DNA from: Acidobacteriota bacterium | GTDB taxonomy: Bacteria; Acidobacteriota; Aminicenantia; Aminicenantales; Saccharicenantaceae | Assembly (NCBI GenBank): GCA_028749205.1 | Contig: JAQULR010000004.1 | Span: 41,742-105,741, forward strand | DNA: 64,000 nucleotides | Reading direction: 5' to 3' | Shown: in pieces, positions 1 to 64,000 of the stretch | How positions within the stretch are numbered: position 1 is the first letter of the stretch | Layout: the number at the start of each line of letters is the position of its first letter | Position numbers and translations under genes: made by a program | Notes under the pieces: generated by a model | The model's input: only the letters and a program-made list of their open reading frames with translations | Told to the model about the DNA's origin: nothing | Database searches by the model: none

Positions 1-1
1 T

Positions 2-1315
2 AAACCAGGAAAGACCGAACTGGTAACAAACATGCTGGATAAAATAAGCTACCGTGGAAAAAATTCCAGACTGGTTTTCTCTACGGCTTATTCGACCATG
101 GGAATGGTCTCGACTTTGCTGTCTTCCTCAGAGCTGGAGCATTTTAAGAACAATAACCTGGTAAGCCATAATCTATTTGACTGCCATTACTCCACAGCCA
201 GAGAAAATGATGGAACTATCGAGCTAAAACGTGATGTCTTTGGTGTGGTCCCACTTTATTATGGCTATACCGAAGACGGCAGCCTCTGTTTTGCTTCAGA
301 AATCAAGGCTCTGCTGGAAGCTACCAAGAATATAAAGGAGCTGCCTCCTGGGGCTAAGTTGTTTAAAAATCAGTTATCAATCGAAGAGACTTTATCTCTC
401 CCCGATGAATTTCTAAAAGGCCCCTCTGATAAGATTTCGGTCAGACTAAAGGAGACTCTTAAGAGCACAGTCACTAAAAGGATTACCAGTGCAACCTTCG
501 GCTCCTGGTTGAGCGGCGGATTAGATTCCAGCGCCATCGCTGCCCTGGCCCGGCCAGAGCTTCAAAAACTTTACACTTTCGCTGGAGGCATAAAGAATTC
601 TCCAGATCTGTTCCATGCTTCACTGATGGCTGAATACTTAAAAACCGAACATTTCGAAATTGTGGTTAAAACAGAAGACCTCATAGCTGCCCTGCCTGAA
701 GTAATTTTTCACCTGGAATCCTTCGACCCTTATCTGGTCAGGTCTTCAGTGATGAACTATCTGGTGGCTAAAAAAGCCTCTGATTATGTAGACCATATTT
801 TCTCAGGCGAAGGTGGTGATGAACTTTTTGGTGGCTACAGCTACTTAAAAAACATTCCTTTGGCTGACCTCCCGGGTGAGCTGTTGAAAATTACCGCTTC
901 TCTCCACAACACAGCCTTGCAGAGAGTAGATAGAAGCTCCTCGGCCTTCGGTCTGGTAGCCCATCTCCCATTTCTTGACCCGGAAGTTGTCAACTTGGCC
1001 TTGAAAATTCCTCCTGAACTCAAAATCAAAGACGGCCTGGAGAAATGGATCTTACGCCAGGCTCTGAAGGACTATCTCCCCGAAAGCATTCTAAACCGGG
1101 GCAAAGCTAAATTCTGGGAAGGGGCTGGTGTTCAAGACATTATCGCCGAGTTCGCCGAAAGCCGAATTTCAGATCAAGACTTCAGCCAACACCGACAGTT
1201 AGAAAATGGCTATGTCTTGCGGACTAAGGAAGAATATTATTATTACCGGATTTTCCAGGATCATTTTGGCCAGCTGCCAGATTTTTCCTGGCTGGGTTTT
1301 ACCAGAATGAACTGA
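2..1315 (+). CDS. asnB: Asparagine synthetase (glutamine-hydrolysing)-like protein, 5'-truncated by the window edge
   Basis: The reading frame is open from nt 2, with no stop before the ATG at 32. The translation shows the PP-loop motif SGGLDSS, the FASEIKAL motif and an AsnB-type C-terminal synthetase domain. Confidence 0.75.
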   Translation, partial: KPGKTELVTNMLDKISYRGKNSRLVFSTAYSTMGMVSTLLSSSELEHFKNNNLVSHNLFDCHYSTARENDGTIELKRDVFGVVPLYYGYTEDGSLCFASEIKALLEATKNIKELPPGAKLFKNQLSIEETLSLPDEFLKGPSDKISVRLKETLKSTVTKRITSATFGSWLSGGLDSSAIAALARPELQKLYTFAGGIKNSPDLFHASLMAEYLKTEHFEIVVKTEDLIAALPEVIFHLESFDPYLVRSSVMNYLVAKKASDYVDHIFSGEGGDELFGGYSYLKNIPLADLPGELLKITASLHNTALQRVDRSSSAFGLVAHLPFLDPEVVNLALKIPPELKIKDGLEKWILRQALKDYLPESILNRGKAKFWEGAGVQDIIAEFAESRISDQDFSQHRQLENGYVLRTKEEYYYYRIFQDHFGQLPDFSWLGFTRMN

Positions 1316-1591
1316 GCCCTGAAATTACACTGATTTCTACTACTCTGCTGAGCCTTAAAATTAGGGCTTTATCCCTCGTCTAAAATTATTTTTGAAGCCC
1401 ACAATACCTAAAAATGGGCTGCCTGTGAGTCTCAAAAACCTTGGTAGCGGAGCAGATAACCGATGACCTGGAAGTAACTCGAAATCCCTCTATAAGATTT
1501 GCTCCACTCACTGCCTCCCTTTCTCTGCCTTCAGCCTGCGACCAGGGGAAAACAGAGCACAGTTCCCCCACAGTTTTATAAATAATGAAGG

Positions 1592-3244
1592 CTAATTGAG
1601 GTTCTCTTTTACCGGCTTAAGCAGCAGGTCCTGAAAATCGTAGCTAAAATCTACATCTGGGGAGAAAGGCATCATTTTTATTTTGGAGACAGCTCCTTTG
1701 TGATCAAGGTGAAAGGTAACAAAGGCCTCAGCTCGGAGCTCCCGTTCAAACCAGCGGGCTACAAAGGTATCATAGTGCCAGTGCTCCAGGCGGCCATAAA
1801 GCTCTGGGCTGTGTTTGAACTGCATGGTCAGTTGGCCATTCTCATATCTAACTTCAATTTCTCCATACCAGTCATCACGGTAAAGACCGGCATAATCCCC
1901 AAGAGGAAGAGACGGTTGAGTATTCTTTTTCTGGGAGGCATAGATTTTATCCAGGCGTTCTTTAGACCTTCTGAGGTTTCGGTCTGAGACTTTTTTATAA
2001 GCTTCTACCCAGTCAAAGTCGGGAACCTTCAGGTAATAGTCAACGATTTGATTATTCAGAGCATAGAAAGCGTTAGTAGATTCCTGATTGGTCAGGATGG
2101 TTATCCCCAGCCCGATTTCCGGCATCAACCAGACCTGGGAGACATAGCCTTCCAGACCACCAGTATGAGTCAGGACCTTATGGCGGCGGTAGTCTCTGAT
2201 TCTTATGCCCAGTCCGTAGCCGTTGAAATTCATAGCCAGAGGACTCAACTCAGGAGCTGGTCTAGAAATTGGAACAGGAGTAACAATTGAGGTTATCTCA
2301 TCAAAGGTTCTTTCGGAAACCAGCCGGCTACCATCTGGTAATTTACCTTTATCCAGCAGGACTAACATCCATTTAGCCATATCTTCAGCACAGGAATTGA
2401 TACCTCCCGCCGGATTAACGTTTTCGGTCAAATAGAGGTTTTTAACCGGCACCACCTGTCCTTCAAGGGGCACATGAGGCCAGGCTTTATTTTCTTCCTG
2501 GGCAACTAAGGCGCAGCTGGTATTACTGTAATTCATCCCAACCCTTTTCTGAATTTTTTCTCTGACATAATCTTCCCATCTCAGCCCGCTGACCCTTTCG
2601 AGAAGCTCTCCGGCCACCACAAACATGATGTTGCTATAGGCATAACGGGTTCTAAAAGAACTGCTGGGTCTAATATATCGGAGGCGTCTGAGGATTTCCT
2701 TCCGGTTAAGGTCAGAGGCTGGCCAGAGCATCAAATCCCCAGCACCCAGACCCAATCCGCTGCGGTGACAGAGAAGGTCTTTAACCATAATTTCCCGACT
2801 GACTACCGGGTCATACATCTGAAAATCTGGCATATGATTAACAACCGGGTCATCCCAGCGAATTTTGCCTTCATCGACTAACATTCCCAGAGCTATGGCC
2901 GTAAAAAGCTTGCTGTTAGAGGCTATACCAAAAAGAGTTTGAGCATTAACTGGGGCCGGCTCGCCCAGCTTTTTAACCCCATAGCCTTTGGCCAGAATTA
3001 CCTGGCCATCCTTGACAATGGCCAAGCTAAGGCCAGGGACTTCAAAGGTTTTCATCACTCTGGCTACTAAATTTTCAAGGCCAGGCGGCGGCGTTGATAA
3101 AGAAGGTTTAAGACTCTGGGCCAGAGCGGCCTCACCAAGCAGCATCAAGCTGAGAGCCATGGCAAAAACCAACAAACCCAATCGCCATATAAACCTTCTA
3201 TCTAATGTCTTATTCATCTTTATACTGAAAATATTTTCCGACAT
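1592..3244 (-). CDS. Secreted serine hydrolase of the beta-lactamase/PBP family with a long C-terminal extension
   Basis: It has an N-terminal signal/TM segment. S-x-x-K (ASNSK) and Y-x-N (YSN) motifs are present. An AGGAGG RBS lies just upstream of the ATG at 3244. Confidence 0.8.
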   Translation of the reverse strand: MSENIFSIKMNKTLDRRFIWRLGLLVFAMALSLMLLGEAALAQSLKPSLSTPPPGLENLVARVMKTFEVPGLSLAIVKDGQVILAKGYGVKKLGEPAPVNAQTLFGIASNSKLFTAIALGMLVDEGKIRWDDPVVNHMPDFQMYDPVVSREIMVKDLLCHRSGLGLGAGDLMLWPASDLNRKEILRRLRYIRPSSSFRTRYAYSNIMFVVAGELLERVSGLRWEDYVREKIQKRVGMNYSNTSCALVAQEENKAWPHVPLEGQVVPVKNLYLTENVNPAGGINSCAEDMAKWMLVLLDKGKLPDGSRLVSERTFDEITSIVTPVPISRPAPELSPLAMNFNGYGLGIRIRDYRRHKVLTHTGGLEGYVSQVWLMPEIGLGITILTNQESTNAFYALNNQIVDYYLKVPDFDWVEAYKKVSDRNLRRSKERLDKIYASQKKNTQPSLPLGDYAGLYRDDWYGEIEVRYENGQLTMQFKHSPELYGRLEHWHYDTFVARWFERELRAEAFVTFHLDHKGAVSKIKMMPFSPDVDFSYDFQDLLLKPVKENLN

Positions 3245-3343
3245 CCTAACCTCCTGACAAAAGCTACTTTTTTTGATTTTACCATGGCCTGGAAACAGCT
3301 ATAAAGCATTTTTTTTGCCCCAGGAATAAAGGCCAAAAAGTCA

Positions 3344-3688
3344 TCAACAGAGTTCAGCTAATGACCAGCAGAAACAGGCCATTCCCCTCTTTTTTTTTCT
3401 TTTTTTAGCTTGGCGCGAGCCCAATATCCCCCCCTGAAGAAACAGGCCAGCCCCTAAGACAAAGCCAAAATTATACCAGCCCCCATTATTGTGGATTTCA
3501 TATATCCTGACATTTTTGGTGAAAAGCGAAACAATGAAGGTCACAGGCGAAATGAATCCGTGCCACAGTCCCGACAAGAAGCCAGCGATATGACCATCTT
3601 TATCAGGAGTCTTTTCAACCGTGTTCGGCCCGGGGGTACAGCTGGCAAAGAGCAAAATCAGGCAAGGAGAACAATTTCCTTTTGCCAA
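3344..3688 (-). CDS. Small putative lipoprotein/membrane protein
   Basis: A lipobox-like LFASC lies near the N-terminus. There is a glycine-zipper hydrophobic segment (GFVLGAGLFLQGGILG) and a K/R-rich tail. The 5' end overlaps the upstream gene by 31 nt in operon style. I recognise no homology. Confidence 0.5.
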   Translation of the reverse strand: MAKGNCSPCLILLFASCTPGPNTVEKTPDKDGHIAGFLSGLWHGFISPVTFIVSLFTKNVRIYEIHNNGGWYNFGFVLGAGLFLQGGILGSRQAKKRKKKRGMACFCWSLAELC

Positions 3689-4863
3689 TATAGTTCCCTC
3701 ATCTTAGCCGCCAGGGCTAAAAGAAGCACCGTGCCAAAATACTGTGGCTCAGGAGTCGGCGAAACCAGTAAAAAAGTTATAATTGAAATCATAATGCCGG
3801 TAAAAATCGGTAGCCCAACCACGGCCAGAACCACCGCGATCATAATTACTACCGCAGCCACAGGGTACAATTCAGGCAATTTTATTAGATAAAAAACGCC
3901 AGAAAGAATATTGGGGTAAAAAGTAGTGTATAAATTTCTTTCTCCGAGATTAAGGTTAAATAATATGGTACTTTTGATGACATTTGAGAGCCCGAAGGGC
4001 ACCATCAGGCTTAAAGCTACTGCTATAGAAACCAATCCTTCAGAGAAAACCTGAAAGAAATTCTTCCAGCTTCGAAAGTCCAAACGTTGGAGATAATAAA
4101 CAGCAGCTATAGGAATGAAAAGAAATTTGGTTAACAATCCGAGACCTATAACCACCGCCAACAAAAGCCTCTTGGGAGTCGAAGGAGTTCTTTCCTGAGC
4201 GAAAAGGAGGGCGACAAAAATAGCCAGCATCAGCATAGTCATAGCCGCCGTCGTCTTTATCTCAGAGAAAACAATCAGGGGCAGAAAAACCAGAAAATAG
4301 GGCTTCTTTATTTTCCTGAAGGTCAACACCATAATTAAAACAGCCAGGAATTGCAGGCTGATGAGCAACAGGCTTAAAGCCTGCATATTCCAGACCTTAA
4401 ACACCCGGTAAAAAAACCAATAGGGATAAAGCTCCAGAGGAAAATAATTGAAATTCTGGTATACCACCTGTCCTGATTCATCCCGATGATAAATCCGTCC
4501 TGAAGTGTAAGGATTGCGGCCCTCTTCCAAGTCTTTAAATACAGTATTATAAGATTCTATTACTTCAGCTTCAGGGTTTATAGTGCTTAGTTGATAAAAA
4601 GCCAGAGCCAGCCCGGCAATAAGAATAACAATAATGATCCCTCTTTTGCTCAGCCATCCAGGGTCAGAGCTAAAGATCAGCCAGACTAATAACAGCTCGA
4701 TAGTTAATTTTAAGACCAGGTCATACCGGTAGCCGTGAGCAATCGGTCTGGTTAGAAAAAGGACCAGAGCAAAAATTAGACAGGCCAGCAAAATGAAGAA
4801 AACGGTTTGGTTTAGGTTAGACTGTCTGGGATTAAAAAAGCTTTCTTTTTCTGGAGAGTTCAT
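3658..4863 (-). CDS. Polytopic membrane protein, possibly a GT-C-type (DUF2029-like) glycosyltransferase
   Basis: About 10 hydrophobic helices with one soluble loop. An AGGAAAGG RBS precedes the ATG. The functional call is weak. Confidence 0.6.
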   Translation of the reverse strand: MNSPEKESFFNPRQSNLNQTVFFILLACLIFALVLFLTRPIAHGYRYDLVLKLTIELLLVWLIFSSDPGWLSKRGIIIVILIAGLALAFYQLSTINPEAEVIESYNTVFKDLEEGRNPYTSGRIYHRDESGQVVYQNFNYFPLELYPYWFFYRVFKVWNMQALSLLLISLQFLAVLIMVLTFRKIKKPYFLVFLPLIVFSEIKTTAAMTMLMLAIFVALLFAQERTPSTPKRLLLAVVIGLGLLTKFLFIPIAAVYYLQRLDFRSWKNFFQVFSEGLVSIAVALSLMVPFGLSNVIKSTILFNLNLGERNLYTTFYPNILSGVFYLIKLPELYPVAAVVIMIAVVLAVVGLPIFTGIMISIITFLLVSPTPEPQYFGTVLLLALAAKMRELYWQKEIVLLA

Positions 4864-5018
4864 CTGCCTTTCCTGAGATAGCTGGGTCAGTTAGAGGTAG
4901 CCAACACCTAAAATATTTTTTTCACCTGGCTTGGCTGCATGGCCTGCTAAAAGCTGACCTTTTTATAAGTTGTAAGCCGGAGTTTCAATCTTATGCTGAT
5001 TTCTGCCTTCCAACAGCC

Positions 5019-6656
5019 TTATTTCTGGTCCTTACTCAACGATTTCTGATATTTCTTCCGCCCAAGCGGCTGCCATTCGCCGTATGATTCTTCATGAAGA
5101 CGACATTGACCTTCAGAAGTCCAGGTGAAACCATAATTGTAGCCAAACCATAAGTATTTATCACCTCCACCATTTTCGGTAGTTATGATGTAGCGAGCAG
5201 CCACATTGCCTATGCCAAGTGCCCGACCGCCGGGAGCATCTACATCACCTTTATTGGCATCAAAAGGAATCCAACCGTAAGGTGGGAGATAAATCTCATT
5301 CCAGCGATGAAAAACATCGTCATAGCTGGCATCATCTCCCCGAAGGCTGACTGTGCCCACATAGCGGGCAGGAACTCCTAAAGCCCGACAGAGAGCAATC
5401 AGAGAATAGGTATATTCAGAGCAGGAAGCTGTTCCCCGACGGAGGACAGTTGGGGCCGGATTCCAGCCACCAACCGGCTTTAGGTTATAGCTGAGATGAT
5501 TGATCAGGTACTCATAGATTTTTCTGGCAATCCAGTAAGGATTCTTTTCGTCCCCGGCAATCTTTTTAGCCAGGTCCTGAATGAAAGGATCATTTAAGCA
5601 GTATTTATCGCCATCAACCAAGTATTTTTTCTTGATATCTTCGGGAATTTGGTCAAGAGTGCCAACCCTGTCGGGATAGATGAAATATTCCACCGCATAA
5701 ACTTTGGCTTTAACCAGCCAGCCTGGCTGAACCGTATTACCTGCTTTAAGATTTTTATAGCCGAAATGAGCAATCTTCTGACCCCAGACATCGGTAATCA
5801 TCTCAGTTGGTTTCTGCAGGAATTCTACCGGTCCCAGCAGTTTCTGATTATCGCGGTCTTCGGGAATCGGTAAGTAGATGTCAAGGCTGGTAACTGTACC
5901 TGGCCCATAATTTCGAAATTCCTTGACAAATCGAAGCTCGAGTTCCTTTTCATCCCACAGAGTCATTATGTCATCGTCAAATACCTTAATTTGATATATT
6001 TCATCATTTTCATAATCTACGTTCCACAGATCCTGACCATCAAAGGCCAGACCATAAGGAAACGGTCCATAGGAGCGAAGCGAAGACAGGCACCAACCAG
6101 AGGCCGGGTCAACCAGGAAAATCCGGTCCATAGCCCGGTCAGTAATCCAGAGATATTTTCCATCAAACTCCAGGCCAGCCGGCTCATTACCCGGTGAGGC
6201 AAATTGCTGGATCATCATTCCATCCACAGGCGAGCAGCGAATTATCGAGTTATTGCGGACATCGGTCATCCACAGGTCTTGACCATCCCAGGCTAAATCT
6301 CGCGGTTGGTTGCTGTTTGATTCCAGAGCTTTCAGGATAGCTCCGGTTTCCGGGTCAAGGCAATAAACCAATCTTTCAGCTGCATCCACGTGCCAGAGAT
6401 TTTGGCCATCCCAAGCCAGACCCTCAGGATGATAACCCGGAGAATCAAAAGACTTAACAACCTTACCTGTAGCCGGGTCAATCTTGAAGATTTTATCCAG
6501 CCGGCTGTCAGCCAGCCAGAGATACTGCCCGTCAAAGGCCAATCCAGTAGGAAGTGGACCAGGTGTTTTAATGACCTTGACCACCTGACCAACCTTTGCC
6601 TGGGCCAGTGGCACAAACAGGATTATGATTGCCAGAGCCAGACACACTTTTTTCAT
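5019..6656 (-). CDS. Secreted beta-propeller (glutamine-cyclotransferase-like repeats) fused to a transglutaminase-core domain
   Basis: There are five DG(Q/K)xLW repeats. They are followed by TGase catalytic elements: C in GTASCSEY, H in HRWNEIY, D in FDAN. I moved the start to ATG 6656 (MKKVCLAL signal peptide), which is preceded by AGGAGGAA. The track start at 6686 is a TTG. Confidence 0.8.
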   Translation of the reverse strand: MKKVCLALAIIILFVPLAQAKVGQVVKVIKTPGPLPTGLAFDGQYLWLADSRLDKIFKIDPATGKVVKSFDSPGYHPEGLAWDGQNLWHVDAAERLVYCLDPETGAILKALESNSNQPRDLAWDGQDLWMTDVRNNSIIRCSPVDGMMIQQFASPGNEPAGLEFDGKYLWITDRAMDRIFLVDPASGWCLSSLRSYGPFPYGLAFDGQDLWNVDYENDEIYQIKVFDDDIMTLWDEKELELRFVKEFRNYGPGTVTSLDIYLPIPEDRDNQKLLGPVEFLQKPTEMITDVWGQKIAHFGYKNLKAGNTVQPGWLVKAKVYAVEYFIYPDRVGTLDQIPEDIKKKYLVDGDKYCLNDPFIQDLAKKIAGDEKNPYWIARKIYEYLINHLSYNLKPVGGWNPAPTVLRRGTASCSEYTYSLIALCRALGVPARYVGTVSLRGDDASYDDVFHRWNEIYLPPYGWIPFDANKGDVDAPGGRALGIGNVAARYIITTENGGGDKYLWFGYNYGFTWTSEGQCRLHEESYGEWQPLGRKKYQKSLSKDQK

Positions 6657-6672
6657 TTTCTTCCTCCTACCT

Positions 6673-6702
6673 AAAAAGGGACACAAAATTGCGTCTTTTT
6701 TT
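6673..6702. repeat. Decayed relative of the REP-like palindrome (AAAAAGGGACACaaaattGCGTCTTTTTTT)
   Basis: Same A-run / GGGACAC / loop / T-run layout, but the right arm is mutated (GCGTC instead of GTGTCCC). It lies in a divergent intergenic region. Confidence 0.35.
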
Positions 6703-6830
6703 AGGATATCACGGTTCTATTTTACTTAAAAGCATTTTAACCTCTGTTATTCATAATATGACCACCAATGAAGATTTTCATCTCGATTGAATTAAAAATC
6801 AAGGCTTGGTAAAATCAGCCAGAAAGGCCG

Positions 6831-8129
6831 ATGCTCAGAACTTCTCAAAGAAATTACTACCTGGTTTTTTTGATCTTTCTGACTTTCTTCGTCATTTCTC
6901 TTCTAACCAACATAATTGGTCCGCTCATCCCGGAAATCATCCAGAGTTTTAATTTAAGCCTGGCCCTAGCCGGGTTCTTGCCTTTTGCTTTTTTTATAGC
7001 TTATGGGGTGATGTCGATTCCCGCGGGCTTTCTCGTCGAGAAGTACCGCGAAAAAAAAGTTATGACAACTGCTTTCATTCTGGCTTTAGCTGGAGCTCTC
7101 CTCTTTGCTCTGTTTCCGAATTATTCAATCGCCACCATGTCGCTTTTTTTGATTGGCCTCGGTATGGCCATGCTCCAGGTGGCCATTAACCCTCTGCTCC
7201 GGGTATCTGGAGGAGAAGAGCACTTTGCCTTCAATTCAGTCATGGCCCAATTGATTTTTGGGGCGGCTTCCTTCCTGAGTCCTCTCCTCTATTCCTACCT
7301 GGTAACTAACCTCCCGCTGGCCGAAAAGCAAAACCTGTGGCTCAAAAGTTTGCGCCAGCTCGTTCCAGCTCATCTCCCCTGGGTATCCCTTTATTGGGTT
7401 TTTGCGGCCATTGCCCTGCTGATGTTCTTAATTATTTTTTCTTCCCGCTTTCCAAAAGTCGAATTAACAGAAGAAGAAAAGGCCGGCACCTGGGCTATTT
7501 ATAAAATTCTTTTGAAAAAAAGGGCCGTCCTTCTCTATTTCTTTGGCATTATGGCCTATGTCGGCACTGAACAGGGCCTGGCTAACTGGATATCTCAATT
7601 TCTTAAAACCTACCATGGATTAGACCCCCAGACAGCCGGAGCCCAGGCGGTCTCTTATTTCTGGGGACTGATGACCGTGGGCTGCTTGATGGGGCTGGTT
7701 CTCCTCAAGCTCCTGGACAGCAAAAAGGTCCTGGTGATTTTTTCCATTTTAGCCATCATCTTGCTCAGCCTGGCCCTTTTTGGTCCTGGAGAACTTGCCA
7801 GGTGGGCCTTCCCATTGCTGGGTTTTTCAGCCTCGGTGATGTGGTCAATTATCTTTTCCCTGGCTCTCAATTCAGTTGAAGCTCATCAAGGGGCCTTTTC
7901 TGGACTTCTCTGCACCGGCATAGTTGGCGGAGCCCTGGTGCCTCTGCTTATCGGCTGGCTTGGTGACCATCTTGGCCTTCGCCAGGCGATGTTTGTCCTT
8001 TATCTAACCCTGGCTTATATTCTAAGCATAGGCTTTTGGGCCAGGCCGCTCATCAGCAACGAAACCATCTGGATGAAAAGAAAAAAGAAACTGGCAGCCA
8101 GTCAACAATTAAAAGCTGACCAGTTATAG
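6831..8129 (+). CDS. MFS sugar transporter (FucP / glucose-galactose transporter-like)
   Basis: 12-TM MFS topology. The N-terminal region resembles sugar MFS permeases. The next gene is a ROK kinase. Confidence 0.75.
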   Translation: MLRTSQRNYYLVFLIFLTFFVISLLTNIIGPLIPEIIQSFNLSLALAGFLPFAFFIAYGVMSIPAGFLVEKYREKKVMTTAFILALAGALLFALFPNYSIATMSLFLIGLGMAMLQVAINPLLRVSGGEEHFAFNSVMAQLIFGAASFLSPLLYSYLVTNLPLAEKQNLWLKSLRQLVPAHLPWVSLYWVFAAIALLMFLIIFSSRFPKVELTEEEKAGTWAIYKILLKKRAVLLYFFGIMAYVGTEQGLANWISQFLKTYHGLDPQTAGAQAVSYFWGLMTVGCLMGLVLLKLLDSKKVLVIFSILAIILLSLALFGPGELARWAFPLLGFSASVMWSIIFSLALNSVEAHQGAFSGLLCTGIVGGALVPLLIGWLGDHLGLRQAMFVLYLTLAYILSIGFWARPLISNETIWMKRKKKLAASQQLKADQL

Positions 8130-8154
8130 CTGCTAAAAAAATCAGGAGGTTCAG

Positions 8155-9000
8155 GTGGCTCTAATTGGCGTCGACCTTGGCGGTACTAATGCCCGGGCCG
8201 GCCTGGTTGCCAAGGACCGGCTGGAGAAAATTGCCGTCCGAAAAATACGGAGCCAGGCCCGGGCTGAAGAAGTTCTCTCCGACCTTAAAGCCGTAATTAA
8301 GGCCGTTTTCAGCCCGGAAGTCCAGGGTCTCGGTGTTGGTATTCCCAGCCTAGTTGATTTGGAGACCGGCATTATCTATGACGTTCAGAACATCCCAGCC
8401 TGGAAAGAAGTCCCTCTCAAAAAAGTTCTTGAAGAAGAGTATAAAATTCCAGTTTATGTGAATAACGATGCCAATTGTTTTGCCGTGGGTGAAAAATATT
8501 TTGGTCTGGGCCAGGACTACGAAAATTTGGTTGGGCTTATCATTGGCACTGGTCTGGGAGCCGGTCTGATTATCAATGGTTACCTCTATTCGGGCCGTAG
8601 CTGCGGAGCCGGAGAATTCGGTATGCTTCCTTATCTTGATTCCAATTTTGAACGTTATGCCTCTGGACAATTCTTCCGGAAATCTTACGGAAAATCCGGA
8701 AAAGAATTTTTTGAGCTGGCCAGAGCCGGAGACCAAGCAGCAAAAAAAATTTTTCAAGAATTTGGCCAGCATTTAGGTGAGGCCATAAAAGCCATTATGC
8801 ATGCGGTTGACCCGGAAGCAATAATCCTGGGAGGTTCAGTCAGCCAGGCTTTTGATTTTTTTAAGGATTCTATGTTTGAGAATATTTCCACTTTTGCTTA
8901 CTCCATCGCCCTGAAGAGAATCGCCATAAAAGTTTCTACCACTGAGAATATAGCCATCCTTGGCGCGGCCGCCCTTTTCTTAGACAGTCTGAAAAAATAG
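8155..9000 (+). CDS. ROK-family sugar kinase (glucokinase / N-acetylglucosamine kinase-like)
   Basis: DLGGTN ATP-binding motif, NDANCFAVGE and GAGEFG motifs. GTG start with an AGGAGG RBS. The ROK zinc-binding Cys motif is not evident. Confidence 0.8.
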   Translation: MALIGVDLGGTNARAGLVAKDRLEKIAVRKIRSQARAEEVLSDLKAVIKAVFSPEVQGLGVGIPSLVDLETGIIYDVQNIPAWKEVPLKKVLEEEYKIPVYVNNDANCFAVGEKYFGLGQDYENLVGLIIGTGLGAGLIINGYLYSGRSCGAGEFGMLPYLDSNFERYASGQFFRKSYGKSGKEFFELARAGDQAAKKIFQEFGQHLGEAIKAIMHAVDPEAIILGGSVSQAFDFFKDSMFENISTFAYSIALKRIAIKVSTTENIAILGAAALFLDSLKK

Positions 9001-9075
9001 CTTAATTATCACACTAATTTCCAGGCCAGATAGCTTGGTAGCCAGGCCCAAAATCCCAGAAATACCCAGCAGAAT

Positions 9076-11052
9076 TCAGTTTATTATCAGCCTGTTCTGA
9101 AAATTTTTCAGAGCTATATCCAGCAGCCTGGCAGAATCTTCTCCCTGGGCTGTTAGCAAGAATAAATCCAGTCCGTTGATTATGGCAACGGCCGATTTTC
9201 CAGCCGAAACCATGGCTGGCCTTTTCTTGCCCCAGAGATTCAAATAAGTTATTTTCCCTCCTTTGACTTCCTTTTTAAGCGAGTTAATTAGCTGTTTTTC
9301 CGGATCTTTAACCGGAAGCCAACCATCTTGCAGTAGCTTGATTATTTGTCCCTCAGGTCCTGTAAGGGTCAGCAGGGTTTTATCCGGCCAGACTTTATTT
9401 AGGTCAGAAAAAGAAAAGCCCTTCGGAGCCTTTAGCTCTATTTGAAGCCCGGGGTTCCAGTAAAGGCCCCCTTTTACTTCATAAAGCGGCTGGCCCTCCT
9501 CGACTTTAATACTCTGGCCGTTGAGGTTGAATTCCAGAATCTCAATTTCCAGATAACCAAAAACCTTCTGAGCCGCCACCAGGCTTTCTCCCGGGCCTTC
9601 TTCTAAACTGCTCCAGGCTATGGCCAGCCGAGCTGGGTCGGCCACATCGGGAGACGGGATAGCAGCATCAAGAGGAACCCAACGGCCTTTTACCCAGGCT
9701 TCTACCCAGGCATGGCCTCCCCAAACTCCGTTGACATAAACCAGTCCCATTAAATAGCGTGAGGGGATGTCGGCTGCCCGCAATAGAGAAGCCAGCAAGG
9801 AGGCATAGCCAGCGCAGGTTCCCCTCTTGTCTCTTATGATCTCAGAGGCTGGAGCAAAGACAATCCCCAGGTCAAAGGTCATATTTTGAAAAACCCAGTC
9901 ACGTAGCTGCAAAGCTTTTTTAAGAGCATCCGTCTCAGAACCGTTAACCTGCTTAGCTACTTTCTGGATCTCTGGGTCATTACAATCAAGATAGGCATTG
10001 GCTTTAAGGTAAAGTTCTTTTTCCTCAGCCGAAAGCTGGCCTTTAGTCTCAGCTTCTATCTTTACCCTGTTTAATTCAACTATTAGAGTATCATCTGACA
10101 TGGCAACCACCCGCTGATAATCATTCTGAATTTCTGGCCAGCCGATGTTGGGGTTTTTATGCTTTAACCTGACCACCAGTTTTTCCAGACCTCTGGCTTG
10201 GGGCAGGCGAACATTAGATTTTATCAGACTGGACTGAAAGTGTTCCTGGCTGAGCATGGTTAATTCCAATCCAGAGAGAGCTTCCTTTTCATCTGACAGT
10301 AGAGTTATCATTTCACCGAAAGGTGAAGATTGGATAGATTTAATCTCGTTCCCTTCTAAATCAGTCCAGACCTGCCTGGTATCACCCTGGCCTAAGAATT
10401 TTTCTTCAATTTTTCGAGCCTTTATTATTTCTCCTCGATACTCTAAATCTTCCTCCCCGACCAGAATTCTCTCGCCTGAAACCACTTGAGACAATTCAAC
10501 CAGAAGAGTCTGGTATTCAACCTTATCTCCCTCATTTTTCAGATAGTTAGAGCCTAACTGAGCGATCCCTACGGGTCCCAGCAATTGACCGCTATAGGTT
10601 AGATCACGACTGAAAGTCCGGTCTCCCACAGTTGTCTTCAGACTAACCTTATCTTTTTCAATCTCGGCTTCAATGATGATCGGCTGGGCAGAGAGTAGTT
10701 GCTCAGAAAGAACCTTTTTTAAGAGACCTTCTTCAGTTTCCAGATATTCTGAGTTTACGACCATCTCAATTTTTTTTCCTAAGCGGTTAAAAAATATTTT
10801 AGACTCGGCTCTGGTCTTAAAATACCACCGGCCATCCTGCTTGATTCTCTCTCCAGTCTCTTTTATGTAACCAATCTTATCCTGGCCAAGATAGATGCTG
10901 TACCAGGAGACTTCCTTTTCTAACTGCTCGGCGCTGGCCAAACGGACAAAGGCTGGAGATAGAATCAGAGCTGAGCAGATCAGCCACATCAGCCAGAAAG
11001 CTGAAAAAGTCTTTATTTTATTCTCTTTGGCCAAAAGCTTTTTTGCTTTCAT
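9076..11052 (-). CDS. Large secreted transglutaminase-like superfamily protein
   Basis: Signal peptide. TGase core elements are RGTCAGYASL (Cys), GHAWVEAW (His) and LDA (Asp). Confidence 0.8.
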   Translation of the reverse strand: MKAKKLLAKENKIKTFSAFWLMWLICSALILSPAFVRLASAEQLEKEVSWYSIYLGQDKIGYIKETGERIKQDGRWYFKTRAESKIFFNRLGKKIEMVVNSEYLETEEGLLKKVLSEQLLSAQPIIIEAEIEKDKVSLKTTVGDRTFSRDLTYSGQLLGPVGIAQLGSNYLKNEGDKVEYQTLLVELSQVVSGERILVGEEDLEYRGEIIKARKIEEKFLGQGDTRQVWTDLEGNEIKSIQSSPFGEMITLLSDEKEALSGLELTMLSQEHFQSSLIKSNVRLPQARGLEKLVVRLKHKNPNIGWPEIQNDYQRVVAMSDDTLIVELNRVKIEAETKGQLSAEEKELYLKANAYLDCNDPEIQKVAKQVNGSETDALKKALQLRDWVFQNMTFDLGIVFAPASEIIRDKRGTCAGYASLLASLLRAADIPSRYLMGLVYVNGVWGGHAWVEAWVKGRWVPLDAAIPSPDVADPARLAIAWSSLEEGPGESLVAAQKVFGYLEIEILEFNLNGQSIKVEEGQPLYEVKGGLYWNPGLQIELKAPKGFSFSDLNKVWPDKTLLTLTGPEGQIIKLLQDGWLPVKDPEKQLINSLKKEVKGGKITYLNLWGKKRPAMVSAGKSAVAIINGLDLFLLTAQGEDSARLLDIALKNFQNRLIIN

Positions 11053-11170
11053 TCAAACTCCTTTTTATCATTTTCCATAATTTTAGCTCAAAAGTTACTG
11101 TTTATCTAACCCGTCTTGTTAATCAGCACCGTTCACCAAGCTGAAGCTATCTCAAAATTACCAATTATCG

Positions 11171-11210
11171 TTGATAAGAAAATCGTCCCAAATCCCGACG
11201 TTCTTATCAA
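11171..11210. promoter_or_regulatory. 40-nt interrupted inverted repeat in a divergent promoter region
   Basis: The sequence is TTGATAAGAA-aat-CGTC-ccaaatcc-GACG-TTCTTATCAA. That gives 14 bp of pairing with one 3-nt bulge. It lies about 145 nt upstream of the NSS transporter start. Confidence 0.35.
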
Positions 11211-11354
11211 GGTTAATTGAAATTCTCGAGACAGGTTCAGTTATATGAATAAAACAGACTAATCAAAATCAATACAATACTTTTACAAACGACTTTACTT
11301 ATGATAAAAAGATAGACAAAATTTGTAGATGACAATTTCTATAAGGAGAAGACA

Positions 11355-12719
11355 GTGAACAGCGATAGCCTGACTCCCAGAGGAAATTGGGGCTCTAAAG
11401 TTGCCTTTATTTTCGCCGCCTCCGGCTCAGCAATAGGATTGGGAAGTATCTGGCGTTTTCCGATTATGGTTGGCTTAAACGGAGGAGCTGTCTTTGTGTT
11501 TGCCTATATTTTGGCTGTAATTTTAATAGGATTCCCCTTGATGCTGACTGAGCTGACCATCGGACGACATACTCAAAAGAACCCCGTAGGTGCTTTTAAG
11601 GCCCTAAAACCCGGCACCCCCTGGAAGCTGGTGGGCTATATGGGGGTCTTTACTGGAGTTTGCATACTTTCTTATTATTCTGTCATAGCCGCCTGGGCTG
11701 CCGGTTATCTCTACAAAACTTTATTTGGAGCCTTCCGGGGAGAAATTACTTGGGCTGTTTCAGATCAGATCTTTTCTTCTTTTGCCGCTAATCCCCTGGA
11801 GGTTTTGCTTTGCTTTTTTGTGGTTATAGCTTTAACTACCTTTGTTATCTCCAGAGGTGTCAAAGGGGGAATCGAGCGCTGGTCAAAAATTCTTATGCCG
11901 ATGCTTTTTGCCCTAATTATTATCATGGCTATCCGAGCTCTAACCCTTAAAGGGGCTGGCCCGGGAATCTCTTTCTATCTAAAACCTGACCCGACTAAGA
12001 TAACCCCTAAATTGTTTTTCTATGCAGTCGGTCAAGCTTTTTTCTCTCTCAGCCTGGGCATGGGCACGATGATAACTTATGGAAGTTATATTTCTAAAAA
12101 AGATAATCTGTCTTCCTCGGCCGGGTGGGTCTGCTTTTCAACCACCCTGGTAGCTTTTCTAGCTGGCATTATTATCTTCCCCACCCTTTTTGCTACTCCT
12201 GGAATTAATCCTCAGGAAGTTCAGGCCAGCACAGGTCTGATGTTTCAGGTTTTTCCTTTAATCATATCCAAACTGCCTGGAGGATACCTCTTTGGGGTTT
12301 TATTCTTCATTTTGCTTTTAGTAGCCGCTCTAACTTCAACTATTTCTCTACTCGAAGTTCCTACTGCTTTTCTAATAGATGAGCATAACTGGAGGAGGGG
12401 AAAAGCAGCGGTGGTCATTGGGACTGCGGCTTTTCTGCTGGGCATACCTTCGGCTCTTTCTAACGGGGCTTCCCCTTTTCTGACCAGGATTGGCTTGATG
12501 ATGAAAATGGATCTCGTCTTTGGCAATATCATGCTGGCGGTAGGAGGCTTGTTTATAACTATTTTTGTGGCTTATGCCTGGGGCATACCCCAAGCCTTAA
12601 AAGAAATTGCTCAGGGCAATCGTTCTTTCAAAGTTAAACCCCTTTGGGTTTTCAGTATGAAATATCTGGCTCCCTTAGCCATTATAGCGATTCTAATTTT
12701 CACCATTATTCTGGCTTAA
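11355..12719 (+). CDS. Sodium-dependent transporter of the neurotransmitter:sodium symporter (NSS/SNF) family
   Basis: Hallmark N-terminus WGSKVAFIFAASGSAIGLGSIWRFP. Multi-TM. GTG start with an AAGGAG RBS. Confidence 0.85.
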   Translation: MNSDSLTPRGNWGSKVAFIFAASGSAIGLGSIWRFPIMVGLNGGAVFVFAYILAVILIGFPLMLTELTIGRHTQKNPVGAFKALKPGTPWKLVGYMGVFTGVCILSYYSVIAAWAAGYLYKTLFGAFRGEITWAVSDQIFSSFAANPLEVLLCFFVVIALTTFVISRGVKGGIERWSKILMPMLFALIIIMAIRALTLKGAGPGISFYLKPDPTKITPKLFFYAVGQAFFSLSLGMGTMITYGSYISKKDNLSSSAGWVCFSTTLVAFLAGIIIFPTLFATPGINPQEVQASTGLMFQVFPLIISKLPGGYLFGVLFFILLLVAALTSTISLLEVPTAFLIDEHNWRRGKAAVVIGTAAFLLGIPSALSNGASPFLTRIGLMMKMDLVFGNIMLAVGGLFITIFVAYAWGIPQALKEIAQGNRSFKVKPLWVFSMKYLAPLAIIAILIFTIILA

Positions 12720-12929
12720 GTAGGGCTGGACCAGAAGGTTTTTTTATCAGCAATAAGATACCCTGAACTTAGCTCCTGCTGGGCATATTGGCCCGGGCCT
12801 CTGGATTTTTTTATATCCTGTGGTAAAATAACCAGGCGGAGAGTCAGAGCTCCTGGCTGGACGACAATATTCATAGCTCACCATTAAGGGCTTAATAATC
12901 CATTTTTATTTTATGAGGTATGGTTTTAT

Positions 12930-15017
12930 ATGAAGACAACGCTGAACAGGATGCGGAATATAGGGATAAGTGCCCATATTGATTCGGGGAAGACTACTCT
13001 CACTGAGCGCATTCTTTATTACTGCAAAAAAATCCATCGGATTCATGAAGTCAAAAGCAAAGAAGGTGGGGGAGCTACCATGGACTACATGGAGCTCGAG
13101 CATGAACGGGGCATTACCATAACTTCAGCTACCACTAATGTTAGCTGGAATAACCATTCCATCAATATCATTGATACTCCAGGGCATGTCGATTTTACCA
13201 TTGAGGTCGAGCGCTCCCTTCGAGTGCTGGATGGAGCCATCTTAGTCCTGTGTTCTGTTGGTGGAGTTCAGTCGCAGACTCTGACGGTAGACAAACAGCT
13301 TAAAAGATACCGAGTGCCCACCATAGCCTTCATTAACAAACTTGACCGGACCGGAGCCAATCCTTTTAAAGTTCAACAGCAGATTAACGAAAAGCTGGCT
13401 CGCCGAGCGGCTCTGCTGCAAATTCCAATTGGCCTTGAAGATAAATTCCAGGGCCTGGTAGATCTCATTAAGATGAAAGCCTATTATTTCGATGGCCCTA
13501 ACGGAGAAATTATCCAGGAAGAGGAAATTCCACCTCAGCTGGAGGATGATGCCTGGAAGTACCGCGAAGAACTGCTGGATACTATCTCGCTTTTTTCAGA
13601 CGAACTAACTGAAGCTATCCTTGAAGGTCGGGTTAGCGAGGCTCTTCTCCTGAAAGCTATCAGACAGGGAACTATCAGCCGGGAATTTACTCCAATTTTA
13701 ATGGGTTCGGCCTACCGGAATAAGGGCATCCAGCTACTGCTCGAGGCAGTAGTTAACTATCTACCCGATCCCTCTGAGGTGGAAAATAAAGCTCTTGACC
13801 TTGACCGGGAAGAACAACCAGTTGTTCTCAAAGCTGATTCAGCTTTACCTTGTGTTGCCTATGCCTTCAAACTGGAAGAAGGACCTTATGGCCAGTTAAC
13901 CCACCTCAGGATATATCAGGGTAGTCTGAAGAAGGGTGATGAGTTGTTCAATACCAGATCCAGACAGAAATTCAAAGTGGGAAGGGTGGTCAGGATGCAT
14001 GCCGACCACATGGAGGACATCGAAGGGGCTGAGGCCGGCGATATCGTAGCCTTGTTTGGAGTTGATTGTGCCTCTGGAGACACTATTTGTTCGCCTGAAC
14101 TCAACTACGCCTTGACTTCTATTTATGTTCCGGAGCCAGTAATTTCTCTGGCTATCGAACCGGCCGATAAACTCTCAGCCGATCGGTTGGCCAAAGCTCT
14201 GGCCCGGTTTACTAAGGAAGACCCAACTTTTAGAATGTACTTAGATCCTGAATCCAGGCAGACCATAATTCAGGGAATGGGCGAGCTTCATTTGGACGTC
14301 TATGTGGAAAGAATGAGGCGGGAGTATCAGGTAGAAGTCTTGACTGGTCCACCGCAGGTAGCTTATCGGGAAACTATCACCACCAGGGCTGATTTCGATT
14401 ATACTCATAAAAAGCAGACCGGAGGAGCCGGACAGTTTGCCCGGGTTATCGGCTATATCGAGCCTTTCGAAGGCAGCTACGAATTTGTCAATCAGGTCAA
14501 AGGCGGCCATATCCCCAGAGAGTTTATCCCTTCTTGTGATAAAGGCTTTCAGGCCAGGCTGAAAAAGGGCGTTTTGATCGGCAGTCCAGTAATCGGTGTC
14601 CGCGTGGTCCTGACTGATGGCCAGTTTCATCCGGTAGATTCTTCTGATATCGCTTTCCAGGCAGCCGCTCAGGGTGCTTTTAAGGAAGCCTACCAAAAAA
14701 CTAAACCTAAGATTCTCGAGCCGATAATGCGGGTGGTGGTAGAAACTCCTTCTGAATTTTCCGGACAGGTCTTCAGCAGTCTGAATCAACGTCGGGGGAT
14801 CATCATCAGTTCAATAGAAGATGGAACCAGTTCCAGGATAGAGGCCGAGGTTCCCCTCAGGGAAATGTTTGGTTATTCAACAGTTCTAAGGTCGATGACT
14901 CAGGGAAGGGCTGAGTTTACCATGGAATTTCTGAAGTATGGACAACTGCCGGCCTTTCTGGCTGAACAGTTGTTAGACCAGCACAGAAAAAAACTTGAGG
15001 CCGAAGAAAAAAGATAG
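12930..15017 (+). CDS. fusA: Elongation factor G family GTPase (paralog located outside an rpsL-rpsG-fusA-tuf context)
   Basis: G1 [10 protein letters not shown]3 DTPGH and G4 NKLD motifs. Full five-domain EF-G length (695 aa). Confidence 0.85.
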
Positions 15018-15037
15018 TCAGATTGAGGAGAGATAAG

Positions 15038-15742
15038 ATGGTAAGAAAGATTCTTTCAGCCAGAGGCCCGATAAAGGTATTGGAAAAGAATATCACTGGC
15101 GGCCTGGGAGCAGGTAACTTGACAGTTCTGGCTTCAAGAAAAGGCGTAGGTAAAACTGCTTGCCTGGTGCAGATTGCTTTAGATCGCCTGTTTGAAGACA
15201 AGCCAGTTATCCATGTTTCATACGCCAGCCGAGTTGATTATATAATCAGTTGGTATGAAGAAATCTTTAAAAAACTGGTTGGTAAAGAAAACCTATCGGC
15301 TGAAATGATAGTTCATGATCAGATAATTCGTAACCGGGTTATTATGAATTTCCGTCAGGAAGGAATGAAAACCAGTCAGGTCTTAAAAAGTATCGAAGCT
15401 CTAATCGGCCCTGGTAACTTTCAGGCCAAAACTATCATAGTAGATGGCTTCAATTTTTATTTGCCCGGCTTCGAAGACCTGTCCCTTTTTAAGCAGTTTG
15501 CTGCTGACAACCAGTTAGAAATTTGGTTCAGTTGCTCCCTCAAAGGTGAAGAGCCCCTCTTTGATGACCAGGGGCTGCCCAAGGTTTTAGAAAGCTATCT
15601 CGGCTCGATTGATGTAATCATTACTCTGGAACCAGACGATAGCCGGGTCAGGCTAACCCTGGTCAAGGATCACGACCAGGTTCTAAGCAAGAAGCTGAGG
15701 CTGGAGCTCGATCCTCAAACTCTGCTCCTGAGCCCTGTCTGA
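15038..15742 (+). CDS. Stand-alone RecA-superfamily P-loop protein resembling the DnaB C-terminal / KaiC-type ATPase domain
   Basis: Walker A ASRKGVGKT aligns with the DnaB AARPGMGKT motif. Walker B-like TIIVDGF is present. I moved the start to ATG 15038, which follows a GAGGAG RBS. The gene begins 21 nt after the EF-G stop. Confidence 0.55.
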   Translation: MVRKILSARGPIKVLEKNITGGLGAGNLTVLASRKGVGKTACLVQIALDRLFEDKPVIHVSYASRVDYIISWYEEIFKKLVGKENLSAEMIVHDQIIRNRVIMNFRQEGMKTSQVLKSIEALIGPGNFQAKTIIVDGFNFYLPGFEDLSLFKQFAADNQLEIWFSCSLKGEEPLFDDQGLPKVLESYLGSIDVIITLEPDDSRVRLTLVKDHDQVLSKKLRLELDPQTLLLSPV

Positions 15743-15905
15743 TTTTGGCCTAATCCTGATTTTGTTTTCTTGACTGTATTCTAAGTCAGGGATAAGATAA
15801 GGCCGAAGTCTAAGATTCAGATCCTCTGGTGGTTATCTCAGTCTTCAAGAGCCTACTAAAAATAATCTTGGGCTATCTGTGAGAAAAAGACCGGGAGGTT
15901 ATTAG

Positions 15906-17231
15906 ATGATAAAAAAATTTGTTCTACCTATGATTGGCCTTTTTCTTATGAGTACTGTCATGCAGGCCTCATTCAAGAAAGAAGACATTCAGGTTCACCA
16001 GTTAGACAATGGTCTAAAAATTATTTTCTATGAAGATCACACCATTCCTAGTATCTCTTACTACACATTTTTCAGAGTCGGCTCGAGAAATGAAAGACCC
16101 GGACTCACTGGCATTTCCCACTTTATCGAGCACATGATGTTCAACGGAACCCAGAAATTTGGCCCTGGAGAATTCGACCGCTTAATGGAGTTTTATGGCG
16201 GCTCCAATAATGCCTACACCAGCGATGACCTGACTGCCTACACCGACTGGTTCCCTCCTCAGGCTCTGGAAAAGATGGTAGAACTGGAAGCTGACCGAAT
16301 GCAGAGCTTGATATTTGATCCCGAAGTTTTTGAATCAGAGAGAGGGGTAGTTGCTTCTGAGAGAAGAATGGGAGTAGAAAATAACAATGAAGCTCTCCTG
16401 TATGAAAATGTCAGAGCCACAGCCATCATGGCTCATCCCTATCACTGGGATGTCATCGGCTGGATGAGTGATATCTTGAGCTGGCGCCGGGAAGAAGTAA
16501 TCCAGTATTACCGGACCTATTATGCCCCGAATAACGCGGTGGTAGTGGTGGCCGGAGATTTTGACCCGGGGAAAACCTTAGAGCTGATTAAGAAATATTA
16601 CTCAGATATTCCATCTCAGACCCCACCCTCTCCGGTTTCCACCATTGAGCCTCCTCAGATGGGCAGAAAAGAAGTAGTCATCAAAAAGCAAGCCCAGAGT
16701 CCATCCTTTCAAGTTGTTTACCATGCACCAAACTGCCGGGCCGCCGATTTTCTGGCTCTATCCATTTTGGAAAAACCTTTAATTCAGGGCGAAAGCAGCC
16801 GTCTTTATCGAAGGCTGGTTCGCCAGGAGCAGTTAGCCATCTCGGTCTTCGGTGGAATAAGCGAAACTATTGACCCTCAACTTTTCTTTATTTCAGTTCA
16901 GCCTAGACCTGAGGCTGATTTAACTAAAATAGAAAAGATCATAGATGAAGAGCTCAACCGGGTTGTTGAGCAGGGTATAACTGACCAGGAATATCAAAAA
17001 GCCCTAAACATCATTAGAAGTAATTTTTATTCCAGCCTCCAGACCAACTCAGGTAAGGCTAACCAGCTGGGTTCAAACGAACTCTTATATGGCAGCTACG
17101 AAAATTTATTTACCATGGTTGAACAATATTCCCAGGTCAAAAGAGAGGACATCCCTGGAATAGCCAAAAAATATTTCAATGAACTTAATAAAACCGTCGG
17201 CAAACTTATCCCGCAAGGAGGTAACCAATGA
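15906..17231 (+). CDS. M16-family zinc peptidase (active subunit)
   Basis: Signal peptide. Inverted zinc motif HxxEH (HFIEH). GGGAGG RBS. Confidence 0.85.
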   Translation: MIKKFVLPMIGLFLMSTVMQASFKKEDIQVHQLDNGLKIIFYEDHTIPSISYYTFFRVGSRNERPGLTGISHFIEHMMFNGTQKFGPGEFDRLMEFYGGSNNAYTSDDLTAYTDWFPPQALEKMVELEADRMQSLIFDPEVFESERGVVASERRMGVENNNEALLYENVRATAIMAHPYHWDVIGWMSDILSWRREEVIQYYRTYYAPNNAVVVVAGDFDPGKTLELIKKYYSDIPSQTPPSPVSTIEPPQMGRKEVVIKKQAQSPSFQVVYHAPNCRAADFLALSILEKPLIQGESSRLYRRLVRQEQLAISVFGGISETIDPQLFFISVQPRPEADLTKIEKIIDEELNRVVEQGITDQEYQKALNIIRSNFYSSLQTNSGKANQLGSNELLYGSYENLFTMVEQYSQVKREDIPGIAKKYFNELNKTVGKLIPQGGNQ

Positions 17232-18619
17232 CCAGGAATCTAACCATCATCTCTATATTGCTGCTTATCCTTCCACTGGCCACTATGGCTTCGGTCAAAC
17301 TGCCCCAGCCAGAAAAATTCGTTCTGGATAATGGTTTAACTGTCTATTTCCTTCAAAATTCCGAACTTCCGCTGGTCAGTTTTCGGGTGCTGATTCCTGG
17401 AGCCGGCAGTGCTTTTGAGCCTCAAGGTTTTGATGGCCTGGCCAATTTGACAGCCACTCTTCTTCTCCGCGGGACAAAAACCCTGAGCGCCGAGGAAATA
17501 GCTGAATCTTTAGATTTTATGGGGGCCAGATTTAGAATCAGTGATGCTGAGGAATACTCAACAGTCTATGGAGAATGTCTTTCTGAACACCTGCCCAAGC
17601 TTTTCCAGATTGCAGCTGATTGTCTCATTTCTCCGGCTTTTAAAGAAGATGAATATCAAAAAGAATTATCCAGAAAGATTGATGGCCTGAAAGCTATAAA
17701 AGATAATCCGGGCCGGGCTCTTCAGCTATATTTCAGAAAAGCCTATTTTGGAGAGCACCCTCTCGGCCAGCTGTCAACCGGGACTGATTCTTCTCTAAAG
17801 AAAATGTCCTTAAGAGAAGTTAAGAAGTTTTTCTCCGCCCGTTATCGGCCAGATACAGCCATCATGGCTGTAGTTGGAGATATAGGCCGAGAGAAACTCC
17901 TGGGGCTGCTAAATCAGTCAATCGGGCAGTGGCCAAAACCATCTTCCCCCCCACTACCGGTGACCATCCCGCCTCTTCCGGCTCCTAAGGGGAAAAAATT
18001 AATCCTGGTGGATAAGCCCGATGCTACTCAGAGCTATTTCGCCCTTGGAGCTTCGGGGTTTGCCGTGGACGACAAAATTGCCGCCAAGGCCAGTCTGATG
18101 AATACCCTTTGGGGCGGAAGATTTACTTCCTGGCTGAACACTGAACTCAGGATAAAAAGAGGCCTGACCTATGGGGCTAGCTCCAGTTTTCAATCATGGA
18201 AAGCCGGGGGTATTTTTATGGCTTCATCCTATACCAGAAACGATAAAATCAGTGAAATGCTGGATATTACCTTTGACCTGCTACAAACAGCTAAAGAAAA
18301 AGGCTTTAGTGATGAAGAAGTTGAAAGCGGTAAGAATTATCTTCTGGGCCAATTTCCCAGAACTCTGGAGACCAACGCCAGTAAGGCCAGTGCTTATCTG
18401 CGAATCGTCTATTATGGCCTGGGCTTTGATTATTACGATAAATATCTAACCGAAATTAGCAGCACCCGGGCCGAAGAGCTTAAAGCCTGTGCCAAGCTTC
18501 TACCAGCCAAAGATTTTGTTTTGGTAGTTGTTGGTAAAGGCGATGACATCAGAACCCTGTTAAGTAAATATGGAAAGTTTCAGGAAAAGAAAATTACCGA
18601 TCCTGATTTTGGTCTTTAA
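17228..18619 (+). CDS. M16-family peptidase, non-catalytic partner subunit
   Basis: ATGA start/stop overlap with the upstream M16 gene. M16 fold length, but no HxxEH motif. Confidence 0.8.
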   Translation: MTRNLTIISILLLILPLATMASVKLPQPEKFVLDNGLTVYFLQNSELPLVSFRVLIPGAGSAFEPQGFDGLANLTATLLLRGTKTLSAEEIAESLDFMGARFRISDAEEYSTVYGECLSEHLPKLFQIAADCLISPAFKEDEYQKELSRKIDGLKAIKDNPGRALQLYFRKAYFGEHPLGQLSTGTDSSLKKMSLREVKKFFSARYRPDTAIMAVVGDIGREKLLGLLNQSIGQWPKPSSPPLPVTIPPLPAPKGKKLILVDKPDATQSYFALGASGFAVDDKIAAKASLMNTLWGGRFTSWLNTELRIKRGLTYGASSSFQSWKAGGIFMASSYTRNDKISEMLDITFDLLQTAKEKGFSDEEVESGKNYLLGQFPRTLETNASKASAYLRIVYYGLGFDYYDKYLTEISSTRAEELKACAKLLPAKDFVLVVVGKGDDIRTLLSKYGKFQEKKITDPDFGL

Positions 18620-18694
18620 ATAATTCCAGATTCGAATCTGTTGTAATTTAGCTCTTAAGCTGGATTATTCACCAAAATCAAGGGCAATAGACTT

Positions 18695-19924
18695 CTACTT
18701 AAACAGGTTCAAAAAAACTGTGATTATCAGGGCATTGGTAAAATCAATGAAAAAGGCCCCGACAATTGGCACCACTAAAAAAGCTCTGGGGGCCCGGCCA
18801 TAGCGCTCAACTAAGGCTTTCATATTGGCCATGGCATTAGCCGTAGTTCCCAGGGCAAAACCACAGAAGCCAGCGCTCATAACGGCGGCCTCATAATCTT
18901 TTCCCATCAGCCTGAAAACCACCTGAGCCACCAGGGCCACCATAGCTACCTGAGCCGCCAGAATTACCAGCATCGGTAAAAACAACCCAGCCAGTTCCCA
19001 GAGTTCAAGAGTCATAAGGGCAATTACCAGAAACAGATTCAGGGCAACATGCCCCAGGTCATCTATGACTTTTTGGTCCAGATTCAGCAGCCCTGTCACG
19101 TCGTCAAGGTTTCTGATGATGGCGGCAACTAACATGGCTCCTATATAAGCCGGCAGGGTAATACCAAGGCTGACAAACCATTGGCTGATCCAGGAGCCGA
19201 CCCACATAGCAACAAGGATGATAACTACACTTTTAAGCAAATCGAAGGCCTTCTGTTCGTCATCCTCAGCCGAGGCTTCCCTCTTCTTGGTCAACAGCTC
19301 TTCTACTACTCCTTCGGCTTCAATTTCCGGCACTTTAAGCTCTTTAGCCCTTATTTTCTTAAGCTTTTTTTTCTCAACCAGAAATGTTCCTACTGGGCCA
19401 CCAATAAGACCCCCAGAAATTATCCCGAAGATAGCCGCAGCTACTGCCACTGTGGTAGCGGCTGAAACTCCTGCCTGTTCAAAGACCGGTCCAAAAGCCA
19501 AAGCTGTGGCCGGGCCACCAGTTTGGGTAGCTGAGCCACAGATAACCCCCATAAGAGGATCGAGCCCGAGAGGCAAGGCCAGAATCAGCCCCAGAAGATT
19601 CTGGCAAATCACAATAAAGGTAGCCGCCAGGAAGAAAATCAGAACCTGCGGTCCTCCGACTTTGAGCAACGACAGGCTGGCCGCAAAGCCGATGGTCGTA
19701 AAGAAAGCAATCATTAAGGGGTCACGCAGAGTGATATCAAACTGAATCGGAGTAATCTGAAATTGATGAAAGACCAGAACAATCAGCGAAACCAACAAAC
19801 CCCCGATAACCGGAGCCGGGATGTTTAACCGGTCCAGTGGTTTTATCCAGCGTCGGAGCCCATAGCCTAAAAAGAGAATTATTCCGGCAAAGGCTACCGT
19901 CTGAATCAAATCCAGCTTCAGCAA
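18695..19924 (-). CDS. gltS: Sodium/glutamate symporter
   Basis: GltS-like N-terminus (...NIPAPVIGGLL...). Two hydrophobic halves are separated by a charged loop. TTG start with an AAGGAG RBS. Confidence 0.75.
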   Translation of the reverse strand: MLKLDLIQTVAFAGIILFLGYGLRRWIKPLDRLNIPAPVIGGLLVSLIVLVFHQFQITPIQFDITLRDPLMIAFFTTIGFAASLSLLKVGGPQVLIFFLAATFIVICQNLLGLILALPLGLDPLMGVICGSATQTGGPATALAFGPVFEQAGVSAATTVAVAAAIFGIISGGLIGGPVGTFLVEKKKLKKIRAKELKVPEIEAEGVVEELLTKKREASAEDDEQKAFDLLKSVVIILVAMWVGSWISQWFVSLGITLPAYIGAMLVAAIIRNLDDVTGLLNLDQKVIDDLGHVALNLFLVIALMTLELWELAGLFLPMLVILAAQVAMVALVAQVVFRLMGKDYEAAVMSAGFCGFALGTTANAMANMKALVERYGRAPRAFLVVPIVGAFFIDFTNALIITVFLNLFK

Positions 19925-20144
19925 AACTTCTCCTTTTTCTTTTCCATTTTCTTAGCCTTCAGGTTTAACATTTTTCACCTTATTACTCAACCTCTTTTTC
20001 AGTCCCCGACTTAATTTATCATCACCTGCTTCATAAATTATCCGGTCTTAAGGATGCTGTCCATTTAGCAAATGGTGAGATTTATGCTCAGCTAAAATCT
20101 TATAAGTTGTCCTCAATCTTATAGCTGATATAGATGAAAAAAGC

Positions 20145-20660
20145 TCAGGCCCGGGACTTCTTTTTCTTGCCCCTCATGGCCAGCAGGCGCTGGCGGGTGT
20201 AAGGAATCAGGCCGCCGGCCTCAATGATGGCCTGCCTGGCAGCAGGTAAAGGTTCAACTGTAAATTCTTGACCGGAGGTTTTGTTAATCACTTTATCAGG
20301 CCGAATCTCCAGCTCGTCTCCTTCTTCAGCCTCTATCTGCGGACAAACCACTAGTCGCAGCCCTAAATTAATGGCATTTTGCATAAAAATTCTGGCAAAA
20401 TTTCTGGCCACAACGATTAAATCATAGCCTTTGAGGCAAGAGGCAGCCTGTTCTCGGGAGGAACCACAACCAAAATTTTTTCCGGCCACCACCACACTTC
20501 CAGGTGGAATTTCTCTGTTCTTTAACTTCTCATTGAATTCAGGATAATCGGCAAAAGCATACTGCGGAGTTTCCGACGGCAGGACCGTAGCCATAAACCT
20601 TCCCGGATAAATAATATCAGTCGAAATGTCGTCTCCAAGTTTAAGAACAACCCTGGCCAT
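20145..20660 (-). CDS. Aconitase-family dehydratase small subunit (LeuD / homoaconitase / dimethylmaleate hydratase type)
   Basis: Swivel-domain motifs GKNFGCGSSREQA. It starts directly after the large-subunit stop. Confidence 0.8.
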   Translation of the reverse strand: MARVVLKLGDDISTDIIYPGRFMATVLPSETPQYAFADYPEFNEKLKNREIPPGSVVVAGKNFGCGSSREQAASCLKGYDLIVVARNFARIFMQNAINLGLRLVVCPQIEAEEGDELEIRPDKVINKTSGQEFTVEPLPAARQAIIEAGGLIPYTRQRLLAMRGKKKKSRA

Positions 20661-20661
20661 G

Positions 20662-21954
20662 TTATTTGCCTCCTTTTCTGGGATCAGTGAGGTAGCCGGT
20701 CAGAGCAGAGGCGGCCGCTACCGCCGGCGAACACAAATAGACCTCAGCTTTAGGATTGCCCATTCGCCCCTTAAAATTGCGGTTGGTGGTAGAAAGAGCC
20801 ACCTCACCATCGCCTAAGGCTCCTTGGTGAACTCCAAGGCAACAGCCGCATCCGGGATTCATCACCACCGCCCCAGCTTTGACCAGATCGGCTAAATAAC
20901 CAAGCTGGAGAGCCTGCTGATAAATTCGGAAAGAGGCTGGAAAGACCAGCATCCTGAGGCCGCGGGCAATCTTTTTTCCTTTAAGGATTTTAGCTGCTAC
21001 GGCCAGGTCATCCAGCCGTCCATTGGTGCAAGAGCCGATAACAATCTGGTCAACTTTTACCCGGCCCACTTTTCTAACTGGCATGACATTATCTACCGTA
21101 TGAGGACAGGCAACCATAGGTTCTATTTTTGAAACCTCAATTTCAATTACCTGCCAATATTCAGCCCCTGGGTCTGGCCCGAAAACCTCGACTTTTCCCT
21201 TAACTCTGGCTTCTTCTTTTAGATAACGCAGCGTTTCCTTATCAGGTGGAACAATGCCTGAAGTGGCTCCAGCTTCAACTGACATGTTACAAACTGTCAG
21301 CCGGCCAGAAGTTGACATTTTCTCAATGGCTGGTCCGTGATATTCCAGCACCTTGAAATTAGCTCCTTCAGCCGTAATTTTTCCGATAAGGAATAGGATA
21401 AAATCTTTGGGAAGAACATACGGGGAGAATTTTCCAGTGGCCACCACCTTGATGGTTTCTGGGACTTCGACATTCAGGACTCGGCCCAAAGCCCAGACCG
21501 AGGCCATTTCGGTGGCTCCGATACCGAAACTAAAAGCCCCCAGGGCTCCGTGAGACGTAGTATGGCTATCGGTGCCGACGACCACTTTTCCTGGTAAAAC
21601 ATAGCCACTTTCTGGCAGAATCTGGTGGCAGATACCGCCCTCATCCCCTCGGATATCATGAAATTTTTTTATCTTCTGAGCAGCAACAAATTCCCTAATT
21701 TTTTTCTGGTTAGTAGCCGTCTTGGAGCTTTCGGCCGGAACTCGGTGGTCGAGGATCAGGGCAATTTTGTCTGGATCCCAGACCTTCGGCTTAAGGCCAG
21801 TATCTTTAAATATTTCTAAAAATTGGTTTATAACCAGAGCCCCATTCTCATGGGACATAGCTAAACTGACCTCAGGTTCCAGTACCTGGCCAGCCTTAAC
21901 TGATTTCTGGCCCGTAGCTCTGGCCAGAATTTTTTCCACCATGGTCATGCCCAT
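20662..21954 (-). CDS. Aconitase-family dehydratase large subunit (LeuC / homoaconitase / dimethylmaleate hydratase type)
   Basis: Fe-S ligand contexts GSCTNGR and GCGCCLG are present, along with the DSHT motif. AAGGAGG RBS. Confidence 0.8.
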   Translation of the reverse strand: MGMTMVEKILARATGQKSVKAGQVLEPEVSLAMSHENGALVINQFLEIFKDTGLKPKVWDPDKIALILDHRVPAESSKTATNQKKIREFVAAQKIKKFHDIRGDEGGICHQILPESGYVLPGKVVVGTDSHTTSHGALGAFSFGIGATEMASVWALGRVLNVEVPETIKVVATGKFSPYVLPKDFILFLIGKITAEGANFKVLEYHGPAIEKMSTSGRLTVCNMSVEAGATSGIVPPDKETLRYLKEEARVKGKVEVFGPDPGAEYWQVIEIEVSKIEPMVACPHTVDNVMPVRKVGRVKVDQIVIGSCTNGRLDDLAVAAKILKGKKIARGLRMLVFPASFRIYQQALQLGYLADLVKAGAVVMNPGCGCCLGVHQGALGDGEVALSTTNRNFKGRMGNPKAEVYLCSPAVAAASALTGYLTDPRKGGK

Positions 21955-21979
21955 AGGTTATCCTCCTTATTTTTCAGGC

Positions 21980-22891
21980 TTATTTATATTTATTTTCTAG
22001 TCGGTCTTGCGGCAGATATTTCTCTTCGAGCTTGCGGTAATCTTTGAGTCCTACGAAGGTGGTATACTCTTCAAAAGTAGTAATCCAGTGGGTTTCGCCA
22101 GGCAAAATTCCTGAGGCTGAATTTTTCAGGGCGGTGAAAAATTCGGTCAAAGCCTTGTGCATAACCATAATCGAAGCAACTGGAATGGAGACTCGGCCTA
22201 CTCCCATTTTAGCCAGTTCTGTTACAGGTATAAGTTCGGTTTTAACTCCGGTAACACCATCCATCAGATTGACCGACAAAGGCCCTTTAATTTCCTTTAC
22301 AGCTCTTTCAATATCAATCTTGCTTTTGATACCATCAATAAAAACCAGGTCAGCTCCGGCCTCGAGGTACAGATTACAGCGCCGAATTGCCTCCTCCAGG
22401 CCGGCCACAGCGAAAACATCTGTTCGAGCATTAATTATAAAATCAGGGTCCAGTCTGTTCCTGATCTCAGCACAAGCTTTAATCTTGCCCACCATCTCTT
22501 CGGCCGGAATAACTTCCTTGCCGGCCATATGGCCGCAGCGCTTGGGGAAAACCTGGTCTTCTATGTTCATTCCGGCTGCTCCAATGGTAATAACTCTTTC
22601 AGTCACCCAGGCAGCATTGATGGCATTTCCTCCTCCGGTATCCACATCGGCCATTACCGGAATGTTGACCGCCTGAACTATATTCCAGGTCAAATCCAGA
22701 ATATCTTTCATCTGAACCAGGCCGACATCGGGCTTGGCCAGAAAAGAGCCGGCCAGCCCGAAGCCTGAAACCTGAATGGCCTCAAACCCGCAATTTTCAA
22801 TAATTTTAGCGCTCAGGGCATCATGACAACCTGGAGCTACCAGAGCCCGGCGTTCCATTATAGCTTTTCTCAGGATAGTGGTTTTTTTCAT
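21980..22891 (-). CDS. Isocitrate lyase / PEP mutase superfamily lyase (methylisocitrate lyase / 2,3-dimethylmalate lyase-like)
   Basis: It has the FPKRCGH motif that is characteristic of the lyase branch. PEP mutases have EDK..K.NS instead. TIM-barrel length. AAGGAG RBS. Confidence 0.75.
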   Translation of the reverse strand: MKKTTILRKAIMERRALVAPGCHDALSAKIIENCGFEAIQVSGFGLAGSFLAKPDVGLVQMKDILDLTWNIVQAVNIPVMADVDTGGGNAINAAWVTERVITIGAAGMNIEDQVFPKRCGHMAGKEVIPAEEMVGKIKACAEIRNRLDPDFIINARTDVFAVAGLEEAIRRCNLYLEAGADLVFIDGIKSKIDIERAVKEIKGPLSVNLMDGVTGVKTELIPVTELAKMGVGRVSIPVASIMVMHKALTEFFTALKNSASGILPGETHWITTFEEYTTFVGLKDYRKLEEKYLPQDRLENKYK

Positions 22892-22949
22892 ATATTTCTC
22901 CTTTGCTTGGCTAAATTTTAGCTTAATATTTAAAATTCAATAAACCTAA

Positions 22950-23001
22950 TCTGACCAGCCAAATAAATGATTCTGACCAGCCTGGTTGTTTTCGACCAGC
23001 T
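22950..23001. promoter_or_regulatory. Three phased direct repeats TC(T)GACCAGC(C/T) upstream of the lyase-dehydratase operon
   Basis: TCTGACCAGCC occurs at 22950 and at 22972, and TCGACCAGCT at 22992. Starts are spaced 22 and 20 bp apart. The repeats lie 59-110 nt upstream of the lyase start codon. The second repeat is part of the palindrome ACCAGcCTGGT. Confidence 0.3.
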
Positions 23002-23110
23002 ATAAACTGCTCTCCTCCAGTCTTTTTAAGCCTGATAGGAAACTTCCCGGGGCTTTCTTTTCTACCAGGACATTTCCTAAAAAGATTTATTATAGACAGC
23101 CTTTCTTATT

Positions 23111-23842
23111 TTACAAGATATTCCTGATGTCCAGCCTTTTAAGCCGATTATAATAGAGCATAATTTTTATGGCTTCTCTGACTTCCCGGCTGGAAATTTT
23201 GGACTGGCCCTTTTCCCGGTTGACAAATTTTATTGGAACTTCTTCAATAACCGCGCCGGTTTTCTGGATAAAATACAGGATTTCCAGATTAGCCGCATAG
23301 CCTCGGGCTTTAAGTCTGTCCAGAGGAACTTTCTCCAAACACTCCGCCCGATAGGCTCTGAAAGCGCCGGTGGTATCCTTGGCTTTAAGCCCCATCAGCA
23401 ACCTACTTAAAAAGTTAGCGGCCCAGCTATTAATCTTTCTTAAGATCGTCCAGCCTTCTGTTTTTCCACCCTCAACATATCTGGAACCAATTACCAACCC
23501 GGCTCTCTGAAGCCGTCTGATCATTTCCGGGATGGCCGACGGCGGATGAGAAAAATCAGCATCCATGGTCAGAAGTCGGGTAAAACCCCTTTTGAGCCCC
23601 CACTTAAAACCAGCCCGATGAGCTGTCCCCAGACCCAGTTTACCAGCACGGTGAAGTACTGAGACCAGCTCGGGGTTTTCTTGGCTGAGACGATCAGCTA
23701 TCTGGCCAGTCCCGTCTGGAGAATTATCGTCAACTATTAGCACCTTAAAATCCAGACTCAGAGCCATTATTTCCCTGACTAGACTCTCTAAGTTGTCGGC
23801 TTCATTATAGGTTGGGACAATAACCAGGTTTCTTTCTCTCAT
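23111..23842 (-). CDS. GT2 polyprenol-phosphate mannosyltransferase (DPM1-like)
   Basis: VIVPTYNE, DDNSPDGT and DADFSH motifs. Confidence 0.8.
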   Translation of the reverse strand: MRERNLVIVPTYNEADNLESLVREIMALSLDFKVLIVDDNSPDGTGQIADRLSQENPELVSVLHRAGKLGLGTAHRAGFKWGLKRGFTRLLTMDADFSHPPSAIPEMIRRLQRAGLVIGSRYVEGGKTEGWTILRKINSWAANFLSRLLMGLKAKDTTGAFRAYRAECLEKVPLDRLKARGYAANLEILYFIQKTGAVIEEVPIKFVNREKGQSKISSREVREAIKIMLYYNRLKRLDIRNIL

Positions 23843-23954
23843 GGGTCTATTTTATCAAATCTCCCACAACCCCGGCACCAGGCTTTTTTTAATTAAGATC
23901 TTGGGTTATACTTGGTTTTTAATTTAAGGCTATTTTTACCCGTTGGAGGAAACT

Positions 23955-24548
23955 ATGTCAGAAAATCGTTCCGAGTTGATACTCAAAATGTTTGAGGAAA
24001 GTAAGGCTTTACTCCAGGGTCATTTCAAGCTAACCTCTGGTAAACACTCCGAATACTACTTTGAAAAAATCAGGCTTATAGAAAGGCCGGTTCTCTTGGA
24101 AAAAATTATTGACCTGCTGGTCGAAGAAATTAAAAAAGATGCTCCCGAATTTGATTATGTGGTTTCGCCTGCCTATGGGGGCATTGCCATCGGTTTTCTG
24201 GCCGCCTTAAAGCTTAAAAAATTTTTCGCCTTTACCCAAAGGGTTGAAGAAAAAATGACTGTCCGCTCCGGTTTCTCCGGCCTCACCAATTCCAAGGCGA
24301 TTATTGTGGAAGATGTCTTGACTACCGGGGGCTCAGTCCGAGAGGTCTTAGAATGTCTGAAGCAGAAAGAGGTGACTGTAGCTAAAATCTATTGCTTGGT
24401 GGACAGAAGCGGGGGTCAGGTTCTTATAGAAGGCAATCCAGTAAGAAGCTTACTATCATTAAAGGTTGAAGCTTTTGAGCCTGAGTTCTGCCCTCTCTGC
24501 CAGCAAGGCCGGCCCCTGGTCAAGCCAGGAGCTTCAGACAGAAAATGA
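23955..24548 (+). CDS. pyrE: Orotate phosphoribosyltransferase
   Basis: PRPP-binding motif IIVEDVLTTGGS. I moved the start to ATG 23955, which follows a GGAGGA RBS. The track start at 23943 is a TTG. Confidence 0.85.
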   Translation: MSENRSELILKMFEESKALLQGHFKLTSGKHSEYYFEKIRLIERPVLLEKIIDLLVEEIKKDAPEFDYVVSPAYGGIAIGFLAALKLKKFFAFTQRVEEKMTVRSGFSGLTNSKAIIVEDVLTTGGSVREVLECLKQKEVTVAKIYCLVDRSGGQVLIEGNPVRSLLSLKVEAFEPEFCPLCQQGRPLVKPGASDRK

Positions 24549-26473
24549 AGGTAATTCTGGCTTCTGAGTCTCCCCGGAGAACCAAACTACTTAAAAAGAT
24601 TTTTAAGCGTTTTTCAGTTATCCCCAGCGGCCTGGACGAAAATCAATTTCCAAAAGAAGACCCGGTTAACTATGCCTTAAAAGTAGCTGAAACCAAGGCT
24701 CGAGAAGTGGCCGAAAGAAATCCTGAAGCTCTGGTAATTGCTGCTGATACGGTGGTTGCTGTAGATGGATTGATTCTCGGAAAGCCCAAAGACAGAGACC
24801 AGGCCAAAAAAATGCTCCAGAGCCTCTCGGGTAAAACTCATCAGGTGATTACGGCCGTGGCCGTCTGCCAAAAGCAGGAAGAAAAAGTTAAAATCCTCAG
24901 TGATTGTGAAACCAGCCTGGTTACCTTCAAGCCTTTAACCGAAAAGGAGATGGACTCTTATTTAGACCAAAGCACCTACCAGGACAAAGCTGGGGCTTAT
25001 GCCGTTCAGGAAATCAAATCTTCATTTTTAGAAAAGCTTGAGGGCGACTATTATAACGTAGTTGGTCTGCCGATTAGACGGCTGCGCCAGGTGCTGTCCA
25101 GTTTTTTAGAAAGAAAAACTGAAGTTGAGATTACCGATTTCCTATTTCCAGAGGGTTTGGGCTTGGGCCAGAGTCAGAATCACACCTTTCAGGTACCCGG
25201 GACTTATCCCGGCGACCTGGTAGAAATATCTTACCAGCTTTCTGAGAAGCAGCCCCTTCGAGCCAAGGTTTTTTCTATAATCAATCCTTCCCCCCTGCGA
25301 GAACCGCCGGTTTGCCCTCATTTCGGTCAGTGTGGCGGCTGCAGTTTTCAGGATTTAAGGTACTCTGAACAGCTTCGTCAAAAAGGTCAGTATTTACTCC
25401 AGGTTATTGAGGAATATTTTCCTTCAGAGTCCCGTTACCTGGAAATTGATGATGTTGGGCCTTCTCCTTCCCGTTTTTTCTATCGTAATAAAATGGAATT
25501 CTCTTTCGGTCAATCAGGAAACGAACTTTACCTCGGCTTAAAGCAAAAGACCAAGGCCTCTTTTAGCCGCCAGGATAAAACCATCGTCCGTCTGGACGAA
25601 TGTCATCTCTGCACTCCTTTAGCAGAAAAAATATTTTCTTTTTTCCCTGAGCTTTGCAGAAAGACTAAACTTCGAGCTTTTGACTTAAAAACCAAGCAGG
25701 GCTTTTTCCGCCATCTGGTCATAAGAGAAGGTAAAAAAACCGGGGATCTGATGCTCCTCCTGGTTACTACCAGCCAGGCTGAGCTCGAGACCAGAAGCTT
25801 TACAGATCAACTGCTTCAAGCCCTGCCTGAGCTTAAGAGCTTCTGGTGGGTGGAGAACAACCGCCTGGCCGATGTGGTCTCTTTCGAGAAGTCTCACCAC
25901 CTATACGGCCAAGAAGCCATTGAAGAAGAACTGCTTGACCTTCGTTTCAAAATCTATCCAGCCTCTTTTTTCCAGACCAATCCCTTAGCCGCCGAACTCG
26001 TTTACCACAAAATTGTTGAAGAAGCCAGAAGACTAAGAACCCAGTCAGCTCTCGGCCTTTACTGTGGCTCGGGAGCCATAGAGATCTGTCTATCAAAAAT
26101 CGCTGCTGAGGTAGTCGGGGTTGACTGGGATAAAGCCAATATCAAGACGGCCAATGAAAATGCCAAAATTAACAACCTCAGGAATGTTAGCTTTTGGGAA
26201 AACCGAGTGGAGGAAGTCTTGCCTGAAATCTATCGGGGCAGTTATGATCTGTTGATTGTTGACCCGCCTCGAGCTGGAATTAGCCCTAAGGGAATTAAAC
26301 AAATAATTTCCCTTAAAATTCCTAATATTATCTACGTGTCCTGTAACCCTAAATCTCTGGCCAGAGACCTTAAAATTCTAACTGACAGCGGCTACCAGAT
26401 TAGCCGACTGACTCCAGTAGACTTCTTTCCCCATACTGCCCATCTCGAAGTAGTAGCCTTTTTGTGCCGTTAG
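24545..26473 (+). CDS. Fusion protein: N-terminal Maf nucleotide pyrophosphatase and C-terminal RlmD/RumA-type 23S rRNA (uracil-5)-methyltransferase
   Basis: About aa 1-190 carry Maf motifs: LASESPRR, DTVV, GKP, DKAGAYAVQE, NVVGLP. From about aa 200 onward there is a TRAM-like segment, the Fe-S motif CPHFGQCGGCSFQDL, the SAM MTase motif DPPRAG and the catalytic VSCNP. ATGA overlap with pyrE. Confidence 0.85.
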   Translation: MKVILASESPRRTKLLKKIFKRFSVIPSGLDENQFPKEDPVNYALKVAETKAREVAERNPEALVIAADTVVAVDGLILGKPKDRDQAKKMLQSLSGKTHQVITAVAVCQKQEEKVKILSDCETSLVTFKPLTEKEMDSYLDQSTYQDKAGAYAVQEIKSSFLEKLEGDYYNVVGLPIRRLRQVLSSFLERKTEVEITDFLFPEGLGLGQSQNHTFQVPGTYPGDLVEISYQLSEKQPLRAKVFSIINPSPLREPPVCPHFGQCGGCSFQDLRYSEQLRQKGQYLLQVIEEYFPSESRYLEIDDVGPSPSRFFYRNKMEFSFGQSGNELYLGLKQKTKASFSRQDKTIVRLDECHLCTPLAEKIFSFFPELCRKTKLRAFDLKTKQGFFRHLVIREGKKTGDLMLLLVTTSQAELETRSFTDQLLQALPELKSFWWVENNRLADVVSFEKSHHLYGQEAIEEELLDLRFKIYPASFFQTNPLAAELVYHKIVEEARRLRTQSALGLYCGSGAIEICLSKIAAEVVGVDWDKANIKTANENAKINNLRNVSFWENRVEEVLPEIYRGSYDLLIVDPPRAGISPKGIKQIISLKIPNIIYVSCNPKSLARDLKILTDSGYQISRLTPVDFFPHTAHLEVVAFLCR

Positions 26474-26556
26474 ACTTACCGCCTCCGGAAGATATAATCT
26501 GAGCAGGCAAAAGATTAGCTTTTCAGCCTGTTTTCTTTTAAAATTATCTCAGCCTT

Positions 26557-27735
26557 ATGATAAAAGCCATTCCAGAAGATTTTGTAGTCGAGGAAATTGC
26601 CGAGCTTCCTCTGACCAAAACAGGAGAGTTCCGAGTCTATCAGCTAACCAAAAAAAATTGGACTACCCCAGATTTAAGGCGCTTCCTGGCTAAGTTGCTG
26701 TCCATCTCTCCCAAGGCGATAGCCTATGGCGGGAAAAAGGATAAGCATGGCCTGACCACCCAATACATCACCATTCGCCATCAGCGCGATTTCACTCTGG
26801 AAGAAAAGAATTTTTCTCTTCGCTCGATAGGTTTTATGCGAAAGTCAATGAGTCCGGCCCTTATCCAGGGAAATAAATTCTGCATTACCATCCGCAATCT
26901 TAAAGAGGTAGAATCCGTTTTAGCTAATCTGGAAGAGGTTAAGGTCTATGGTTTTCCTAATTTTTTTGATGACCAGCGTTTCCGGGGGACTGACCTTAGC
27001 CTGGGTTTTTTTGCTGACCGGGTCCTGCGTGGTCATTATAATGGGGCCCTCCAGATCTTCCTTCAGTCCCAGAATATCAATCGGGCCGATAAAAAGGCCC
27101 GGGAAAGAGTGGCCGAGATTATCGCCAGCTGGCGAGATTGGGAAAAATGCTTAGAGCTGGCTCAAGGCCTGACCGAGAAGAGAATCTTTCACACCTTACT
27201 TCTCAGGCCGGATGATTTCTTAGGAGCCCTGGAAAAAATTCCCAGAGAAGAAATCTCGATGGCTTATGCGGCTTTTGGCTCACATCTGTGGAATGAGCTG
27301 CTGCGCAAACTTTTGACAGAAAAAATAGCCGGGCTCAAAGAGTACCAGGCTGAATCAGGAAGTTTCTATTTCTGGAAAAGTCTTGAAGAACCAGTTTTTG
27401 ATTATTTAAAGAATCTCAAATTACCCACCCCGGCCGCTAAGATGCATTTTCCCGATGAGCTTTCCAGAAATCTCTACCTGAGAGTCCTTGAAGAAAATAA
27501 TCTTACCTTCAGTTCATTCCGAACCAGAGCCTTGAGCCGGGTTTTTTTCAGGTCTTTCCAGAGGAAAGTCCTGATATATCCAGAAAACCTGGAAATAGTT
27601 GACAAGCGGGCTGACGAGCTCCACTCGAAGAAAAAGGCTTTAGTATTGTCTTTTACCTTGCCACGGGGAGCTTTTGCTACTATGCTAATAAAAAGAATTC
27701 TTCTTCCGGAAGAACCACAGGCCATTAAAGCCTGA
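26557..27735 (+). CDS. truD: tRNA pseudouridine(13) synthase TruD
   Basis: TruD-type motifs are present (KDKHG, FPNFFDDQRFR) and the length is typical. Confidence 0.8.
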   Translation: MIKAIPEDFVVEEIAELPLTKTGEFRVYQLTKKNWTTPDLRRFLAKLLSISPKAIAYGGKKDKHGLTTQYITIRHQRDFTLEEKNFSLRSIGFMRKSMSPALIQGNKFCITIRNLKEVESVLANLEEVKVYGFPNFFDDQRFRGTDLSLGFFADRVLRGHYNGALQIFLQSQNINRADKKARERVAEIIASWRDWEKCLELAQGLTEKRIFHTLLLRPDDFLGALEKIPREEISMAYAAFGSHLWNELLRKLLTEKIAGLKEYQAESGSFYFWKSLEEPVFDYLKNLKLPTPAAKMHFPDELSRNLYLRVLEENNLTFSSFRTRALSRVFFRSFQRKVLIYPENLEIVDKRADELHSKKKALVLSFTLPRGAFATMLIKRILLPEEPQAIKA

Positions 27736-27758
27736 TAACAAAAAATAGGTCAGAAGTC

Positions 27759-28433
27759 ATGAAGACTACGGTCATAATTCTCGGCGGAGGCCGGGGAACC
27801 CGGCTGGGTTTAGCCTTCCCTAAGCAATTTGCTCCGCTCCAGAACCGACCCCTTTTCGATTATTCGGTAGAAAAATTTATCACCCTTAAAGTTGACCGGA
27901 TAATTGCCGTCCTAATCAATGGCTATCATAATTATTACCAACCTCACCCGGCTATTTTCAAGATCGCTCCGGCTGGCCAGACCAGACAGGAATCCGTCCT
28001 GAGCGGCTTAAGGTCTTGCCCCCAGGAAACTGACCTGGTTATTATTCACGATTCGGCCCGGCCCTTTTTCCCAATGAAAGCTGTCGCTAAGGGGTTGGAA
28101 TCTCTAAAAAAAGATGACTATGACGGTCTGGCTCTGGCCATCCCAGCAACCGACAGTCTGGTTAAAGTTGAGGGACAGGAGATTATCTCCTTTCCTGAGC
28201 GCGGCAAAATCTACTTTACTCAGACTCCTCAGCTTTTCCAGTTTGATAAGATTCGTAGCGCTTATGAGAAGCTGAAAGGTCAAAGTTTTACAGATGATCT
28301 GTCGTTAGCCAAAACGGCCGGCCTGAGATGTGGTCTTCTGCCAGGAAGTCAGATGAATTTCAAGATTACTTCAGAATTTGATTGGTATTTAGCTCGACAA
28401 CTTTTAGAATCTGGCCGGTGGCCGCTATGCTAA
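27759..28433 (+). CDS. ispD: 2-C-methyl-D-erythritol 4-phosphate cytidylyltransferase
   Basis: N-terminal ILGGGRGTRLG...PKQF, HDSARPF and TQTPQ motifs. Confidence 0.8.
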   Translation: MKTTVIILGGGRGTRLGLAFPKQFAPLQNRPLFDYSVEKFITLKVDRIIAVLINGYHNYYQPHPAIFKIAPAGQTRQESVLSGLRSCPQETDLVIIHDSARPFFPMKAVAKGLESLKKDDYDGLALAIPATDSLVKVEGQEIISFPERGKIYFTQTPQLFQFDKIRSAYEKLKGQSFTDDLSLAKTAGLRCGLLPGSQMNFKITSEFDWYLARQLLESGRWPLC

Positions 28434-28460
28434 AATCTCGCTGAAGATTTCCTGGGCTTA

Positions 28461-29768
28461 TCAGGACTTGGCATCGGCCTGGTTTAGTTTAAGAGCCAGC
28501 TGCCTTCTGGAATAACCGGCGAAATAGACCGCCTGGAGAAAAGTCCCGACGGCTACTGCCACCATAGTCTCTCTGGCCAGCCCGCAGACGATTAGAACAA
28601 AAGCCGCCGTGGCAAAAAAATCCCGACGAAAAACAAAAGCCACTTTGGATGCCAGACGGTCAAATGGCTTCTGAAATTCTGGATTGTTCCGGCTGGCTTC
28701 AATTTCCTTGACCACCGCCACTATATTATGACCTAAGCCGGTCTTCCTGGCATAAAATATCAAATGAAGATAAAAGACCAGCATTGATAGCAGGCTAAAG
28801 GCTCCAAGATAGAGCCAAAGATTCTGACCGGTTGTTCTGTAGAGACCCACTGGGAGGGCAGCAAAAAAAGAGACAAAAGTAACAGCATCGGCGGTAATAT
28901 CAAAGGCCCCTCCTGATTTGCTCATCCTGTAGGTCAGCCTGGCGTTTTCTCCATCACAGCCATCAATGACTGAAGCCAGTTCAAAAAGAAAAGCTCCTAA
29001 AACCAGGAGCTGTCGGCCGTAAGCAACACAAAAGACACTTAAGACCCCGACAGTAAAAATCATCGCCGTCAGGGCTGAGGGAGAAATTCCGGTCTTTAAA
29101 ATATATCTGGTCAAAAAAAGCGAAACCCTTCTGTTGATGACCCGGGCAATGAGGCCATCCTGGGGTTTCCGCCCAGTCTGCAAAAGCAATTTTTCGGCTC
29201 GCTTAAAGCTATTTCTGTCAATAACTTTTACCGCAAAACTATCTGATATAATCACCGGCGCAGGCTCCTCGTCGGCTTCAGCCGCAATTTCAGAACCTGT
29301 CTTCCCAGAGACGACGAGTTTTAAGACCGATTCTACCCTGCTCCCAGGCTTTACCGCCAGAAAACCTGGAATATGTTCCTGCTGGCCTTCTTTTCCTGAA
29401 ATCTTTATGGTCACCAGTTCCTGGTCAATTGAAACCAGTTTTTCTTCCAGCCGCGATAAAAGATCCGGAGATAGAACCAGGTCATCATCCATTAGCAACA
29501 GGTAATCATCATCCAGAGAAGACTCTAAGGTTTGAATCGAACTTTCAGGGCCGAGAATTTTCAGCCGAATTTCCCTGTCTAATATCCGGCTATCGGACGA
29601 AAGCTCCATGAGGGTCTTTTTAGTCTGCTCCAGATCAGGATGGAACAGCCAAAATTCTTTAATCCCTGCTTGACTCCCATTAAGAATAATTCTCTTGAGC
29701 AAAGAAAGGCCAAGAAGTTTTTTCTGCCCTCTCTGGCTCAGGATGATAACCGCTTTTCTTAAAAGCAT
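28461..29768 (-). CDS. Degenerate nucleotidyltransferase-like N-domain fused to a CDP-alcohol phosphatidyltransferase membrane domain (IPCT/DIPPS-like architecture)
   Basis: The C-terminal half has the CDP-OH-P-transferase signature DGCDGENAR...G..FD...D and several TM helices. The N-terminal roughly 200 aa is soluble and lacks a clean GxGxR motif. Confidence 0.75.
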   Translation of the reverse strand: MLLRKAVIILSQRGQKKLLGLSLLKRIILNGSQAGIKEFWLFHPDLEQTKKTLMELSSDSRILDREIRLKILGPESSIQTLESSLDDDYLLLMDDDLVLSPDLLSRLEEKLVSIDQELVTIKISGKEGQQEHIPGFLAVKPGSRVESVLKLVVSGKTGSEIAAEADEEPAPVIISDSFAVKVIDRNSFKRAEKLLLQTGRKPQDGLIARVINRRVSLFLTRYILKTGISPSALTAMIFTVGVLSVFCVAYGRQLLVLGAFLFELASVIDGCDGENARLTYRMSKSGGAFDITADAVTFVSFFAALPVGLYRTTGQNLWLYLGAFSLLSMLVFYLHLIFYARKTGLGHNIVAVVKEIEASRNNPEFQKPFDRLASKVAFVFRRDFFATAAFVLIVCGLARETMVAVAVGTFLQAVYFAGYSRRQLALKLNQADAKS

Positions 29769-29821
29769 CTTAATTTACCTTTTAATTCCTTTTATTAATT
29801 TAACTTCCCTATTAACCTGCT

Positions 29822-30565
29822 TTATTGCCCTACACCCTCTAACCAGCTTCCGCCAGTTTTTAGAAAAGCCTCAGCTTTTCCCAGGGCATTTTCATCATCA
29901 ACATCTATCCAGAACCTGTTGGCTACCTCCAGGGCCCGGGCCTGACCTCTGGCAGCCAGCCTCTTTACTCCGCCAGACAGACTGAAATTTTGAAACAGCC
30001 GCTGGCTTTCTTCCAGAGCCTGAAAAATAGCAGGGCTGCAATAGAAAATTCCCGTATCAAAAGCGTTATAATCAGTTAGTCCCTTACCAATGTCCACAAT
30101 AAATCCATCCTGAATCCTGACCCTGGTGACATCTTCCAGATCAACATAAGGATGACTGTCAATTTTAGAATCGACGGCCAGAATTAATTGGCCGTTCTTC
30201 AGTTCAGCCTTTTTTAGTTCTATTAGAATCGACGGATCAAAAATATGGTCAGCCATCAGCAAAAAAAAAGGTTGGCCAAGAAAAGGTTGAGCTTTATAAA
30301 CCGATAGTCCATTTTCCTTCTGCCATTCTTCATTCAAGACAAAGTTAAAGCTAATCTCTTCAGGATAAACCTGGTTTTTAAGATGATCTTCTACCTGATC
30401 ACTTTGATATCCCGTAACCACTACTATATCTTTAATCCCGGCTCTAATCAGAGCTTTTACCACCCAGTCAATTAGAGGCTGCTGGGCGATAGGCAAAAGC
30501 GGCTTTGAGGGAAAAATATTAGACAACCTTTTACCCCGCCCTGCCGCTATGATTAAACCTTTCAC
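29822..30565 (-). CDS. Sugar/alcohol-phosphate nucleotidyltransferase (cytidylyltransferase-like)
   Basis: N-terminal GLIIAAGRGKRL (GxGxRL) motif. GTG start with an AGGAG RBS. It lies directly upstream of the CDP-alcohol transferase gene on the same strand. Confidence 0.75.
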   Translation of the reverse strand: MKGLIIAAGRGKRLSNIFPSKPLLPIAQQPLIDWVVKALIRAGIKDIVVVTGYQSDQVEDHLKNQVYPEEISFNFVLNEEWQKENGLSVYKAQPFLGQPFFLLMADHIFDPSILIELKKAELKNGQLILAVDSKIDSHPYVDLEDVTRVRIQDGFIVDIGKGLTDYNAFDTGIFYCSPAIFQALEESQRLFQNFSLSGGVKRLAARGQARALEVANRFWIDVDDENALGKAEAFLKTGGSWLEGVGQ

Positions 30566-30899
30566 TTAAAAACTCCTAACCGGGATTATCTGATTGATTC
30601 ACTCTGATCTTCAGACCTTTAATTTTACGGTAAACAACTAAAATTGTCCATTGAAAAACCGCTTAGTAGCCAAACCAGGGGATAGAGCTCCACCACCTCC
30701 AGCCAAGCTCAGGTATACATTCAAAGTTCAGGCCATAAATTCCAGCAATACTGGCCTGCCACCCGCGATAGATCACCAGGCGAGTGGAACACCCCGGCAG
30801 TCTCTCGCAATGAGAGCTCTCTTACCATGACCTTGGTGATTTTAAGGTCACTATCGAGCTAATAATGCCAGTTAATATATTTACCCAGGTAAGATATCC

Positions 30900-33224
30900 C
30901 TAATTTCTATTTTTGAACTGATATTCTTTTGGAGGCTCTGCTCCCAAAAGGTGTTTGACAAAATAATCCCAGCGGCGTCTCATCATATAGGCTTCCCGGC
31001 CAAATCCATGCCCTCGGTTGGGAAACAAAATGAGGTCGAAATCCTTATTGGCAGCAATAAGTTCGTTTACTACCAGCAGGGTGTTGTACATGGGCACATT
31101 GGAATCCATAGTTCCGTGAGCTAAGAGCAGCTTGCCTTTCAGATTTTTTGCCTGGAGCTGATTGGCCTGGTTATCGTAATTAGTGGTGCCGTCGGGATAA
31201 ACCTCAAGTAAACCTTGCCATTTTTCTCCCCAATCGTCTTCATAATTACGGTTGTCGTGATTTCCGGCACTGCTGACTGCTACTTTAAAGAAATCAGGAT
31301 AACGCAGAATAGCTCCGGTAGAAGCAAATCCGCCGCCTGAATGGCCGTAAATTCCGGCCCGGTCGATATCAATCCAGGGGTACCTTTCAGCCAGTTGTTT
31401 CATAGCAGTTACCTGGTCAGGCAGACCATTATCGCCCAGATTACCGTAATAAGCCGCCTGAAATGATTTTGACCGCATAGGAGTTCCCATGGCATCTATA
31501 GCCACCACAATGAATCCCAGCTCAGCCAAAGCTTGGTTTTCACCATGTGAAGCCCGGAAACTGCGGCTGCCCACACTTCCTGTTTGTGGCCCAGGGTAGA
31601 TGTAATTGATAATGGGATATTTTTTGTTAGGGTCGAAGTTGGTAGGCTTGAACATTAATCCATAAAGGTCGGTTTTCCCATCTCTTGCTTTTACAGTAAA
31701 CGGCACCGGTGGCTTCCAGCCTTCCTCGATTAGAGAAGATATATCGGCTTTTTCCAGAGTTAAAATCTTCCGGCCGTCTAAATCACAAATCTCACTTATC
31801 GGAGGTTCCACCGGAGTTGACCTGCTGTGAACAAAGTATTGACCGGATGGGCTGAAAGTTATAGTGTGATTAGAAATCTCCGGAGTCAAAAGTTCTACCT
31901 CCGAGCCATCCATTCCTACCCGGTAGAGATACTGAAAATAGGGATCACCGTTTTCCCGGCCGCAGCCAGTAAAATAAATAACCCGCTCTTTCCGGTCTAT
32001 CTTTAATACTTGAAGCACATTCCAGCTACCTTCGGTCAGGCGTCTCTTAAGCTGACCTGTGTTTAAGTCATAAAGATAAAGATGGCCCCAGTCGTCGCGC
32101 TGGGAAAACCAGAGGACTTCATTGGACTCAGGTAGGATATGCCAGTTAACCTGGTTGAATCCCGATTCAAAAAACGTATCCACCTTTTCTTCCAGAATAT
32201 CTCTGACTTCTCCTGTTGCGGCCTCAGCTATCCGCAGGACTACCTGTTGGTGGTCGCGGGAGACCGAAGCAAAAGCAAATTGAGAGCAATCCGGGCTCCA
32301 TTCTGCATCGGCCAGCTCTCCATTCCCTAAAGCGATATGATCGGTGATAGTAGAGCGATGCATGTCAGGCGGCATCTGGAGCCTGACAATCCGGGGACCA
32401 TCAAGATGAATAATCACCCGGTGAATCTGAAAAATAGAATCATCTCCAGGAAGGGGATATTTCCAGGCCTCAAGTTTTGGGTGGCCAACATTGGTGGTTA
32501 CCAGGTACATCTCGCCCACTTTTCTACCGTCATGCTGGAAAGTGGCAATTTTCTTTGAATCCGGTGACCACAGGAGCACTGGCCGCTCGCTTTTTATCCA
32601 GCCAGCGTTGTTGGTGGCATAACCAAAATCTTTAATACCATCTCTGGTAAGCTGAGTTTCTTCGCCAGAAGAAAGATCTCTTACCCAGAGATTGTAATCA
32701 CGGATAAAAGCCCCCAGTTTGCCATCGGGAGAGACAAATATCTGGCGATCTAAATCTACTTTTTTCTCATTTTTAGTACAGAGGTTTTTCTTTAGATCAT
32801 AGGTATATTGGACAGAATCTACCTTAAATGAAATTGAGGTGCGGTCGTCTGAAAACTCAATTGTCCGGAAAGGAAGCTGGAACGGCTCATACGACTCCCC
32901 CGAGGCTTGACTTAAAGCTTTGGCCAGCTGTTGATGATCGAAAGCTCTCTGCCTTTTTTTATTTTTCATGTCCACCAGGACAAATTCATATCCCTCCTGG
33001 ATATTGTTCCGGTACCAGAAGCTGTCTTCATCAATCCAACTGGGCAGGACACTGCCGCCAAAAACCAGCGGTTCCGTGTACTGACTTAAATATTTTTCAG
33101 CCCGGGCGTAGTCCTCGACTGTCAGAATCTTCTTTCCAGTCTCGGCCGACAAGGTAAAATTTGAGATTAAAAACACCAGCAGCCCTAAAGCTGCCAGAAA
33201 AAAATTTTTCTTTGGTAGTTTCAA
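30900..33224 (-). CDS. Dipeptidyl-peptidase IV family serine peptidase (S9B)
   Basis: Signal peptide, an N-terminal propeller region, and the nucleophile elbow GHSGGG. TTG start with an AGGAGG RBS. Confidence 0.85.
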   Translation of the reverse strand: MKLPKKNFFLAALGLLVFLISNFTLSAETGKKILTVEDYARAEKYLSQYTEPLVFGGSVLPSWIDEDSFWYRNNIQEGYEFVLVDMKNKKRQRAFDHQQLAKALSQASGESYEPFQLPFRTIEFSDDRTSISFKVDSVQYTYDLKKNLCTKNEKKVDLDRQIFVSPDGKLGAFIRDYNLWVRDLSSGEETQLTRDGIKDFGYATNNAGWIKSERPVLLWSPDSKKIATFQHDGRKVGEMYLVTTNVGHPKLEAWKYPLPGDDSIFQIHRVIIHLDGPRIVRLQMPPDMHRSTITDHIALGNGELADAEWSPDCSQFAFASVSRDHQQVVLRIAEAATGEVRDILEEKVDTFFESGFNQVNWHILPESNEVLWFSQRDDWGHLYLYDLNTGQLKRRLTEGSWNVLQVLKIDRKERVIYFTGCGRENGDPYFQYLYRVGMDGSEVELLTPEISNHTITFSPSGQYFVHSRSTPVEPPISEICDLDGRKILTLEKADISSLIEEGWKPPVPFTVKARDGKTDLYGLMFKPTNFDPNKKYPIINYIYPGPQTGSVGSRSFRASHGENQALAELGFIVVAIDAMGTPMRSKSFQAAYYGNLGDNGLPDQVTAMKQLAERYPWIDIDRAGIYGHSGGGFASTGAILRYPDFFKVAVSSAGNHDNRNYEDDWGEKWQGLLEVYPDGTTNYDNQANQLQAKNLKGKLLLAHGTMDSNVPMYNTLLVVNELIAANKDFDLILFPNRGHGFGREAYMMRRRWDYFVKHLLGAEPPKEYQFKNRN

Positions 33225-33547
33225 GTTTTTCCTCCTTCAAAACATTTTGCCAGCTTTGAACATACAATATCTTTAACCCAAAAACAATTACCTGGTGGAG
33301 CGTTTCTATTTCTGCAACCGAGAGCGTATATGAAGAAGAGAGTCCCTTGACCACCACTATAACCAGACTCAAAGAGATTTAAACCGCACTCTTGATCACT
33401 AATTTGACGAATCTATAAAACTAAAGCCAATTAGCCCGAGGGATAATAAATATTTTCTTGTTTTAAACTAAAAATTAAAGTATTTTTGTAAAGTCGGAAA
33501 GGTAATTAATAATTAATTGATATTAACTGATAAGGAAGGAAACCGCC

Positions 33548-34207
33548 ATGAGAAAAACCTGTAAAAGGTGTTTGCCTTTCTTTCTCTTTATCTTATTTTT
33601 GGTGCTCTGCCCCGGCAGCTCTCTAACTGCTACTGAGATTAATTACGGGCTTAAAGGCGGGCTCAGCCTGGGGAAAGTCAACACCAGACCTGAATATTTG
33701 GTAGAAGGTTTTCCCTGGAAAACCAAAACAGGATTGGTTGGAGGAGCTTTCCTCAGCCTGGAAGTCGTGAAAGGCCTGGCCATTCAACCAGAGGTCCTCT
33801 TGGTGCAGAAAGGAGCCAGACTGTTAGATGAAGAATATGATTTTGAAGCCAGGTTTAGTTTTGATTATTTTGAAATCCCTGTTCTTTTGAAAATTGATTT
33901 GAACCTGCCAGACTCGGTTGTGGTTCCCTCCATTTTCTTCGGACCTTTTTTTGGCTTTAATAACCAAGCTAAGGTGACCCTAAAAGAAGCCTCTTTGGAA
34001 GAAACCGAAGATATCAAAGCAGATTTAGAAAAATCCGAATACGGCTTGACTTTTGGCTTGCTGCTGACCCAGAGATGGGGGCCAGGAAAGTTTCTGGTGG
34101 ATATCCGCTACGACCTGGGATTAGCTAATATCTTAATCCCAGAATCAGGCTGGACAGATACCATGAAAACCAGAACCTGGCTCTTTATGATTGGCTATAG
34201 TTTCTAA
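33548..34207 (+). CDS. Small outer-membrane beta-barrel (porin-family) protein, paralog 1
   Basis: Signal peptide, alternating beta-strand pattern and a C-terminal beta-signal ...TRTWLFMIGYSF. Confidence 0.8.
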   Translation: MRKTCKRCLPFFLFILFLVLCPGSSLTATEINYGLKGGLSLGKVNTRPEYLVEGFPWKTKTGLVGGAFLSLEVVKGLAIQPEVLLVQKGARLLDEEYDFEARFSFDYFEIPVLLKIDLNLPDSVVVPSIFFGPFFGFNNQAKVTLKEASLEETEDIKADLEKSEYGLTFGLLLTQRWGPGKFLVDIRYDLGLANILIPESGWTDTMKTRTWLFMIGYSF

Positions 34208-34470
34208 AAACCCTGGCCCGCATCTTGATTTCAATCATCCCCCAATCAGTTCAATTTTACCTGCTTTATTCTCCCTTGCCAGTGGAAAATCAGGATCCCG
34301 ATAGGGAAAATTGAGAAAAAGGAAATAAGAGACACGAACCGATTTAGGTGAAGCCTCACGGGCTAAACTCAATAACCTCCTGGTATTGTTGAAGGCGGAA
34401 CCCCGCACCGACAGCCTATCAGAATTCTCCATTCATCCCTGAGCTTAAGCCCACAGCTTTCTGGTGCTTC

Positions 34471-34516
34471 GGAAAATCATATCGTGTCATGATTTTCCTC
34501 TCAATAATAATTGAGA
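34471..34516. promoter_or_regulatory. Two abutting perfect hairpins in the spacer between the OMP paralogs
   Basis: The first is GGAAAATCAT-atcgtgtc-ATGATTTTCC (10 bp stem, 34471-34498). It is followed immediately by TCTCAAT-aata-ATTGAGA (7 bp stem, 34499-34516). Neither has a U-tract on either strand. Confidence 0.3.
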
Positions 34517-34675
34517 ATCTCGAAACATGTCCTTTTTTATGAATAATACCGGTTTTATAAATTTTGGCCATAGGTGTTGTTTTTTATAAGGGTTTCCTGT
34601 ATTATGGGTAAAGTTTGGGTTATATTAACCTCCAATAATCTAATCCAAAAAAACTTAAAGTAAAGGAGTTCACGA

Positions 34676-35326
34676 GTGAAAAAACTAAGTAAAAAGTTGT
34701 CGGTGATGGTCATAACTCTATTACTAATTGGCCTGCTGGTTTCACCCAGTTTCTCAGCCATCAAGTTTGGAGTCAAGGGAGGGTTATCATTGGCCAATCT
34801 GTCTTTCGAGCCAGGTATCCCTGAAGTTGATTTTAAGAGCAAGGCTGGTTTTGTCGGAGGAGTTTCTATGAACATCGGCTTGAGCAGGATGTTCAGTCTG
34901 CAACCCGAAGTTCTTTACGTTCAAAAAGGCAGCAAATTCTCAGAGGGTATTAACGGAGATTCATACGAGGTTAAAATTAACTTTGATTACCTGGAAATTC
35001 CTCTGTTATTGAATTTATCTTTTCAGAAAGAGGGTTCTTCTTTTGCTCCTTCAATCTTTGCCGGACCTTACATTGGCTTGAACACCAGCGCTAAGGCCAA
35101 GGCAACCTATGGCGGTGAAACCTATACTGAGGATCTTAAAGACTATATAAAAGACACCGATTTTGGTTTGACTTTTGGAATTGGTTTGGGCAAGCAGCTT
35201 GGGGCCGGAAAACTTCTTCTGGATGTTCGTTATGATCTCGGACTTACCAATATTGTTGAAGACGCAGCTGAGGGAGAATCCGCTAAGACCAGAACCTGGC
35301 TCTTTATGATTGGCTATTCCTTCTAA
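34676..35326 (+). CDS. Small outer-membrane beta-barrel (porin-family) protein, paralog 2
   Basis: Same architecture as 33548-34207, with an identical last 12 residues TRTWLFMIGYSF. GTG start with an AAGGAG RBS. Confidence 0.8.
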   Translation: MKKLSKKLSVMVITLLLIGLLVSPSFSAIKFGVKGGLSLANLSFEPGIPEVDFKSKAGFVGGVSMNIGLSRMFSLQPEVLYVQKGSKFSEGINGDSYEVKINFDYLEIPLLLNLSFQKEGSSFAPSIFAGPYIGLNTSAKAKATYGGETYTEDLKDYIKDTDFGLTFGIGLGKQLGAGKLLLDVRYDLGLTNIVEDAAEGESAKTRTWLFMIGYSF

Positions 35327-35351
35327 TTTTATAACTACGACCAGACTATGA

Positions 35352-35383
35352 GGGAAGGATAGTAATTATCCTTCCCTTTTTTT
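35352..35383 (+). terminator. Rho-independent terminator after OMP paralog 2
   Basis: GGGAAGGAT-agtaatt-ATCCTTCCC followed by TTTTTTT. Confidence 0.8.
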
Positions 35384-35503
35384 ACTTCGCTTTTTTTATT
35401 TCATTTCTTCAGTCTTTTTCGACCCAAGCTCTCGCCTGTAACTTTGTAGTTTGACTCCCCTTAATTTTATTTATCCAACCTTATTTATACAGTTAACTAT
35501 TTA

Positions 35504-35531
35504 TTGTCAATTTATTCATCAGGTTTATAAT
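35504..35531 (+). promoter_or_regulatory. Sigma70-like promoter candidate for thiM-thiE-thiL
   Basis: TTGTCA, a 16 nt spacer, then TATAAT. It lies about 20 nt upstream of the ATG at 35552, with an AGGAGG RBS in between. Confidence 0.4.
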
Positions 35532-35551
35532 AAGTCAGGAGGTAACTGGCT

Positions 35552-36373
35552 ATGCTTTCATCAGAGATTATTGTTGGCGACCTGGAAAAAATCCGCAACC
35601 AGGCTCCCCTGGTTCATAACATTACCAACTATGTTGCCATGAACATCACCGCCAATGCTCTTTTATCGATAGGAGCCTCGCCCGTTATGGCTCATGCCCT
35701 GGATGAAGTGGAAGACATGGTAGCCCTGGCTTCAGCCCTGGTCATTAACATCGGAACCTTGAGCCAGCCCTGGGTTGAAGCCATGGATAAAGCCATCAAA
35801 GCTGCTGAGGAGAAAAGAATTCCGGTTATTCTGGACCCAGTAGGAGCCGGAGCTACAGCTTACCGAACAACTACGGCCAGGCGGCTGCTGGACTCAGGCC
35901 CGGTGGCTATAATCAGGGGAAACGCCTCAGAAATCAGGTCGCTGGTTGTGACAAATGCTAAAACCAAAGGGGTAGACAGCCTTGAGGGTCCTGAAGCTGC
36001 AATTGAAGCTGGTCAGCTACTTTCAACTAAATTCAACTGCGCAGTCAGTATCAGCGGGCCAATTGATATTATTATCAGAGGTGACGAAAATGTTAGCATA
36101 GCTAACGGTCATCCTTTGATGCCAAGGGTCACCGGGCTGGGATGTACCGCTTCAGCCCTAACCGGAGCCTTTGCGGCAGTTAATCCAGACTTTCTGGAAG
36201 CTGCAACCGGCGCCATGGCCGTGATGGGCATTTGCGGAGAGCTGGCCGCCGAGAAAGCCCAGGGACCAGCCAGTTTCGAGCTTCAGTTCTTAGACTGGCT
36301 TTATCTAATAGACCAGAAACAAATCACCGCCAGATTGAAAATTTCTATTCAAGATGCGGACAGGAGGGAATAG
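35552..36373 (+). CDS. thiM: Hydroxyethylthiazole kinase
   Basis: ThiM-like sequence throughout (NITNYVAMN..., VTGLGC). It is followed by thiE. Confidence 0.85.
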   Translation: MLSSEIIVGDLEKIRNQAPLVHNITNYVAMNITANALLSIGASPVMAHALDEVEDMVALASALVINIGTLSQPWVEAMDKAIKAAEEKRIPVILDPVGAGATAYRTTTARRLLDSGPVAIIRGNASEIRSLVVTNAKTKGVDSLEGPEAAIEAGQLLSTKFNCAVSISGPIDIIIRGDENVSIANGHPLMPRVTGLGCTASALTGAFAAVNPDFLEAATGAMAVMGICGELAAEKAQGPASFELQFLDWLYLIDQKQITARLKISIQDADRRE

Positions 36374-37078
36374 ATGGCAGAGATGGGCGCTGACAGGAGA
36401 AGCTCCGGACAGCCAGTAACGAGCATGAAGAAAAAACAGACTCTTGATCTCAGCCTTTATCTAGTTACTGACCGCCGTTTAGCTCAAAATAGACCCCTTC
36501 AAGAATTAGTCAAGAGAGCAGTGTCTGGAGGAGTAACTGTGGTCCAGCTAAGAGAAAAGGATTGTTCATCCCGGGAGTTTTTAGAGCTGGCACTTGAAAT
36601 CAAAAAGGTTTTAACGCCCGAAATTCCTCTGATTATAAATGACCGTCTCGACATAGCCCTGGCAGCTAAAGCCGACGGCCTTCACCTTGGCCAAACAGAC
36701 CTTCCAGTAGAGGTGGCCAGAAAACTTCTCGGCCCCAGGGCAATAATTGGCCTTTCGGTGGAAACTTCAGAGCAGCTTACCCGAGCTCGGAATCTACCGG
36801 TTGATTATTTGGCTTTAAGTCCGGTTTTTTTGACTTCAACCAAGACCGATACTGCCCCCGCCTGGGGTCTGGAAGGAATAGCTGAAGCCAGAAAAATAAC
36901 CAGTCAGCCTCTGGTAGCCATCGGTGGTCTGAACAAAACCAATGTCCCCGAGGTCATCAAGGCCGGAGCTGACGGAGTAGCTGTGGTTTCAGCCATCTGC
37001 GCCGCCGAGGATCCCGAAGAGGCCGCCAGAAATCTAAGAAGGCTGGTTGATGAAGCTCGAAAAATAAGAGAAATATAA
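36374..37078 (+). CDS. thiE: Thiamine-phosphate synthase
   Basis: LYLVTD and VQLREK motifs, GGI near the C-terminus. An AGGAGGG RBS precedes ATG 36374. An alternative internal start exists at MKKKQ. Confidence 0.85.
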   Translation: MAEMGADRRSSGQPVTSMKKKQTLDLSLYLVTDRRLAQNRPLQELVKRAVSGGVTVVQLREKDCSSREFLELALEIKKVLTPEIPLIINDRLDIALAAKADGLHLGQTDLPVEVARKLLGPRAIIGLSVETSEQLTRARNLPVDYLALSPVFLTSTKTDTAPAWGLEGIAEARKITSQPLVAIGGLNKTNVPEVIKAGADGVAVVSAICAAEDPEEAARNLRRLVDEARKIREI

Positions 37079-37080
37079 AA

Positions 37081-38124
37081 ATGAAGAACAAATCAAAGCT
37101 AAAAATCGCCGACCTGGGAGAATTTGGTTTTATTTCCTGGTTTTCTCCGGCTTTCACCAAAAACCTGCCCCCCCAGCTCACCGGTATCGGCGACGATTGC
37201 GCCGTAATTCCCTGGCGAGGAACAAAAAGGCTCTTAGTAACCACTGATTTGCTAATCGATGGAGTACATTTCTTAAAGGATAAAATTTTACCGGCCGATT
37301 TAGGCTATAAATCCTTAGCCGTCAACCTGAGTGATATTGCCGCCATGGGGGGAACTCCTCGCTGGGCTTTTCTATCAGCAGCCATCCCGCCCGAAACCGA
37401 GATGACCTGGTTAAAAGCCTTCTTCAGTGGCTGGCGTCATCTGAGCTCCAGGACGGAGGTTTACCTTCTCGGCGGAGATACCACCCGATCCCATAACAAC
37501 CTGGTAATTAACGTAGTCGTCCTGGGGGAAGCCCAGGAGAAATTAATCAAATATCGCTCAGGAGCCAGACCCGGGGATCTCGTAGCTGTAACCGGTAACC
37601 TGGGGGATTCCGAAGGTGGGTTAAGGCTTATCTTACAGAATTCGAGGAAACACCAGTTGACTTCCCGAGAGAAATATCTTATCCGCCGCCATTACCTTCC
37701 CCGCCCCCAGCTTGAAGAAGGACAGTTCCTGGCCCACCAGCCTGAGGTCCGGGCCATGATGGATATCTCGGACGGTATCGACTCCGACCTCAGAAGAATA
37801 ATGGAAAGTTCTGGGTGTGGAGTGAAAATCAATCTGGAAAACCTACCAGTCTCGCCGGCTCTTCGCCACTGCTGTCGGAAATATGGCTGGAATCTGGAAG
37901 AAGTGGCGGCGGCTGGAGGGGAGGATTATTGCTTGCTTCTCACCGTTAACCCGAAGAACTTTTCAACCTTAGCCGCCAGATTTTACCGCCGGTTTGGCCG
38001 TAGACTCCGAGCCATCGGGACAATAACTGCCAATAGAGGAAAATTAGTATATCTAAAAGAGAACCGCCTGGTTAAGCTCAAGAAAACCGGCTATGACCAC
38101 TTCAGCCTGCGGTCTAAGCCTTGA
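37081..38124 (+). CDS. thiL: Thiamine-monophosphate kinase
   Basis: AIR-synthase-like fold motifs (GDDCAVI, DLLIDGVHF, GGDT). It completes the thiMEL cluster. Confidence 0.85.
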   Translation: MKNKSKLKIADLGEFGFISWFSPAFTKNLPPQLTGIGDDCAVIPWRGTKRLLVTTDLLIDGVHFLKDKILPADLGYKSLAVNLSDIAAMGGTPRWAFLSAAIPPETEMTWLKAFFSGWRHLSSRTEVYLLGGDTTRSHNNLVINVVVLGEAQEKLIKYRSGARPGDLVAVTGNLGDSEGGLRLILQNSRKHQLTSREKYLIRRHYLPRPQLEEGQFLAHQPEVRAMMDISDGIDSDLRRIMESSGCGVKINLENLPVSPALRHCCRKYGWNLEEVAAAGGEDYCLLLTVNPKNFSTLAARFYRRFGRRLRAIGTITANRGKLVYLKENRLVKLKKTGYDHFSLRSKP

Positions 38125-38138
38125 TTTAAAGACCGCAG
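38107..38138 (+). terminator. Stem-loop spanning the thiL stop codon (weak terminator candidate)
   Basis: CTGCGGTCT-14 nt-AGACCGCAG gives a 9 bp perfect stem. The downstream sequence is A/T-rich but is not a clean U-tract. Confidence 0.3.
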
Positions 38139-38254
38139 AATAAAATATCTTCTCTTAATCTCTTAAAGGAATCTGCTTTGGACCTCTTATTGTCTTTTAT
38201 TCAGGTTCCTTTTACTCATTTTCTAATAAAACAGACCAATATTAAGACAACTTT

Positions 38255-38660
38255 GTGCCCGAGTCTCCCCTAACGCCCCCTGAGGAACCGGTACATTACA
38301 TATTTTAAAACCTCTGAAGCAATTTCTCCATGGGAATCAGCGAGATATTTAGGTATTCATTGGTTCCAATTCTCCCCTTGGCCTCCTTGAGAACCAGTCC
38401 CGTCGGCCCCTGCGCCGTCTTAGCTGGCGGGTCCTCCCTCCCCTGTGGAGTCCAATGGAGAAACTCGAACTTCTTCTTTGCTATCCGGCCCCGTGGGAAA
38501 CCATTACTTTTATGTCTTGTCCCTGAGGTATCAACTTAGCCAGGTTGATTTCTAATTGGCGCCTAATACATCGGGGTATTAAATGGTATTTAGAGACCTG
38601 AGTTTCCCCTCAGGCCTCTTGGGGAACGAGAGTTGAGTGTTTCGTGTTATTTCCCGCGGG
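38255..38660 (-). ncRNA. Candidate structured non-coding RNA of unknown family
   Basis: About 400 nt between convergent genes, more GC-rich than its flanks, with no credible ORF. Hairpins and helices seen:
- 38592-38619: 11-bp stem in which a plus-strand A-C mismatch becomes a G-U pair only on the minus strand.
- 38530-38549: second hairpin.
- 38323-38335 pairs with 38451-38463: a 13-nt long-range inverted repeat with one mismatch.
The minus strand is the G-rich strand. Confidence 0.35.
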
Positions 38661-38664
38661 GTTT

Positions 38665-41352
38665 TCAGGGCAACTCATTTAGAGAGTTAAAATCAATAAC
38701 CCTGGTTTTTTCCACAGTACCCGGCAAGGAGGCTATTCCTTTAATTTCCTTCCAGTGCTCTGTGCCCGGTTCACCGCAGCGGACGGTATAATTTCCGGCT
38801 CTGAAAACAACCGGCCGGAACTCTGTGCCCGAAATCCTCAGGCTGTAAACAATCTGACCAGTTCTCTCTTCAACCACCTGAACCACTGGATTTTCCAGGC
38901 CCTTTATTTTGAGGACCGGAAGGTAGGCTACCGGCTTCCGGCCTTCATTCTCCAATTGAGCAAAGGCCACCGGCCAGCCGGGATAAAGTTTCAATTCAGA
39001 GATCTCTGTATCCTCAGGACGTTTCAGGCTCTCAAAGGTTATCCGTCTGGTGGTTCTATCAAAAGTTACCAATCCAAAACCAGCCGGACCTTTATCGAAG
39101 GATAGCTGTTCTCCCTCCACCGGATTGGTTACAACTTGCAGGCTGAACCTGTTGCCGAAGGCATCTTCAAAGCTGCCTGTTGCCTGAGGTTCTTTTATGG
39201 CCGCCAGTCGGCCAGAGGGTTTTGGCATCCAGCGGACTGCCAGGCTGCTCACTATGGGTGGTGGGACAAAGGCCCAACTGGCTTCAGCTGATTTTTCCAG
39301 CCCGTATTGTAAGGCAGCCGTTGGGCCTCCTGAGCCAGCGATCTGAACAGCTAAGCCCTGGCGGATAATCCTCAAAGCCTCGTCTCGAGCTGATGGCGGC
39401 CAGCCACCTGAATTGAAGTCAGCTGCCGGTCGGTCATCAGGCGGATATTCTCCTTTTTTAATTGAGGCCAATTTCCACAGGGCTTCCTCTCCCCTCATCC
39501 CTTCTGGCAGAGTCAGCAACGAAACCCAGACTGATTGAGAAAGCACGGCCTTCATCCAGACATCTGAAGACCAGTCAGTTACCCACTCTTTAAGAAAGTC
39601 AAGCTGCTCCTGACCATGGAGCCAGGCCTCTTTCACCCGAGTCTTTTTTTTGAGGTCAAAATCCGGATTTAAGGCCCAGCCATTTCTTATCTGAGCTTCA
39701 GGAAGCAACGGAGCTGGGGCTGACCTGAAGGTCCGGTCATCAATTATCGCCAGGCTGAGACCAGCATACCTGACTTCACAGAAATAGGAATTAATTTTAT
39801 CTTCAGTTGAGCGACTGCCCGGTCCAGGTGGTAGATGACAGGTCTGGGTTTTAAAAACCAGTTGGACAAATTCTTCAGGCATTAAGAATCCCCCACTATC
39901 CTGAGCCGCTATCCAATCAGAATCTGGAATCTCCTCTATCAGCCGGCCATTTTCACCCCAGAGTTTGGTCTGGAAAAAATCTCGGGCATCAGGAATGATT
40001 ATTGCAGGTCTATCTTTAAGCAGGTCAGCAAAAGCCCAGCCAAAAAGCAGCCATTGCCTTAGATATTCCTGCTTAGCCTCCTTCAGGGTGAATCTTTCCC
40101 GAAAGAAAGACGCCGGCCGGCCGTAAACCTGGTTGCCGCCAAAAAAAACCAGGTCTGGATCCAGTTTTTTTACTGCCTTAACCAATCCTGAATGGGGGTA
40201 GCCAGCCTCCTGGTTTCCGCTCAGCACCGCCAGCCGCAGACGGTCACCGGTCAACAATTCTTTTCTTATCACCCCCATAGGAATCCGGCTGCTGGCTGTT
40301 TCCCGCTCGAGACCCTCGACCATCACCCGGAATTCTAAGTCTTCCTCATAGCTCCAGTCTGGAACCTCAAAACAGGCTATCCATGAATTAAGGTCCACCT
40401 CAGCCTCGGCCACTCTATACCAGTAATCATCTTCTCTTATATCCAAAAAAGCTCTGGCCTTCTCAACCAGGCAACCGGGAATCAGCTGAGCTGCTAGTCT
40501 CAAAGTTTTTTGGCTCAGGGTGTAAAGGGTAAAAGCCACCGGTCCCAGGGCTCTGTCTTCAAAACTCTGATAGAGGCTGCCTTCTATCCAGAGATCTTGA
40601 AACCAGCTCACTTCAGCCTCGGGTCTCGGCTTGACTTCAGGCAGGCTGGAGACCAGGGCCAGACCACCCGCAACCCGCTCAGCCGGCAGATTAAAATCTT
40701 TTAGTTCATCGAGAACTCTTCCGGTTTCAGTATCTCTGATAGTCACTTCAAGATTAAATCGGTTGGCAGAAGCTTCCAGAGCCAGCTTTAATTCCAGCCC
40801 CTTTCTCAGAGCCCTTTTGATAGTCTCCTGCTTTTCCCTTGAAGTAACACTCTCCAGTTCCCCGATAAATAGCAAGCCTTCAGAAGTCAAGCCAGCCTCC
40901 AGACCTTGAGCACTGAGGGCGGCTTCACGAAAATCGCCGCTTTTACTTTTGACTCCAAGTCTTAAGCCGAGATAGTTTCTGGCTCTGGGTCTTTCCGGTA
41001 GCTCTGGCACCGAGACTATCATGGTTACTTCAAGGTCGCCTGAACCTCCGGCTACTCCCCCGGTTAAAAGATAAAGATAGCGGTTAGAAGCTCCCACCAG
41101 GCACTCAATCCTTCCCCGGGAGAGACGCCAGTCCTCCAGACGGTGGGCATAGAAATCCGGTCCAATCCAGGGACGGTTTGTCTCCGGGGAAAAGTCCGGC
41201 CTTAATTGACCGGCCCGGGCTGATATAAAAATCATAAAGAGAAAGGCTAAAATAAAAATTAAACTACTAACTGTGGTCCGGCAAATGCTACCAGCTCTGG
41301 CCAATTTTTTTCTGGACAGACCTTCTCTCTTTATAATTGTGCTCAAACTCAT
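38665..41352 (-). CDS. Large membrane-anchored/secreted hypothetical protein with a central region faintly resembling PhoD-like phosphatases
   Basis: 895 aa continuous ORF with an N-terminal TM helix. Segments FFGGNQVYG and IIDDRTFRS are reminiscent of PhoD-family motifs, but the canonical metal ligands cannot be verified by eye. Confidence 0.6.
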   Translation of the reverse strand: MSLSTIIKREGLSRKKLARAGSICRTTVSSLIFILAFLFMIFISARAGQLRPDFSPETNRPWIGPDFYAHRLEDWRLSRGRIECLVGASNRYLYLLTGGVAGGSGDLEVTMIVSVPELPERPRARNYLGLRLGVKSKSGDFREAALSAQGLEAGLTSEGLLFIGELESVTSREKQETIKRALRKGLELKLALEASANRFNLEVTIRDTETGRVLDELKDFNLPAERVAGGLALVSSLPEVKPRPEAEVSWFQDLWIEGSLYQSFEDRALGPVAFTLYTLSQKTLRLAAQLIPGCLVEKARAFLDIREDDYWYRVAEAEVDLNSWIACFEVPDWSYEEDLEFRVMVEGLERETASSRIPMGVIRKELLTGDRLRLAVLSGNQEAGYPHSGLVKAVKKLDPDLVFFGGNQVYGRPASFFRERFTLKEAKQEYLRQWLLFGWAFADLLKDRPAIIIPDARDFFQTKLWGENGRLIEEIPDSDWIAAQDSGGFLMPEEFVQLVFKTQTCHLPPGPGSRSTEDKINSYFCEVRYAGLSLAIIDDRTFRSAPAPLLPEAQIRNGWALNPDFDLKKKTRVKEAWLHGQEQLDFLKEWVTDWSSDVWMKAVLSQSVWVSLLTLPEGMRGEEALWKLASIKKGEYPPDDRPAADFNSGGWPPSARDEALRIIRQGLAVQIAGSGGPTAALQYGLEKSAEASWAFVPPPIVSSLAVRWMPKPSGRLAAIKEPQATGSFEDAFGNRFSLQVVTNPVEGEQLSFDKGPAGFGLVTFDRTTRRITFESLKRPEDTEISELKLYPGWPVAFAQLENEGRKPVAYLPVLKIKGLENPVVQVVEERTGQIVYSLRISGTEFRPVVFRAGNYTVRCGEPGTEHWKEIKGIASLPGTVEKTRVIDFNSLNELP

Positions 41353-41388
41353 CTTATTTTATTTTTTATCAGCTATTCTATTATCATA

Positions 41389-42327
41389 TCAGATCGACGA
41401 GGCCAGGGAAATTAAGGCCCGCATCAGCTTATAGCCTTCCAGAAAATCCTTGGTGGTAAAGGTCAGGGTTCGGGGGCCAATTCGTTTTACTCCAGGAATC
41501 AGCGCTCCAGACTCGGTTTGCTGACTGGTGTGAAAATTTACTTCAAATTGGTAAGGAGGCTTAAGTTCATAGGGTTTAAGAGCCTTAAGTGACGAGACGG
41601 CCTTTTGGGCTCCTTCCCGCAGCTCAGCTAAGACTTTTTCCCTGGGGTAATTTCTGGCTGCCAGTCGGCCGACCGCTTCTTTAACCGGAACTGTGACCAG
41701 AGAATTTCCCAGAAGCTCCTTAGCTTGGCGACAGGTCTCAGTATCACCGGCCAGCATAACCACCGGCACTCCATAATACCCGGCCACCGCCGCATTAATC
41801 CCCAGCTCTGGCATTTCAATCCCGTTAATCTTGATAGAATAGATAGCCGCTCCCGAGATGGTATGGTCCAGAATAGCTGGAGCCGAACCCGCCCTGGCAT
41901 GGTAACCAACAAAAACGCAAGCCCGATAACTGGAATCAATTCCCTCCATCATCGAGAGAGGCTTGGGCGAACCAGAAATTAACTGGGCTCTCGGGTCGAG
42001 CTCGCTGGCAATGATATTGCGCATACTCCCGTGAGAATCATTGACCACTACCTCAGTAGCTCCACCTTCAAAAAGACCTTTAACTACCGCGTTGGTATCT
42101 TCCACCATCCATCTTCTGGCAAGCTGATACTCGGGCGAACTGGCTGAACACTGGTTGCCATGGACCACTCCCCAAATACCTTCCATGTCCACTGAAACAA
42201 AAATTTTCAAGGGCTCTTCTGCAGTAGAGGCAGTGCTGACTTCAGCCTGGGCCACATCCATTAGTACCCAGGGAAGTAAGGCCCATAAAAAGATGATGAC
42301 TGATGACCATCTCAGTTTTTTAGTCAT
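41389..42327 (-). CDS. M55-family D-aminopeptidase (DppA-like)
   Basis: Signal peptide followed by KIFVSVDMEGIWGV and VNDSHG motifs typical of peptidase M55. Confidence 0.75.
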   Translation of the reverse strand: MTKKLRWSSVIIFLWALLPWVLMDVAQAEVSTASTAEEPLKIFVSVDMEGIWGVVHGNQCSASSPEYQLARRWMVEDTNAVVKGLFEGGATEVVVNDSHGSMRNIIASELDPRAQLISGSPKPLSMMEGIDSSYRACVFVGYHARAGSAPAILDHTISGAAIYSIKINGIEMPELGINAAVAGYYGVPVVMLAGDTETCRQAKELLGNSLVTVPVKEAVGRLAARNYPREKVLAELREGAQKAVSSLKALKPYELKPPYQFEVNFHTSQQTESGALIPGVKRIGPRTLTFTTKDFLEGYKLMRALISLASSI

Positions 42328-42781
42328 TCTTTCCTCCTCCTAATAGCAATAATCAGCATTATTTCCTGACAACTGGCCTCTCTTGATAGCCAGGACCTTA
42401 GACAATCAGAGCCTGGCTAATTTTCTAAAACCAGTTTCGGCTGTTAACTTTTTCTGCACCCGGTTCCATTTTAAGAAAACAACAGCCATTATTCCAGAAT
42501 TTTGAATAGCCGGTTCTAAACAGTTTAAGCACCTTGTCATATTATAAAACATTCTATGGACATTTTTGCTTATAAATTAGTTTTTAGTTGTCCTTTCCAC
42601 AATCCCAGGGACCTAGTCTTTCCAGTCCCTAATCCAACCAAGTAAAATCATAGAAGAAGGCTCGGGGTGAGGTTTTGGCAGGCTAATTAGATGACTTATC
42701 TAAGGAGGCTTCATCAACTGAATTCAGGTGGCTATTTTGCCGGCTTCTGTTATAATTTTCGAGAAAAGAAAAAATTAGATA

Positions 42782-42997
42782 ATGACTGGATTAGCCTTAC
42801 TTTTAGCCCTGGTTTTTTCACCAGTGGCCGCCCTGTCGGCCTATCTAATCACCTATGGCGAATACAAAAAACACTTTCCTGAAGACCCCAAAAGAGCCAG
42901 AAAATTTGCTTTGAACTTCGCCCTAAGCACCATGATTTTTTTTGCTGTACTGATAATCCTGGCTGTTCTAATAATTGGCAGGATGATGCCTAAATGA
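42782..42997 (+). CDS. Small two-TM membrane protein
   Basis: Two hydrophobic helices. ATGA overlap with the downstream GT2 gene. Confidence 0.55.
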   Translation: MTGLALLLALVFSPVAALSAYLITYGEYKKHFPEDPKRARKFALNFALSTMIFFAVLIILAVLIIGRMMPK

Positions 42998-43725
42998 CGA
43001 CTCCTCACAATAGCCTATTTCTGTCTATCATCATCCCGGCTTGCAATGAAGAAAAACGGATTGGTCTCAGTCTGAGAATAATCCTCAACTACCTGGATTC
43101 GAGAAGAATAGCCGCAGAAATCATAGTTGTCGATGATGGCAGCTCAGACCGGACCGCAGAAATAGCCAAAGAGATTCTGGCCCAATGGGCGGATTCTAAA
43201 GTCATTTCTTTTCCTAAAAACCGGGGCAAGGGGGCAGCGGTCAGAGAAGGGATGCTACAAGCCCGGGGAGAGTTGATACTGTTTACCGACTGCGACCTAT
43301 CAACACCAATAGTAGAGCTGGAAAAATTTCTGCCCCTAATCCGAGAAGGTTACCAGATGGTGATTGCCTCCAGAGCCCTTCCGGACAGCCAGATAAAAAA
43401 AAGGCAGAGCTGGTTCCGGGAGCGCTCAGGCCAGGTGTTTAACCTGCTGGTGCGAGGGCTCCTCTTAAAAGGATATAAAGACACCCAGTGTGGCTTTAAG
43501 CTATTTCAAAAAGAAGCAGCTCGGGCTATTTTCAGCCGGTTGCAGACTGAGGGTTTCGCCTTTGATGTTGAGGCCCTGCTTCTGGCCGAGCAACTTGGCC
43601 TGAGGGTGGCCCAGCTGCCGGTCGTTTGGATAAACTCCCCCGAGTCCAAAGTTCATCTGGTCAAAGGCTCGTGTCAAATGCTCTTTGACCTCCTAAAATT
43701 AAGGCTTAAAAAAAAGAGGACATAA
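42994..43725 (+). CDS. GT2 polyprenol-phosphate glycosyltransferase (dolichyl-phosphate glucosyltransferase-like)
   Basis: SIIIPACNEE, VVDDGSSDRT, TDCDLS and DTQCGFK motifs. Confidence 0.8.
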   Translation: MTTPHNSLFLSIIIPACNEEKRIGLSLRIILNYLDSRRIAAEIIVVDDGSSDRTAEIAKEILAQWADSKVISFPKNRGKGAAVREGMLQARGELILFTDCDLSTPIVELEKFLPLIREGYQMVIASRALPDSQIKKRQSWFRERSGQVFNLLVRGLLLKGYKDTQCGFKLFQKEAARAIFSRLQTEGFAFDVEALLLAEQLGLRVAQLPVVWINSPESKVHLVKGSCQMLFDLLKLRLKKKRT

Positions 43726-43742
43726 AATCAGGTCCCTGGTTT

Positions 43743-44210
43743 TTAGGCTTCTGCCTGTTTTTTCTGCCCTTCCTCGATTATCTCCTCCAGCAAACGGCAG
43801 GCGTCTTCTACAAAGCCAGAGCAGTATTTCTTAAAAAGGTTGTTCTCGTTTGCCAGAGCCAGTCCCTGGGGGGTTTTGAGACTGCAACCAATAAGATCAC
43901 TGCAGTTGATCGAACCATGGAGTTCCGTAAATCTCTGACAGAATTTCTGAGCCAGGGTATAAGTCAGGTCCTTGGCGGCTTTATCATCAGCTCGGCTCCG
44001 GCCAAAATTCAGTCCGATTATCAGAAGAGCCCCGGTCACAGCTCCACACAGAAGCCCCATATGGGAAATCCCACCTCCTAAGACCTGGGAAAGCTTCAGG
44101 GCTTTTTCCTCTGAAATACCTTGCTCGACAGCATAAGGGGCAAACACTGCTTGGGAACAACTTAATCCTTCCTCAAAAAGTCTTTTGGCCTCTTCCGTTT
44201 TTTTAGACAT
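43743..44210 (-). CDS. C_GCAxxG_C_C family protein
   Basis: CSQAV...LCGAVTGAL...C..C pattern. I moved the start to ATG 44210 (MSKKTEE), which follows an AGGAGA RBS. Confidence 0.7.
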   Translation of the reverse strand: MSKKTEEAKRLFEEGLSCSQAVFAPYAVEQGISEEKALKLSQVLGGGISHMGLLCGAVTGALLIIGLNFGRSRADDKAAKDLTYTLAQKFCQRFTELHGSINCSDLIGCSLKTPQGLALANENNLFKKYCSGFVEDACRLLEEIIEEGQKKQAEA

Positions 44211-44454
44211 TCTATCTCTCCTAATTATTATCTCTGCTATCCACTCTGACAGAAAATTAAAATTCAAAGCTGTCTCAAGATGAAAGCTTTTATCTTACTT
44301 TATTAGCATTCACTTGGTCAACCGGCCAGGTTGGCACCCGAATCTTCGAGGTGGACAAAGGGTTGACCTTTTAGTTTTCAGTATGTTAGTCTAAGTTTTA
44401 TTCGCCCAGGTTGGCCGACATCATTGGCGAATAATCCAGGTTAGTGTCAGATAA

Positions 44455-45210
44455 ATGGAGAAACTTATTATGAATCCAGAGCCAGGACCAAATCAAAATT
44501 ATTATCATAATTATTCTAAAAAAACCTGGCCAGAGCAGAAAAGCACCGTCCGGTTATTTCTTGGATTGGTCCTGCCACTTTTGTTGGCCTTTCTTTTAGC
44601 CAGCACCACAGATTGCCATCAACCAAAACCCAGACCTGAAACCTGGGCCCAGCCTGTCCAGGTTGAAGGAGCCGAAAATCTTTATAAAGTTTCAGATCTT
44701 CTCTACCGCTGTGCTCAACCTACTGAACTCGGCTTCCAGGAGCTCGAAAGACTCGGGATAAAAACCATCATTAATTTGCGGAGTGAGCATTCAGACCAGG
44801 AGCTGCTGGCCGGAACCAACCTTAAATATATTGAAATTCCTTCTAAGGCCACTGAAGTTCAGGAAGGAGACCTGTTGCAATTCCTAAAAATAGTAACCAA
44901 CCCTGATGATGGGCCTTATGCAGTTCACTGTCGTCACGGGGCTGACCGGACTGGATTGTTTGTGGCCGTTTATCGAATCGTCGTTCAGGGCTGGCCGAGA
45001 GAGGAGGCTATCCGGGAAATGCAGAAAGGCGGTTTCGGTTTTCATAATACCTACACCAATATCGTCAAGTACCTGCAGATCTTTGACCCAGAAAAATTCC
45101 GCCGGGCCTTACAGGAGCAACCTCAGCCCAGAAAAGACCTGCAGCCCGAAGCCGGAGGAGAGTGCCTTCGCAGCCAGCAGGCTGGCTGGTGGGCCGGAGT
45201 AGAAGTTTAG
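44455..45210 (+). CDS. Cys-based protein tyrosine/dual-specificity phosphatase family protein
   Basis: CX5R active site HCRHGADRTG. N-terminal hydrophobic anchor. An alternative start is ATG 44470. Confidence 0.75.
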   Translation: MEKLIMNPEPGPNQNYYHNYSKKTWPEQKSTVRLFLGLVLPLLLAFLLASTTDCHQPKPRPETWAQPVQVEGAENLYKVSDLLYRCAQPTELGFQELERLGIKTIINLRSEHSDQELLAGTNLKYIEIPSKATEVQEGDLLQFLKIVTNPDDGPYAVHCRHGADRTGLFVAVYRIVVQGWPREEAIREMQKGGFGFHNTYTNIVKYLQIFDPEKFRRALQEQPQPRKDLQPEAGGECLRSQQAGWWAGVEV

Positions 45211-45262
45211 TGATGGGCAGTGGTGGGGACAACCCCGAAGTAAAATAATAAATCTAAAAAGA

Positions 45263-45340
45263 TAGCCAAAAAAATAAAAAAGCCAGGTATCTTACCTTAT
45301 TCCTGGCCCAAGGCCAGGAAGGACAGCTTAATACCTGGCT
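45263..45340 (-). terminator. Compound rho-independent terminator of the RRM-protein gene
   Basis: Read on the minus strand, the outer stem GCCAGGTAT/ATACCTGGC encloses the perfect hairpin TTCCTGGCC-ttg-GGCCAGGAA. It is followed by TTTTTTATTTTTTT. Confidence 0.75.
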
Positions 45341-45387
45341 TCTGGTATTGCCTTAAGCTAATAACTTATTCTTATAGATAGACTTGG

Positions 45388-45696
45388 TTAATAGCGCCGG
45401 CCACCGGATGATCCGCGACCACGTCCGCCACCGAAACCACTGCGCGGCCTATCGGTCCGCGGCCTGGCTTCGTTAACGGTAGCAGCCCGGCCCTTCAGGC
45501 TTTTGCCATTCAAACCGTCGATAGCGGCCCGGGCTTCTTCCTGGTTAGGCATTTCCACGAAGCCGAAGCCTCGGGATTCTCCGGTGTAGCGATCCTTGAT
45601 AATGGATGCACTGTTGACCGTACCGAAAGCTTCAAAAGCTTCTCTGAGCTCGCTCTCGGTCAGGTCTCTGGAAAGATTTCCAACGTAGATGTTCAT
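45388..45696 (-). CDS. RRM-type RNA-binding protein with an RGG-rich tail
   Basis: RNP-2 IYVGNL and RNP-1 RGFGFVEM motifs. The C-terminus is GGGRGRGSSGGRRY. Confidence 0.9.
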   Translation of the reverse strand: MNIYVGNLSRDLTESELREAFEAFGTVNSASIIKDRYTGESRGFGFVEMPNQEEARAAIDGLNGKSLKGRAATVNEARPRTDRPRSGFGGGRGRGSSGGRRY

Positions 45697-45963
45697 ACTC
45701 TACTCTCCTTAAAAATTTCCGTTATAAAGGAGAGGAGTATGACCGATAAGGGCCCGTGCCCTCTTCCTTTATAATCGAGCAGTCGTATTATAGCATATAA
45801 ATAAAATAAATAAAGTGTAAAGCCTCTTAGACTAATTAGTATCCCCTTTTAGAAAGGAACGATTTGCTCTATAAGCCAAAAATGATTATTCTATATTAAT
45901 GATGGCGTTGCTCAACAGCTATTCCTTTCTAAAGATCTTGTAATGCCGATTAAGGAGGGATTC

Positions 45964-47106
45964 ATGGCTGTAAGAACGGTAAGAAAAAAAATCATTAACC
46001 ACTACTGGCCATTGGCCGCCGACTTTATAGCCCTTTTCCTGGTAATCGCCATCATGGCCGGCTTCTGGTCGGAATCTCTGTTAGCTCAGATTGAGCCATC
46101 TCATCCCGCACTTGAGCAAGTCCGTCCTATAAGGGATGATGTCGGCTTTTGCTGGAACCCTGAGAGCATGAAAATTCTGGTTGATTATTTAGCCAGCCAG
46201 GAAAAAGAAACCTTTGACTCTCAGGGCCTGGTAGCAGGTATCTCTCCTCATGATGATTATCTTTATGCCGGCAGGCTTTATTACTCTCTATTCAGTATCA
46301 TCCAGGCCAAAGAAGTGGTGATTTTCGGGGTTACTCATGGAGCAGTCCGCGATAGGATCAAAGGGCTGGATAGCCTGATCATTCTCGATGATTACCTGCA
46401 ATGGACTGGAGTTTTAAAACCGGTAGATATTTCTCCTCTTAGAGAGTATCTTAAAGCTCGTCTCAACCCGGAGTATTACCTCGTTAACCGCTGGGCTCAC
46501 CGGCTGGAACATTCTATTGAAGCTCTTATTCCTTTTCTTCAGTATTTCAATCCCGAGATAAAAATCACTCCTATCATGGTGGCTCCTATGCCCCTTGATA
46601 AGATGAAAAAGATTTCTGACGATCTGGCCGAAGCCATCGTATCTTATATGAAAGAAAACGGACTCAAAGCTGGCCAGGATATTTTCTTTCTAATTTCTGC
46701 TGACGGGAATCATTACGGCGAAGATTTTAACAACCTGGCTTTTGGTGAAGGGGAAGAAGCCTGGGAAAAAGCTCTGGCCTTTGACCGCAATATTATAGAC
46801 AGTTATCTGACAGGTGAGGTGACCGAAAAAAAAGTGACTGGCCTTACTAAGGAGCTCTGGGGAAAAACTTATCTGGATTACAATAACTCTTACTGGTGCG
46901 GGAAATATTCGATACCTTTTGGCCTTCTAACGATAGATAAAGTAATTACCAGAGCCACCGGCAAAAAAATTAAAGGTCGACTATTCAAGTTTTCTGATAC
47001 CTACAGCGAAGGAGTATTGCCCCTAACAAAAATCGGCCTGGGTATCACCGCTCCCTTTTCCCTGCGGCACTGGGTCAGTTTCTGCTCCCTCGGCTATTAT
47101 ATTTAA
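45964..47106 (+). CDS. Membrane-anchored MEMO1-family (AmmeMemoRadiSam system protein B-like) protein
   Basis: SPHDDYLYAG and EHSIEALIPFLQ motifs match the Memo family. There is an N-terminal TM helix. I moved the start to ATG 45964, which follows an AAGGAGGG RBS. Confidence 0.6.
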   Translation: MAVRTVRKKIINHYWPLAADFIALFLVIAIMAGFWSESLLAQIEPSHPALEQVRPIRDDVGFCWNPESMKILVDYLASQEKETFDSQGLVAGISPHDDYLYAGRLYYSLFSIIQAKEVVIFGVTHGAVRDRIKGLDSLIILDDYLQWTGVLKPVDISPLREYLKARLNPEYYLVNRWAHRLEHSIEALIPFLQYFNPEIKITPIMVAPMPLDKMKKISDDLAEAIVSYMKENGLKAGQDIFFLISADGNHYGEDFNNLAFGEGEEAWEKALAFDRNIIDSYLTGEVTEKKVTGLTKELWGKTYLDYNNSYWCGKYSIPFGLLTIDKVITRATGKKIKGRLFKFSDTYSEGVLPLTKIGLGITAPFSLRHWVSFCSLGYYI

Positions 47107-47110
47107 AAAA

Positions 47111-47132
47111 GGGGGACACACTATTGTGTCCC
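47111..47132. repeat. REP-like palindrome copy A (GGGGGACACACTATTGTGTCCC)
   Basis: 7-8 bp stem with a loop centred on TA, an A6 run 5' and a T-run 3'. It lies between convergent genes, 5 nt after the stop at 47106. Confidence 0.85.
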
Positions 47133-47167
47133 TGGTTTTTTTATCCCCTTTCTTTGGCTCCTTTTTT

Positions 47168-48148
47168 TCAGGCTTTACCCAGAACCATGGCCAGCAGAGC
47201 CATCCTGACATAAAGCCCATATTCCATCTGCCGAAAGTAGGCCGCTCGGGGATCTTTATCCACCTCCATGGCTATCTCGTTTACTCTGGGTAGTGGATGC
47301 ATGATTATCATCCGCTCCTGAGCCATCTCCAGCGTTTTAGGGCTAATTACATAGGCATCTTTGACCTTCTCATAATCTTCCAGGTTGTCAAACCTTTCTC
47401 TCTGAACCCTGGTCACATAAAGAACATCGGTTTTGGGCAGAACCTCTTCTAAAGTCAGATACTCTTTCTGAGGCAACTTCTTTTCCCCTACCTCATCAAT
47501 CACCTCCCGAGGCATCCTCAAGATCTCTGGTGAGACATAATTCAGTCTAATCTGATTAAACCGAGTGAGCAGCCGGGCTAAGGAATGGACAGTCCGCCCG
47601 TATTTCAGATCGCCCAGCATGGTGACTGTGAGATTATCTAAGCGGCCCAATTCTTCTCTTATGGTAAAGACATCGAGTAAAGCCTGAGTGGGATGCTCAC
47701 CCACCCCGTCTCCAGCATTAATTACCGGTTTCCCAGCAAACTCAGCGGCCAGAGCTGACGAACCCACTTCGGGATGTCTTAAAACAATCACGTCTGCATA
47801 GGCCGCCAGGGTTCTTACCGTATCGGGCAGGCTTTCACCTTTGGCTACCGACGAATATCGCACTTCGCTGATCGGAATCACTGCTCCACCCAGCCTCTGC
47901 ATAGCCGCCATGAATGAGGCGAAGGTCCTGGTAGATGGTTCGTAGAAGAGATTAGCCAAAATCTTGCCTTTCAGCAAATCAAAGGTTCCTATTCTCTCTA
48001 CCATCACCCGCATTTCATGAGCTACACTGAAAATGTACTCAAGGTCATTCCTGGTAAATTGTCTGACTGATAATATATTCTTGCCGTACCAGGGGGCCGT
48101 TTGCTGGTCACCAAAAGGCAGGTATGGACTTTTTGGTTTGGTAGGCAT
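47168..48148 (-). CDS. pyrB: Aspartate carbamoyltransferase catalytic subunit
   Basis: STRTF carbamoyl-phosphate motif ([10 protein letters not shown]), plus HPTQALLD-like and HPLPRV motifs. Confidence 0.9.
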
Positions 48149-48462
48149 ACTTACTCCTTTATATCCTCACTGGATTTTATTTTTTCTTTAATATATTCAT
48201 CCTGACTATCGCTGTCAATCTTAAGCTTTTTGGCGACCTGGACGTCAACTGGAGATGAGCCCACGACCTGGGTTATCTCATCAAGATAGTCCTCCACCAG
48301 CCACTACTCTTTCTTGATATTTTAAGAAGGAGTCAAAATGAGGCAGCAAGCCCGGAGTTTAATCTATCGGGTCAGAAACAACCAGGGCGCCGGGAAGAAA
48401 ACAGGTCGACTTAGATTATTTATGAATATTACAGGTTGATAAATATTGACAATCAAAAAACC

Positions 48463-48485
48463 GGGGACACGATAGTGTGTCCCCC
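48463..48485. repeat. REP-like palindrome copy B (GGGGACACGATAGTGTGTCCCCC)
   Basis: Same family in the opposite polarity to copy A. It lies 3 nt beyond the stop of the minus-strand gene 48488-49690. Confidence 0.85.
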
Positions 48486-48487
48486 TT

Positions 48488-49690
48488 TTATAAATATGGC
48501 TGCCAGTCAGACCGAGAAAATTCCAGCTTAAAGCTTCGACCTGACCAGAAAATTTCTACCTGACCAGATTCTCTGTGGCGGCCCTGGCTATATCTTAAGG
48601 TCAGCAGGGCGGCTTTCTTAACAACCGAGAACTTACTAGCTATCTCTCCTTCCCCCAGCTCAGCCAATCCGACTTTTGAACTTCCTTTTTGAATCTGGCC
48701 GCTATCATTCGCCCAACCAACCCGGTCATCATCCCTGATCTCTTCGCCTTCTTTCAGCCACCCAAGGTCGGCCTTTCCAGCGGCTCTCAAAGTAGCTGCA
48801 GACTGACTCTTCAGCCTGACCACAGTTAGAGGCCCCTTTACCCCTTCTACCGCTGAAATAAGTATGATCACGTCTGATTCCTGAGCCTTCTCCTTTATCT
48901 TTTCATTTTCCTGTTGGTTACGTCCGATAATAATCAGCCCTTCTTCCTCAAAAAAGACCCGACCTGCCTTAATCAGTTCTATATCTTCAGACAAAAGCCG
49001 TCCACGCCATTGCTGCAAATTCTTTAGCTTAGCGGAAAAAGCCGGGTCTGTTAGCAGGCAGCCCCCGGCCGGGGAAAGAAACTCTTTGAGCCTATACTTC
49101 TCGGCCAGCTCTAACTGCCGCTTTCTGGACCGCCCGGAAATATCCAGCAGCTTCTCCCGCTCAATCAACCCCTTTTTTTCTGGCAGAGTTTCCGGCAATA
49201 ATTTGGCCGACAGCGGTCTCAGCACCAGTCCTTTAATCCCGGAAAGTTTCTCAACAATCTGTAGAGCCTGCCGGTTCTGTGATTTTGGTCTTTCTCCGAC
49301 CACCTCACCAGTGGCTACAAAATCGGCAGCATATTCTGACATCAACTGACCAGCTATCCTGACCATCTGGCCATGGCAATCTAGACAGGGATTCATATTC
49401 CGGCCATAGCCATACTTGGGATTCTCTACGATGGGAATCTGTTCCTGGCTGATATCGATCACCACTAAGGGCCAACCCTGTTCAGCAGCTGCCTTTTGAG
49501 CCTCTTCCGCTCCAAAAAACTGGCTGCAAAAGGTCAGGCAGACTACTTCCACTCTCTGCTCTTCGAGTAATTTCGCAGCCAAGAGGCTATCCAGCCCGCC
49601 AGAAAAAAGCACCAGAGCCCGAACCTGTCTTTTTTTCTTCTCAGGTTTTCTAACTTCTATTATTTTCATACAGTCTGATCTTTCACTCAA
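48488..49690 (-). CDS. PP-loop ATP pyrophosphatase (ThiI/MnmA-like tRNA thiolation family) with an uncharacterised C-terminal domain
   Basis: SGGLDS PP-loop (LVLFSGGLDSLLAA) and NPCLDCH motif. The TTG start at 49690 is uncertain, and ATG 49669 is an alternative. Confidence 0.7.
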   Translation of the reverse strand: MSERSDCMKIIEVRKPEKKKRQVRALVLFSGGLDSLLAAKLLEEQRVEVVCLTFCSQFFGAEEAQKAAAEQGWPLVVIDISQEQIPIVENPKYGYGRNMNPCLDCHGQMVRIAGQLMSEYAADFVATGEVVGERPKSQNRQALQIVEKLSGIKGLVLRPLSAKLLPETLPEKKGLIEREKLLDISGRSRKRQLELAEKYRLKEFLSPAGGCLLTDPAFSAKLKNLQQWRGRLLSEDIELIKAGRVFFEEEGLIIIGRNQQENEKIKEKAQESDVIILISAVEGVKGPLTVVRLKSQSAATLRAAGKADLGWLKEGEEIRDDDRVGWANDSGQIQKGSSKVGLAELGEGEIASKFSVVKKAALLTLRYSQGRHRESGQVEIFWSGRSFKLEFSRSDWQPYL

Positions 49691-49702
49691 TAGACATAGA
49701 AG

Positions 49703-50566
49703 TTAAATTTTCGCTATTTCTCGTATTTTTTTCTGCCGGCCGGCCCAGCTCACCAGTCTAAAAGTCAACGGGCAGCGCAGAAAAAAACTCAAAACCTTAT
49801 TGCGTTTCCCGGGAATGATAATAACCTTTTTCCGGGCCAGGGCCCTCAGAGAAATTCTTACTACCCGGTCAGCCTTCATCCAGAGAAACCCCGGGATATT
49901 CTCCTTGTCAATTCCAGCCAGTTGATGAAATTCCGTGTGGGTAAAGCCCGGGCATAAGGCCTGAATTTTTATTCCTGTATCATAAAGTTCATTTTGAAGA
50001 TTTTCGGAAAACATCACTAAAAAAGCTTTGGTTGAACTATACAGGCTTCCTGACAGAGGTGAAAATGCCGCCACTGAAGAGACATTAATTATCGCCCCGC
50101 GATTTCTTTTGAGCATGGCTCCCAGAGCTGCCCTGGTCAGGACAGTTGGAGCCACTACATGAACTCTTATCATCTGTTCGGCTTCGCCGCTGTCATCTCG
50201 AACAAAATCGTTCCGTCCGCCAAAACCGGCGTTGTTGATCAGAAGATCCAGGTCTTCGGTTGCTTTAATCTTCTCAGCCAGCCTATTTATGTTTTCTTCC
50301 AGGCTCAGGTCAGCCGGGAAAACCTCTACTTCAATTCCGTATTTGGCCTTTAGTTCTGAAGCCAACTTTTCCAGGCGATCTTCCCTCCTGGCTACCATAA
50401 TCAGGTCGGCCCCACCCGCAGCCAGTTGCTTAGCATATTCCTCACCCAGGCCGGCTGAAGCTCCGGTTATTAAAGCTTTCCGATACAGAGCTGGCTTCAC
50501 TGCTAACTCCCTTTTTCTTTCAGCTAATTTTTTCCTTATGTTACCAGATTTTTTGCTGAGCTGCAT
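49703..50566 (-). CDS. Short-chain dehydrogenase/reductase (SDR) family oxidoreductase
   Basis: TGASAGLG cofactor motif, YSSTK catalytic motif and NNAG. Confidence 0.85.
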   Translation of the reverse strand: MQLSKKSGNIRKKLAERKRELAVKPALYRKALITGASAGLGEEYAKQLAAGGADLIMVARREDRLEKLASELKAKYGIEVEVFPADLSLEENINRLAEKIKATEDLDLLINNAGFGGRNDFVRDDSGEAEQMIRVHVVAPTVLTRAALGAMLKRNRGAIINVSSVAAFSPLSGSLYSSTKAFLVMFSENLQNELYDTGIKIQALCPGFTHTEFHQLAGIDKENIPGFLWMKADRVVRISLRALARKKVIIIPGKRNKVLSFFLRCPLTFRLVSWAGRQKKIREIAKI

Positions 50567-51223
50567 TATTCATACAAGTCCACATTACTTAAGAGTAGCC
50601 AGCATTGATGAAACGGAAAGTCGAGACATGATACGATCTTCTTAAACCGGTTTGTGTCCCTTATTTTCCGTGTGGCAACATAATCCACCTCTGCTATTAG
50701 AATAATCCATGTTAAATAGATTTATCATCAGGATCTCAAATCTGGATTCCTCTTATTTCTCAGAATCTTCCGGTCAGAAGAGGTTAATTCCTGTCAGCAA
50801 ACAGCACTATCTTTTTTCTTCTGGCTCACTCCCAGCCTGGCCTTCTCCGAAAGCCTCCAAATTTAATAGGCCCCTCAACAGTTTTTCTTCTTGTAGTAGA
50901 AAAGGCCGGTTTCCGAATTAATCTCCTTTTTTGTTGCGGGCTATTGTTTCCTTCTCTGTGTCGTCTAGGTATCTAAGCTATGGATAGCTGATCAAAAACA
51001 GGGCTCCAGAGGGTTGCCCGATCATAGATTTAAGCCAGTATGCCCAGAAAATTTTCTGTACTCTGCAATTTCTCGTTTTTAATTAAAAGGGAAGAATTGT
51101 CTTTCGTTAACGTCTTAATTACATCAGGAGCAGAATAATTATATATTTAGAGGCGAAGAAACATGGCTGCCCCTTAGCCCTCATAACCGAATATGGGGCC
51201 GAGCATTCAGCTTGAGGAGATTA

Positions 51224-51460
51224 ATGCCGGAAAGCATCTTAGATTATGTGATTCAATTGGACACAGAGAGCTCCCCTTGGCTGCTGCCCCGCAGGGAACC
51301 AGTCTTGCTAGTAACTCCTATTGTAGAGGATGATAGGTTTACCCTGTGCTACAAAGGCTTTAGAATAACCTCCTGCACTCCCCTCAAGGATCGCCTTTTT
51401 AGAGATGCTTCTTTAATGCGGAAAGCTCTGGATTATCTTTACTTGATTCAGTTAAAATAA
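51224..51460 (+). CDS. Small hypothetical protein (78 aa)
   Basis: A GAGGAG RBS lies 5 nt before ATG 51224. The gene ends 36 nt before the M28 peptidase gene. I recognise no family. Confidence 0.4.
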   Translation: MPESILDYVIQLDTESSPWLLPRREPVLLVTPIVEDDRFTLCYKGFRITSCTPLKDRLFRDASLMRKALDYLYLIQLK

Positions 51461-51496
51461 ATCTTATTTCTTTCACCAAGCCTATAGGAGGTTTAA

Positions 51497-53353
51497 ATGA
51501 AAAAGCGATTGTCACCGCTCCTAACAGCGGTAATGCTGCTGGCAATTTTCTCCTACTCTCTGGCTCAGATGCCCCAACAACAGCAGATGAAACCAGAAGA
51601 GGTGAAAAGGGCCCTCAGCCTGGTCCAGAAAACCGACCCGGTCCCAGAAAAATTCAAAACAGGGTTCGAGTCGATAACTCCTCGGGATGTCCTGTCAATG
51701 CTCAATTATCTGGCCTCTGACTGGATGGAAGGACGGGACACTGGAAGCCGTGGTTATGCTATAGCCGCCGATTATGTAGCTTCCCTTTTTAAGATGTGGG
51801 GAGTCAGACCAGGCGGTGACCCGCCCCGGTCAGCAATCAGCATCACCCGGGCTATGGCTGGGGACACTTCGGCCCAGGCCCCAACATTAGAACGCAGCTA
51901 TTTCCAGGAATTCACCCTTAAAGAAACATCTGACACCAGGACCAACCTGAAAGTGGAAGTTTCCAGGGGCTCTATGAGCAAAGCCCGGACCTTTGAAAGC
52001 GGAGTCGATTTTATGAGCAGCCTGAGTTCGGCTGAAGATATCAGCGGGGCGGTAGCTTTTGCCGGGTATGGGATTAAAGAGCCTTCAATCGGCTGGGATG
52101 AGCTTAAGGGTCTTAACCTAAAAGATAAAATTGTCCTGGTATTGAGCGAGGCTCCTGGAAAAGATGACCCTGATTCTCCTTTTAATAAGAATAAAGAACT
52201 TAAAGAAAAATATTTCCCCAGGGCTCAAGACCTCCGGATGATGATTGCCAGGCGAGGTCAGAGACCTTTTAACAAGCTGGAAGAAATCTACAAGCAGCAG
52301 CCAGCAGCCGTCCTGGTCGTCTCAAACTCCGGCAACGATGCTGATGTTTATAATATGCTGACGGCTATGGAGGCTCGGCAGATTGATGATTCCAGACCGA
52401 TCATAAAAAGGCCCAGAGCAAGAATGAGCCTCCCCGGTGGTGACGGCCGAATGGACAGAGTGATGGGGAGAAATTATGCTCCAACAATCAACATCACCAG
52501 AGAAATGGCCAACTTGATTCTGGAAAATACGGGTCAGACTATCGATGACCTTAAGAAAGCCATTGAAAGTACTTACAAGCCAGCCTCAAGGGAGCTGCCG
52601 GGGGTAAGAGTTAGTATTGAATCCACCGCTAAAACTAATTTGGTTCGGACGATGAATGTTATTGGTTATATCGAAGGTTCTGACCCCAAACTAAAGGACG
52701 AATATTTTGTGGTTGGAGCCCATTTTGACCATCTCGGCCGGTGGGAAGATTATATTTTCAACGGCTCAGATGACAACGCTTCTGGTTCAGTCGGAGTTAT
52801 GGCCATAGCCAGAGCTATCGCCATGAATCCGGTAAAGCCCAAGAGATCGGTGGTCTTCTGCCTGTGGACAGGTGAAGAAAAAGGCCTGCTGGGTAGCCGT
52901 TATTATGTGCAGAATCCGACTTTTCCTATCGAGAAAACTGTAGGTTACCTTAATTATGATATGATTAGCCGGCCTTTCGACCAGCAGACTATTGGCCGCT
53001 ACGCCAGAATGCTTAAGGTTGAGGGTGTCGAAGACTTAATCGAGCAAATCAGACCAGGCTATTTTGTTACTGTTAATGCCACCAAGGATTCAGGTTTCTA
53101 CGAGCTCCAGCAGGAGATGAACAAATATGTCGGGCTTGACCTGTTTATCAGAGAACCCGAGCTTGGTGAAGGCAGTGGCGGTTCTGACCATTCCTCATTT
53201 GCCGCAGTTAAAAAACCCTTTGTTTACTATATGACCTCCATGCATCCTGATTATCATCAGCCTGGGGATCATCCTGATAAGGCTTCCGGAGAGTTACTAT
53301 CTAGAATAGCCAGGCTGGGGTACCTGACCGTCTTCGCCTACGCCGACCGATAA
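51497..53353 (+). CDS. M28-family aminopeptidase with a PA domain
   Basis: Signal peptide. Zinc-ligand contexts GAHFDHLG, DDNASG and GEEKGLLGS. Confidence 0.85.
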   Translation: MKKRLSPLLTAVMLLAIFSYSLAQMPQQQQMKPEEVKRALSLVQKTDPVPEKFKTGFESITPRDVLSMLNYLASDWMEGRDTGSRGYAIAADYVASLFKMWGVRPGGDPPRSAISITRAMAGDTSAQAPTLERSYFQEFTLKETSDTRTNLKVEVSRGSMSKARTFESGVDFMSSLSSAEDISGAVAFAGYGIKEPSIGWDELKGLNLKDKIVLVLSEAPGKDDPDSPFNKNKELKEKYFPRAQDLRMMIARRGQRPFNKLEEIYKQQPAAVLVVSNSGNDADVYNMLTAMEARQIDDSRPIIKRPRARMSLPGGDGRMDRVMGRNYAPTINITREMANLILENTGQTIDDLKKAIESTYKPASRELPGVRVSIESTAKTNLVRTMNVIGYIEGSDPKLKDEYFVVGAHFDHLGRWEDYIFNGSDDNASGSVGVMAIARAIAMNPVKPKRSVVFCLWTGEEKGLLGSRYYVQNPTFPIEKTVGYLNYDMISRPFDQQTIGRYARMLKVEGVEDLIEQIRPGYFVTVNATKDSGFYELQQEMNKYVGLDLFIREPELGEGSGGSDHSSFAAVKKPFVYYMTSMHPDYHQPGDHPDKASGELLSRIARLGYLTVFAYADR

Positions 53354-53359
53354 TAAAAA

Positions 53360-53383
53360 GGGGGACACCCTAGTGTGTCCCCC
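53360..53383. repeat. REP-like palindrome copy C (GGGGGACACCCTAGTGTGTCCCCC)
   Basis: It lies between convergent genes, 7 nt after the stop at 53353 and 5 nt before the stop at 53388. A-run and T-run flanks are present. Confidence 0.85.
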
Positions 53384-53387
53384 TTTT

Positions 53388-56111
53388 TTACAGGTTAAAG
53401 CGATAAGAGAACTTTATAAGGAAGATGTTGTCGCCGGGGGCGGTGAATAAGTCACCCAGGTCTCTCCACAGTGACAGATTACCGGGATTACTAAAGTCTG
53501 CCCGGTTTTGGGTCCAGACCACATAAAGCAGAGACCCAGGCCGGTATTCCCATCTGAGAACCATAGTCCCTCGCATCGATTTATAATTAAAATCAGGTTT
53601 GAAGATTTCAAATGAGGAGGCCGGGCCATCGCCGTCCGGGTCAACTACATACCTGCCATCTTCATCCACAATAGTTGAGCCGTCCTTTCCATAAACCAGG
53701 TAATCATAAGCCCGCGGCCGGTTAAGCTGCTTGAACCGGTCATACTTCCCTACCGCTATAAAAGGCTGTAGATACACCTGAAGGCTGAGTTTCGGAGTGA
53801 AAATCCAGTTGAGCCGGAATTCAGTAGCAATGGTCTTCTGGTCTATCCGCCCAAAGATGTACCTCGTCCCGTAAGTCTCGGTCATCAGGGGATCAGCCAC
53901 CCGAGTCACCCACTGGAGTTCATCCAGGGAATAGTTAACCATAGGCCCTATCGAAAGGCTCAGATTGCTTCTTGGCTTCCAGCGCACCGAAAAACTGGCC
54001 GACCAGTAATTAGAATTATCCCTGGTCCGCTGATAAGAAAAATACCCATTTACAACAACCGGCTGCCTCGAATCGCTCGTCAGGACAAGCTGGTGGAGAA
54101 AGCCAGTCGGAGTCCTGGCTAACGGCCCTCCTCTGGTCAGCTGATTGGTCAGAGTAGCTGGCATAAAGAGGAAGGTGTATTCAAATTGCCACCAGTTAGC
54201 CAGAACGCCATTAAAATCAGCGAATAAACAGCCGAATAATTTATTGCCACCAAAATCATACTGCTGGGTGAAGCCAGCAAACAGCATTGACTGCCGGAAG
54301 ACTTTGCCTGGTTTGAGCCATTGATAACCATAAAAGCCATTTAAATCAATTAAATCCGAGCCCATGCTCTGAAAACCAGCATCGTTGGGATCAAAGCCTG
54401 GCGATAGAGCCCCGGCTGAGACCAGAAACAGCGAATTTCCCTGCTGCTTGACCAGCTTGAATTGCCCGGCCCAACCATTAAGGTTAGTAGCTTCAGGATT
54501 AAGGCTAACATGGGTAGCGTCAGGCCGCTGGAAATAATGCAGGGGATTTTGCTGAAGCCGGTATATATCTTCCTGGCTACCCTGGATAAAAGTCCCACCC
54601 AGCCAGCCGCCGACAACCCAGGTTCTTTTTTTGTCCAGAAAGGACCAGCCATCAGCGGCTAAGCTGAAAGCATTTTTATTCAGGATAGCAGCCAGCGGCT
54701 CGTTATCCAGGTCTCTCATGACCCCGGTGGCCATCAAACCTATTCCCTGCTGGCCATCATTGATGTCTTTCTGGGCTCGCAAAACCCCATAATAACTTAA
54801 TGGTTCAACCTCTTCTTTGTAGCGGGTGCTAAGATCATCGACTGTGGCAAATTCTCGCCCGGTAACTGCACTGATAAAACCAAGGTTCCAGCCACTACCA
54901 ACCCTCCCGGTAAGCTTAAAAGCGCCCAGGATGGTGGTCCGGTCTGGGAAATCAACGTAGCCCTCATGAAGAGGATAACCCTGAGGTTCTCGGCCAATAC
55001 GTCGGCTGTAGAAAAGGCGCGGGTTAGGCCAGTTGACATTGACATTCAGATAGACGCCACCTTGCCCAAAACTATTGAACATCGAGGCCCCTTCTATAAA
55101 AAACGGCCTCTTCTCTTGATAATAAGTCTCATAGGCACTCAAGTTGATAACCGCCGGATCAACTTCAACCTGGCCAAAATCAGGATTGACCGTCAGGTCA
55201 AGGTTGAGATTGCTTTTGAGTCCCGCTTTTAAGTCAAACCCTACGTCTCCTGCATACTTGTGACCGGTCTCAAAGGGGTTGCCAGGCTCGGCTGGCCTGA
55301 ACTGAGCCTGTCCCACTGAATAAGGATAAAGCTCCACCCGGCGCCCTGGTTTGATCTTCTCGATGCCCTCAAGCCGGGCAAAGCGTGAAACATAGGCAAT
55401 ATCCTCTTTGGGCACCCAGGCAAAAGCTACCTTTTCCTGTTTGCGTTTGATGGTCCGCTGGAAATTTACTCCCCAGAGGTATTTATCCTTTTTAGGAAAG
55501 CGAAGCTGATTAAAAGGAATTTGCATTTCGATAGTCCAGCCGTCGGCCACTCGGGCCACTTTGGCTTCCCAGATACCATCCCAGGTGGTATCTTCACCAA
55601 TGTCGTTTGACAGAGCTTCGTCCACAATGGAACCAGCGGGGTTTATACCGAACAAATAGCCGCTGCGGCGGTCAAAATACGGGTCTACACAGAAGAAGAA
55701 CCAGTCTGAATCCACAAAAGAATCGCGGCGACCAAGAAGACCTTTTATTCCTTGAGGGTCAGAATCATGACAGTAGGCGGCTACATAAAGGTTGGAATCA
55801 TCATAAGCCACCCAGGCTTCGGTCAACTCGGTGGCCGGAGCACCGTCAAGCGGGTCTTGTTGGAGGAAATCACTGACCGGTTCATTTTCTTTCCAGACTC
55901 CTTCCTCGAGCAGACCATCAAGTTTGATAGGTTCATTGAGCCTGATGGCCCTGACCACTTTCTTTTCCTGGGCCTTTTTCAAAGCTTCCTTATCGACTTC
56001 AGCTTGCTTGGTGAGGTTTTTGTTAACATTAAGAGGGGTAGCTGATAAACTTAAAGTCAGGTTAACCACCAGCAACCATAAGATTCCTGGAATAATTCTT
56101 TTTTTGATCAT
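53388..56111 (-). CDS. CBM9-like plus DUF5916 domain outer-membrane/secreted protein
   Basis: Signal peptide. The N-terminal segment IKLDGLLEEGVW...VAYDDSNLYVAAYCHD...GYLFGINPAG is typical of the carbohydrate-binding family 9 / DUF5916 architecture. The remainder is long and beta-rich. Confidence 0.75.
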   Translation of the reverse strand: MIKKRIIPGILWLLVVNLTLSLSATPLNVNKNLTKQAEVDKEALKKAQEKKVVRAIRLNEPIKLDGLLEEGVWKENEPVSDFLQQDPLDGAPATELTEAWVAYDDSNLYVAAYCHDSDPQGIKGLLGRRDSFVDSDWFFFCVDPYFDRRSGYLFGINPAGSIVDEALSNDIGEDTTWDGIWEAKVARVADGWTIEMQIPFNQLRFPKKDKYLWGVNFQRTIKRKQEKVAFAWVPKEDIAYVSRFARLEGIEKIKPGRRVELYPYSVGQAQFRPAEPGNPFETGHKYAGDVGFDLKAGLKSNLNLDLTVNPDFGQVEVDPAVINLSAYETYYQEKRPFFIEGASMFNSFGQGGVYLNVNVNWPNPRLFYSRRIGREPQGYPLHEGYVDFPDRTTILGAFKLTGRVGSGWNLGFISAVTGREFATVDDLSTRYKEEVEPLSYYGVLRAQKDINDGQQGIGLMATGVMRDLDNEPLAAILNKNAFSLAADGWSFLDKKRTWVVGGWLGGTFIQGSQEDIYRLQQNPLHYFQRPDATHVSLNPEATNLNGWAGQFKLVKQQGNSLFLVSAGALSPGFDPNDAGFQSMGSDLIDLNGFYGYQWLKPGKVFRQSMLFAGFTQQYDFGGNKLFGCLFADFNGVLANWWQFEYTFLFMPATLTNQLTRGGPLARTPTGFLHQLVLTSDSRQPVVVNGYFSYQRTRDNSNYWSASFSVRWKPRSNLSLSIGPMVNYSLDELQWVTRVADPLMTETYGTRYIFGRIDQKTIATEFRLNWIFTPKLSLQVYLQPFIAVGKYDRFKQLNRPRAYDYLVYGKDGSTIVDEDGRYVVDPDGDGPASSFEIFKPDFNYKSMRGTMVLRWEYRPGSLLYVVWTQNRADFSNPGNLSLWRDLGDLFTAPGDNIFLIKFSYRFNL

Positions 56112-56469
56112 CTAATCCATAATCATTTAGGTAATCTGCGTTGCCTATAACGCTCTCATTAACATATTATTAAACGAAGACGGAAGGGATAAGGTTCACT
56201 ATTTCAAAAAAAATAAGGGGGGAAAAGGACCTAATCTAATCTGCCGGGTTTTTAGCCGGATAAGGCCGGCTCAAAAAAATCATTAATAAGGCTGACATAT
56301 TATCAGAATTGCTAAAATAAAGAAGGACCATTAAGTATCCCGTCTGGTAAGTAATTTACCAAATTCCTCCGCCAGGAAGCGACACCTACCTGGTGGATAA
56401 AATCGCTTTACATTTTTTGTAGATTCAAGGATTATATGGCATTAATGAGACTTGAGGAGATAGTGACCC

Positions 56470-57456
56470 ATGATAACTAAGAGAATTAAGTCAGTTGGAG
56501 TTTTGTTGACTGTTGCCTGTCTTTCGAGCCTGCCAGTGATGGCTTTTGCCCAGGAGAGAACCGGCGGAGGTCGAGGACAACAGGCTGCCCCGGATTTTAT
56601 TCAGGTTTTACTCAGACCCAAGTTCATCACCATGCTGGTAATCGCCGGGTTGGTTCTGGTTCTATTGCTCACCAGAAAGATGAATAACAAGCTTAAAGTG
56701 CCAATCCTGCTTTTGTCAACCTTCCTGTATGGCATCTCCGCCAATCTGGGCCTTAAACTCTTTGCTGGCTTTTCGATGCATCCTTCGCCAATCTGTGCGG
56801 CCACTAAATCGATACTTTATGGTTTCCGTATACCCATGATTGTCACTTTAGCAGTGATTCTATTTTTAACCCTGGTCGGGCCGAAGCTTTTCTGTGGCTG
56901 GGTTTGCCCGGTCGGGGCTATTCAGGAACTCATTGCCATGTTGGCGGATAAGGCAAAAATTAAAAGAAAAAAGCTAAATTTCCGTTTGACTCAGAGCATC
57001 AGAGTGTTGATTTTTATCGCCTTCATTTTTTTGAGCTTGACAGCTACCCTCCACACTGTATCCAATGGCCAGGTGGTGGCTCTGTCACTTTATGATTATA
57101 TTAACGCTTTCCATGGCTATGAAATGAGCCTTCAGCCGACCTTTGTCGATAATGTGGTCCATTTTTTACCGTTTGTTCTAACGCTAATTTTTGCCTTTGT
57201 TACTTATCGTCCTTTCTGTTACATAATCTGCCCTATCGGCCTCATTACTAATGTGGTTGAGCAGATTGCCCTCTTCCGGGTGGTCAAAAAGAAAGATGCC
57301 TGTACTGACTGTCAGGATTGTGTCAGCAAATCACCTTGTCCGACCACGGCTGAGATACTTAAGGAGTCTGTCTTGAAACCGGATTGTTTCTCCTGCACCG
57401 TCTGTACCAGGAGCTGCAGCCTGGACCTGCTCCGCTTCGGCCTAAAGAACAAATAA
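56470..57456 (+). CDS. Membrane-bound 4Fe-4S ferredoxin-type protein (NapH/NosR-like)
   Basis: Paired CxxCP motifs in TM context (FCGWVCPVG, FCYIICPIG). C-terminal clusters CTDCQDC...CP and CFSCTVCTRSC. Confidence 0.75.
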   Translation: MITKRIKSVGVLLTVACLSSLPVMAFAQERTGGGRGQQAAPDFIQVLLRPKFITMLVIAGLVLVLLLTRKMNNKLKVPILLLSTFLYGISANLGLKLFAGFSMHPSPICAATKSILYGFRIPMIVTLAVILFLTLVGPKLFCGWVCPVGAIQELIAMLADKAKIKRKKLNFRLTQSIRVLIFIAFIFLSLTATLHTVSNGQVVALSLYDYINAFHGYEMSLQPTFVDNVVHFLPFVLTLIFAFVTYRPFCYIICPIGLITNVVEQIALFRVVKKKDACTDCQDCVSKSPCPTTAEILKESVLKPDCFSCTVCTRSCSLDLLRFGLKNK

Positions 57457-57466
57457 ATTGGAAAAA

Positions 57467-57489
57467 GGGGGACACAATATCGTGTCCCC
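57467..57489. repeat. REP-like palindrome copy D (GGGGGACACAATATCGTGTCCCC)
   Basis: It lies 11 nt after the stop at 57456 and has the same polarity as copies A and F. Confidence 0.85.
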
Positions 57490-57615
57490 GATTTTTCCCC
57501 TATTTAAGAGCCAGATGCATCCGGGAGAATGTGGGCGGAGTATCGATAGTTATTAATATCTTAGAAGCTTTAGACTTTTAGCTGTTTGTAACTTAAAGAA
57601 AAATAAGCAATAAAA

Positions 57616-58860
57616 CTAGGGACACAATAGTGTGTCCCTCATTTCTTTGAGGAATGGTTCTTTAAGGCTGTGGCCGGAAAAGAAGATTACTCCGTTAGCT
57701 CCGGCTTCCTGGGCCAGCCTGATCTCCTCTATCATAATATCCGGTGTGCTTTGATTGTGCGAGGTGCCAAGGCCAAGGCCGGCACAGACCAGGACCTTTT
57801 TACCCGGGCCAGCCGGGTCCCTGTAAGAAACAGCTTTTTTGATAAGCTTATCAAAAAGGGCCGTATCGTTCGTATAGAGCATCGGGCAGATCATCTCCAC
57901 CAGGCCTTGACGCATCCATTCTTCCCAGTCCTGTCCTATGAGAACCCGGGCATTATCGGCATCAGGAAAGACAGCTGCACTGATTTTAACCTGCCTGCCA
58001 GTCTTGTTTAGCTCTGCCCGGAGTTCCTTAACTAAGCGGGTCACCTGGTCGCGGTTCCACTCCAGCCAGACATTCCAGTATGGATTTCCAGAATCGCGGG
58101 CTTTAAGGCTGCCAAAATCAATCCCGGTTTCCTCTTTGAAAAGCTGCCTGGTTTGAGCATCATGACTGAAGTAAGGCTCGGTTGGTTCACAGGGAAAACG
58201 GATATAATCAAGATGAATCCAGTTAACTCCATACTTTCTGACCAGCTCAGTCATTAGGCTTATCTCATAGGCCCGGACCTGGGGAAGAGCCGGATTGACG
58301 GTGCGAACCATTTCCCGTCCTGGTCCAACTATCAGCCATTCTGGATGCTCCCTGACCTGACCAAGAAGCCCGGTCTCAGGAAAGACGCAGAACCAGGGAT
58401 GGACCTCCATCTTTCTTTTCCGAGCCTCTGCCAGAAAAAGGCCAAAGAAATCCCAGTCATAAGCCAGGTCTTTCACCCCGATTTCGCTGTTGTAATAGAC
58501 ATGGCCGCTGGTATCTTTAACCAGCATGATAAGGGTATTTATACCAGCCTTAGCATAGTCATCAAGAGTCCTTTTTATCTTATCTGCAGCAAGTTCTTTA
58601 TCCGGTCCGAACATGCCAGGGTGCATCCAGACTCCGCTGACCCAGGGACTCAGGGCTGACTCCGGAAGGTCAACCTTTGGTTCTTTAATGGGCTTAAGTT
58701 TTTGCCCATTTTTACCTGGGCTACCTGTGATAACTGAGGCCGCGCCTCCTATGATCAAAAATACCAGCAAAAAACTCAGCCCTCTTATAATTCCTGTCCT
58801 TAGTGCCGTCTGCAGATTAGATAGCATCTTGGCCCTCCCAGAGATATTTCTTGTCATCAT
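57616..58860 (-). CDS. Glycoside-hydrolase-like GHL10 / UPF0748 (YngK/YddW-like) family protein
   Basis: N-terminal TM/signal. GINTLIMLVKDTSGHVYYNSE and IHLDYIRFP motifs are typical of the family. Confidence 0.7.
   Translation of the reverse strand: MMTRNISGRAKMLSNLQTALRTGIIRGLSFLLVFLIIGGAASVITGSPGKNGQKLKPIKEPKVDLPESALSPWVSGVWMHPGMFGPDKELAADKIKRTLDDYAKAGINTLIMLVKDTSGHVYYNSEIGVKDLAYDWDFFGLFLAEARKRKMEVHPWFCVFPETGLLGQVREHPEWLIVGPGREMVRTVNPALPQVRAYEISLMTELVRKYGVNWIHLDYIRFPCEPTEPYFSHDAQTRQLFKEETGIDFGSLKARDSGNPYWNVWLEWNRDQVTRLVKELRAELNKTGRQVKISAAVFPDADNARVLIGQDWEEWMRQGLVEMICPMLYTNDTALFDKLIKKAVSYRDPAGPGKKVLVCAGLGLGTSHNQSTPDIMIEEIRLAQEAGANGVIFFSGHSLKEPFLKEMRDTLLCP
57619..57638. repeat. REP-like palindrome copy E (GGGACACAATAGTGTGTCCC), embedded in the 3' end of a CDS
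   Basis: It is the exact reverse complement of the 20-nt core of copies A and F. It encodes the last 7 codons (RDTLLCP) of the gene 57616-58860. Confidence 0.85.
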
Positions 58861-58900
58861 TTATCGGAGAATCTTTAATCATGTGCCATAACCTTTTCTA

Positions 58901-59977
58901 TTAATGGATGAAGCCGGCTCCCAGGACTGATTCCCCCTCGTATAAGACGGCAACCTGGCCAGGGGTTACGGCTTTATAGGGCTCCTGCAGGGTAACTTCG
59001 ACCGTTCGCCCCCCGTTTTCAGCAACCAGTCGGCAGTCAAGCTCGGGTGACTTATAACGAATCTTTACCTTAGCTTTAATTTCCTGTCCAGCTTCTGGGA
59101 GACGGGCAATCCAGTTCATTCCCTCTACTGAAAATTTCTCAGTTAGCAGGTCTTTTTCTTCACCGAGATAGACGGTGTTGGTGGTGGCCTCTATCCTGAT
59201 CACATAGAGACGCTGCCCGCCGGCCACGCCCAGTCCCCGGCGCTGGCCAACTGTGTAATTCGCGATGCCGTTATGCCGTCCGATGGTCTGGCCTTTCAGG
59301 TCTTTAATCGAACCTGGTTTTCCCTTATCCAGAAGGTCGCGGTAATCTCCGGCGTAGAAATCCTGGCTCTCTTCTTTATCGCTAACAGGCAGGTTGTGGT
59401 CACGGGCAATTTTTCTGACCTCAGCTTTGCTCAGTTCTCCCAGCGGAAACAGGCTTCGGCTGAGCTGCTTCTGGCTTAACAGAGATAAAAAATAGGACTG
59501 GTCCTTTTTAGGGTCAAGGCCCTTGAGCAGAAGCCAGCGTCCGCTCCTCTCATCATGCTTAACTCGGGCATAATGGCCGGTGGCAAAATAATCATAGTCC
59601 CGGCCAAGCCTCCGGCAGCCATCGAGCAGCAAACCAAATTTTATTTCCGCATTGCACTTAACACATGGATTGGGAGTTCGGCCCGATGAATATTCCTGGC
59701 GGAAATAATTAAGTATTCTGTCCTCATATTCCTGCCGCAAGTCGACAATATGGAAATCTATGCCGAGATGCTCAGCCACAGTTTCGACTGCTTTTATTTC
59801 TTCATTTTTTTTCTCACCGAAGCAGGCTGGTTTTCGCCTGGTCGGAATCGCATCTTCCGAGCTTATTTTCATGGTGACTCCGGTGACTTCATATCCCGCC
59901 TGTTTAAGCAGAAGGGCAGCCACCGAGGAATCCACCCCGCCACTCATCGCCACCAGCACTCTCTTAGCTTGAGCCAT
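58901..59977 (-). CDS. mnmA: tRNA-specific 2-thiouridylase
   Basis: PP-loop VAMSGGVDSSVAA, NPCVKCN, and full MnmA length and C-terminal barrel. Confidence 0.9.
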   Translation of the reverse strand: MAQAKRVLVAMSGGVDSSVAALLLKQAGYEVTGVTMKISSEDAIPTRRKPACFGEKKNEEIKAVETVAEHLGIDFHIVDLRQEYEDRILNYFRQEYSSGRTPNPCVKCNAEIKFGLLLDGCRRLGRDYDYFATGHYARVKHDERSGRWLLLKGLDPKKDQSYFLSLLSQKQLSRSLFPLGELSKAEVRKIARDHNLPVSDKEESQDFYAGDYRDLLDKGKPGSIKDLKGQTIGRHNGIANYTVGQRRGLGVAGGQRLYVIRIEATTNTVYLGEEKDLLTEKFSVEGMNWIARLPEAGQEIKAKVKIRYKSPELDCRLVAENGGRTVEVTLQEPYKAVTPGQVAVLYEGESVLGAGFIH

Positions 59978-60015
59978 CTTTCTCCCGCCCCTTTATTTTA
60001 ACACCAATTAAAAAA

Positions 60016-60037
60016 GGGGGACACACTATTGTGTCCC
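60016..60037. repeat. REP-like palindrome copy F (GGGGGACACACTATTGTGTCCC)
   Basis: Identical to copy A over 22 nt. It lies between divergently oriented genes, 39 nt upstream of the mnmA start. Confidence 0.85.
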
Positions 60038-60470
60038 GCGTTTTTCTATTACCCCCCTTCTCTCCTGGATAGCATACTCAAAACCCAACAACCCAATTGA
60101 GCCTTTTATTTGACTTTACAGTAAACTTTTATGAAAATAAAAAAGACATCTTAGGGGAAGGAAGAGGATGCTGACTCCAGGCAATCTAAGATTTCTTTCT
60201 TTATTATTACCAATTGTAGCCTTTACCATCTTTCCCTTTCAGGCCATGACTGATAAGGCTCAATTGCCGTCAGCCAGGAAAAAGAGGTGTCTGCTCCATT
60301 TGCCATGCCTTTCAGCGACAACCCCGGCCTCCTGGTAATTAAGCCAAAGGGCTGGAATTTTTTCTCTCCTGAGCCCGGTCAGGGCACCCTCCCCCTGCTT
60401 ATCTATTATCTATCCGCAGGGCAAGCTGGAAATCGAAGAAAGCCAACTGCTGTTCAAAGAAGCCATCTTA

Positions 60471-61184
60471 GTGGACATTCTTGACAGCCGACTAGACCTT
60501 AGGTTGGAAGACCTAATTAAAGAAGAAGTTGACCAGTTAGAAAACTACTACGGCTGGTTGACAATCCAGTCTACAACAGTAATGAGTTCAATGTCTGGCT
60601 TCAGATATCCGGTCTTAAAAATTGGAGGAGAGGAATCTGAGAAAATTATTTTTCTAGCTTTTAGCCTGGCAGGCGAGAAGGTAATTCAGATCATTCTGCT
60701 AACACATCCCGAGACTTATGAGAATTCCTGGCCGGCTTTCTTTTTTACTTTAATGACACTGCAGCCACTGCCAATCCATCTTGACCAGGATATCCTGAGA
60801 CTTCAGAGTAAGCCCGTTTTCACTCTGTTTGAAACCGACCTCCGGCAAAAACTACTTGATAAATCACCATACGAATATTGGGCGGCTTACCGGCCAGAGA
60901 CTGAAGTGCGCTTCAAGCATATTCAAAAATTCTCAGGTTATCAGCTTAATTTCGAAAAATCATTCAAGGTGATTTCTGTTGACAATGAAGGCGTGGTTAT
61001 GGAACTTCTGTTTGACTCAGTAAACTCGCTGAGCAACTGGTCTGAATTTCGGACAGGGGACCTGGAAAAGATTAATGTCGCCATGCTTCAGATAGCTTCA
61101 AGTGATATGGGGCTTTCCAAACAGATAGAGGAAAGTTTCAGGTCATTGGCTTCAGCCAATCTCAAGGTTAGCCTCAAAAACTAG
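60471..61184 (+). CDS. Hypothetical protein; probably the 3' part of a frameshifted longer gene starting at 60168
   Basis: GTG start in the track. The frame is open upstream to 60339. Two upstream short ORFs read as a natural N-terminal continuation: 60168-60338 carries a signal peptide, and 60257-60484 is in another frame. Confidence 0.55.
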   Translation: MDILDSRLDLRLEDLIKEEVDQLENYYGWLTIQSTTVMSSMSGFRYPVLKIGGEESEKIIFLAFSLAGEKVIQIILLTHPETYENSWPAFFFTLMTLQPLPIHLDQDILRLQSKPVFTLFETDLRQKLLDKSPYEYWAAYRPETEVRFKHIQKFSGYQLNFEKSFKVISVDNEGVVMELLFDSVNSLSNWSEFRTGDLEKINVAMLQIASSDMGLSKQIEESFRSLASANLKVSLKN

Positions 61185-61193
61185 AAAAAACCA

Positions 61194-61216
61194 GGGACAC
61201 GAGAGTGTGTCCCCCC
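61194..61216. repeat. REP-like palindrome copy G (GGGACACGAGAGTGTGTCCCCCC)
   Basis: It lies 10 nt after the stop at 61184 and has A-run and T-run flanks. Confidence 0.8.
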
Positions 61217-61234
61217 TTTTTAAGGAAGGTTATA

Positions 61235-62425
61235 ATGGCAAAAAAATCTTTGGCTATCGGGATATTACTTTGCTTCCTAATTTCTATCCCTGCTTGGCCG
61301 GCTAAAAAAATCACTACACTGAACTGGGCTGCATCCATTAACAATTCCGATTCAAAGGCCGAGCCGCAGGTTCAGGTTATTGAAAATCCGGCTAAACCTC
61401 CAGGCAGAAAACCCGCCCGGGTGGTTGAGCTAAAGCCCGTGCTATCTATCATGGATCAACCCGAGAATTTTTTCTTTAAATATCCATCTGATATCAAGTT
61501 GAGCCGGAACGGGCATATATTTGTCTTGGATAAGGAGCAGATTCTACATTTTGATTCTTCAGGAAAGTTTTTGGGAAACTACTTCAAAAAAGGTCAGGGG
61601 CCAGGAGAGATGCAGATGGTAACAGATATCGTTATTGATGGCGAAAATTTAGTGGCTTTTGACATCTATCCCAGGAAACTCTGCCGCTTTGATTTCAACG
61701 GAAATCTGCTGTCTGAAATTAAAGTAAGCGCACCGCAGATAGGAGGCAGTCTAGTGCATATTGACGGAAGCAGTTATTATTTTGTGCGGTCAGATTTTCC
61801 GGACACAGGCGGGAAATGGATTAAGGTGGATAATCTTAACTATTTTCAGGTTTACGACGCAAAGACAAATAAGCTGGAGGAACTGGCAGCTTTTCCCATA
61901 ACCACCTGGGCAATATCTCAAGGAGGTTCCAGAGGCCGGGCCGATACAACCCCATTCAGGGCTATACCTTATAAGAACAATCAATTTATCATCTCTCACA
62001 CAGAAGACTACCTGCTTAAAATATTCGATGTAGAGAAAAAGCAAGTGGTCGCCACCTTCAGGCGAAAATACAAGAGAGTAAAAATACCGGAGAAAAAAGA
62101 GCCTTCGGCCTGGATTGGAATCGGCGGTCAACGGTATTCATATAATCCAGCCTACTTTAATGACATATTAGAAGTCCTGGTTGTGGGTGATTTGATCTGG
62201 GCCCTGACCTCGACGGTGGATAAAAGCAAAGGTCTGCTGGTTGATGTCTTCAACCAGGAAGGGAAATACGTTGATTGCTTTTATCTGAAATTTCCGTTTG
62301 AAGTAAAGCCAAATAGCAGCACGCTGGGAATAGGTCTGGCTATCGACCCTGAGGGCCAGAGCCTGTGGGCCACAGTCAAAAATCCCGACGAAACCTTTTC
62401 AATAAAAAAATTCCAGCTGGACTAA
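61235..62425 (+). CDS. 6-bladed beta-propeller family protein (NHL-like), secreted
   Basis: Signal peptide MAKKSLAIGILLCFLISIPAWPA and a repetitive propeller-like sequence. I moved the start to ATG 61235, because the track start GTG 61205 lies inside repeat copy G. Confidence 0.65.
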   Translation: MAKKSLAIGILLCFLISIPAWPAKKITTLNWAASINNSDSKAEPQVQVIENPAKPPGRKPARVVELKPVLSIMDQPENFFFKYPSDIKLSRNGHIFVLDKEQILHFDSSGKFLGNYFKKGQGPGEMQMVTDIVIDGENLVAFDIYPRKLCRFDFNGNLLSEIKVSAPQIGGSLVHIDGSSYYFVRSDFPDTGGKWIKVDNLNYFQVYDAKTNKLEELAAFPITTWAISQGGSRGRADTTPFRAIPYKNNQFIISHTEDYLLKIFDVEKKQVVATFRRKYKRVKIPEKKEPSAWIGIGGQRYSYNPAYFNDILEVLVVGDLIWALTSTVDKSKGLLVDVFNQEGKYVDCFYLKFPFEVKPNSSTLGIGLAIDPEGQSLWATVKNPDETFSIKKFQLD

Positions 62426-62439
62426 AAACGGAAAAAATA

Positions 62440-62461
62440 GGGACACGATAGTGTGTCCCCC
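62440..62461. repeat. REP-like palindrome copy H (GGGACACGATAGTGTGTCCCCC)
   Basis: It lies 15 nt after the stop at 62425 and 66 nt upstream of the RAYT-type transposase start. Confidence 0.85.
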
Positions 62462-62527
62462 TTTTTTCTCCTAATTTTTTCTATGTAGTGAAAAAAAACT
62501 TGGTCGTCCAACGTCTATTCATTTATC

Positions 62528-63187
62528 ATGCCCAGGATAGCCCGAATCGTCATTCCTTACATCCCCCATCACGTAGTCCAGCGCGGGAACCGCAATCAGC
62601 GGGCCTTCTTTTCAGAAGATGACAAAAAGCTCTACCTGAAAATACTGGGCTTTAATTGCTCAAAGGAAAAAATTAAAATCTGGTGCTATTGTGTGATGGA
62701 TAATCACATTCATCTTGTGGCGGTCCCAGAAAGTGCTGAGCATCTGGTCAAAGCCATCGGTGAGACTCACAGAAAATACACCTGGATGATAAACACTCGC
62801 AATAACTGGAAAGGTTATCTCTGGCAGGGTCGGTTTCGGTCATATCCGATGGACGACGTCTATCTTCTCTGTTGCGTCAAATATATTGAGCGAAATCCGG
62901 TAAGGGCTGGTCTGGTCAGACTGGCCGAAGAATACCAGTGGTCAAGCGCCCGGGCCCACGTTTTTGGATTAAAGGATCCTGTGCTCAGTCCACTGCCTTT
63001 AGTCTCTCAAGTCAAGAACTGGAGTAATTTTCTCCGGGGGGAAGATAAGGAAGAAGATTTAGAACTTCTCAGGAAGAATCAAACAGTCGGCCGACCTCTT
63101 GGCAGCGAGGATTTTATCGAGATGATTGAAAAAACGACAGGGATCCGTTTAAGGAAAAGACCATCTGGACACCTTAGAAAAATATAA
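62528..63187 (+). CDS. rayT: HUH / Y1 single-strand DNA transposase of the REP-associated tyrosine transposase (RAYT, IS200-like) type
   Basis: N-terminus RIARIVIPYIPHHVVQRGNRNQ. HUH motif in MDNHIHLVAV. Catalytic-Tyr motif KYIERNPVRAGLV. The ORF is intact (219 aa). Confidence 0.8.
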   Translation: MPRIARIVIPYIPHHVVQRGNRNQRAFFSEDDKKLYLKILGFNCSKEKIKIWCYCVMDNHIHLVAVPESAEHLVKAIGETHRKYTWMINTRNNWKGYLWQGRFRSYPMDDVYLLCCVKYIERNPVRAGLVRLAEEYQWSSARAHVFGLKDPVLSPLPLVSQVKNWSNFLRGEDKEEDLELLRKNQTVGRPLGSEDFIEMIEKTTGIRLRKRPSGHLRKI

Positions 63188-63959
63188 AGCGGATAGCTAC
63201 AAACACCAGAAATATTCCATAAAGCATTTTGACTCGGGCGGTAGGCATGCGAATATTGATTCTGGCCCCGAAGACTGTCCCCAGCAGCAGGCCAGCAGCC
63301 AGCAGAAGGGCGATGTTAATGTCCAGGGTGCCCGCCTTATAATAATATATTACGCCAGGTAGACCAATCGGCGGCAACAGGGCAGCCAGCGAGGTGGCGA
63401 TAGCTCGTTTCGGTGGATATTTTAAGAACATAACCAAAAACGGCACGATGATGTTACCCCCTCCGATGCCAAACATCCCGGACATCACTCCGGCCACCAA
63501 ACCCACTCCCACCAGAGCCAGAAAATGGGGGTGGGGATGGTTATTGTTGTCAGGTTCAACTTCCGGTAAATAGCTTTCGCCGCGGAATCTTTTGAGCTTT
63601 TCCAGCGGTTTAATAAAATTCCAGCTGACATAAAGGCAAAAAATTCCATACAGGCGGCGCATTACGTCACCCGGGAGACTGTGAGCCAGCCAAGCTCCGA
63701 TCACCACTGACATCAACAGCCCTGAAGCAATGAATATGGCCGCTCTCAAGTCCAGGATACGGGCACGATAATAGGTAATCACCCCGAAAATACCCACGGG
63801 CAGCATGATAGCCGCCAGCGAGGTGCCGGTGGCTTTAATCAGAGGAAAGCCGGCCAGAATCACCATGACCGGCACCATGACGATGCCGCCGCCTATTCCA
63901 AAAAGGCCGGCAAAAATCCCGGCCAAAAATCCGATCGCCACAACTACCACGGCATTCAT
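63174..63959 (-). CDS. TauE/SafE family sulfite-exporter-like membrane protein
   Basis: Duplicated 4-TM halves with GIGGG motifs in both. Its 3' end overlaps the convergent transposase gene by 14 nt. Confidence 0.75.
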   Translation of the reverse strand: MNAVVVVAIGFLAGIFAGLFGIGGGIVMVPVMVILAGFPLIKATGTSLAAIMLPVGIFGVITYYRARILDLRAAIFIASGLLMSVVIGAWLAHSLPGDVMRRLYGIFCLYVSWNFIKPLEKLKRFRGESYLPEVEPDNNNHPHPHFLALVGVGLVAGVMSGMFGIGGGNIIVPFLVMFLKYPPKRAIATSLAALLPPIGLPGVIYYYKAGTLDINIALLLAAGLLLGTVFGARINIRMPTARVKMLYGIFLVFVAIRFIFF

Positions 63960-64000
63960 GCTGTGGATTATACCAAAATAAAAACGGGCATACGAGGGTG

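Follow-up and report, generated by a model that had tools for sequence, protein, structure and literature searches.

A YhdE-type Maf domain fused to a predicted RNA 5-methyluridine methyltransferase in Acidobacteriota, with an opposite-order counterpart in Chloroflexota

The window analysed here, a stretch of 64,000 nucleotides, contains on its forward strand a gene (nt 24545–26473) for a protein of 642 amino acids which, according to the list of open reading frames, Pfam, NCBIfam and an AF2 model, is laid out as a Maf domain, a TRAM segment, a central Fe-S domain and a SAM-dependent U5 methyltransferase. The model of the entire protein has a pLDDT of 89.7 and a pTM of 0.79. Upstream on the same strand lies pyrE, for orotate phosphoribosyltransferase (nt 23943–24548; TIGR01367, 158.7 bits against 150.25), which probably begins with the ATG at 23955, giving 197 amino acids as in its relatives, rather than with the TTG at 23943. 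The two genes overlap by 4 bp as ATGA, the start codon of the fusion occupying nt 24545–24547 and the TGA of pyrE nt 24546–24548, and the same overlap recurs at five related loci (L088, L089 and L093–L095). Downstream, a gap of 84 bp is followed by truD (nt 26557–27735, forward strand; Pfam TruD, 196.9 bits), of the tRNA pseudouridine-13 synthase family, and then by ispD. In the gap upstream of truD the best match of the region, from a consensus scan only, is a sigma-70-like candidate promoter (TAGACT-16-TATAAT, 10/12; nt 26471–26498, forward strand), and truD is probably a transcription unit separate from the fusion.

The Maf half (residues 1–188; nt 24545–25108, forward strand) was delimited from Pfam, PDB matches, alignment and Foldseek. 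Pfam Maf (PF02545) covers residues 2–186 and profile positions 1–186 of 187 (E = 3.6e-60; 203.3 bits, cut-off 27), TIGR00172 (maf) scores 174.9 bits (cut-off 117.15), and PDB entries 1ex2, 4p0e and 2p5x are matched. The motifs LASESPRR, DTVV and DKAGAYAVQE are found at residues 5–12, 68–71 and 147–156. The general Maf signature S-R-E-K-D-K, which in YhdE numbering is S10, R13, E33, K52, D70 and K82 (PMC3899018), is present in full as S9, R12, E32, K51, D68 and K80. The subfamilies differ in a second motif, R-T-Q in YhdE as against W-Q-E in YceF (PMC3899018). The fusion has R-T-Q (R11, T69, Q155), and its Maf half scores 123–129 bits to YhdE and BSU28050 but 76 bits to the true YceF 4jhc, so that membership of the YceF (m7GTP) subfamily is ruled out. 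To judge from sequence, this half is a whole Maf domain of the YhdE type, lacking none of the catalytic and base-specificity residues. Because fold, signature and R-T-Q motif match YhdE, the expected substrates of this half are dTTP, UTP, CTP, m5UTP, m5CTP and pseudo-UTP. It is the only Maf in the source genome.

In the AF2 model the last Maf helix (residues 177–188) passes at once, without a linker, into a TRAM-like five-stranded beta-barrel (residues 190–247; nt 25112–25285), recognised by DSSP and by superposition on RlmCD and RumA; the Pfam TRAM model does not match the fusion protein at E ≤ 0.01, whereas orthologues do match it. The central domain (nt 25286–25966) carries predicted [4Fe-4S] ligands, assigned from alignment A1 and RumA-family structures: C257, C263 and C266 (nt 25313–25342, motif CPHFGQCGGC, residues 257–266) and C353 (nt 25601–25603), all four of them invariant in A1. 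The Rossmann-fold catalytic domain (nt 25967–26470) was placed by Pfam, NCBIfam and the invariant columns of A1, which include Q477, a SAM-binding GxGxG (residues 506–510), the DPPR (573–576) of DPPRAG (573–578; nt 26261–26278), the nucleophile C600 in VSCNP (598–602; nt 26336–26350) and the general base E635 (nt 26447–26449). All these features lie on the forward strand. Pfam tRNA_U5-meth_tr (PF05958) matches residues 273–641, and TIGR00479 (rumA) matches residues 203–635 over model positions 4–432 of 432, scoring 300 bits (cut-off 183.55). The methyltransferase part superposes on RlmCD, TRAM included, with a TMt of 0.91 over 459 columns, and on RumA with a TMt of 0.87. Profile matches and modelled fold alike identify the C-terminal 450 residues as a complete RumA/RlmD-type, SAM-dependent RNA uridine-C5 methyltransferase of the [4Fe-4S] type, with TRAM, central and catalytic domains. 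Open reading frame, Pfam, NCBIfam and motifs thus bear out the original prediction of a single 642-residue frame joining a complete Maf to a complete RlmD/RumA-type enzyme; its TRAM segment is confirmed by the modelled barrel and the RlmCD superposition, and its preference for YhdE over YceF by R-T-Q and the bit scores.

The same prediction had named rRNA as the methylation target, and this was overstated. The methyltransferase half passes neither the RlmD-specific equivalog NF009639 (205 bits, cut-off 458) nor those for RlmC (TIGR02085, 141.7 against 429.5) and TrmA (TIGR02143, 84.1 against 334.65), and in sequence it is about equidistant from a tRNA-U54 enzyme, a U747 enzyme, the dual U747/U1939 enzyme RlmCD and the U1939 enzyme RumA. 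Its best solved relative by sequence is the archaeal tRNA-U54 enzyme, and its best fold match is RlmCD. The source genome has no second U5 methyltransferase, and TrmFO was found in none of 41 genomes of the family.

A fusion of this kind might arise from two separate genes joined by an assembly error or a frameshift, and nothing was found that speaks for this. An uninterrupted frame of about 640 amino acids is shared by the genomes of 37 species and, when proteins are clustered at 90% identity, by more than 110 clusters, and the modelled Maf/TRAM junction is a structured helix-to-strand transition of high pLDDT. Conservation of the frame in so many independent assemblies makes a frameshift at the junction untenable, and the chance of an artefact is negligible.

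Every genome sampled from the genus (10 of 10) and from the family (27 of 27) has the two halves in one frame, at 42–68% identity. The Maf-first order extends beyond the family to three sister families and, sporadically, to other phyla, and the reverse order is found in Chloroflexota. Class-wide the fusion occurs in 37 of 151 genomes, in a sample of the phylum in only 2 of 201, and among 1.84 billion representatives the Maf-first form makes up about 9–12 clusters at 50% identity. In 31 fusions of 40–87% identity the invariant residues comprise S9, R11, R12, E32, K51, D68, T69, K80, Q155, C257, C263, C266, C353, DPPR, C600 and E635. Purifying selection, as read from these alignments, acts on both halves as a single polypeptide, throughout the family and beyond. 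The same residues bear on the suggestion that the Maf domain has lost its hydrolytic function and now helps the methyltransferase to bind nucleotides or RNA, or to dimerise. Maf does dimerise through its C-terminal region (PMC3899018), which here abuts the TRAM barrel directly in the AF2 model. Yet none of the aligned Maf-first fusions departs from the six signature residues, which include the Asp of catalysis and the Glu that binds metal, or from the three specificity residues, and 119 reverse fusions hardly do so. An active enzyme would be expected to show just this, and such an accessory role is very improbable.

The immediate neighbourhood is far less well conserved. The original prediction had placed the fusion in a uridine cluster with pyrE and truD; the ATGA overlap and the position of truD as the next gene stand, but the arrangement is confined to a single genus, and even there the congeners have a bacterioferritin gene, bfr, encoded on the other strand and separating truD from the fusion. 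Among 17 other genomes of the family and order, pyrE was found within ±4 kb of the fusion in none and truD near it in one. A conserved pyrE-fusion-truD "uridine operon" was accordingly rejected, and with synteny limited to one genus TruD and PyrE contribute little to the argument. An all-against-all comparison of open reading frames in 26 neighbourhoods revealed no other conserved operon partner beyond one sub-lineage; a single orthologous ferritin-like partner was considered and discarded, the recurring neighbours belonging to three different ferritin-superfamily subfamilies. Also discarded was the idea that the fusion provides a substitute thymidylate route: of 151 genomes of the class, 141 have ThyX, 9 of 9 congeners among them, so the failure to find either ThyA or ThyX in genome G000 reflects genome incompleteness.

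The reverse architecture, TRAM-methyltransferase-Maf, is common in Chloroflexota (P0136, P0207, P0249 and more than 110 others). Chloroflexota, and a single genome of Clostridia, also have the two as adjacent genes, rumA followed by maf; the search for related loci from the family alignment, which used Maf-only motifs, returned such pairs besides a majority of stand-alone Mafs. The Mafs of the 119 reverse fusions and of 4 adjacent pairs are all YhdE-type with intact catalytic residues. The YhdE type is the common Maf in most bacteria, and its presence in every fusion discriminates weakly. The methyltransferase half of the window's protein scores a median of 163 bits against the Chloroflexota reverse fusions and 275 bits against stand-alone enzymes, and a single origin of both fusion orders is rejected by the methyltransferase tree and an AU test (p = 2.8e-5). 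On this phylogenetic evidence, the pairing of Maf with an m5U writer arose independently, in opposite order, in Chloroflexota. The Maf-first fusions themselves are not monophyletic in the methyltransferase tree (AU p = 2.5e-4), for which several fusions, or fissions, or long-branch effects could each account.

One alternative is general co-regulation, in which two neighbouring housekeeping genes, both needed constitutively, became fused by chance and have persisted because the fusion is harmless, with no connection to m5UTP. It agrees with the lack of a conserved operon partner and with the fact that across the phylum and class the Maf and RumA-type genes are mostly unlinked, so that linkage is evidently not required; fused and unfused forms are moreover interleaved within the Chloroflexota clade, as if fusion and fission were easy. 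It accounts poorly for the fact that the same two families were linked on no fewer than two independent occasions, once in each order, with a separate adjacency in Clostridia, and for the retention of so rare a Maf-first fusion across a divergence of 42–68% with its active-site residues intact. We consider it unlikely. Independent linkage in both orders, always to a YhdE-type Maf, makes the Rosetta-stone argument put forward in the original prediction stronger, the opposite-order fusions, the adjacent genes and the independent origins all adding to it.

Among the substrates of YhdE-type Mafs, m5UTP has the lowest KM and the highest kcat/KM, and a recycling model has been proposed; dTTP, UTP, CTP, m5CTP and pseudo-UTP are hydrolysed with similar efficiency (PMC3899018). 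In Arabidopsis, m5U from RNA turnover re-enters RNA and impairs growth (PMC10415118). A 2025 preprint describes the fate of modified ribonucleotides as largely unknown and makes no mention of Maf (PMC12259108). The reading we favour, and hold to be probable, is that the fusion is a bifunctional enzyme, predicted from sequence and fold to combine an m5U writer with an m5UTP-hydrolysing Maf. The methyltransferase would place m5U in stable RNA, at U1939 and/or U747 of 23S rRNA and, since it is the sole m5U writer of the genome, possibly also at U54 of tRNA. Decay of that RNA would free m5UMP for kinases to convert to m5UTP, a nucleotide that RNA polymerase could build into transcripts at random and that the Maf domain would cleave to m5UMP and PPi. 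Fusion would ensure an obligatory 1:1 co-expression of writer and sanitiser. Substrate channelling would not be expected, because RNA decay and re-phosphorylation separate the two reactions. Counting against the m5UTP reading, YhdE-type Mafs also take canonical and other modified NTPs with similar efficiency, and in E. coli the changes observed in vivo concerned dTTP and UTP only (PMC3899018).

It might instead be supposed that Maf acts mainly on dTTP and UTP, restraining cell division and growth as has been proposed for it, the fusion coupling nucleotide pools to ribosome or tRNA maturation and translation capacity. A cell-division phenotype of Maf is documented, and overexpression of YhdE in E. 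coli raised only dTMP and UMP in vivo, the changes being limited to dTTP and UTP and the modified NTPs lying under the detection limit (PMC3899018); within the genus, moreover, pyrE and hence UMP synthesis is translationally coupled to the fusion. That coupling is, however, confined to the genus, and a role in canonical pools leaves unexplained why the partner in both independent events is an m5U writer and not another ribosome-biogenesis enzyme. We regard it as distinctly improbable.

It is tempting to go beyond the bifunctional enzyme itself and to propose that a "writer-sanitiser" module of YhdE-type Maf and an m5U writer has recurred, in which Maf specifically bars the triphosphate of ribothymidine recycled from tRNA and rRNA from new transcripts, and that in this family all m5U of both rRNA and tRNA may be made by the fused enzyme alone, that is, by a bacterial RumA-type tRNA-U54 methylase with a pool cleaner attached, in a lineage without TrmA or TrmFO. 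This wider proposal is tentative, and we rate its chances as a little short of even. The role of Maf in vivo has so far been inferred from substrate profiles in vitro, and two independent fusions together with gene adjacency offer comparative-genomic evidence towards m5UTP as a physiological substrate. These links lead to a genetic prediction: where a strain lacks Maf, any m5U wrongly built into RNA should require the m5U writers. The result also flags a bacterial family with a single m5U enzyme.

Both halves have known counterparts. The Maf half shares its fold with E. coli YhdE and B. subtilis Maf (BSU28050), with a TMt of 0.86–0.90 (0.90 for YhdE in Foldseek) at 38–40% identity, but those are stand-alone proteins of about 190 amino acids, whereas here the C-terminal Maf helix runs straight into the TRAM barrel. 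With E. coli RumA (RlmD), RlmCD of S. pneumoniae and B. subtilis, and P. abyssi PAB0719 (tRNA m5U54), the fusion has in common the COG2265 layout of TRAM, [4Fe-4S] and Rossmann domains together with the residues of the RumA family, namely four cysteines for the cluster, a Cys as nucleophile, a Glu as base and DPPR; it differs from them in its additional N-terminal Maf domain. The Chloroflexota fusions unite the same two families, both catalytically intact by sequence and the Maf again YhdE-type, but in opposite domain order, with a shorter methyltransferase from a distinct RumA-family subclade and an independent origin.

Fusion of Maf to a methyltransferase is not new in principle: Tchigvintsev et al. 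in 2013 read the ASMTL Maf-methyltransferase fusions, and a Maf and a methyltransferase gene paired in an archaeon, as an indication that the two functions are related (PMC3899018). A literature search on Maf with RlmD, RumA, TrmA or 5-methyluridine found no paper on the present fusion, and the reverse TRAM-methyltransferase-Maf architecture of Chloroflexota is new. The general layout is common to human ASMTL and other eukaryotic Maf-methyltransferase fusions, and the Maf half scores 108 bits to the Maf of ASMTL (2p5x). The partner in ASMTL is an ASMT-like domain, described as a predicted methyltransferase (PMC3899018). The present protein is not of the ASMTL type, its C-terminal half being a U5 RNA methyltransferase (PF05958) and not an ASMT-like domain. 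The ASMT-like domain of ASMTL has no known substrate. Here, in contrast, the partner is a predicted writer of m5U in RNA whose recycled product is the best known substrate of Maf, so that the functional logic of the fusion can be read directly.

The open reading frame at 24545..26473 (+) encodes, without interruption, a protein of 642 aa in which a Maf domain and a RumA/RlmD-type m5U methyltransferase are joined as originally predicted, and all the motifs quoted in that prediction are present. Pfam recognises a full Maf domain (residues 2-186, E 3.6e-60; TIGR00172, 174.9 bits against a cut-off of 117.15) and the tRNA_U5-meth_tr family at 273-641, and the NCBIfam RumA/RlmD equivalog TIGR00479 spans residues 203-635 with 300 bits (cut-off 183.55). 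When 31 fusions of 40-87% identity are aligned, the six Maf signature residues S9, R12, E32, K51, D68 and K80 prove invariant, as do R11, T69 and Q155, which define the YhdE subfamily according to the motifs of Tchigvintsev et al. (PMC3899018); the four [4Fe-4S] cysteines C257, C263, C266 and C353; and the DPPR motif, nucleophile C600 and base E635 of the methyltransferase. This invariance contradicts a purely accessory, non-catalytic role for the Maf half, which we regard as very improbable. Its expected YhdE type is borne out both by the defining residues and by comparison with solved structures, the scores being 129 bits for Bacillus subtilis Maf, 123 for YhdE, 108 for the Maf domain of ASMTL and only 76 for true YceF. 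(The molecule name of PDB 4p0u_A, 'Maf-like protein YceF', is misleading for such sorting: sequence and entry title identify it as YhdE E33A.) The AlphaFold2 model of the protein is confident (pLDDT 89.7, pTM 0.79), and in it the final Maf helix (177-188) passes straight into a five-strand barrel (190-247), so that the two halves are predicted to have no linker between them. Foldseek superposed the C-terminal 450 residues, TRAM included, on whole-chain RlmCD (TMt 0.91) and RumA (0.87), and the N-terminal part on YhdE (TMt 0.90); among solved structures it found none spanning both halves. The polypeptide contains two complete and conserved modules, each predicted to be catalytic.

A search of 5.8 billion proteins, clustered at 90% identity, found both domains together in ~640-aa proteins from more than 110 clusters, at identities down to 40% and from many independent assemblies (NCBI, JGI, ENA and Logan); databases already hold and automatically name such proteins, some under the JGI name 'RumA/MAF protein'. 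Among 151 species genomes of the class, a full-length fused frame without stops is present in 37; every sampled genome of the genus (ten) and of the family (27) has it, as do parts of three sister families, and it is absent from the remainder of the order and class. The survey of domain architectures and phyletic spread thus bears out the predicted fusion. Since the frame is kept in so many independent assemblies and genomes, the question of its reality is settled, and an artefact can be given practically no credence. The forward architecture, Maf-TRAM-MTase, is rare overall, being found in only two of 201 genomes sampled evenly across the phylum, and colinearly in only about nine full-length and three partial sequences in a set of 1.84 billion representatives of 50%-identity clusters; yet it is stably inherited across 42-68% sequence divergence.

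The same two families are linked in other phyla. A genome scan and ORF listings disclosed loci where a rumA-like gene is followed on the same strand by a separate, adjacent maf gene, in Clostridia (L007, 5386-7499), Dehalococcoidia (L012, 3171-5077; L019, 5782-7826) and Anaerolineaceae (L042, 5800-7712, with a 4-bp overlap). The reverse architecture, TRAM-U5-MTase-Maf, was recovered by a search of representatives and confirmed with Pfam in the proteins P0136, P0207 and P0249. With P0136 as query, the 120 top matches are two-domain proteins of 583-697 aa and 36-48% identity, barring P0136 itself, the 76%-identical P0268 and two MTase-only entries of ~400 aa; the sources of the reverse fusions are named Chloroflexi or Dehalococcoidia, and many lie on megabase contigs. 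In 201 evenly drawn Chloroflexota genomes, a continuous reverse fusion was present in at least five, adjacent genes in at least five, and maf and MTase genes within ~5 kb of each other in three, the two being far apart in most others. Without exception, the Mafs of the 119 reverse fusions and of the four adjacent pairs are YhdE-type with catalytic Asp and Lys intact (in the reverse fusions R in 118/119, T or S in 119/119 and Q in 119/119), which discriminates weakly because this is the usual type among bacterial Mafs.

The MTase half of the window's protein has a median score of 275 bits with many stand-alone RumA-type enzymes, against 163 with the MTase halves of reverse fusions. A maximum-likelihood tree of 62 MTase domains groups the reverse fusions with the Chloroflexota pairs in a single clade (SH-aLRT 100), in which unfused pairs are nested among fused proteins, so that fusion and fission seem to have occurred repeatedly; the forward fusions fall elsewhere, intermixed with stand-alone enzymes in a clade supported at 99, and the Clostridia pair is separate from both. 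A topology that unites all linked forms in one clade is rejected by the AU test (p = 2.8e-5), as is one in which the forward fusions are monophyletic (p = 2.5e-4), long branches being a caveat. The linkage is therefore recurrent and independent, and adjacent pairs, reverse fusions and independent origins together support the proposed Rosetta-stone link between Maf and an m5U writer. That co-expressed housekeeping genes have simply become fused neutrally is a reading to which we would still allow a minor but appreciable share of probability.

The original prediction also set the gene within a uridine cluster. In the window, the TGA of pyrE (24546-24548; TIGR01367 above cut-off) does overlap the fusion ATG (24545-24547), and truD is indeed the next gene, after an 84-bp gap, with ispD beyond it. 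This order, with the 4-bp pyrE overlap, is common to congeners only. In congeners an opposite-strand bacterioferritin gene lies between fusion and truD (L088, L089, L093-L095) where the window has only the gap (26474-26556), so this gene has been lost in the window's lineage; the region's best promoter-like match, from a consensus scan only, sits in the same gap. Of 17 other family or order genomes, none has pyrE within ±4 kb of the fusion and only one has truD near it (L097, ~3 kb upstream; likewise in L090); neither lies beside it on more distant fusion-bearing contigs, and an all-against-all comparison of flanking ORFs revealed no partner kept across lineages. The cluster is local, genus-level synteny, and the case for a functional link gains little from it. 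Five of seven neighbourhoods examined, spread across deep divergence, have a ferritin-superfamily gene next to the fusion or close by (L088, 6049-6519 (-); L089, 6021-6488 (-); L091, 3392-3886 (-); L092, 3335-3817 (-); L086, 2616-3194 (+)). Congeners have bacterioferritin; two distant lineages have an EncB/MbfA-like ferritin-like protein, encoded upstream in divergent orientation; another has rubrerythrin, encoded 2.4 kb upstream. These products belong to different subfamilies (21-23% identity), and their presence could reflect a link to oxidative stress or the MTase Fe-S cluster, or chance in anaerobes. Upstream of pyrE, at 21980-23842 (-), genes for a GT2 glycosyltransferase and a member of the PEP-mutase/isocitrate-lyase family, syntenic in L089, L094 and L095, are unrelated to the fusion.

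The supposition that the MTase acts on rRNA fared less well. Its nearest solved relative by sequence is the Pyrococcus abyssi tRNA-U54 methyltransferase (183 bits), followed by an archaeal U747 enzyme (176), RlmCD (159) and RumA (153), and the protein falls far below cut-off in the stricter equivalog models for RlmD, RlmC and TrmA. In the window's own genome the fusion is both the sole Maf and the sole genuine U5 methyltransferase, and TrmFO was found neither there nor in any of 41 sampled family genomes (controls were detected correctly), so that the fused enzyme is the only candidate m5U writer in the genus, and its target may be rRNA or tRNA U54. The assembly also has no TrmA-type paralogue. 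Absences from it are unreliable in general, as it is 92% complete and in 101 contigs. Neither ThyA nor ThyX is detectable in it, which reflects this incompleteness; an unusual thymidylate route was rejected, since 141 of the 151 class genomes have ThyX, all nine congeners among them. A weak ThyA-like match occurs in many family members and in none of the sampled congeners. In most class genomes ThyX appears as two Thy1-domain matches within one open frame of ~500 aa (for example G267:C13:165290-165910 and G241:C19:206807-207427, outside the window), which looks like a tandem-duplicated, double-domain form; three other families of the class have the usual single-domain form of ~250 aa.

YhdE-type Mafs hydrolyse dTTP, UTP, CTP, m5UTP, m5CTP and pseudo-UTP, with the lowest KM and highest kcat/KM consistently for m5UTP, and in the model proposed by Tchigvintsev et al. 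the modified NMPs freed as RNA decays become phosphorylated again and Maf blocks their re-incorporation, modified nucleotides being below detection in Escherichia coli (PMC3899018). When 5-methyluridine degradation is blocked in Arabidopsis, m5U appears in mRNA and growth is reduced (PMC10415118). The fusion would enforce co-expression of an m5U writer with the enzyme removing the recycled triphosphate of its product, and we consider it reasonably probable that such house-cleaning is what the fused Maf does; with RNA decay and kinases standing between the two reactions, no substrate channelling is to be expected. That Maf acts on canonical dTTP and UTP, restraining growth in a way coupled to translation capacity, seems unlikely. 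The fusion provides solid comparative-genomic support, of moderate interest, for a house-cleaning role of Maf.

Full-text literature searches found no paper naming Maf together with RlmD, RumA or TrmA, or discussing such a fusion. Maf-methyltransferase fusions are in principle already known, as in the eukaryotic ASMTL noted by Tchigvintsev et al. (PMC3899018); the present case differs in that the partner is, by family, a bona fide RNA m5U writer, which makes explicit the logic joining the two halves, and in that the pairing is recurrent in bacteria.

Follow-up and report, generated by a model that had tools for sequence, protein, structure and literature searches.

We consider it very probable that positions 38255-38619 of the window, i.e. 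of the 64,000-nucleotide stretch of Acidobacteriota DNA analysed here, represent a lineage-specific cluster of one complete, degraded copy and fragments of an order-specific MITE-like repeat. The repeat family is uncatalogued and is not in Rfam. The region is not a single 400-nt RNA gene. The first-pass annotation had read 38255-38660 as a candidate novel structured RNA; a structured element absent from Rfam is indeed located there, but the match to a conserved, covarying structure is limited to 114 nt (38361-38474).

The cluster is located in a 540-bp gap between two convergent genes, thiL (plus strand, ending at 38124) and an ORF of 895 aa without a Pfam match (38665-41352, minus strand, stop at 38665). 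A high GC content, which had been ascribed to the entire 400 nt, was seen only at about 38350-38500 (0.61-0.63), while the remainder of 38255-38660 had a GC content of 0.39-0.46, lower than that of the adjoining coding DNA. The gap was non-coding as claimed. All stop-to-stop frames are short with a maximum of 76 aa on the minus and 73 aa on the plus strand, none of them matched a protein family, reading in six phases found every phase broken, and the 69-aa ORF of the gap had no Pfam match. On the other hand, the description of the whole 406 nt as highly self-complementary did not hold. Compared with dinucleotide shuffles the MFE had a z of -1.30 for the minus and -1.22 for the plus strand, and 12 and 15 of 100 shuffles, respectively, folded as well. 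The motif CCTSAGGG, already noticed in the first reading, occurs three times in the region (38278, 38521 and 38607, all minus) versus 11 times across the 64 kb. Rfam yielded zero matches at the gathering threshold across the whole 64 kb, the region included; with E up to 10 only chance-level snoRNA and lncRNA matches appeared in 38255-38660, and five loci with intact copies of the family gave no match with E up to 1. The gathering scan also showed no TPP riboswitch before thiE (36374-37078) and thiL (37081-38124). No terminator-like site, i.e. a GC-rich hairpin with a U-tract, was detected in 38000-38800.

The family was found via the window's own genome, in which the middle of the gap had weak repeated matches, all of them in other intergenic regions. 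From the family we built a covariance model (R1) with three helices, the outer stem P1 and the hairpins P2 and P3. The sole significant R1 match in the window was 38361-38474 on the minus strand with 86.9 bits and an E of 6e-18. This A unit is a full-length but degraded family member of 114 nt with a GC content of 0.61. It consists of a long outer stem P1, the junction ACAGGGGAGGGAGG, the hairpin P2 and a hairpin P3 of GGGGCC-GACGGGACU-GGUUCU. The copy is worn: the fold had -45.5 kcal/mol and a z of -2.2 versus -83.5 kcal/mol and a z of -7.75 for an intact copy on contig C68 of the same genome.

The A unit is flanked by two accessory segments and two partial copies, all on the minus strand. 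Nearest to the 895-aa gene is a hairpin made up of arms only (38592-38619, from sequence and fold) with an 11-bp stem and the 6-nt loop GGGAAA. The MFE was -19.2 kcal/mol with a z of -4.4. As the first reading had stated, the single A-C mismatch of the plus-strand stem is a G-U pair on the minus strand. The hairpin sits 46 nt past the stop of the 895-aa gene on the strand of that gene, and no U-tract follows it. Its 3' arm, GGGGAAACUCAGGUCUCU, resembles the 3' strand of the family outer stem, GGGGAGACUCCGGCCCCU, at 14 of 18 positions. A whole-model match to R1, in which the core was skipped, had 9.2 bits and an E of 5.2, which alone is not significant. Judged by its sequence, the hairpin is probably an internally deleted copy of the family.

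The adjacent B unit (38488-38591) is an AT-richer accessory segment that is homologous to the segment after a family copy on contig C30 (C30:7099-7221; nhmmer E 1.1e-6, blastn 41 bits). It holds the second hairpin of the first reading, 38530-38549 with 6 bp, and ends in a remnant of the family 3' part (UGGUUUCCCACGGGG). B units were confined to this genome and one orthologous locus of the species G020. By eye, the promoter-like boxes TTGATA (38534-38529) and TAAAAG (38512-38507) were seen on the minus strand with a spacing of N16; the consensus scan was silent. Similar boxes, again by eye, are present in the B segments of the window (38507-38534, minus strand), C30 (~7165-7195) and C68 (~5540-5575) as TTGATA/TTGACC/TTGAAC, 16-18 nt and TAAAAG/TAAAAC/TAACAT. 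A GGUUCC segment follows them at 6-7 nt, and their direction is away from the repeat copy that precedes them.

Beyond the A unit follows the second accessory segment, the B-prime unit (38290-38360), homologous to C9:25056-25153 (nhmmer E 1.1e-7; blastn 49 bits, E 3e-6). Positions 38323-38335 of this unit repeat part of the A 3' arm. The 13-nt long-range helix of 38323-38335 with 38451-38463, complementary at 12 of 13 positions, exists because of this partial arm. A promoter-like TGGAGA-17-TAAAAT is located at 38330-38302 on the minus strand, where the scan found two sites versus 0.7 expected, which is not significant. The cluster ends with a solo 3' half of an A-type element, GGUUCC-UCAGGGGGCGUUAGGGGAGACUCGGGCAC (38255-38289), which is composed of the 3' strands of P3 and P1. 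It was identified by blastn to the arms of other copies, i.e. on C68 (84% over 38 nt), C56 (95% over 22 nt) and C9 (88% over 26 nt), and in the MFE fold it was able to pair with the 5' arm of the A unit. Thus the long-range helix and the alternative pairings seen at first arise because one 5' arm faces three segments that resemble a 3' arm. The spacer after thiL (38125-38254) is AT-rich with a GC content of 0.30-0.43 and lies outside the cluster; blastn and nhmmer against the repeat family detected nothing beyond chance in it.

Orthologues of the 895-aa gene were identified in 24 of the 25 other species of the genus with 47-62% identity; the gene usually adjoins a gene for an M55 D-aminopeptidase. 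In 11 orthologous thiL/895-aa gene loci the downstream gap measured 0-300 bp, and R1 had no match in any of them. Because the orthologous gaps are short and devoid of a copy, the cluster of the window is an insertion peculiar to this lineage. The region is not a locus-specific gene, and the element is dispersed, multi-copy and patchy. Homologous regions thus lacked conservation at the locus, but the element family itself covaried strongly. A search of metagenome contigs for a near-identical strain with an empty site found no exact match to the thiL end.

The genome has 2.1 Mb and is 92% complete; in it R1 detected nine copies, seven strong and two weak, distributed over eight contigs. All are intergenic, adjoin unrelated genes and occur in either orientation. 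The element was found in 13 of the 25 other species of the genus and in 74 of 151 genomes of the order, corresponding to 27 of 60 genera and more than 800 matches, and many genomes of the order hold at least 24 copies each. The complete 4.07-Mb genome G025 had 37 copies and genome G050 about 50. In the rest of the phylum none of 150 genomes had the element by R1. The exact 21-nt P3 sequence was present in at least 119 stretches of a collection of species-representative genomes, and almost all of these carry the title of an Aminicenantes, Aminicenantales or Saccharicenans MAG. The core was not found in viral contigs, so no phage carriage was seen. The same GC-rich core, CAGUAGYGGARGGGGUCCC...GGGGGAACCGACGGGACUGGUUCCC, also turned up three times in a MAG titled Candidatus Yanofskybacteria (MGJA01000012.1, L157:1130-1370; MGJA01000010.1, L169:5750-5990; MGJA01000013.1, L179:3050-3290) at loci with a GC content of 0.40-0.42; the outer arms were AT-richer and differed between the copies. 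These copies reflect either a cross-phylum transfer or mis-binning.

The genomic context of the copies did not reveal a preference. Relative to the flanking ORFs, 48 copies were distributed as 7 sense, 14 antisense, 14 convergent and 13 divergent, which looks random. Among 120 flanking ORFs 158 Pfam families were detected, none of which was enriched, and there were no transposases. A link to large neighbouring proteins was rejected, these proteins being unrelated to each other. Likewise, a riboswitch or cis-regulatory leader was discarded in view of the mixed orientation, the unrelated flanking genes and the position of the window copy between convergent genes. In several species the units form head-to-tail tandem arrays of two to five on the same strand. 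One array locus, between tRNA-Glu(CTC) and a fucose-isomerase-like gene, is common to four species of the genus (L021:1040-1610, L024:1500-1960, L018:1050-1610 and L028:1207-1615). The units of these arrays are near-identical, and only the last one has a complete outer stem. A consensus scan found no sigma-70-like promoters in the array spacers of the relatives. The fucose-isomerase-like gene was not found in the window's genome.

The family unit of about 115 nt has a middle that stays constant, enclosed by a long, imperfectly paired outer stem. The sequence of P1 varies from copy to copy with complementarity kept. The core of about 70 nt is near-constant across the order and comprises the junction AUAGCGGAGGGGG, a sequence-variable hairpin and the invariant P3 hairpin GGGAACC-GACGGGACU-GGUUCCC. 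In 73 matches from many genomes standard pairs filled 93.7% of the pair cells versus 69.0% in shuffles, and controls with slid partners were paired to 44-53%. Of 39 pairs, 30 had changed on both sides; P1 and P2 covaried heavily, while P3 was near-invariant. Because the 73-match alignment used for the pair counts had been fitted to R1, wobbles were recounted in a strand-symmetric way, with the 3' arm of each copy reverse-complemented and aligned to the 5' arm. P1 had 66 G-U versus 29 A-C and P2 45 versus 4. Copies with more G-U numbered 48, those with more A-C 6. Binomial tests exaggerate the strength of this excess, as the copies are related; the direction was consistent across genera. RNAalifold yielded -52.4 kcal/mol for the minus strand compared with -39.4 kcal/mol for the other strand. 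Minus as the structured strand, initially suggested by one G-U pair, was thus supported for the family. Hence one strand, the minus strand of the window, is kept foldable, which implies either an RNA or a DNA strand whose polarity is fixed. A pseudoknot between loop and junction, an idea gained by eye, had no support by covariation between copies. Taken together, the conserved middle, the covarying ends and the one-strand wobbles point to selection on a single-stranded form.

A bacterial MITE is generally defined as a small element with TIRs around a core and target duplications that lacks a transposase and folds into a long hairpin (PMC3184786). The units described here have a size of 115-200 bp, do not contain an ORF and are dispersed in many copies. 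They also possess long TIRs with equal forward and reverse counts (GTAAGCATCTCC... in G050, CTAATGCAAACGCGATAA in G025), the ends being formed by the outer stem. In G050, core and stem are located inside a longer palindrome with the ends GTAAGCATCTCC...GGAGATGCTTAC, of which 98 termini were counted, 49 on each strand. The ends were set by alignment to the terminus consensus, and then the 9-mers outside were compared. The flanking 9-mers were identical in 3 of 20 copies and matched at 8 of 9 positions in 3 more, while none of 380 mismatched-flank controls reached 8 of 9. This 9-bp match is a target-site duplication, the mark of transposition. It flanks the longer shell in another family of the order and not the 115-nt unit itself. 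No target-site duplication was visible around the cluster of the window or around the other copies of this genome.

The core recurs in different surroundings. The shell of G025 differs from that of G050 (CTAATGCAAACGCGATAA..., 31 termini on each strand), and the core is the same. Internally deleted derivatives devoid of the core exist in relatives. The arms in G025 are slightly asymmetric, and relative to them the core can point either way; between the orthologous loci on C68 of the window's genome (G000) and C37 of G020 it is inverted. Occasional recombination between the long arms is the simplest explanation of the inversion. P2 of the core harbours another, nested element in two G050 copies (L137:100-330 on G050:C33 and L138:110-330 on G050:C58). 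This second palindrome measures about 190 bp, reads GGACACTCTTGGAGG...CCTTCCAAGAGTGTCC and has a middle centred on GAATTC.

A transposase partner with matching ends was not found; most of the genomes screened for an autonomous IS were MAGs, so this absence is weak evidence. An origin from IS66, guessed from GTAAGC ends and a duplication of 8-9 bp, was dismissed as PF03050 was absent from 8 genomes. Parents of the IS4/IS5 type (PF01609) or the IS630 type (PF13358) were rejected as well; elements were found, in one genus, with unrelated TIRs, and the TIRs of an IS630-type element of G120 had no relation to the family. At the solo ends of G025, where an autonomous element might have been located, only deletion derivatives were present. 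A two-layer model, in which an inner TA-duplicating unit resides in a CTAG-centred shell, was not confirmed: no empty shell was found in three genomes, only a handful of copies (L061, L005 and some inner junctions of G050) had TA on both sides, and the pattern was inconsistent overall. Y1_Tnp was present in 127 of 151 genomes of the order regardless of the element, and the complete genome G025 with its 37 copies has none. In the window's own contig a Y1_Tnp (IS200/RAYT-like) match was seen at G000:C58:104311-104637 (about 62570-62896 of the window, plus strand) near GGGGACAC hairpin repeats, unrelated to the family. Another unrelated element is a 1606-bp IS of genome G077 (L128:1099-2704, G077:C1), which looks active with at least eight identical copies, a 435-aa DDE_Tnp_1 transposase, the ends GCCCGAAATTGCCGATAGGA and duplications of 4-5 bp.

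Among known systems the family is most readily compared with Correia/CREE of Neisseria, ERIC of enterobacteria and RUP of pneumococcus (PMC3184786). Like these it is non-coding, about 100-200 bp long with inverted-repeat ends, and present in dozens of intergenic copies that are patchy among relatives and lack an internal transposase gene; target-site duplications (9 bp in G050) and a transcript or strand that can form a long stem are further common traits. In contrast to them, the ends of our family are variable and covary while a middle of about 70 nt is conserved order-wide, the outer shell around the core changes from one family of the order to another, G-U wobbles are heavily skewed to one strand, and a parent insertion sequence was not found. 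Sequence similarity between the families was not seen, in line with the lack of an Rfam match. As in invertons, the segment between the arms occurs both ways round, and one orthologous locus differs in this respect between two species; but no invertase gene lies nearby, the segment is short (about 70 nt), and a promoter within it was not shown. In the literature library searched, we found no paper that links Aminicenantes to MITEs or similar repeats.

The pattern of conservation is the reverse of that of a textbook MITE and looks more like that of a functional RNA. In a rival reading, the A unit or the arrays are trans-acting small RNA genes with their own promoters, encoding a three-way-junction RNA of about 115 nt that binds a protein or a target and spreads by gene amplification. 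Strong covariation, the conserved core and the one-strand G-U excess would suit such genes, as would the same-strand arrays at the tRNA-Glu/isomerase locus of four species, which could be a bona fide RNA gene there, and the promoter-like boxes that B units have 6-7 nt before GGUUCC (seen by eye, one site reported by the scan). Yet dozens of copies per genome with a patchy distribution even within the genus, 9-bp target-site duplications, TIRs and the in-place inversion of the core are at odds with it; array spacers of the relatives have no sigma-70-like promoter, the copies are not followed by a terminator, and the window copy is degraded and missing from the orthologous loci. We regard small RNA genes as unlikely. 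Slightly less probable still is a function of the cluster as a 3' structure of the convergent genes, i.e. a bidirectional terminator or an RNA-stability element for the thiL and 895-aa transcripts like REP/ERIC. Co-transcribed repeats at the 3' ends of genes are reported to affect mRNA stability (PMC3184786), a canonical terminator was not found between the two genes, the -19.2 kcal/mol hairpin follows the stop of the 895-aa gene at 46 nt on the same strand, and 14 of 48 classified copies reside in convergent gaps. But U-tracts are missing, relatives manage with gaps of 0-300 bp without the element, and divergent gaps and antisense positions in tandem gaps are occupied just as often. Such a function would be a side effect that leaves the conserved core unexplained.

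A further reading is a REPIN/REP-type repeat whose mobility depends on a Y1 (RAYT/IS200-like) transposase recognising a hairpin on one DNA strand; the strand-specific conservation of hairpins would suit it. REPINs and REP-BIMEs with RAYT resemble the family in being intergenic hairpin repeats in clusters and arrays with compensating changes and strand-specific folding, and Y1_Tnp is common in the order with one match in the window's contig. Against this, Y1_Tnp is absent from the complete 37-copy genome and several other copy-rich genomes, while seven members of the genus without copies possess it, so there is no co-occurrence. Moreover, the unit is far longer than REP, has a three-way junction and forms head-to-tail arrays, and it has 9-bp target duplications and TIRs, which are not features of Y1 (IS200/IS605) transposition. 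We deem this origin very improbable. The chance that the region is a degraded protein-coding gene is close to negligible. Stop-to-stop frames of 76 aa (minus) and 73 aa (plus) are all that could be cited for it; the 69-aa ORF lacks a Pfam match, all six phases are broken, and the homologous stretches are without exception intergenic repeats in which conservation follows stem pairing rather than codons.

Thus we favor the view that the region is a cluster of MITE-like repeats. The element would be moved by a trans-acting transposase, and the cluster in the window may have begun with an insertion that was then partly duplicated in tandem and decayed. The core would be kept through its action as a single strand of one polarity, either as RNA or as a DNA strand during mobilisation; such action would explain the one-sided G-U excess. 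Any effect on neighbouring genes, e.g. of the 3' hairpin after the 895-aa gene, would be incidental. We further propose, tentatively and as a possibility that we hold with clearly less conviction, that the core of about 70 nt with the AUAGCGGAGGGGG junction, the covarying hairpin and the invariant P3 is a functional single-stranded module, RNA or mobilisation DNA strand, which has repeatedly come to lie at the centre of different palindromic shells. It may persist across the order and apparently also in a MAG of the candidate phyla radiation with separate arms for each copy. It would then be a mobile structured nucleic-acid module of an uncatalogued kind, of which the window contains a dead copy.

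Aminicenantes are uncultured bacteria of sediments and digesters. For the window the analysis removes a candidate large non-coding RNA, and the region at 38255-38619 is repeat debris that should be masked rather than modelled as a gene. The family itself is an abundant, uncatalogued component of Aminicenantes genomes that breaks contigs and creates false calls of structured RNA. Should the core turn out to be an RNA, or a module recognised by the mobilising enzyme, the family would provide a useful new model of small mobile elements that carry structured cargo.

Follow-up and report, generated by a model that had tools for sequence, protein, structure and literature searches.

Short terminator-like hairpins near a TIRYT-like Y1/HUH gene in an uncultured Saccharicenans bacterium

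Among the REP-associated Y1 proteins, TIRYT proteins, or Group 1 RAYTs, are the largest branch and the one least understood, and we know of no biochemistry on them. The repeats that accompany TIRYT genes were first described in 2013 by Di Nocera et al. (PMC3733652), who gave the inverted copies flanking these genes the consensus GGGGWSAS (PMC3733652); in some genomes the repeats have been amplified as singles, dimers and clusters, and some are self-complementary (PMC3733652; PMC6006769; PMC5581495). The group, also designated TnpA-Y1 subclass 2.1, has been reported in Acidobacteria, in Koribacter (PMC3733652; PMC6006769; PMC5581495). Quentin et al. (2018) described subclass 2.1 as having no REPs (PMC6006769), and Bertels et al. 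(2017) found only about 12 occurrences of the 16-mers that flank Group 1 genes (PMC5581495).

Here we describe a family of hairpins in a 64-kb stretch of DNA (the window) from an uncultured Saccharicenans bacterium. The locus resembles a TIRtron/TIRYT in that its Y1 protein carries a C-terminal extension and the NH[VI]H, WQ, YIExNP and SS motifs, and in that relatives have inverted repeats with GGGGWSAS around the gene, of which the window has an intact upstream copy and a truncated downstream one. The preliminary description did not recognize the repeat as a described REP; judged by its sequence, however, the core GGGGACAC fits the published GGGGWSAS terminal inverted repeat (PMC3733652; PMC6006769). 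The repeat type is thus already known, and what differs here is its form: a compact palindrome of 20–34 nt that mimics a bidirectional terminator and reaches a local density of up to about one copy per 2 kb. A literature search returned no paper on repeats of Candidatus Saccharicenans or Aminicenantes, and for GGGGACAC it returned primers only.

Comparison with the classical REP/REPIN-RAYT systems is similarly mixed. As in those systems, short extragenic palindromes accompany an apparently single-copy Y1/HUH gene, the closest match in both sequence and fold is TnpA-REP (4ER8), with the class 2 Y---NP motif, the copies are intergenic and lie mainly 3' of genes, and related MAGs carry REPIN-like doublets spaced about 74 nt apart. 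However, the GTAG or GT[AG]G foot of classical REPs is absent from our oriented alignment of 22 copies, which have an A-run 5' and a T-run 3', and the window protein belongs to another subclass with an apparent extra C-terminal domain. The REP/REPIN reading of the preliminary description is therefore supported for a REP/RAYT-like link, but not for a classical GTAG-footed REP.

Hairpins in the window

The copies, together with the Y1/HUH gene and the incomplete units around it, are as follows.

47111..47132, plus strand: copy A, hairpin GGGGGACACACTATTGTGTCCC, between convergent genes, 7 nt past the stop of a Memo-like gene
48463..48485, minus strand: copy B, 5 nt past the stop of a minus-strand gene (48488-49690)
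53355..53388, minus strand: copy C, an extended 14-bp palindrome, AAAAAGGGGGACAC-N6-GTGTCCCCCTTTTT, between convergent genes with stops 9 and 7 nt away
57467..57489, plus strand: copy D, 13 nt past the stop of the gene at 56470-57456, 150 nt from copy E, with which it is paired in inverted orientation
57619..57638, minus strand: copy E, overlapping the stop region of a minus-strand GHL10 gene (57616-58860)
60016..60037, plus strand: copy F, flanked by divergent genes and 41 nt ahead of the mnmA start
61194..61216, minus strand: copy G, 10 nt past the stop of the gene at 60471-61184
62440..62461, minus strand: copy H, 15 nt past the stop of a DUF5128 gene and 66 nt before the Y1 gene
62528..63187, plus strand: Y1/HUH gene, 219 aa, with motifs NHIH, WQ, YIERNP and WSSARAH
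63166..63173, plus strand: remnant of the downstream repeat, cut down to TGGACACC and contained in the Y1 gene at its 3' end
63986..64000, strand unassigned: degenerate copy, GGGCATACGAGGGTG..., upstream of the TauE start and cut by the window end

All eight copies A–H of the preliminary description were recovered where it had placed them, as exact matches to GGGACAC-N6-GTGTCCC starting at 47113, 48464, 53362, 57469, 57619, 60018, 61194 and 62440. There was no match in 100 dinucleotide-preserving shuffles, against the eight in the window. These hairpins occupy 17 kb, with none in the remaining 47 kb; by our own arithmetic, under uniform placement the chance that the final 16.9 of the 64 kb would receive all eight is about 2e-5. 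That the first 47 kb holds no intact copy, as had been claimed, is confirmed by a scan allowing up to three mismatches, which added just one weak match, at 6678. Rfam had no match across the whole window.

When oriented, the copies yield the consensus AAAAAGG-GGGACAC-ACTATn-GTGTCCC-nnn-TTTT, with the longer G-run in the 5' arm and a variable spacer of 1–3 nt on the 3' side only. The claimed polarity is evident in this alignment, in which copies A, D and F are plus and B, C, E, G and H minus. The core GGGGACAC is present in 8/8 window copies, and a core of about 13 nt, GGGGGACACACTA, makes up the heart of the unit: the palindrome consists of the core and its own complement, with an A run and a T run on either side. 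Computed free energies of the RNA hairpins range from -14.5 to -25 kcal/mol. Nearly all copies are intergenic, and seven of the eight either overlap a stop codon or are 5–15 nt away from one, in agreement with the 15-nt limit given in the preliminary description, which also correctly placed copy F between divergent genes.

The hairpins also look like terminators in both directions, as the preliminary description had noted. A terminator scan flagged seven of the eight (all but C), each on both strands, while the rest of the window showed no excess of terminator-like sites and only one convincing terminator. Since an A-run precedes their GC stem and a T-run follows it, copies past stop codons could act as bidirectional intrinsic terminators.

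The preliminary description ended the series at copy H. The distance of 66 nt to the Y1 ORF stands, but the series does not stop there: the remnant, the degenerate copy and further intact copies follow. Copy H lies where the Y1 gene would have its upstream terminal repeat, with a polarity opposite to that of the canonical upstream repeat. On the downstream side the intact repeat has been lost and the truncated remnant stands in its place, while a relative (L205) has a full hairpin at the position aligned to 63166-63173. The degenerate copy at 63986 has an intact counterpart in other strains of the same species, whose contigs extend only about 3 kb rightwards past the window and carry further intact copies in the interval that separates TauE from a P-type ATPase gene. 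The genes on either side of the two copies upstream of TauE are divergent. Copy positions are the same in strains that are 99.3% identical over 11.4 kb.

The Y1/HUH protein and the core around its homologues

The Y1 gene, the 3' end of which overlaps the convergent TauE gene, encodes a protein that matches Pfam Y1_Tnp. Its best NCBIfam match is REP_Tyr_transpos, at 51.9 bits and hence below the 80-bit cut-off; its sole PDB sequence match is TnpA-REP 4ER8, which is also the top fold match of its predicted structure (pLDDT 89.9, E = 2e-8). Published subclass 2.1 proteins have an NHVH-type HUH motif, WQ, a YIELNP-type Tyr motif, an SS motif in the tail and a median length of ~238 aa (PMC6006769), and the motifs and 219-aa length of the window protein agree with this signature (PMC6006769 Table 1). 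Across 32 homologues the HUH and Tyr motifs (NHIH, LWQGRF, YIERNP, WSSARAH) are invariant. No Pfam match at E <= 1 to the HTH-like domain reported at the C-terminus of subclass 2.1 (Bac_DnaA_C, HTH_23, HTH_28) was found in these 32 members; the AlphaFold model of the Y1 protein predicts a confident helical C-terminal region at residues 141-204. On motif and length comparisons, then, the protein fits the TIRYT group. Its gene is strongly conserved and apparently single-copy, its synteny with TauE is kept in species at 75–76% identity, and the identity of homologues is graded across Aminicenantes, with most homologue clusters on 1–5 contigs.

The preliminary description tied the palindromes to the adjacent HUH/Y1 gene, and homologues in other genomes support this, since they too are flanked by the GGGGACAC core in inverted orientation. 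Among 77 metagenomic loci encoding Y1 homologues (76 for the downstream side), GGGACAC occurred on the gene strand upstream in 33/77 as opposed to four with the reversed orientation, and GTGTCCC downstream in 33/76 as opposed to seven. The modal position is about 55 nt ahead of the start codon on one side and about 30 nt beyond the stop codon on the other. Within 300 nt of the gene there are 2.0 cores per kb, compared with 0.08–0.2 per kb farther away. About half of the loci have no GGGACAC in their flanks. Inverted flanking repeats are clear in three relatives (L204, L103, L125), whereas the window has an intact copy H upstream and only the remnant downstream; in L103 and L125, whose homologues are 58–59% identical, hairpin doublets sit on either side of the gene. 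The association of the GGGGACAC core with this clade of proteins is therefore conserved. Over distances of 1 to 10 kb from the Y1 gene, core density in the pooled loci did not fall, so 'local hopping' is unsupported as the reason for the 47-kb gap in the window.

Related Aminicenantes genomes contain either multi-copy hairpins or linear forms that share the same core. In the syntenic species L204 (75% protein identity) the core occurs only as a linear 28-nt unit that is unable to form a hairpin, from which it follows that conservation of the core does not depend on hairpin or terminator shape. The form found at orthologous sites differs from genome to genome: the site of copy F holds a linear unit in L204, and the element is absent in L205. 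Such differences, including this absence upstream of mnmA, point to turnover or homogenization after speciation. A contig scan with a 14-base pattern gave at least 120 matches, mostly chance singletons; among the matches listed, multi-copy stretches were almost confined to Aminicenantes MAGs, with several contigs per MAG. Viral contigs scanned with an oriented 19-base pattern gave no matches and thus no sign of phage carriage.

Probable origin and possible upkeep of the hairpins

We consider it likely that the hairpins are a family of short, non-autonomous repeats and that they arose from the terminal inverted repeat of the Y1/HUH (TIRYT) gene beside them. Each unit would consist of a clade-wide recognition core, AAAAA-GGGGGACAC-ACTA, followed by 7–8 nt of its complement, and would therefore form a stable stem-loop as single-stranded DNA or RNA. 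By analogy with E. coli TnpA-REP and IS608 TnpA, the Y1 protein may bind the folded single strand and, through its catalytic tyrosine, cleave and rejoin it, whereby units in intergenic DNA would be copied, replaced or homogenized. Copies just past stop codons may double as bidirectional intrinsic terminators, presumably a secondary role, and it is probably this capability that keeps hairpins near stops. A more tentative possibility, which we somewhat doubt, is that the Group 1 RAYT of Saccharicenans actively maintains and homogenizes minimal hairpins that are themselves bidirectional terminators, with concerted switching between linear and hairpin forms in sister species. If true, there would be parts of the genome in which a domesticated transposase seeds and renews most strong terminators.

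Other readings of the hairpins account for part of these data. That seven of the eight copies adjoin stop codons and that the scan flags both strands is what one would expect of ordinary Rho-independent terminators, made alike by selection for an optimal stem and near a Y1 gene by coincidence; moreover, singletons of the same pattern with A/T flanks arise by chance in many unrelated genomes. However, terminators that arose independently would not have a common 13-nt core and loop polarity, the rest of the window has one convincing terminator, and the genes around copy F, like those around the two copies upstream of TauE, are divergent. The inverted cores at 33/77 Y1 loci and the L204 units, which have the core and cannot fold, have already largely refuted this reading, and we regard it as highly improbable. 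Still harder to credit is a DNA-uptake or other protein-recognition sequence. The inverted pairs of the Neisseria DUS are found in terminators, and a conserved short core arranged as inverted pairs at gene ends recalls them. However, nearly all copies are intergenic, the core is positioned specifically around Y1 genes, and single copies, which the preliminary description had proposed as the check on this point, are not enriched (four GGGACAC 7-mers outside the hairpins in the window, with 4.2 expected by chance), which argues against an uptake sequence.

It is also conceivable, if unlikely, that the Y1 protein has been fully domesticated and that the hairpins, having spread long ago, are fixed sites at which it binds or processes nucleic acid for the host, for example to handle single-stranded DNA at replication forks, to structure the chromosome or to protect mRNA 3' ends. 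The apparently single-copy, strongly conserved gene and its synteny with TauE across species would suit such a role, as would the fixed positions of copies within the species and the published view that RAYTs behave like housekeeping genes (PMC5581495). On the other hand, orthologous sites hold different forms of the element in different species, and upstream of mnmA one species has none, while the decaying copy in one strain disfavours strong site-specific selection.

If the hairpins do derive from the TIRYT repeat, the Saccharicenans locus offers a clean candidate substrate for the Y1 protein in the ~13-nt core GGGGGACACACTA. The known GGGGWSAS motif becomes part of a longer consensus here, one that lies at a fixed distance from the gene, and sister species with hairpin and non-hairpin forms at orthologous sites make protein recognition separable from terminator function. 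For annotation, the hairpins mark gene boundaries in Aminicenantes MAGs and should not be taken as independent terminators.

Several better-known elements were considered and rejected. Integron attC sites do not agree with units of 20–34 nt in all orientations among housekeeping genes and without an integrase. A CRISPR mini-array, considered for the 74-nt doublets, is at odds with two units per site that flank Y1 genes and have partly conserved spacers. Elements of the IS200/IS605 family (IS608, ISDra2) have the same HUH/Y1 catalytic fold, and their recognition of a folded ssDNA hairpin serves as a model for the mechanism; but their motif is Y---Q where the window protein has Y---NP (YIERNP), the NCBIfam IS200 model scored 13 bits against a cut-off of 55, and, whereas they are multi-copy and near-identical, the window gene is syntenic, has no nearby tnpB and belongs to a set of homologues that diverge with the host lineage.

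The hairpin family in the window

The pattern GGGACAC-N6-GTGTCCC occurs eight times in the window (at 47113, 48464, 53362, 57469, 57619, 60018, 61194 and 62440; copies A–H) and in none of 100 shuffles of it, which confirms the original observation. As the preliminary description had stated, the first 47 kb holds no intact copy despite more than 20 intergenic gaps; a search of the window tolerating up to three mismatches added a single weak match, at 6678. Outside the hairpins the bare 7-mer GGGACAC was observed four times in the window vs 4.2 expected, so that the over-representation belongs to the palindrome and not to the word; that the copies are uptake sequences is the least probable of the readings weighed here.

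When 22 copies taken from the window species and a close relative were aligned in a common orientation, the consensus was AAAAAGG-GGGACAC-ACTATn-GTGTCCC-nnn-TTTT, and the polarity and orientations first assigned were borne out: the 5' arm has the longer G-run and the loop begins ACT. Within this alignment the variable spacer is confined to the junction of C-run and T-run, and no conservation extends outside the A-run and T-run. Orientations (three plus and five minus in the window, six and six in L205, a locus of MAG SKW99) show no bias with respect to transcription or strand.

The ORF map of the window also agrees with the placement first reported: seven copies overlap a stop codon or sit 5–15 nt from one, while copy F lies between divergent genes with the mnmA start 41 nt downstream. 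All copies are predicted to fold stably as RNA (−14.5 to −25 kcal/mol). A terminator scan returned 41 sites in 44–64 kb vs 23.6 expected, the excess being the hairpin family on both strands, and 24 sites in 24–44 kb vs 26.6 expected, with one convincing site at 35350. Thus the family supplies nearly all of the strong terminator-like structures here. The sole strong non-family terminator in the window (35350-35378) lies downstream of a tandem gene pair:

33548-34207, + strand, outer-membrane beta-barrel (OMP_b-brl_2) paralogue
34676-35326, + strand, outer-membrane beta-barrel (OMP_b-brl_2) paralogue

An 895-aa ORF at 38665-41352 (− strand) has no Pfam match.

The Y1 protein and its class

The Y1 protein (219 aa) shares 100% identity with an annotated protein of a Candidatus Saccharicenans MAG (Aminicenantes, Acidobacteriota); across the Saccharicenans/Aminicenantes lineage its homologues show smoothly graded identity, and its neighbouring genes are of housekeeping type (ornithine carbamoyltransferase-like, mnmA, M28 peptidase, DUF5916, TauE). 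It matches Pfam Y1_Tnp, and its best NCBIfam model is the REP-associated tyrosine transposase (51.9 bits, below the 80-bit cut-off), the IS200 score being far lower (13 bits). E. coli TnpA-REP (4ER8) was the sole match in a PDB sequence search and the top fold match (E = 2e-8) of the AlphaFold model (pLDDT 89.9), with the IS608 and ISDra2 transposases next. In 32 homologues NHxH (HUH motif), WQ, YIERNPVRAG (Tyr motif) and WSSA are invariant or nearly so; these motifs agree with those listed as the signature of TnpA-Y1 subclass 2.1, the equivalent of Bertels Group 1 (Quentin et al., PMC6006769).

RAYT-like genes that have terminal inverted repeats (TIRs) on either side in place of GTAG REPs have been described as TIRYTs and TIRtrons, with the common motif GGGGWSAS; the TIR families are moderately abundant, as singles, dimers or clusters, and some are self-complementary, one in the acidobacterium Koribacter (Di Nocera et al., PMC3733652). 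TIRYTs were later equated with subclass 2.1, entered as without REPs (Quentin et al., PMC6006769), and Group 1 flanking 16-mers have just ~12 genomic occurrences (Bertels et al., PMC5581495). Because GGGGACAC fits GGGGWSAS, the consensus is one already described, contrary to what had been supposed. The window repeats resemble the TIRYT class in this core and differ in their unusually compact, terminator-like form. Our literature search found neither later work on TIRYTs nor any on repeats of Aminicenantes. The class, though described, has been little studied, and it gains here a member from a new lineage.

The same core around Y1 homologues

The repeats are associated with the Y1 gene. Among 80 metagenomic loci encoding Y1 homologues, plus L103, GGGACAC lies within 250 nt upstream on the gene strand in 33 of 77 (reverse complement, 4), and GTGTCCC downstream in 33 of 76 vs 7 in reverse, which supports the interpretation first offered. 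The cross-lineage flank consensus is (AATTCC)GGGGACAC-AATAC-TTAATT, with modal positions ~55 nt ahead of the gene start and ~30 nt past its stop. Elements occur at 2.0 per kb in the 300 nt nearest the homologue and at 0.08–0.2 per kb farther out, to 10 kb; in the pooled loci there is no fall-off with distance from 1 to 10 kb. TTGAC(A) often follows the upstream repeat by ~20–25 nt (L160, L164, L167, L172, L173, L180, L183, L196 and others) and is a plausible candidate for the −35 box of the Y1 gene, in which case repeat and promoter region may overlap.

A hairpin scan covered one genome per species and yielded at least 120 stretches. Among the matches listed, 11 came from Saccharicenans/Aminicenantes MAGs; five stretches had at least two hairpins, and four of these were likewise from such MAGs. 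The remainder were lone hairpins from unrelated taxa. Hairpins in these MAGs are often doublets 73–75 nt apart, and those around the homologues of L103 and L125 (58–59% identity) lie on both sides of the gene. Doublets of the form GGGGACACC-N4-GGTGTCCCC, with constant start-to-start spacing (73–75 nt), are found at:

L083 6147-6240
L085 5633-5726 and 7403-7496
L103 2835-2937, 5775-5867 and 6577-6670
L041 100-193

The spacer of the MAG Ch100 doublet is conserved in part, giving a REPIN/MITE-like unit of ~115 bp. A hairpin whose oriented form (GGGGGACACACTCTCGTGTCCC) is identical to that of window copy G occurs at L034 1479-1498 (CALEUG010000025.1, 'uncultured bacterium'), which is probably an unlabelled Saccharicenans-related MAG.

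Some genomes carry amplified lineage-specific units sharing the core. The densest amplification seen is ~20 copies of AAAAAACCGGGACACATTGACTTTTT in 12 kb around a homologue of 50% identity (L153 1-12400). The 20-kb locus of L124, a 371-kb metagenome contig, holds three different repeat families with the GGGACAC core in a single genome, a hint of several cognate Y1 paralogues:

AAAATCGGGACACCCTACATTTTTCCGA
ACGGGGGACACGAACTGCTTTTAGC
GGGGACACCTGCAGGTGTCCCC, a hairpin

Repeat forms, their probable origin and copies past the Y1 gene

The Y1-TauE arrangement is kept in two further species, L204 and L205 (protein identity 75–76%). L205 has ~17 hairpin-type units in 20 kb, while the L204 units are all linear (28 nt, AAAACGGGGGACACACTACATATTTACCT), inverted around the Y1 gene, plus two solo copies. 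Upstream of mnmA, copy F (60016-60037) lines up nucleotide by nucleotide with a linear unit of L204 (4350-4385), the two having GGGGGACACACTA in common and diverging after it without indels; the orthologous L205 site (730-1113) has no element. In a second orthologous intergenic region L204 has a single linear unit and L205 three units of hairpin type. It follows that the constant feature of the repeats, as far as sequence comparison indicates, is the core and not folding ability. Each genome stamps its own form on its copies, pointing to turnover or homogenisation after speciation; these genome-specific forms are the strongest indirect sign, though no more than indirect, that the system has been active.

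We consider it probable that the hairpins are TIRYT-associated repeats. On this reading they would be bound in folded, single-stranded form by the Y1 protein, which would copy or homogenise them, and they would have a secondary role as terminators. Catalysis by Y1 on the repeats would follow the analogy of TnpA-REP and IS608. Against this, a Y1 protein that is fully domesticated, with its sites fixed, is an unlikely reading; copies C–H stand at identical positions in a same-species contig (99.3% identity over 11.4 kb). Plain terminators are a far less probable account. Stop-proximal placement fits either retention for putative termination or tolerance at such sites only, and since the linear L204 units carry the core, termination cannot explain its conservation. 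We also considered, and dismissed, integron attC sites and CRISPR mini-arrays.

The series had been thought to end at the Y1 gene, but repeats lie past it:

63166-63173, truncated remnant of the repeat
63986-64000, degenerate copy by the TauE start, decayed form GGAGACACACCCTCGTATGCCC, cut by the window end (compare L002 1760-1800)

Three other assemblies of the species retain an intact version of this degenerate copy, and other strains have more intact copies in the TauE/P-type ATPase interval. In the window the 3' ends of the convergent Y1 and TauE genes overlap by 14 nt (63174-63187); in L204 ~145 nt separate them and hold the downstream repeat.

Follow-up and report, generated by a model that had tools for sequence, protein, structure and literature searches.

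An intact Y1 (HUH) tyrosine transposase gene of Candidatus Saccharicenans (Aminicenantes) is probably a fixed, vertically inherited, TIRYT-type single-stranded DNA transposase gene that has lost its right end, with a product likely to act in trans on short palindromes scattered nearby. The gene lies in a 64-kb stretch of DNA, referred to throughout as the window, whose relevant features are given in Table 1. It does not represent a new kind of system and is a fairly ordinary addition to a known family.

Table 1. Coordinates of the Y1 gene, its neighbor and the repeats in the window
Feature	Position	Strand	Context
Palindrome copy	47113..47132		Between convergent genes 45943..47106 (+) and 47168..48148 (-)
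Palindrome copy	48464..48483		5 nt past stop of gene 48488..49690 (-)
Solo palindrome, 14-bp extended stem	53362..53381		Fills 34-nt gap between convergent M28 peptidase and DUF5916 genes
Palindrome copy	57469..57488		13 nt past stop of Fer4_5 gene
Palindrome copy	57619..57638		Overlaps last codons of GHL10 gene (57616..58860, -)
Palindrome copy	60018..60037		Divergent gap upstream of mnmA
Palindrome GGGACAC GAGAGT GTGTCCC	61194..61213		Between 237-aa gene and beta-propeller gene
Copy H, palindrome GGGACAC-GATAGT-GTGTCCC (GGGACACGATAGTGTGTCCC)	62440..62459		Left-end repeat kept by the Y1 unit
Conserved leader boxes	62488..62519	+	Left repeat to ATG; upstream regions of loci A, B and C aligned
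Y1 (HUH) tyrosine transposase gene, ATG start, intact	62528..63187	+	219 aa, fits TIRYT / TnpA-Y1 subclass 2.1 type
Proposed half-site GGACACCTTAG	63167..63177	+	Within last codons of Y1; most likely altered Gly-Arg-Pro codons of PGRP(K/R)K tail beside TauE stop
TauE/SafE-family membrane protein gene	63174..63959	-	Convergent with Y1; Pfam TauE 175 bits

Y1 gene and protein

The sequence-only reading had described an intact, RAYT-like Y1 gene with its HUH and tyrosine residues at the catalytic positions, and both statements hold. The profile search that it proposed matched Pfam Y1_Tnp (PF01797) over residues 15–123, scoring 46.9 bits where the cut-off is 23. The ORF contains the motifs IPHHVVQRGNRNQ, NHIHLV and YIERNPVRAGLV. 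The HUH motif is H60-I61-H62, with Y119 as the catalytic tyrosine and N123 as a metal ligand; on alignment, H60/H62, Y119 and N123 correspond to H59/H61, Y115 and N119 of E. coli TnpA-REP (PDB 4ER8). The tyrosine motif, Y119-I-E-R-N-P124, is of the class 2 form Y---NP. A WSS tail motif at 138–140 leads into a conserved C-terminal extension (140–212). The HuH, WQ, YIERNP and WSS motifs and the catalytic residues were invariant in 48 homologues, which also conserve the extension and have the C-terminal tail consensus PGRP(K/R)K.

The best fold match of the AF2 model (pLDDT 89.6) in the PDB was 4ER8_A (E 1e-8), followed by the IS608 and ISDra2 TnpA structures. Comparison with the orthologue in contig L141 gave a dN/dS of 0.155, orthologues beyond this one being unusable owing to saturated synonymous sites. 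Judged by this ratio, purifying selection acts on the gene, whose catalytic residues are all intact.

Conservation of the locus

The Y1–TauE locus is kept in orthologues with 86 (L141), 76 (L131), 75 (L142) and 59% protein identity, all of the sequences compared being metagenome-assembled. Because the locus is the same in each, these orthologues show vertical inheritance of the gene at a fixed place in Saccharicenans and related Aminicenantes. TauE is the right-hand neighbor of Y1 in every orthologue of this locus (locus A) examined, and the divergence of Y1 tracks that of both TauE and MnmA.

A metagenome scan with the Y1 protein yielded three loci, and the contexts of further homologues were gathered one by one. 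The sequence-only reading had considered a single-copy gene. Related genomes carry two or three Y1 paralogues, about 58–63% identical, at fixed loci (three such loci); paralogues on one contig are about 58% identical. The site between the M28 peptidase and DUF5916 genes holds a Y1 paralogue with flanking repeats in related genomes, while the window presents the 'empty' state with a solo palindrome. Palindromes delimit this presence/absence difference.

Flanking repeats and the missing right end

Repeats flank the gene in its relatives. In L142 a 37-nt inverted repeat, 97% complementary, encloses the orthologue, and the genes in L131, L107 and L140 have palindromes on either side, the downstream one within the last codons. 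Inverted-repeat arms of 43 nt were found in L129 and L132, and a 35-nt perfect direct repeat in L134. The inverted repeat around a homologue of 38% identity (L130) is a different one, the repeat in DJWO01 takes a long REPIN-like form, and in L138 and L139 the flanking repeat is weak or single only.

In the window the left repeat, copy H, has been retained. The sequence-only reading had correctly placed it upstream of the gene, although the distance from the end of its 7-bp stem to the ATG is 68 nt and not 66 nt. It had also taken copy H for the last palindrome, which is true within the window; two more copies occur just past TauE in contigs of the same species, at or beyond the window end. Copy H is flanked by an A-run and by CC plus a T-run (about 62432–62467) and lies 15 nt past the stop codon of the upstream beta-propeller gene, of which it looks like the terminator. 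It has an RNA fold of -19 kcal/mol (z -4.4) and is terminator-like on both strands. L141 has an identical palindrome upstream of Y1 and L131 has a similar one, although the next gene upstream is a different one there.

On the right, no complete palindrome was found between the Y1 stop codon and TauE. The two genes overlap by 14 nt, as had been reported, and a stretch of about 150 nt, from the Gly-Arg-Pro codons to the TauE stop, is absent from the window and from L141. This stretch bears the right repeat in L142, and L131 likewise keeps its right repeat, in agreement with the earlier suggestion that the right flank was lost. Since the right repeat is absent and the Y1 frame runs into TauE, the gene would be unable to move itself.

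The sequence-only reading had offered GGACACCTTAG as a possible right half-site. It is probably no repeat remnant, because it aligns with conserved Gly-Arg-Pro codons, reading GGCCGCCCTAG in L141 (PGRPRKI*) and GGCCACCCTTAG in same-species contigs; most likely it consists of mutated forms of these codons. Differences peculiar to the window occur at 63164–63172 and 63976–64000 and could be assembly errors. Descent of the half-site from the right repeat was considered at first, since a complete palindrome falls within the last codons in L131, L107 and L140, and a palindrome in L113 starts with GGGACACCTTAG. This view was dropped on the evidence of the conserved codons in L141 and the same-species contigs, and of the L131 palindrome lying a few bases further 3'. 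Similarly, TCCTAATTTT, which follows copy H, was considered as an inner remnant of a long inverted repeat and rejected, being absent from the same-species contigs (10-nt indel).

Palindromes in the window and beyond

Exact copies of GGGACAC-N6-GTGTCCC number eight in the window, against 0.00 expected from 100 shuffles. All are within 15 kb of the Y1 gene and at gene ends, seven of them directly following a stop codon, and they have GGGGGACACACTA in common with the repeat tip of L142; the link between gene and palindromes drawn in the sequence-only reading stands. The palindromes form stable folds that are terminator-like on both strands (A-run, GC-stem, T-run) and may serve as bidirectional intrinsic terminators of transcription. 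The feet of the hairpins are an A-run plus GG and CC plus a T-run; no GT[AG]G tetranucleotide was found in them. A search of the whole window against Rfam detected no known RNA family.

As the palindromes are identical between the window and the same-species contigs L001–L004, there is no direct sign of their recent movement. The L142 contig has intact inverted repeats, yet short palindromes are absent across its 16.8 kb, so the Y1 gene is not always accompanied by dispersed copies. A scan of a genome collection for the palindrome pattern showed enrichment in Aminicenantes, with 11 of the 120 matches listed, the rest being mostly single chance matches in unrelated phyla. Among the matches listed, the density in Aminicenantes reached up to 6 exact copies per 8-kb block.

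Family assignment

TIRYT genes are RAYT-like Y1 genes which, in TIRtrons, stand between terminal inverted repeats; the tips of these repeats fit GGGGWSAS (Di Nocera, De Gregorio and Rocco 2013, BMC Genomics 14:522, PMC3733652). The spacing between repeats and gene is short and fairly constant, and at times a repeat overlaps the 3' end of the gene; some repeats are self-complementary, and they form moderately abundant families as singles, dimers and clusters. The same survey describes a sharply defined Acidobacteria group, with several diverged genes per genome (PMC3733652). In the classification of Quentin et al. 2018 (PMC6006769), subclass 2.1 is equated with RAYT Group 1 of Bertels et al. 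2017 (PMC5581495). Its members have the motifs NHVH/NH[YF]H, W[EQ], YIELNP/Y[IV]HLNP and a serine 'SS' tail, a length of about 220–240 aa (median 238) and a conserved C-terminal extension. There are about two diverged copies per genome, IS features are absent, and REP-like sequences were not found for this subclass (PMC6006769).

The Y1 gene fits the already described TIRYT/TIRtron type and subclass 2.1, as distinct from a canonical GTAG-REP RAYT, the subclass assignment being based on motifs and not on the subclass HMMs of Quentin et al. Its Y---NP is that of class 2 (TnpA-REP-like), and it has the NHIH, WQ, YIERNP and WSS motifs, two of them one residue off the printed consensus, together with a length of 219 aa and the conserved extension. 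The repeat tip GGGGACAC fits GGGGWSAS, on the left side only in the window (GGGACAC stem, 62440) and on both sides in orthologues and paralogues (L142, L129, L132, L131, L107 and L140). Differences from the published TIRtrons are that the window keeps the left repeat alone, as a 20-nt hairpin instead of a long inverted repeat; that the Aminicenantes/Saccharicenans host is outside the published survey; and that the palindromes here have A/T runs and, near the gene, are likely bidirectional terminators. Unlike subclass 2.1 as published, the gene is clearly associated, here and in relatives, with palindromes that recur or with inverted repeats, and its extension has no detectable DnaA-like or HTH domain (a Pfam search of the C-terminal 79 aa found nothing at E values up to 10). 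Biochemical work on a subclass 2.1 or TIRYT enzyme was not found in the TIRYT literature searched.

The closest solved structure is that of TnpA-REP from the E. coli REPtron, reportedly described by Messing et al. in 2012 and by Ton-Hoang et al. in 2012. The two proteins share the catalytic HUH, Tyr and Asn positions, and single-strand cleavage and rejoining at hairpins would be the chemistry expected of the Y1 protein. Like the E. coli gene, the Y1 gene is chromosomal, vertically inherited and presumably low-copy, and it stands beside its probable cognate extragenic hairpins. In contrast, identity is 17%, the C-terminus of the Y1 protein is about 80 aa longer, the GTAG guide tetranucleotide is missing from the repeats, and the gene is flanked not by imperfect REPs/BIMEs but by terminal inverted repeats or short palindromes that are perfect.

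Alternative explanations

Very unlikely is a REPtron, with the palindromes as canonical REPs and the gene as a classical RAYT (TnpA-REP) of subclass 2.2/2.5, or Bertels Groups 2/3. Such a reading would explain why E. coli TnpA-REP is the best solved-structure match by both sequence and fold, why REP_Tyr_transpos (NF047646) is the sole NCBIfam match and why a repeated extragenic palindrome adjoins the gene. However, the NCBIfam score is 51.9 bits, below the cut-off of 80, the hairpin foot is without GT[AG]G and the right-side hairpin is missing. At 219 aa, including a conserved extension of about 80 aa, the protein is longer than the members of subclasses 2.2/2.5 (about 150–165 aa), and it has NHIH/YIERNP where those have DH[LF]H/YIHYNP; its relatives have long terminal inverted repeats in place of REPs. 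The RAYT identity given in the sequence-only reading was therefore right as to a RAYT-like class 2 enzyme and wrong as to a classical GTAG-REP RAYT. An active copy of an IS200/IS605-type insertion sequence is more improbable still, to the point of being negligible, although the Pfam family is named 'Transposase IS200 like' and the database annotation is transposase. The HUH/Y1 fold and ends set by DNA secondary structure are indeed common to the TnpA of IS608 and ISDra2. Against this, the Y---Q motif of those enzymes is replaced by Y---NP, and their core-only length (about 130–155 aa), frequent pairing with tnpB and mobility are missing here, as is their multicopy state within the window. The window has one copy of the gene and no fragments, with no tnpB neighbor; the chromosomal locus is constant down to 59% identity, intragenomic paralogues are about 58% identical and so far from near-identical, and the right end is absent. 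The earlier reading of the gene as RAYT-type, as opposed to IS200-type, agrees with the present results.

An unlikely, though more serious, alternative is that the host has put Y1 to a use that does not involve the palindromes, such as processing of single-stranded DNA at replication forks, while the palindromes are selected terminators independent of the enzyme and their adjacency to the gene is historical. Purifying selection continuing after loss of the right end, a fixed and vertically inherited locus, palindromes unchanged between strains and their terminator-like character, with seven of eight directly past a stop codon, would all be accommodated, and other roles for subclass 2.1 were proposed by Quentin et al. 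(PMC6006769). It does not sit well with the identity of the palindrome stem to the tip of the repeats on either side of the gene in relatives, with the shift of repeat type with protein lineage (another inverted repeat in L130, a REPIN-like one in DJWO01), or with the palindromes that bound presence and absence of the paralogue at M28|DUF5916.

Proposed mechanism

Action in trans of a TIRYT-type enzyme is the preferred explanation. The ancestral TIRtron is envisaged as a gene between inverted repeats of about 35 nt with tips GGGGGACAC...GTGTCCCCC. Copy H would be the short hairpin in which the left end persists in the lineage of the window; the roughly 150 nt with the right repeat (as placed in the 75% orthologue) would have been lost, and the Y1 frame enters the 3' end of TauE. 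Most likely the enzyme remains active in trans, its substrates being single-stranded DNA hairpins of the GGGGACAC/GTGTCCCC palindromes, and we infer that it cleaves and joins them. By their appearance the palindromes are miniatures derived from the repeat tips; they may have spread to neighboring intergenic regions and become bidirectional intrinsic terminators through their A-run, GC-stem and T-run.

A fuller version is offered tentatively, as possible but rather doubtful: a subclass 2.1 enzyme would have made a REP-like family, its terminal inverted repeat tips having collapsed into hairpins of 20–34 nt (GGGGGACAC-ACTAT-GTGTCCC). Most of their spread would have been to intergenic regions close by, where they were adopted as bidirectional terminators, with the enzyme selected as a maintenance factor after loss of the right end. 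If true, this would show how an inverted repeat can turn into a REP, and an uncultured phylum would have a repeat system that acts locally and is of use to the host.

The gene adds an Aminicenantes example to the little-studied TIRYT/subclass 2.1 branch of HUH tyrosine transposases. At a single locus the orthologues range from an intact 37-nt inverted repeat, through a palindrome on each side, to one on the left alone. This series, with a second locus known in filled and empty form, illustrates how such units decay with the gene retained, and suggests that their end sequences can turn into widespread terminator hairpins. For annotation, 'transposase' calls of this kind are not mobile insertion sequences. 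The hairpin GGGGGACACACTATCGTGTCCC provides a defined substrate for testing the Y1 enzyme.

Leader of the Y1 gene

No Shine-Dalgarno sequence was found ahead of the Y1 ATG. The conserved leader comprises box 1, GTGAAAAAAAAC (62488–62499; TGATAAAAAT in relatives), and box 2, ACGTCTATT (62511–62519), which are possibly the gene's own promoter or operator.

Protein family and catalytic residues

The 219-aa translation of the Y1 gene contains the three stretches picked out by the sequence-only reading, IPHHVVQRGNRNQ, NHIHLV and YIERNPVRAGLV, and scores 46.9 bits against the Y1_Tnp profile (PF01797; cut-off 23). Its nearest database proteins come from Candidatus Saccharicenans, an Aminicenantes lineage, and are labelled 'transposase'. 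More than 2,300 proteins matched at E <= 1e-3 in a word-indexed search, and exhaustive search of 50%-identity representatives gave 527 at E <= 1e-30 and 28,525 at E <= 1e-3, pointing to a large, widespread family.

A sequence search of solved structures returned E. coli TnpA-REP (4ER8) as the sole match (E = 0.02). In the alignment, H60/H62 correspond to H59/H61, Y119 to the catalytic Y115 and N123 to the metal ligand N119, the roles in 4ER8 being those of Messing et al. (2012). An AlphaFold2 model with 48 homologues as input (pLDDT 89.6, pTM 0.86) had 4ER8_A as its top PDB match (161 aligned columns, E 1e-8); the IS608, ISDra2 and IS200 transposases ranked next. Invariant in the 48-sequence alignment are the N-terminal HH-QRGN stretch, N59-H60-x-H62, Q100-x-R102 of the WQGR stretch (W99 nearly so), Y119-x-E-x-N-P, S139-S140-A141, H144 and W165; the C-terminal extension of about 80 residues is also conserved. 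The alignment with 4ER8 and this invariance place the HUH and tyrosine residues at the catalytic positions.

The RAYT-type description held in part. A RAYT-like, non-IS Y1 gene tied to palindromes was found, but the classical RAYT label does not apply: the protein scored 51.9 bits against the NCBIfam equivalog REP_Tyr_transpos (cut-off 80), and the window hairpins have no GT[AG]G foot. tblastn with six paralogues detected one Y1 gene and no fragments in the 64-kb window, and no tnpB accompanies it.

According to Quentin et al. (2018, PMC6006769), proteins of TnpA-Y1 subclass 2.1 have a median length of 238 aa and the motifs NHVH or NH[YF]H (HuH), W[EQ], and YIELNP or Y[IV]HLNP (tyrosine); their C-terminal extension is conserved, the tail has a serine 'SS' motif, and genomes carry about 1.9 copies at about 49% mutual identity. 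The same authors equated the subclass with Group 1 of Bertels et al. and with the TIRYTs described by Di Nocera et al. (2013, PMC3733652). In that description, TIRYTs are Y1 genes between terminal inverted repeats with tips fitting GGGGWSAS; the repeats form moderately abundant families, in some cases overlap the 3' end of the gene and in some cases are self-complementary, and one clearly delimited group of TIRYTs is from Acidobacteria. In the window protein the motifs are NHIH, WQ, YIERNP and WSS and the length is 219 aa; (G)GGGACAC, the stem of the palindromes, agrees with the TIRYT tip. Because motifs, length and stem fit the published type, we assign the gene, on motifs and flanks, to TIRYT/subclass 2.1.

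Features at the Y1 gene and its paralogue loci (L-numbers denote DNA stretches around homologues in related genomes)
Feature	Source	Position	Strand	Remarks
Copy H palindrome GGGACACGATAGTGTGTCCC	window	62440-62459		left of Y1 gene
Y1 transposase gene	window	62528..63187	+	219 aa, ATG start, PF01797 match
TauE gene	window	63174..63959	-	175 bits to Pfam TauE; convergent
Empty locus B gap with solo 14-bp-stem palindrome	window	53354-53388		convergent M28 peptidase / DUF5916
Locus B	L134, L140, L107			between DUF5916 and M28 peptidase
Locus C	L005, L132			between A24 peptidase and TilS
REPIN-like palindromes	DJWO01000010 (L136/L137)	5352-5400, 8489-8525, 9795-9843		intergenic, syntenic region

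Flanks of the gene in related genomes

The palindrome reported upstream of the gene is present, but its spacing to the ATG was counted as 68 nt, not 66; the 14-nt overlap with the convergent TauE gene is seen in the ORF coordinates. In same-species stretches L001-L004, the Y1 protein is identical over residues 1-215, the upstream palindrome is the window's, and two more palindromes lie just past TauE, at or beyond the window's end. This position, locus A, is kept in four further genomes, with Y1 identities of 86% (L141), 76% (L131), 75% (L142) and 59% (L136/L137). TauE (84, 76 and 71%) and MnmA have diverged in parallel with Y1, which indicates vertical inheritance of the Y1 gene.

In L142, a 37-nt inverted repeat, 97% complementary, brackets the gene; its arms are TAAAACGGGGGACACACTACATATTTACCTAATTTTC and the complement, and the right arm adjoins the TauE stop. 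L131 has short palindromes 74 nt upstream and within the last eight Y1 codons, and one more past TauE. L137 carries a longer REPIN-like palindrome, GGGGACGTGATACCCTGTCCC n3-7 GGGACAGGGTATCACGTCCCC, 158 nt upstream, and half-copies of it just downstream. In the syntenic region of DJWO01000010, this long form, two inverted 21-nt GGGGAC...GTCCC units with 17-23-bp stems, stands between genes in place of the short palindromes.

The upstream palindrome is identical in the window and L141 despite different upstream neighbours (beta-propeller and epimerase, respectively); it is therefore part of the Y1 unit. Missing from both is a stretch of about 150 nt, from the conserved PGRP codons to the TauE stop, in which L142 has its right repeat. 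The suggestion of a lost right flank is thus borne out, and the right end is absent from the window/L141 lineage. Between these two genes, dN was 0.070, dS 0.45 and dN/dS 0.155, so the gene is under purifying selection in the lineage without a right end.

The string GGACACCTTAG, proposed as a half-site of the right repeat, does occur at 63167-63177 but is probably no repeat relic, as it aligns to GRP codons. At this site L141 reads GGC CGC CCT AGA AAA ATA TAA (G R P R K I stop), matching the family's conserved tail PGRP(K/R)K; L001-L004 read GGC CAC CCT TAG (protein of 216 aa) and the window GGA CAC CTT AGA AAA ATA TAA (219 aa), a 1-nt indel and two substitutions apart. In L131 the insertion point of the palindrome, following TAGAAAAAT, lies a few bases to the 3' side of this site. 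Given these readings and this placement, GGACACCTTAG is most simply a mutated set of GRP codons, and by our estimate a 6-nt match to the repeat arm within about 100 nt is insignificant on its own. Gene conversion toward the repeat is a possible alternative, given that a palindrome in another Saccharicenans genome (L113) starts GGGACACCTTAG.

Paralogue loci

Y1 paralogues occupy two further fixed positions in related genomes, loci B and C. Repeats of the GGGGACAC type flank these paralogues, variously as palindrome doublets to the left and right of the gene, as inverted arms of 43 nt, or as a perfect direct repeat of 35 nt. A single 366-kb contig carries both L134 (locus B) and L137 (locus A), separated by about 10 kb, and the two encoded proteins share 58% identity. 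Around L130, a homologue with 38% identity, the inverted repeat is another one, TTTCGGTGACAGTGCA, and the repeat type therefore changes along with the protein lineage; L138 and L139 have the left motif only, weak or single. In L130 (JAESFN010000002, ~9800-10000), a segment of about 60 nt including the left repeat is duplicated upstream of the homologue, and between the copies is a fragment that encodes the N-terminus of the same protein (MARLARLVVPGLPHHIT), an arrangement suggestive of partial tandem duplication at the 5' end of the gene.

In the window, locus B is empty: the 34-nt gap between M28 and DUF5916 consists of one solo palindrome (53362-53381). The flanking orthologues are 70-77% (M28) and 79-81% (DUF5916) identical to those of filled loci, and a second Y1 paralogue with the same repeat type fills the locus in at least three relatives. 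There the order is DUF5916 stop, palindrome(s), Y1 gene, palindrome(s), M28 stop, so that palindromes mark the presence/absence boundaries. The arrangement fits either deletion between repeats or insertion into a repeat.

The palindrome family

The window holds eight exact GGGACAC-N6-GTGTCCC copies, and none were expected from 100 dinucleotide-preserving shuffles; the family is no chance feature. Nearly all GGGACAC/GTGTCCC heptamers of the window fall in such palindromes. The loop-oriented consensus is A5-6 GG GGGACAC ACTATY GTGTCCC NNN T5-6; the terminal repeat of L142 has a tip, GGGGGACACACTAC, that matches the opening 12 nt of this consensus (GGGGGACACACTA). Seven copies are either within 5-15 nt of a stop codon or over the last codons, between convergent or co-directional genes, and the eighth is in a divergent gap. 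All fold stably (-13 to -26 kcal/mol), and 7/8 were listed as terminator-like on both strands in a consensus scan; the copy at 53362 is absent from that list, yet has the best fold.

All eight copies fall in 47113-62459, within the window's last 17 kb, where they occupy 7/10 intergenic gaps of at least 20 nt vs 0/27 in 1-47000 by ORF-list count (post hoc hypergeometric p ~1e-5). In 1-47000, terminator-like hairpins were limited to a couple of unrelated ones (21905, 35351). The palindrome-rich region is not island-like, since GC content is alike in both parts and relatives share its synteny; the clustering may reflect local spread from the Y1 gene. Other Aminicenantes carry the same core as doublets about 74 bp apart (Ch100, MAG-74, L140), a likeness to REPINs. 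Aminicenantes made up 11 of 120 sampled pattern-match blocks, with at most 6 exact copies per 8 kb, or up to 9 by a relaxed pattern, among the matches listed; other phyla gave mostly single chance matches in these blocks.

Proposed mechanism and alternatives

If it works like IS608 TnpA and E. coli TnpA-REP, the enzyme would bind hairpins formed by GGGGACAC/GTGTCCCC repeats in single-stranded DNA, and would cleave and rejoin them through Y119 with the H60/H62/N123 metal site, as in established HUH chemistry. With the right end absent, the window unit should be unable to excise or copy itself; dispersed palindromes could remain targets for the enzyme in trans. They appear to be minimal tip-to-tip derivatives of the terminal repeats, presumably adopted as terminators. 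No enzymology of subclass 2.1 or TIRYTs was found in PMC6006769, PMC3733652 or a literature search for TIRYT.

As the chief alternative, the protein may by now have been taken over for some other host function, the palindromes being no more than selected terminators. The palindromes are identical between the window and same-species strains L001-L004, and so show no direct trace of recent movement. The added value of the finding is modest: a clear decay series of Y1 unit flanks, and a link between short terminator-forming palindromes and a subclass reported without REP-like partners (Quentin et al. 2018, PMC6006769).

Local sequence details

Window 63976-64000 differs from L002 (3841-3869) at 8 positions in the last 25 nt, the contigs being otherwise near-identical, and same-species contigs carry the palindrome GGGGACACAAGAGTGTGTCCCC at this spot. 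Nearly all other differences are also hairpin-related (63164-63172; a 10-nt indel at ~62472-62481); they may be strain variation on repeats or assembly error at hairpins.

Two conserved boxes, TGATAAAAAT-like and ACGTCTATT, are found at 62488-62519, after the left repeat and ahead of the start codon; no Shine-Dalgarno sequence is present. They are common to all three loci (upstream regions of window, L141, L131, L142, L140, L132 and L005) and may serve as an operator, as a promoter (extended -10-like) or as a site recognised by the enzyme.

For the DUF5128 beta-propeller gene, the gene callers' start (GTG 61205) is inside the palindrome at 61194-61213. ATG 61235, which has AAGGAAGG before it and a signal-peptide-like sequence after it, is more probably the true start, which would make that palindrome intergenic. 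The palindrome at 57619-57638 covers the last codons of a GHL10-family gene (57616..58860, -), and several Y1 homologues have repeat-encoded C-terminal tails, such as ...RGHLQVSP..., ...TGDTILIH and ...IVSPE.
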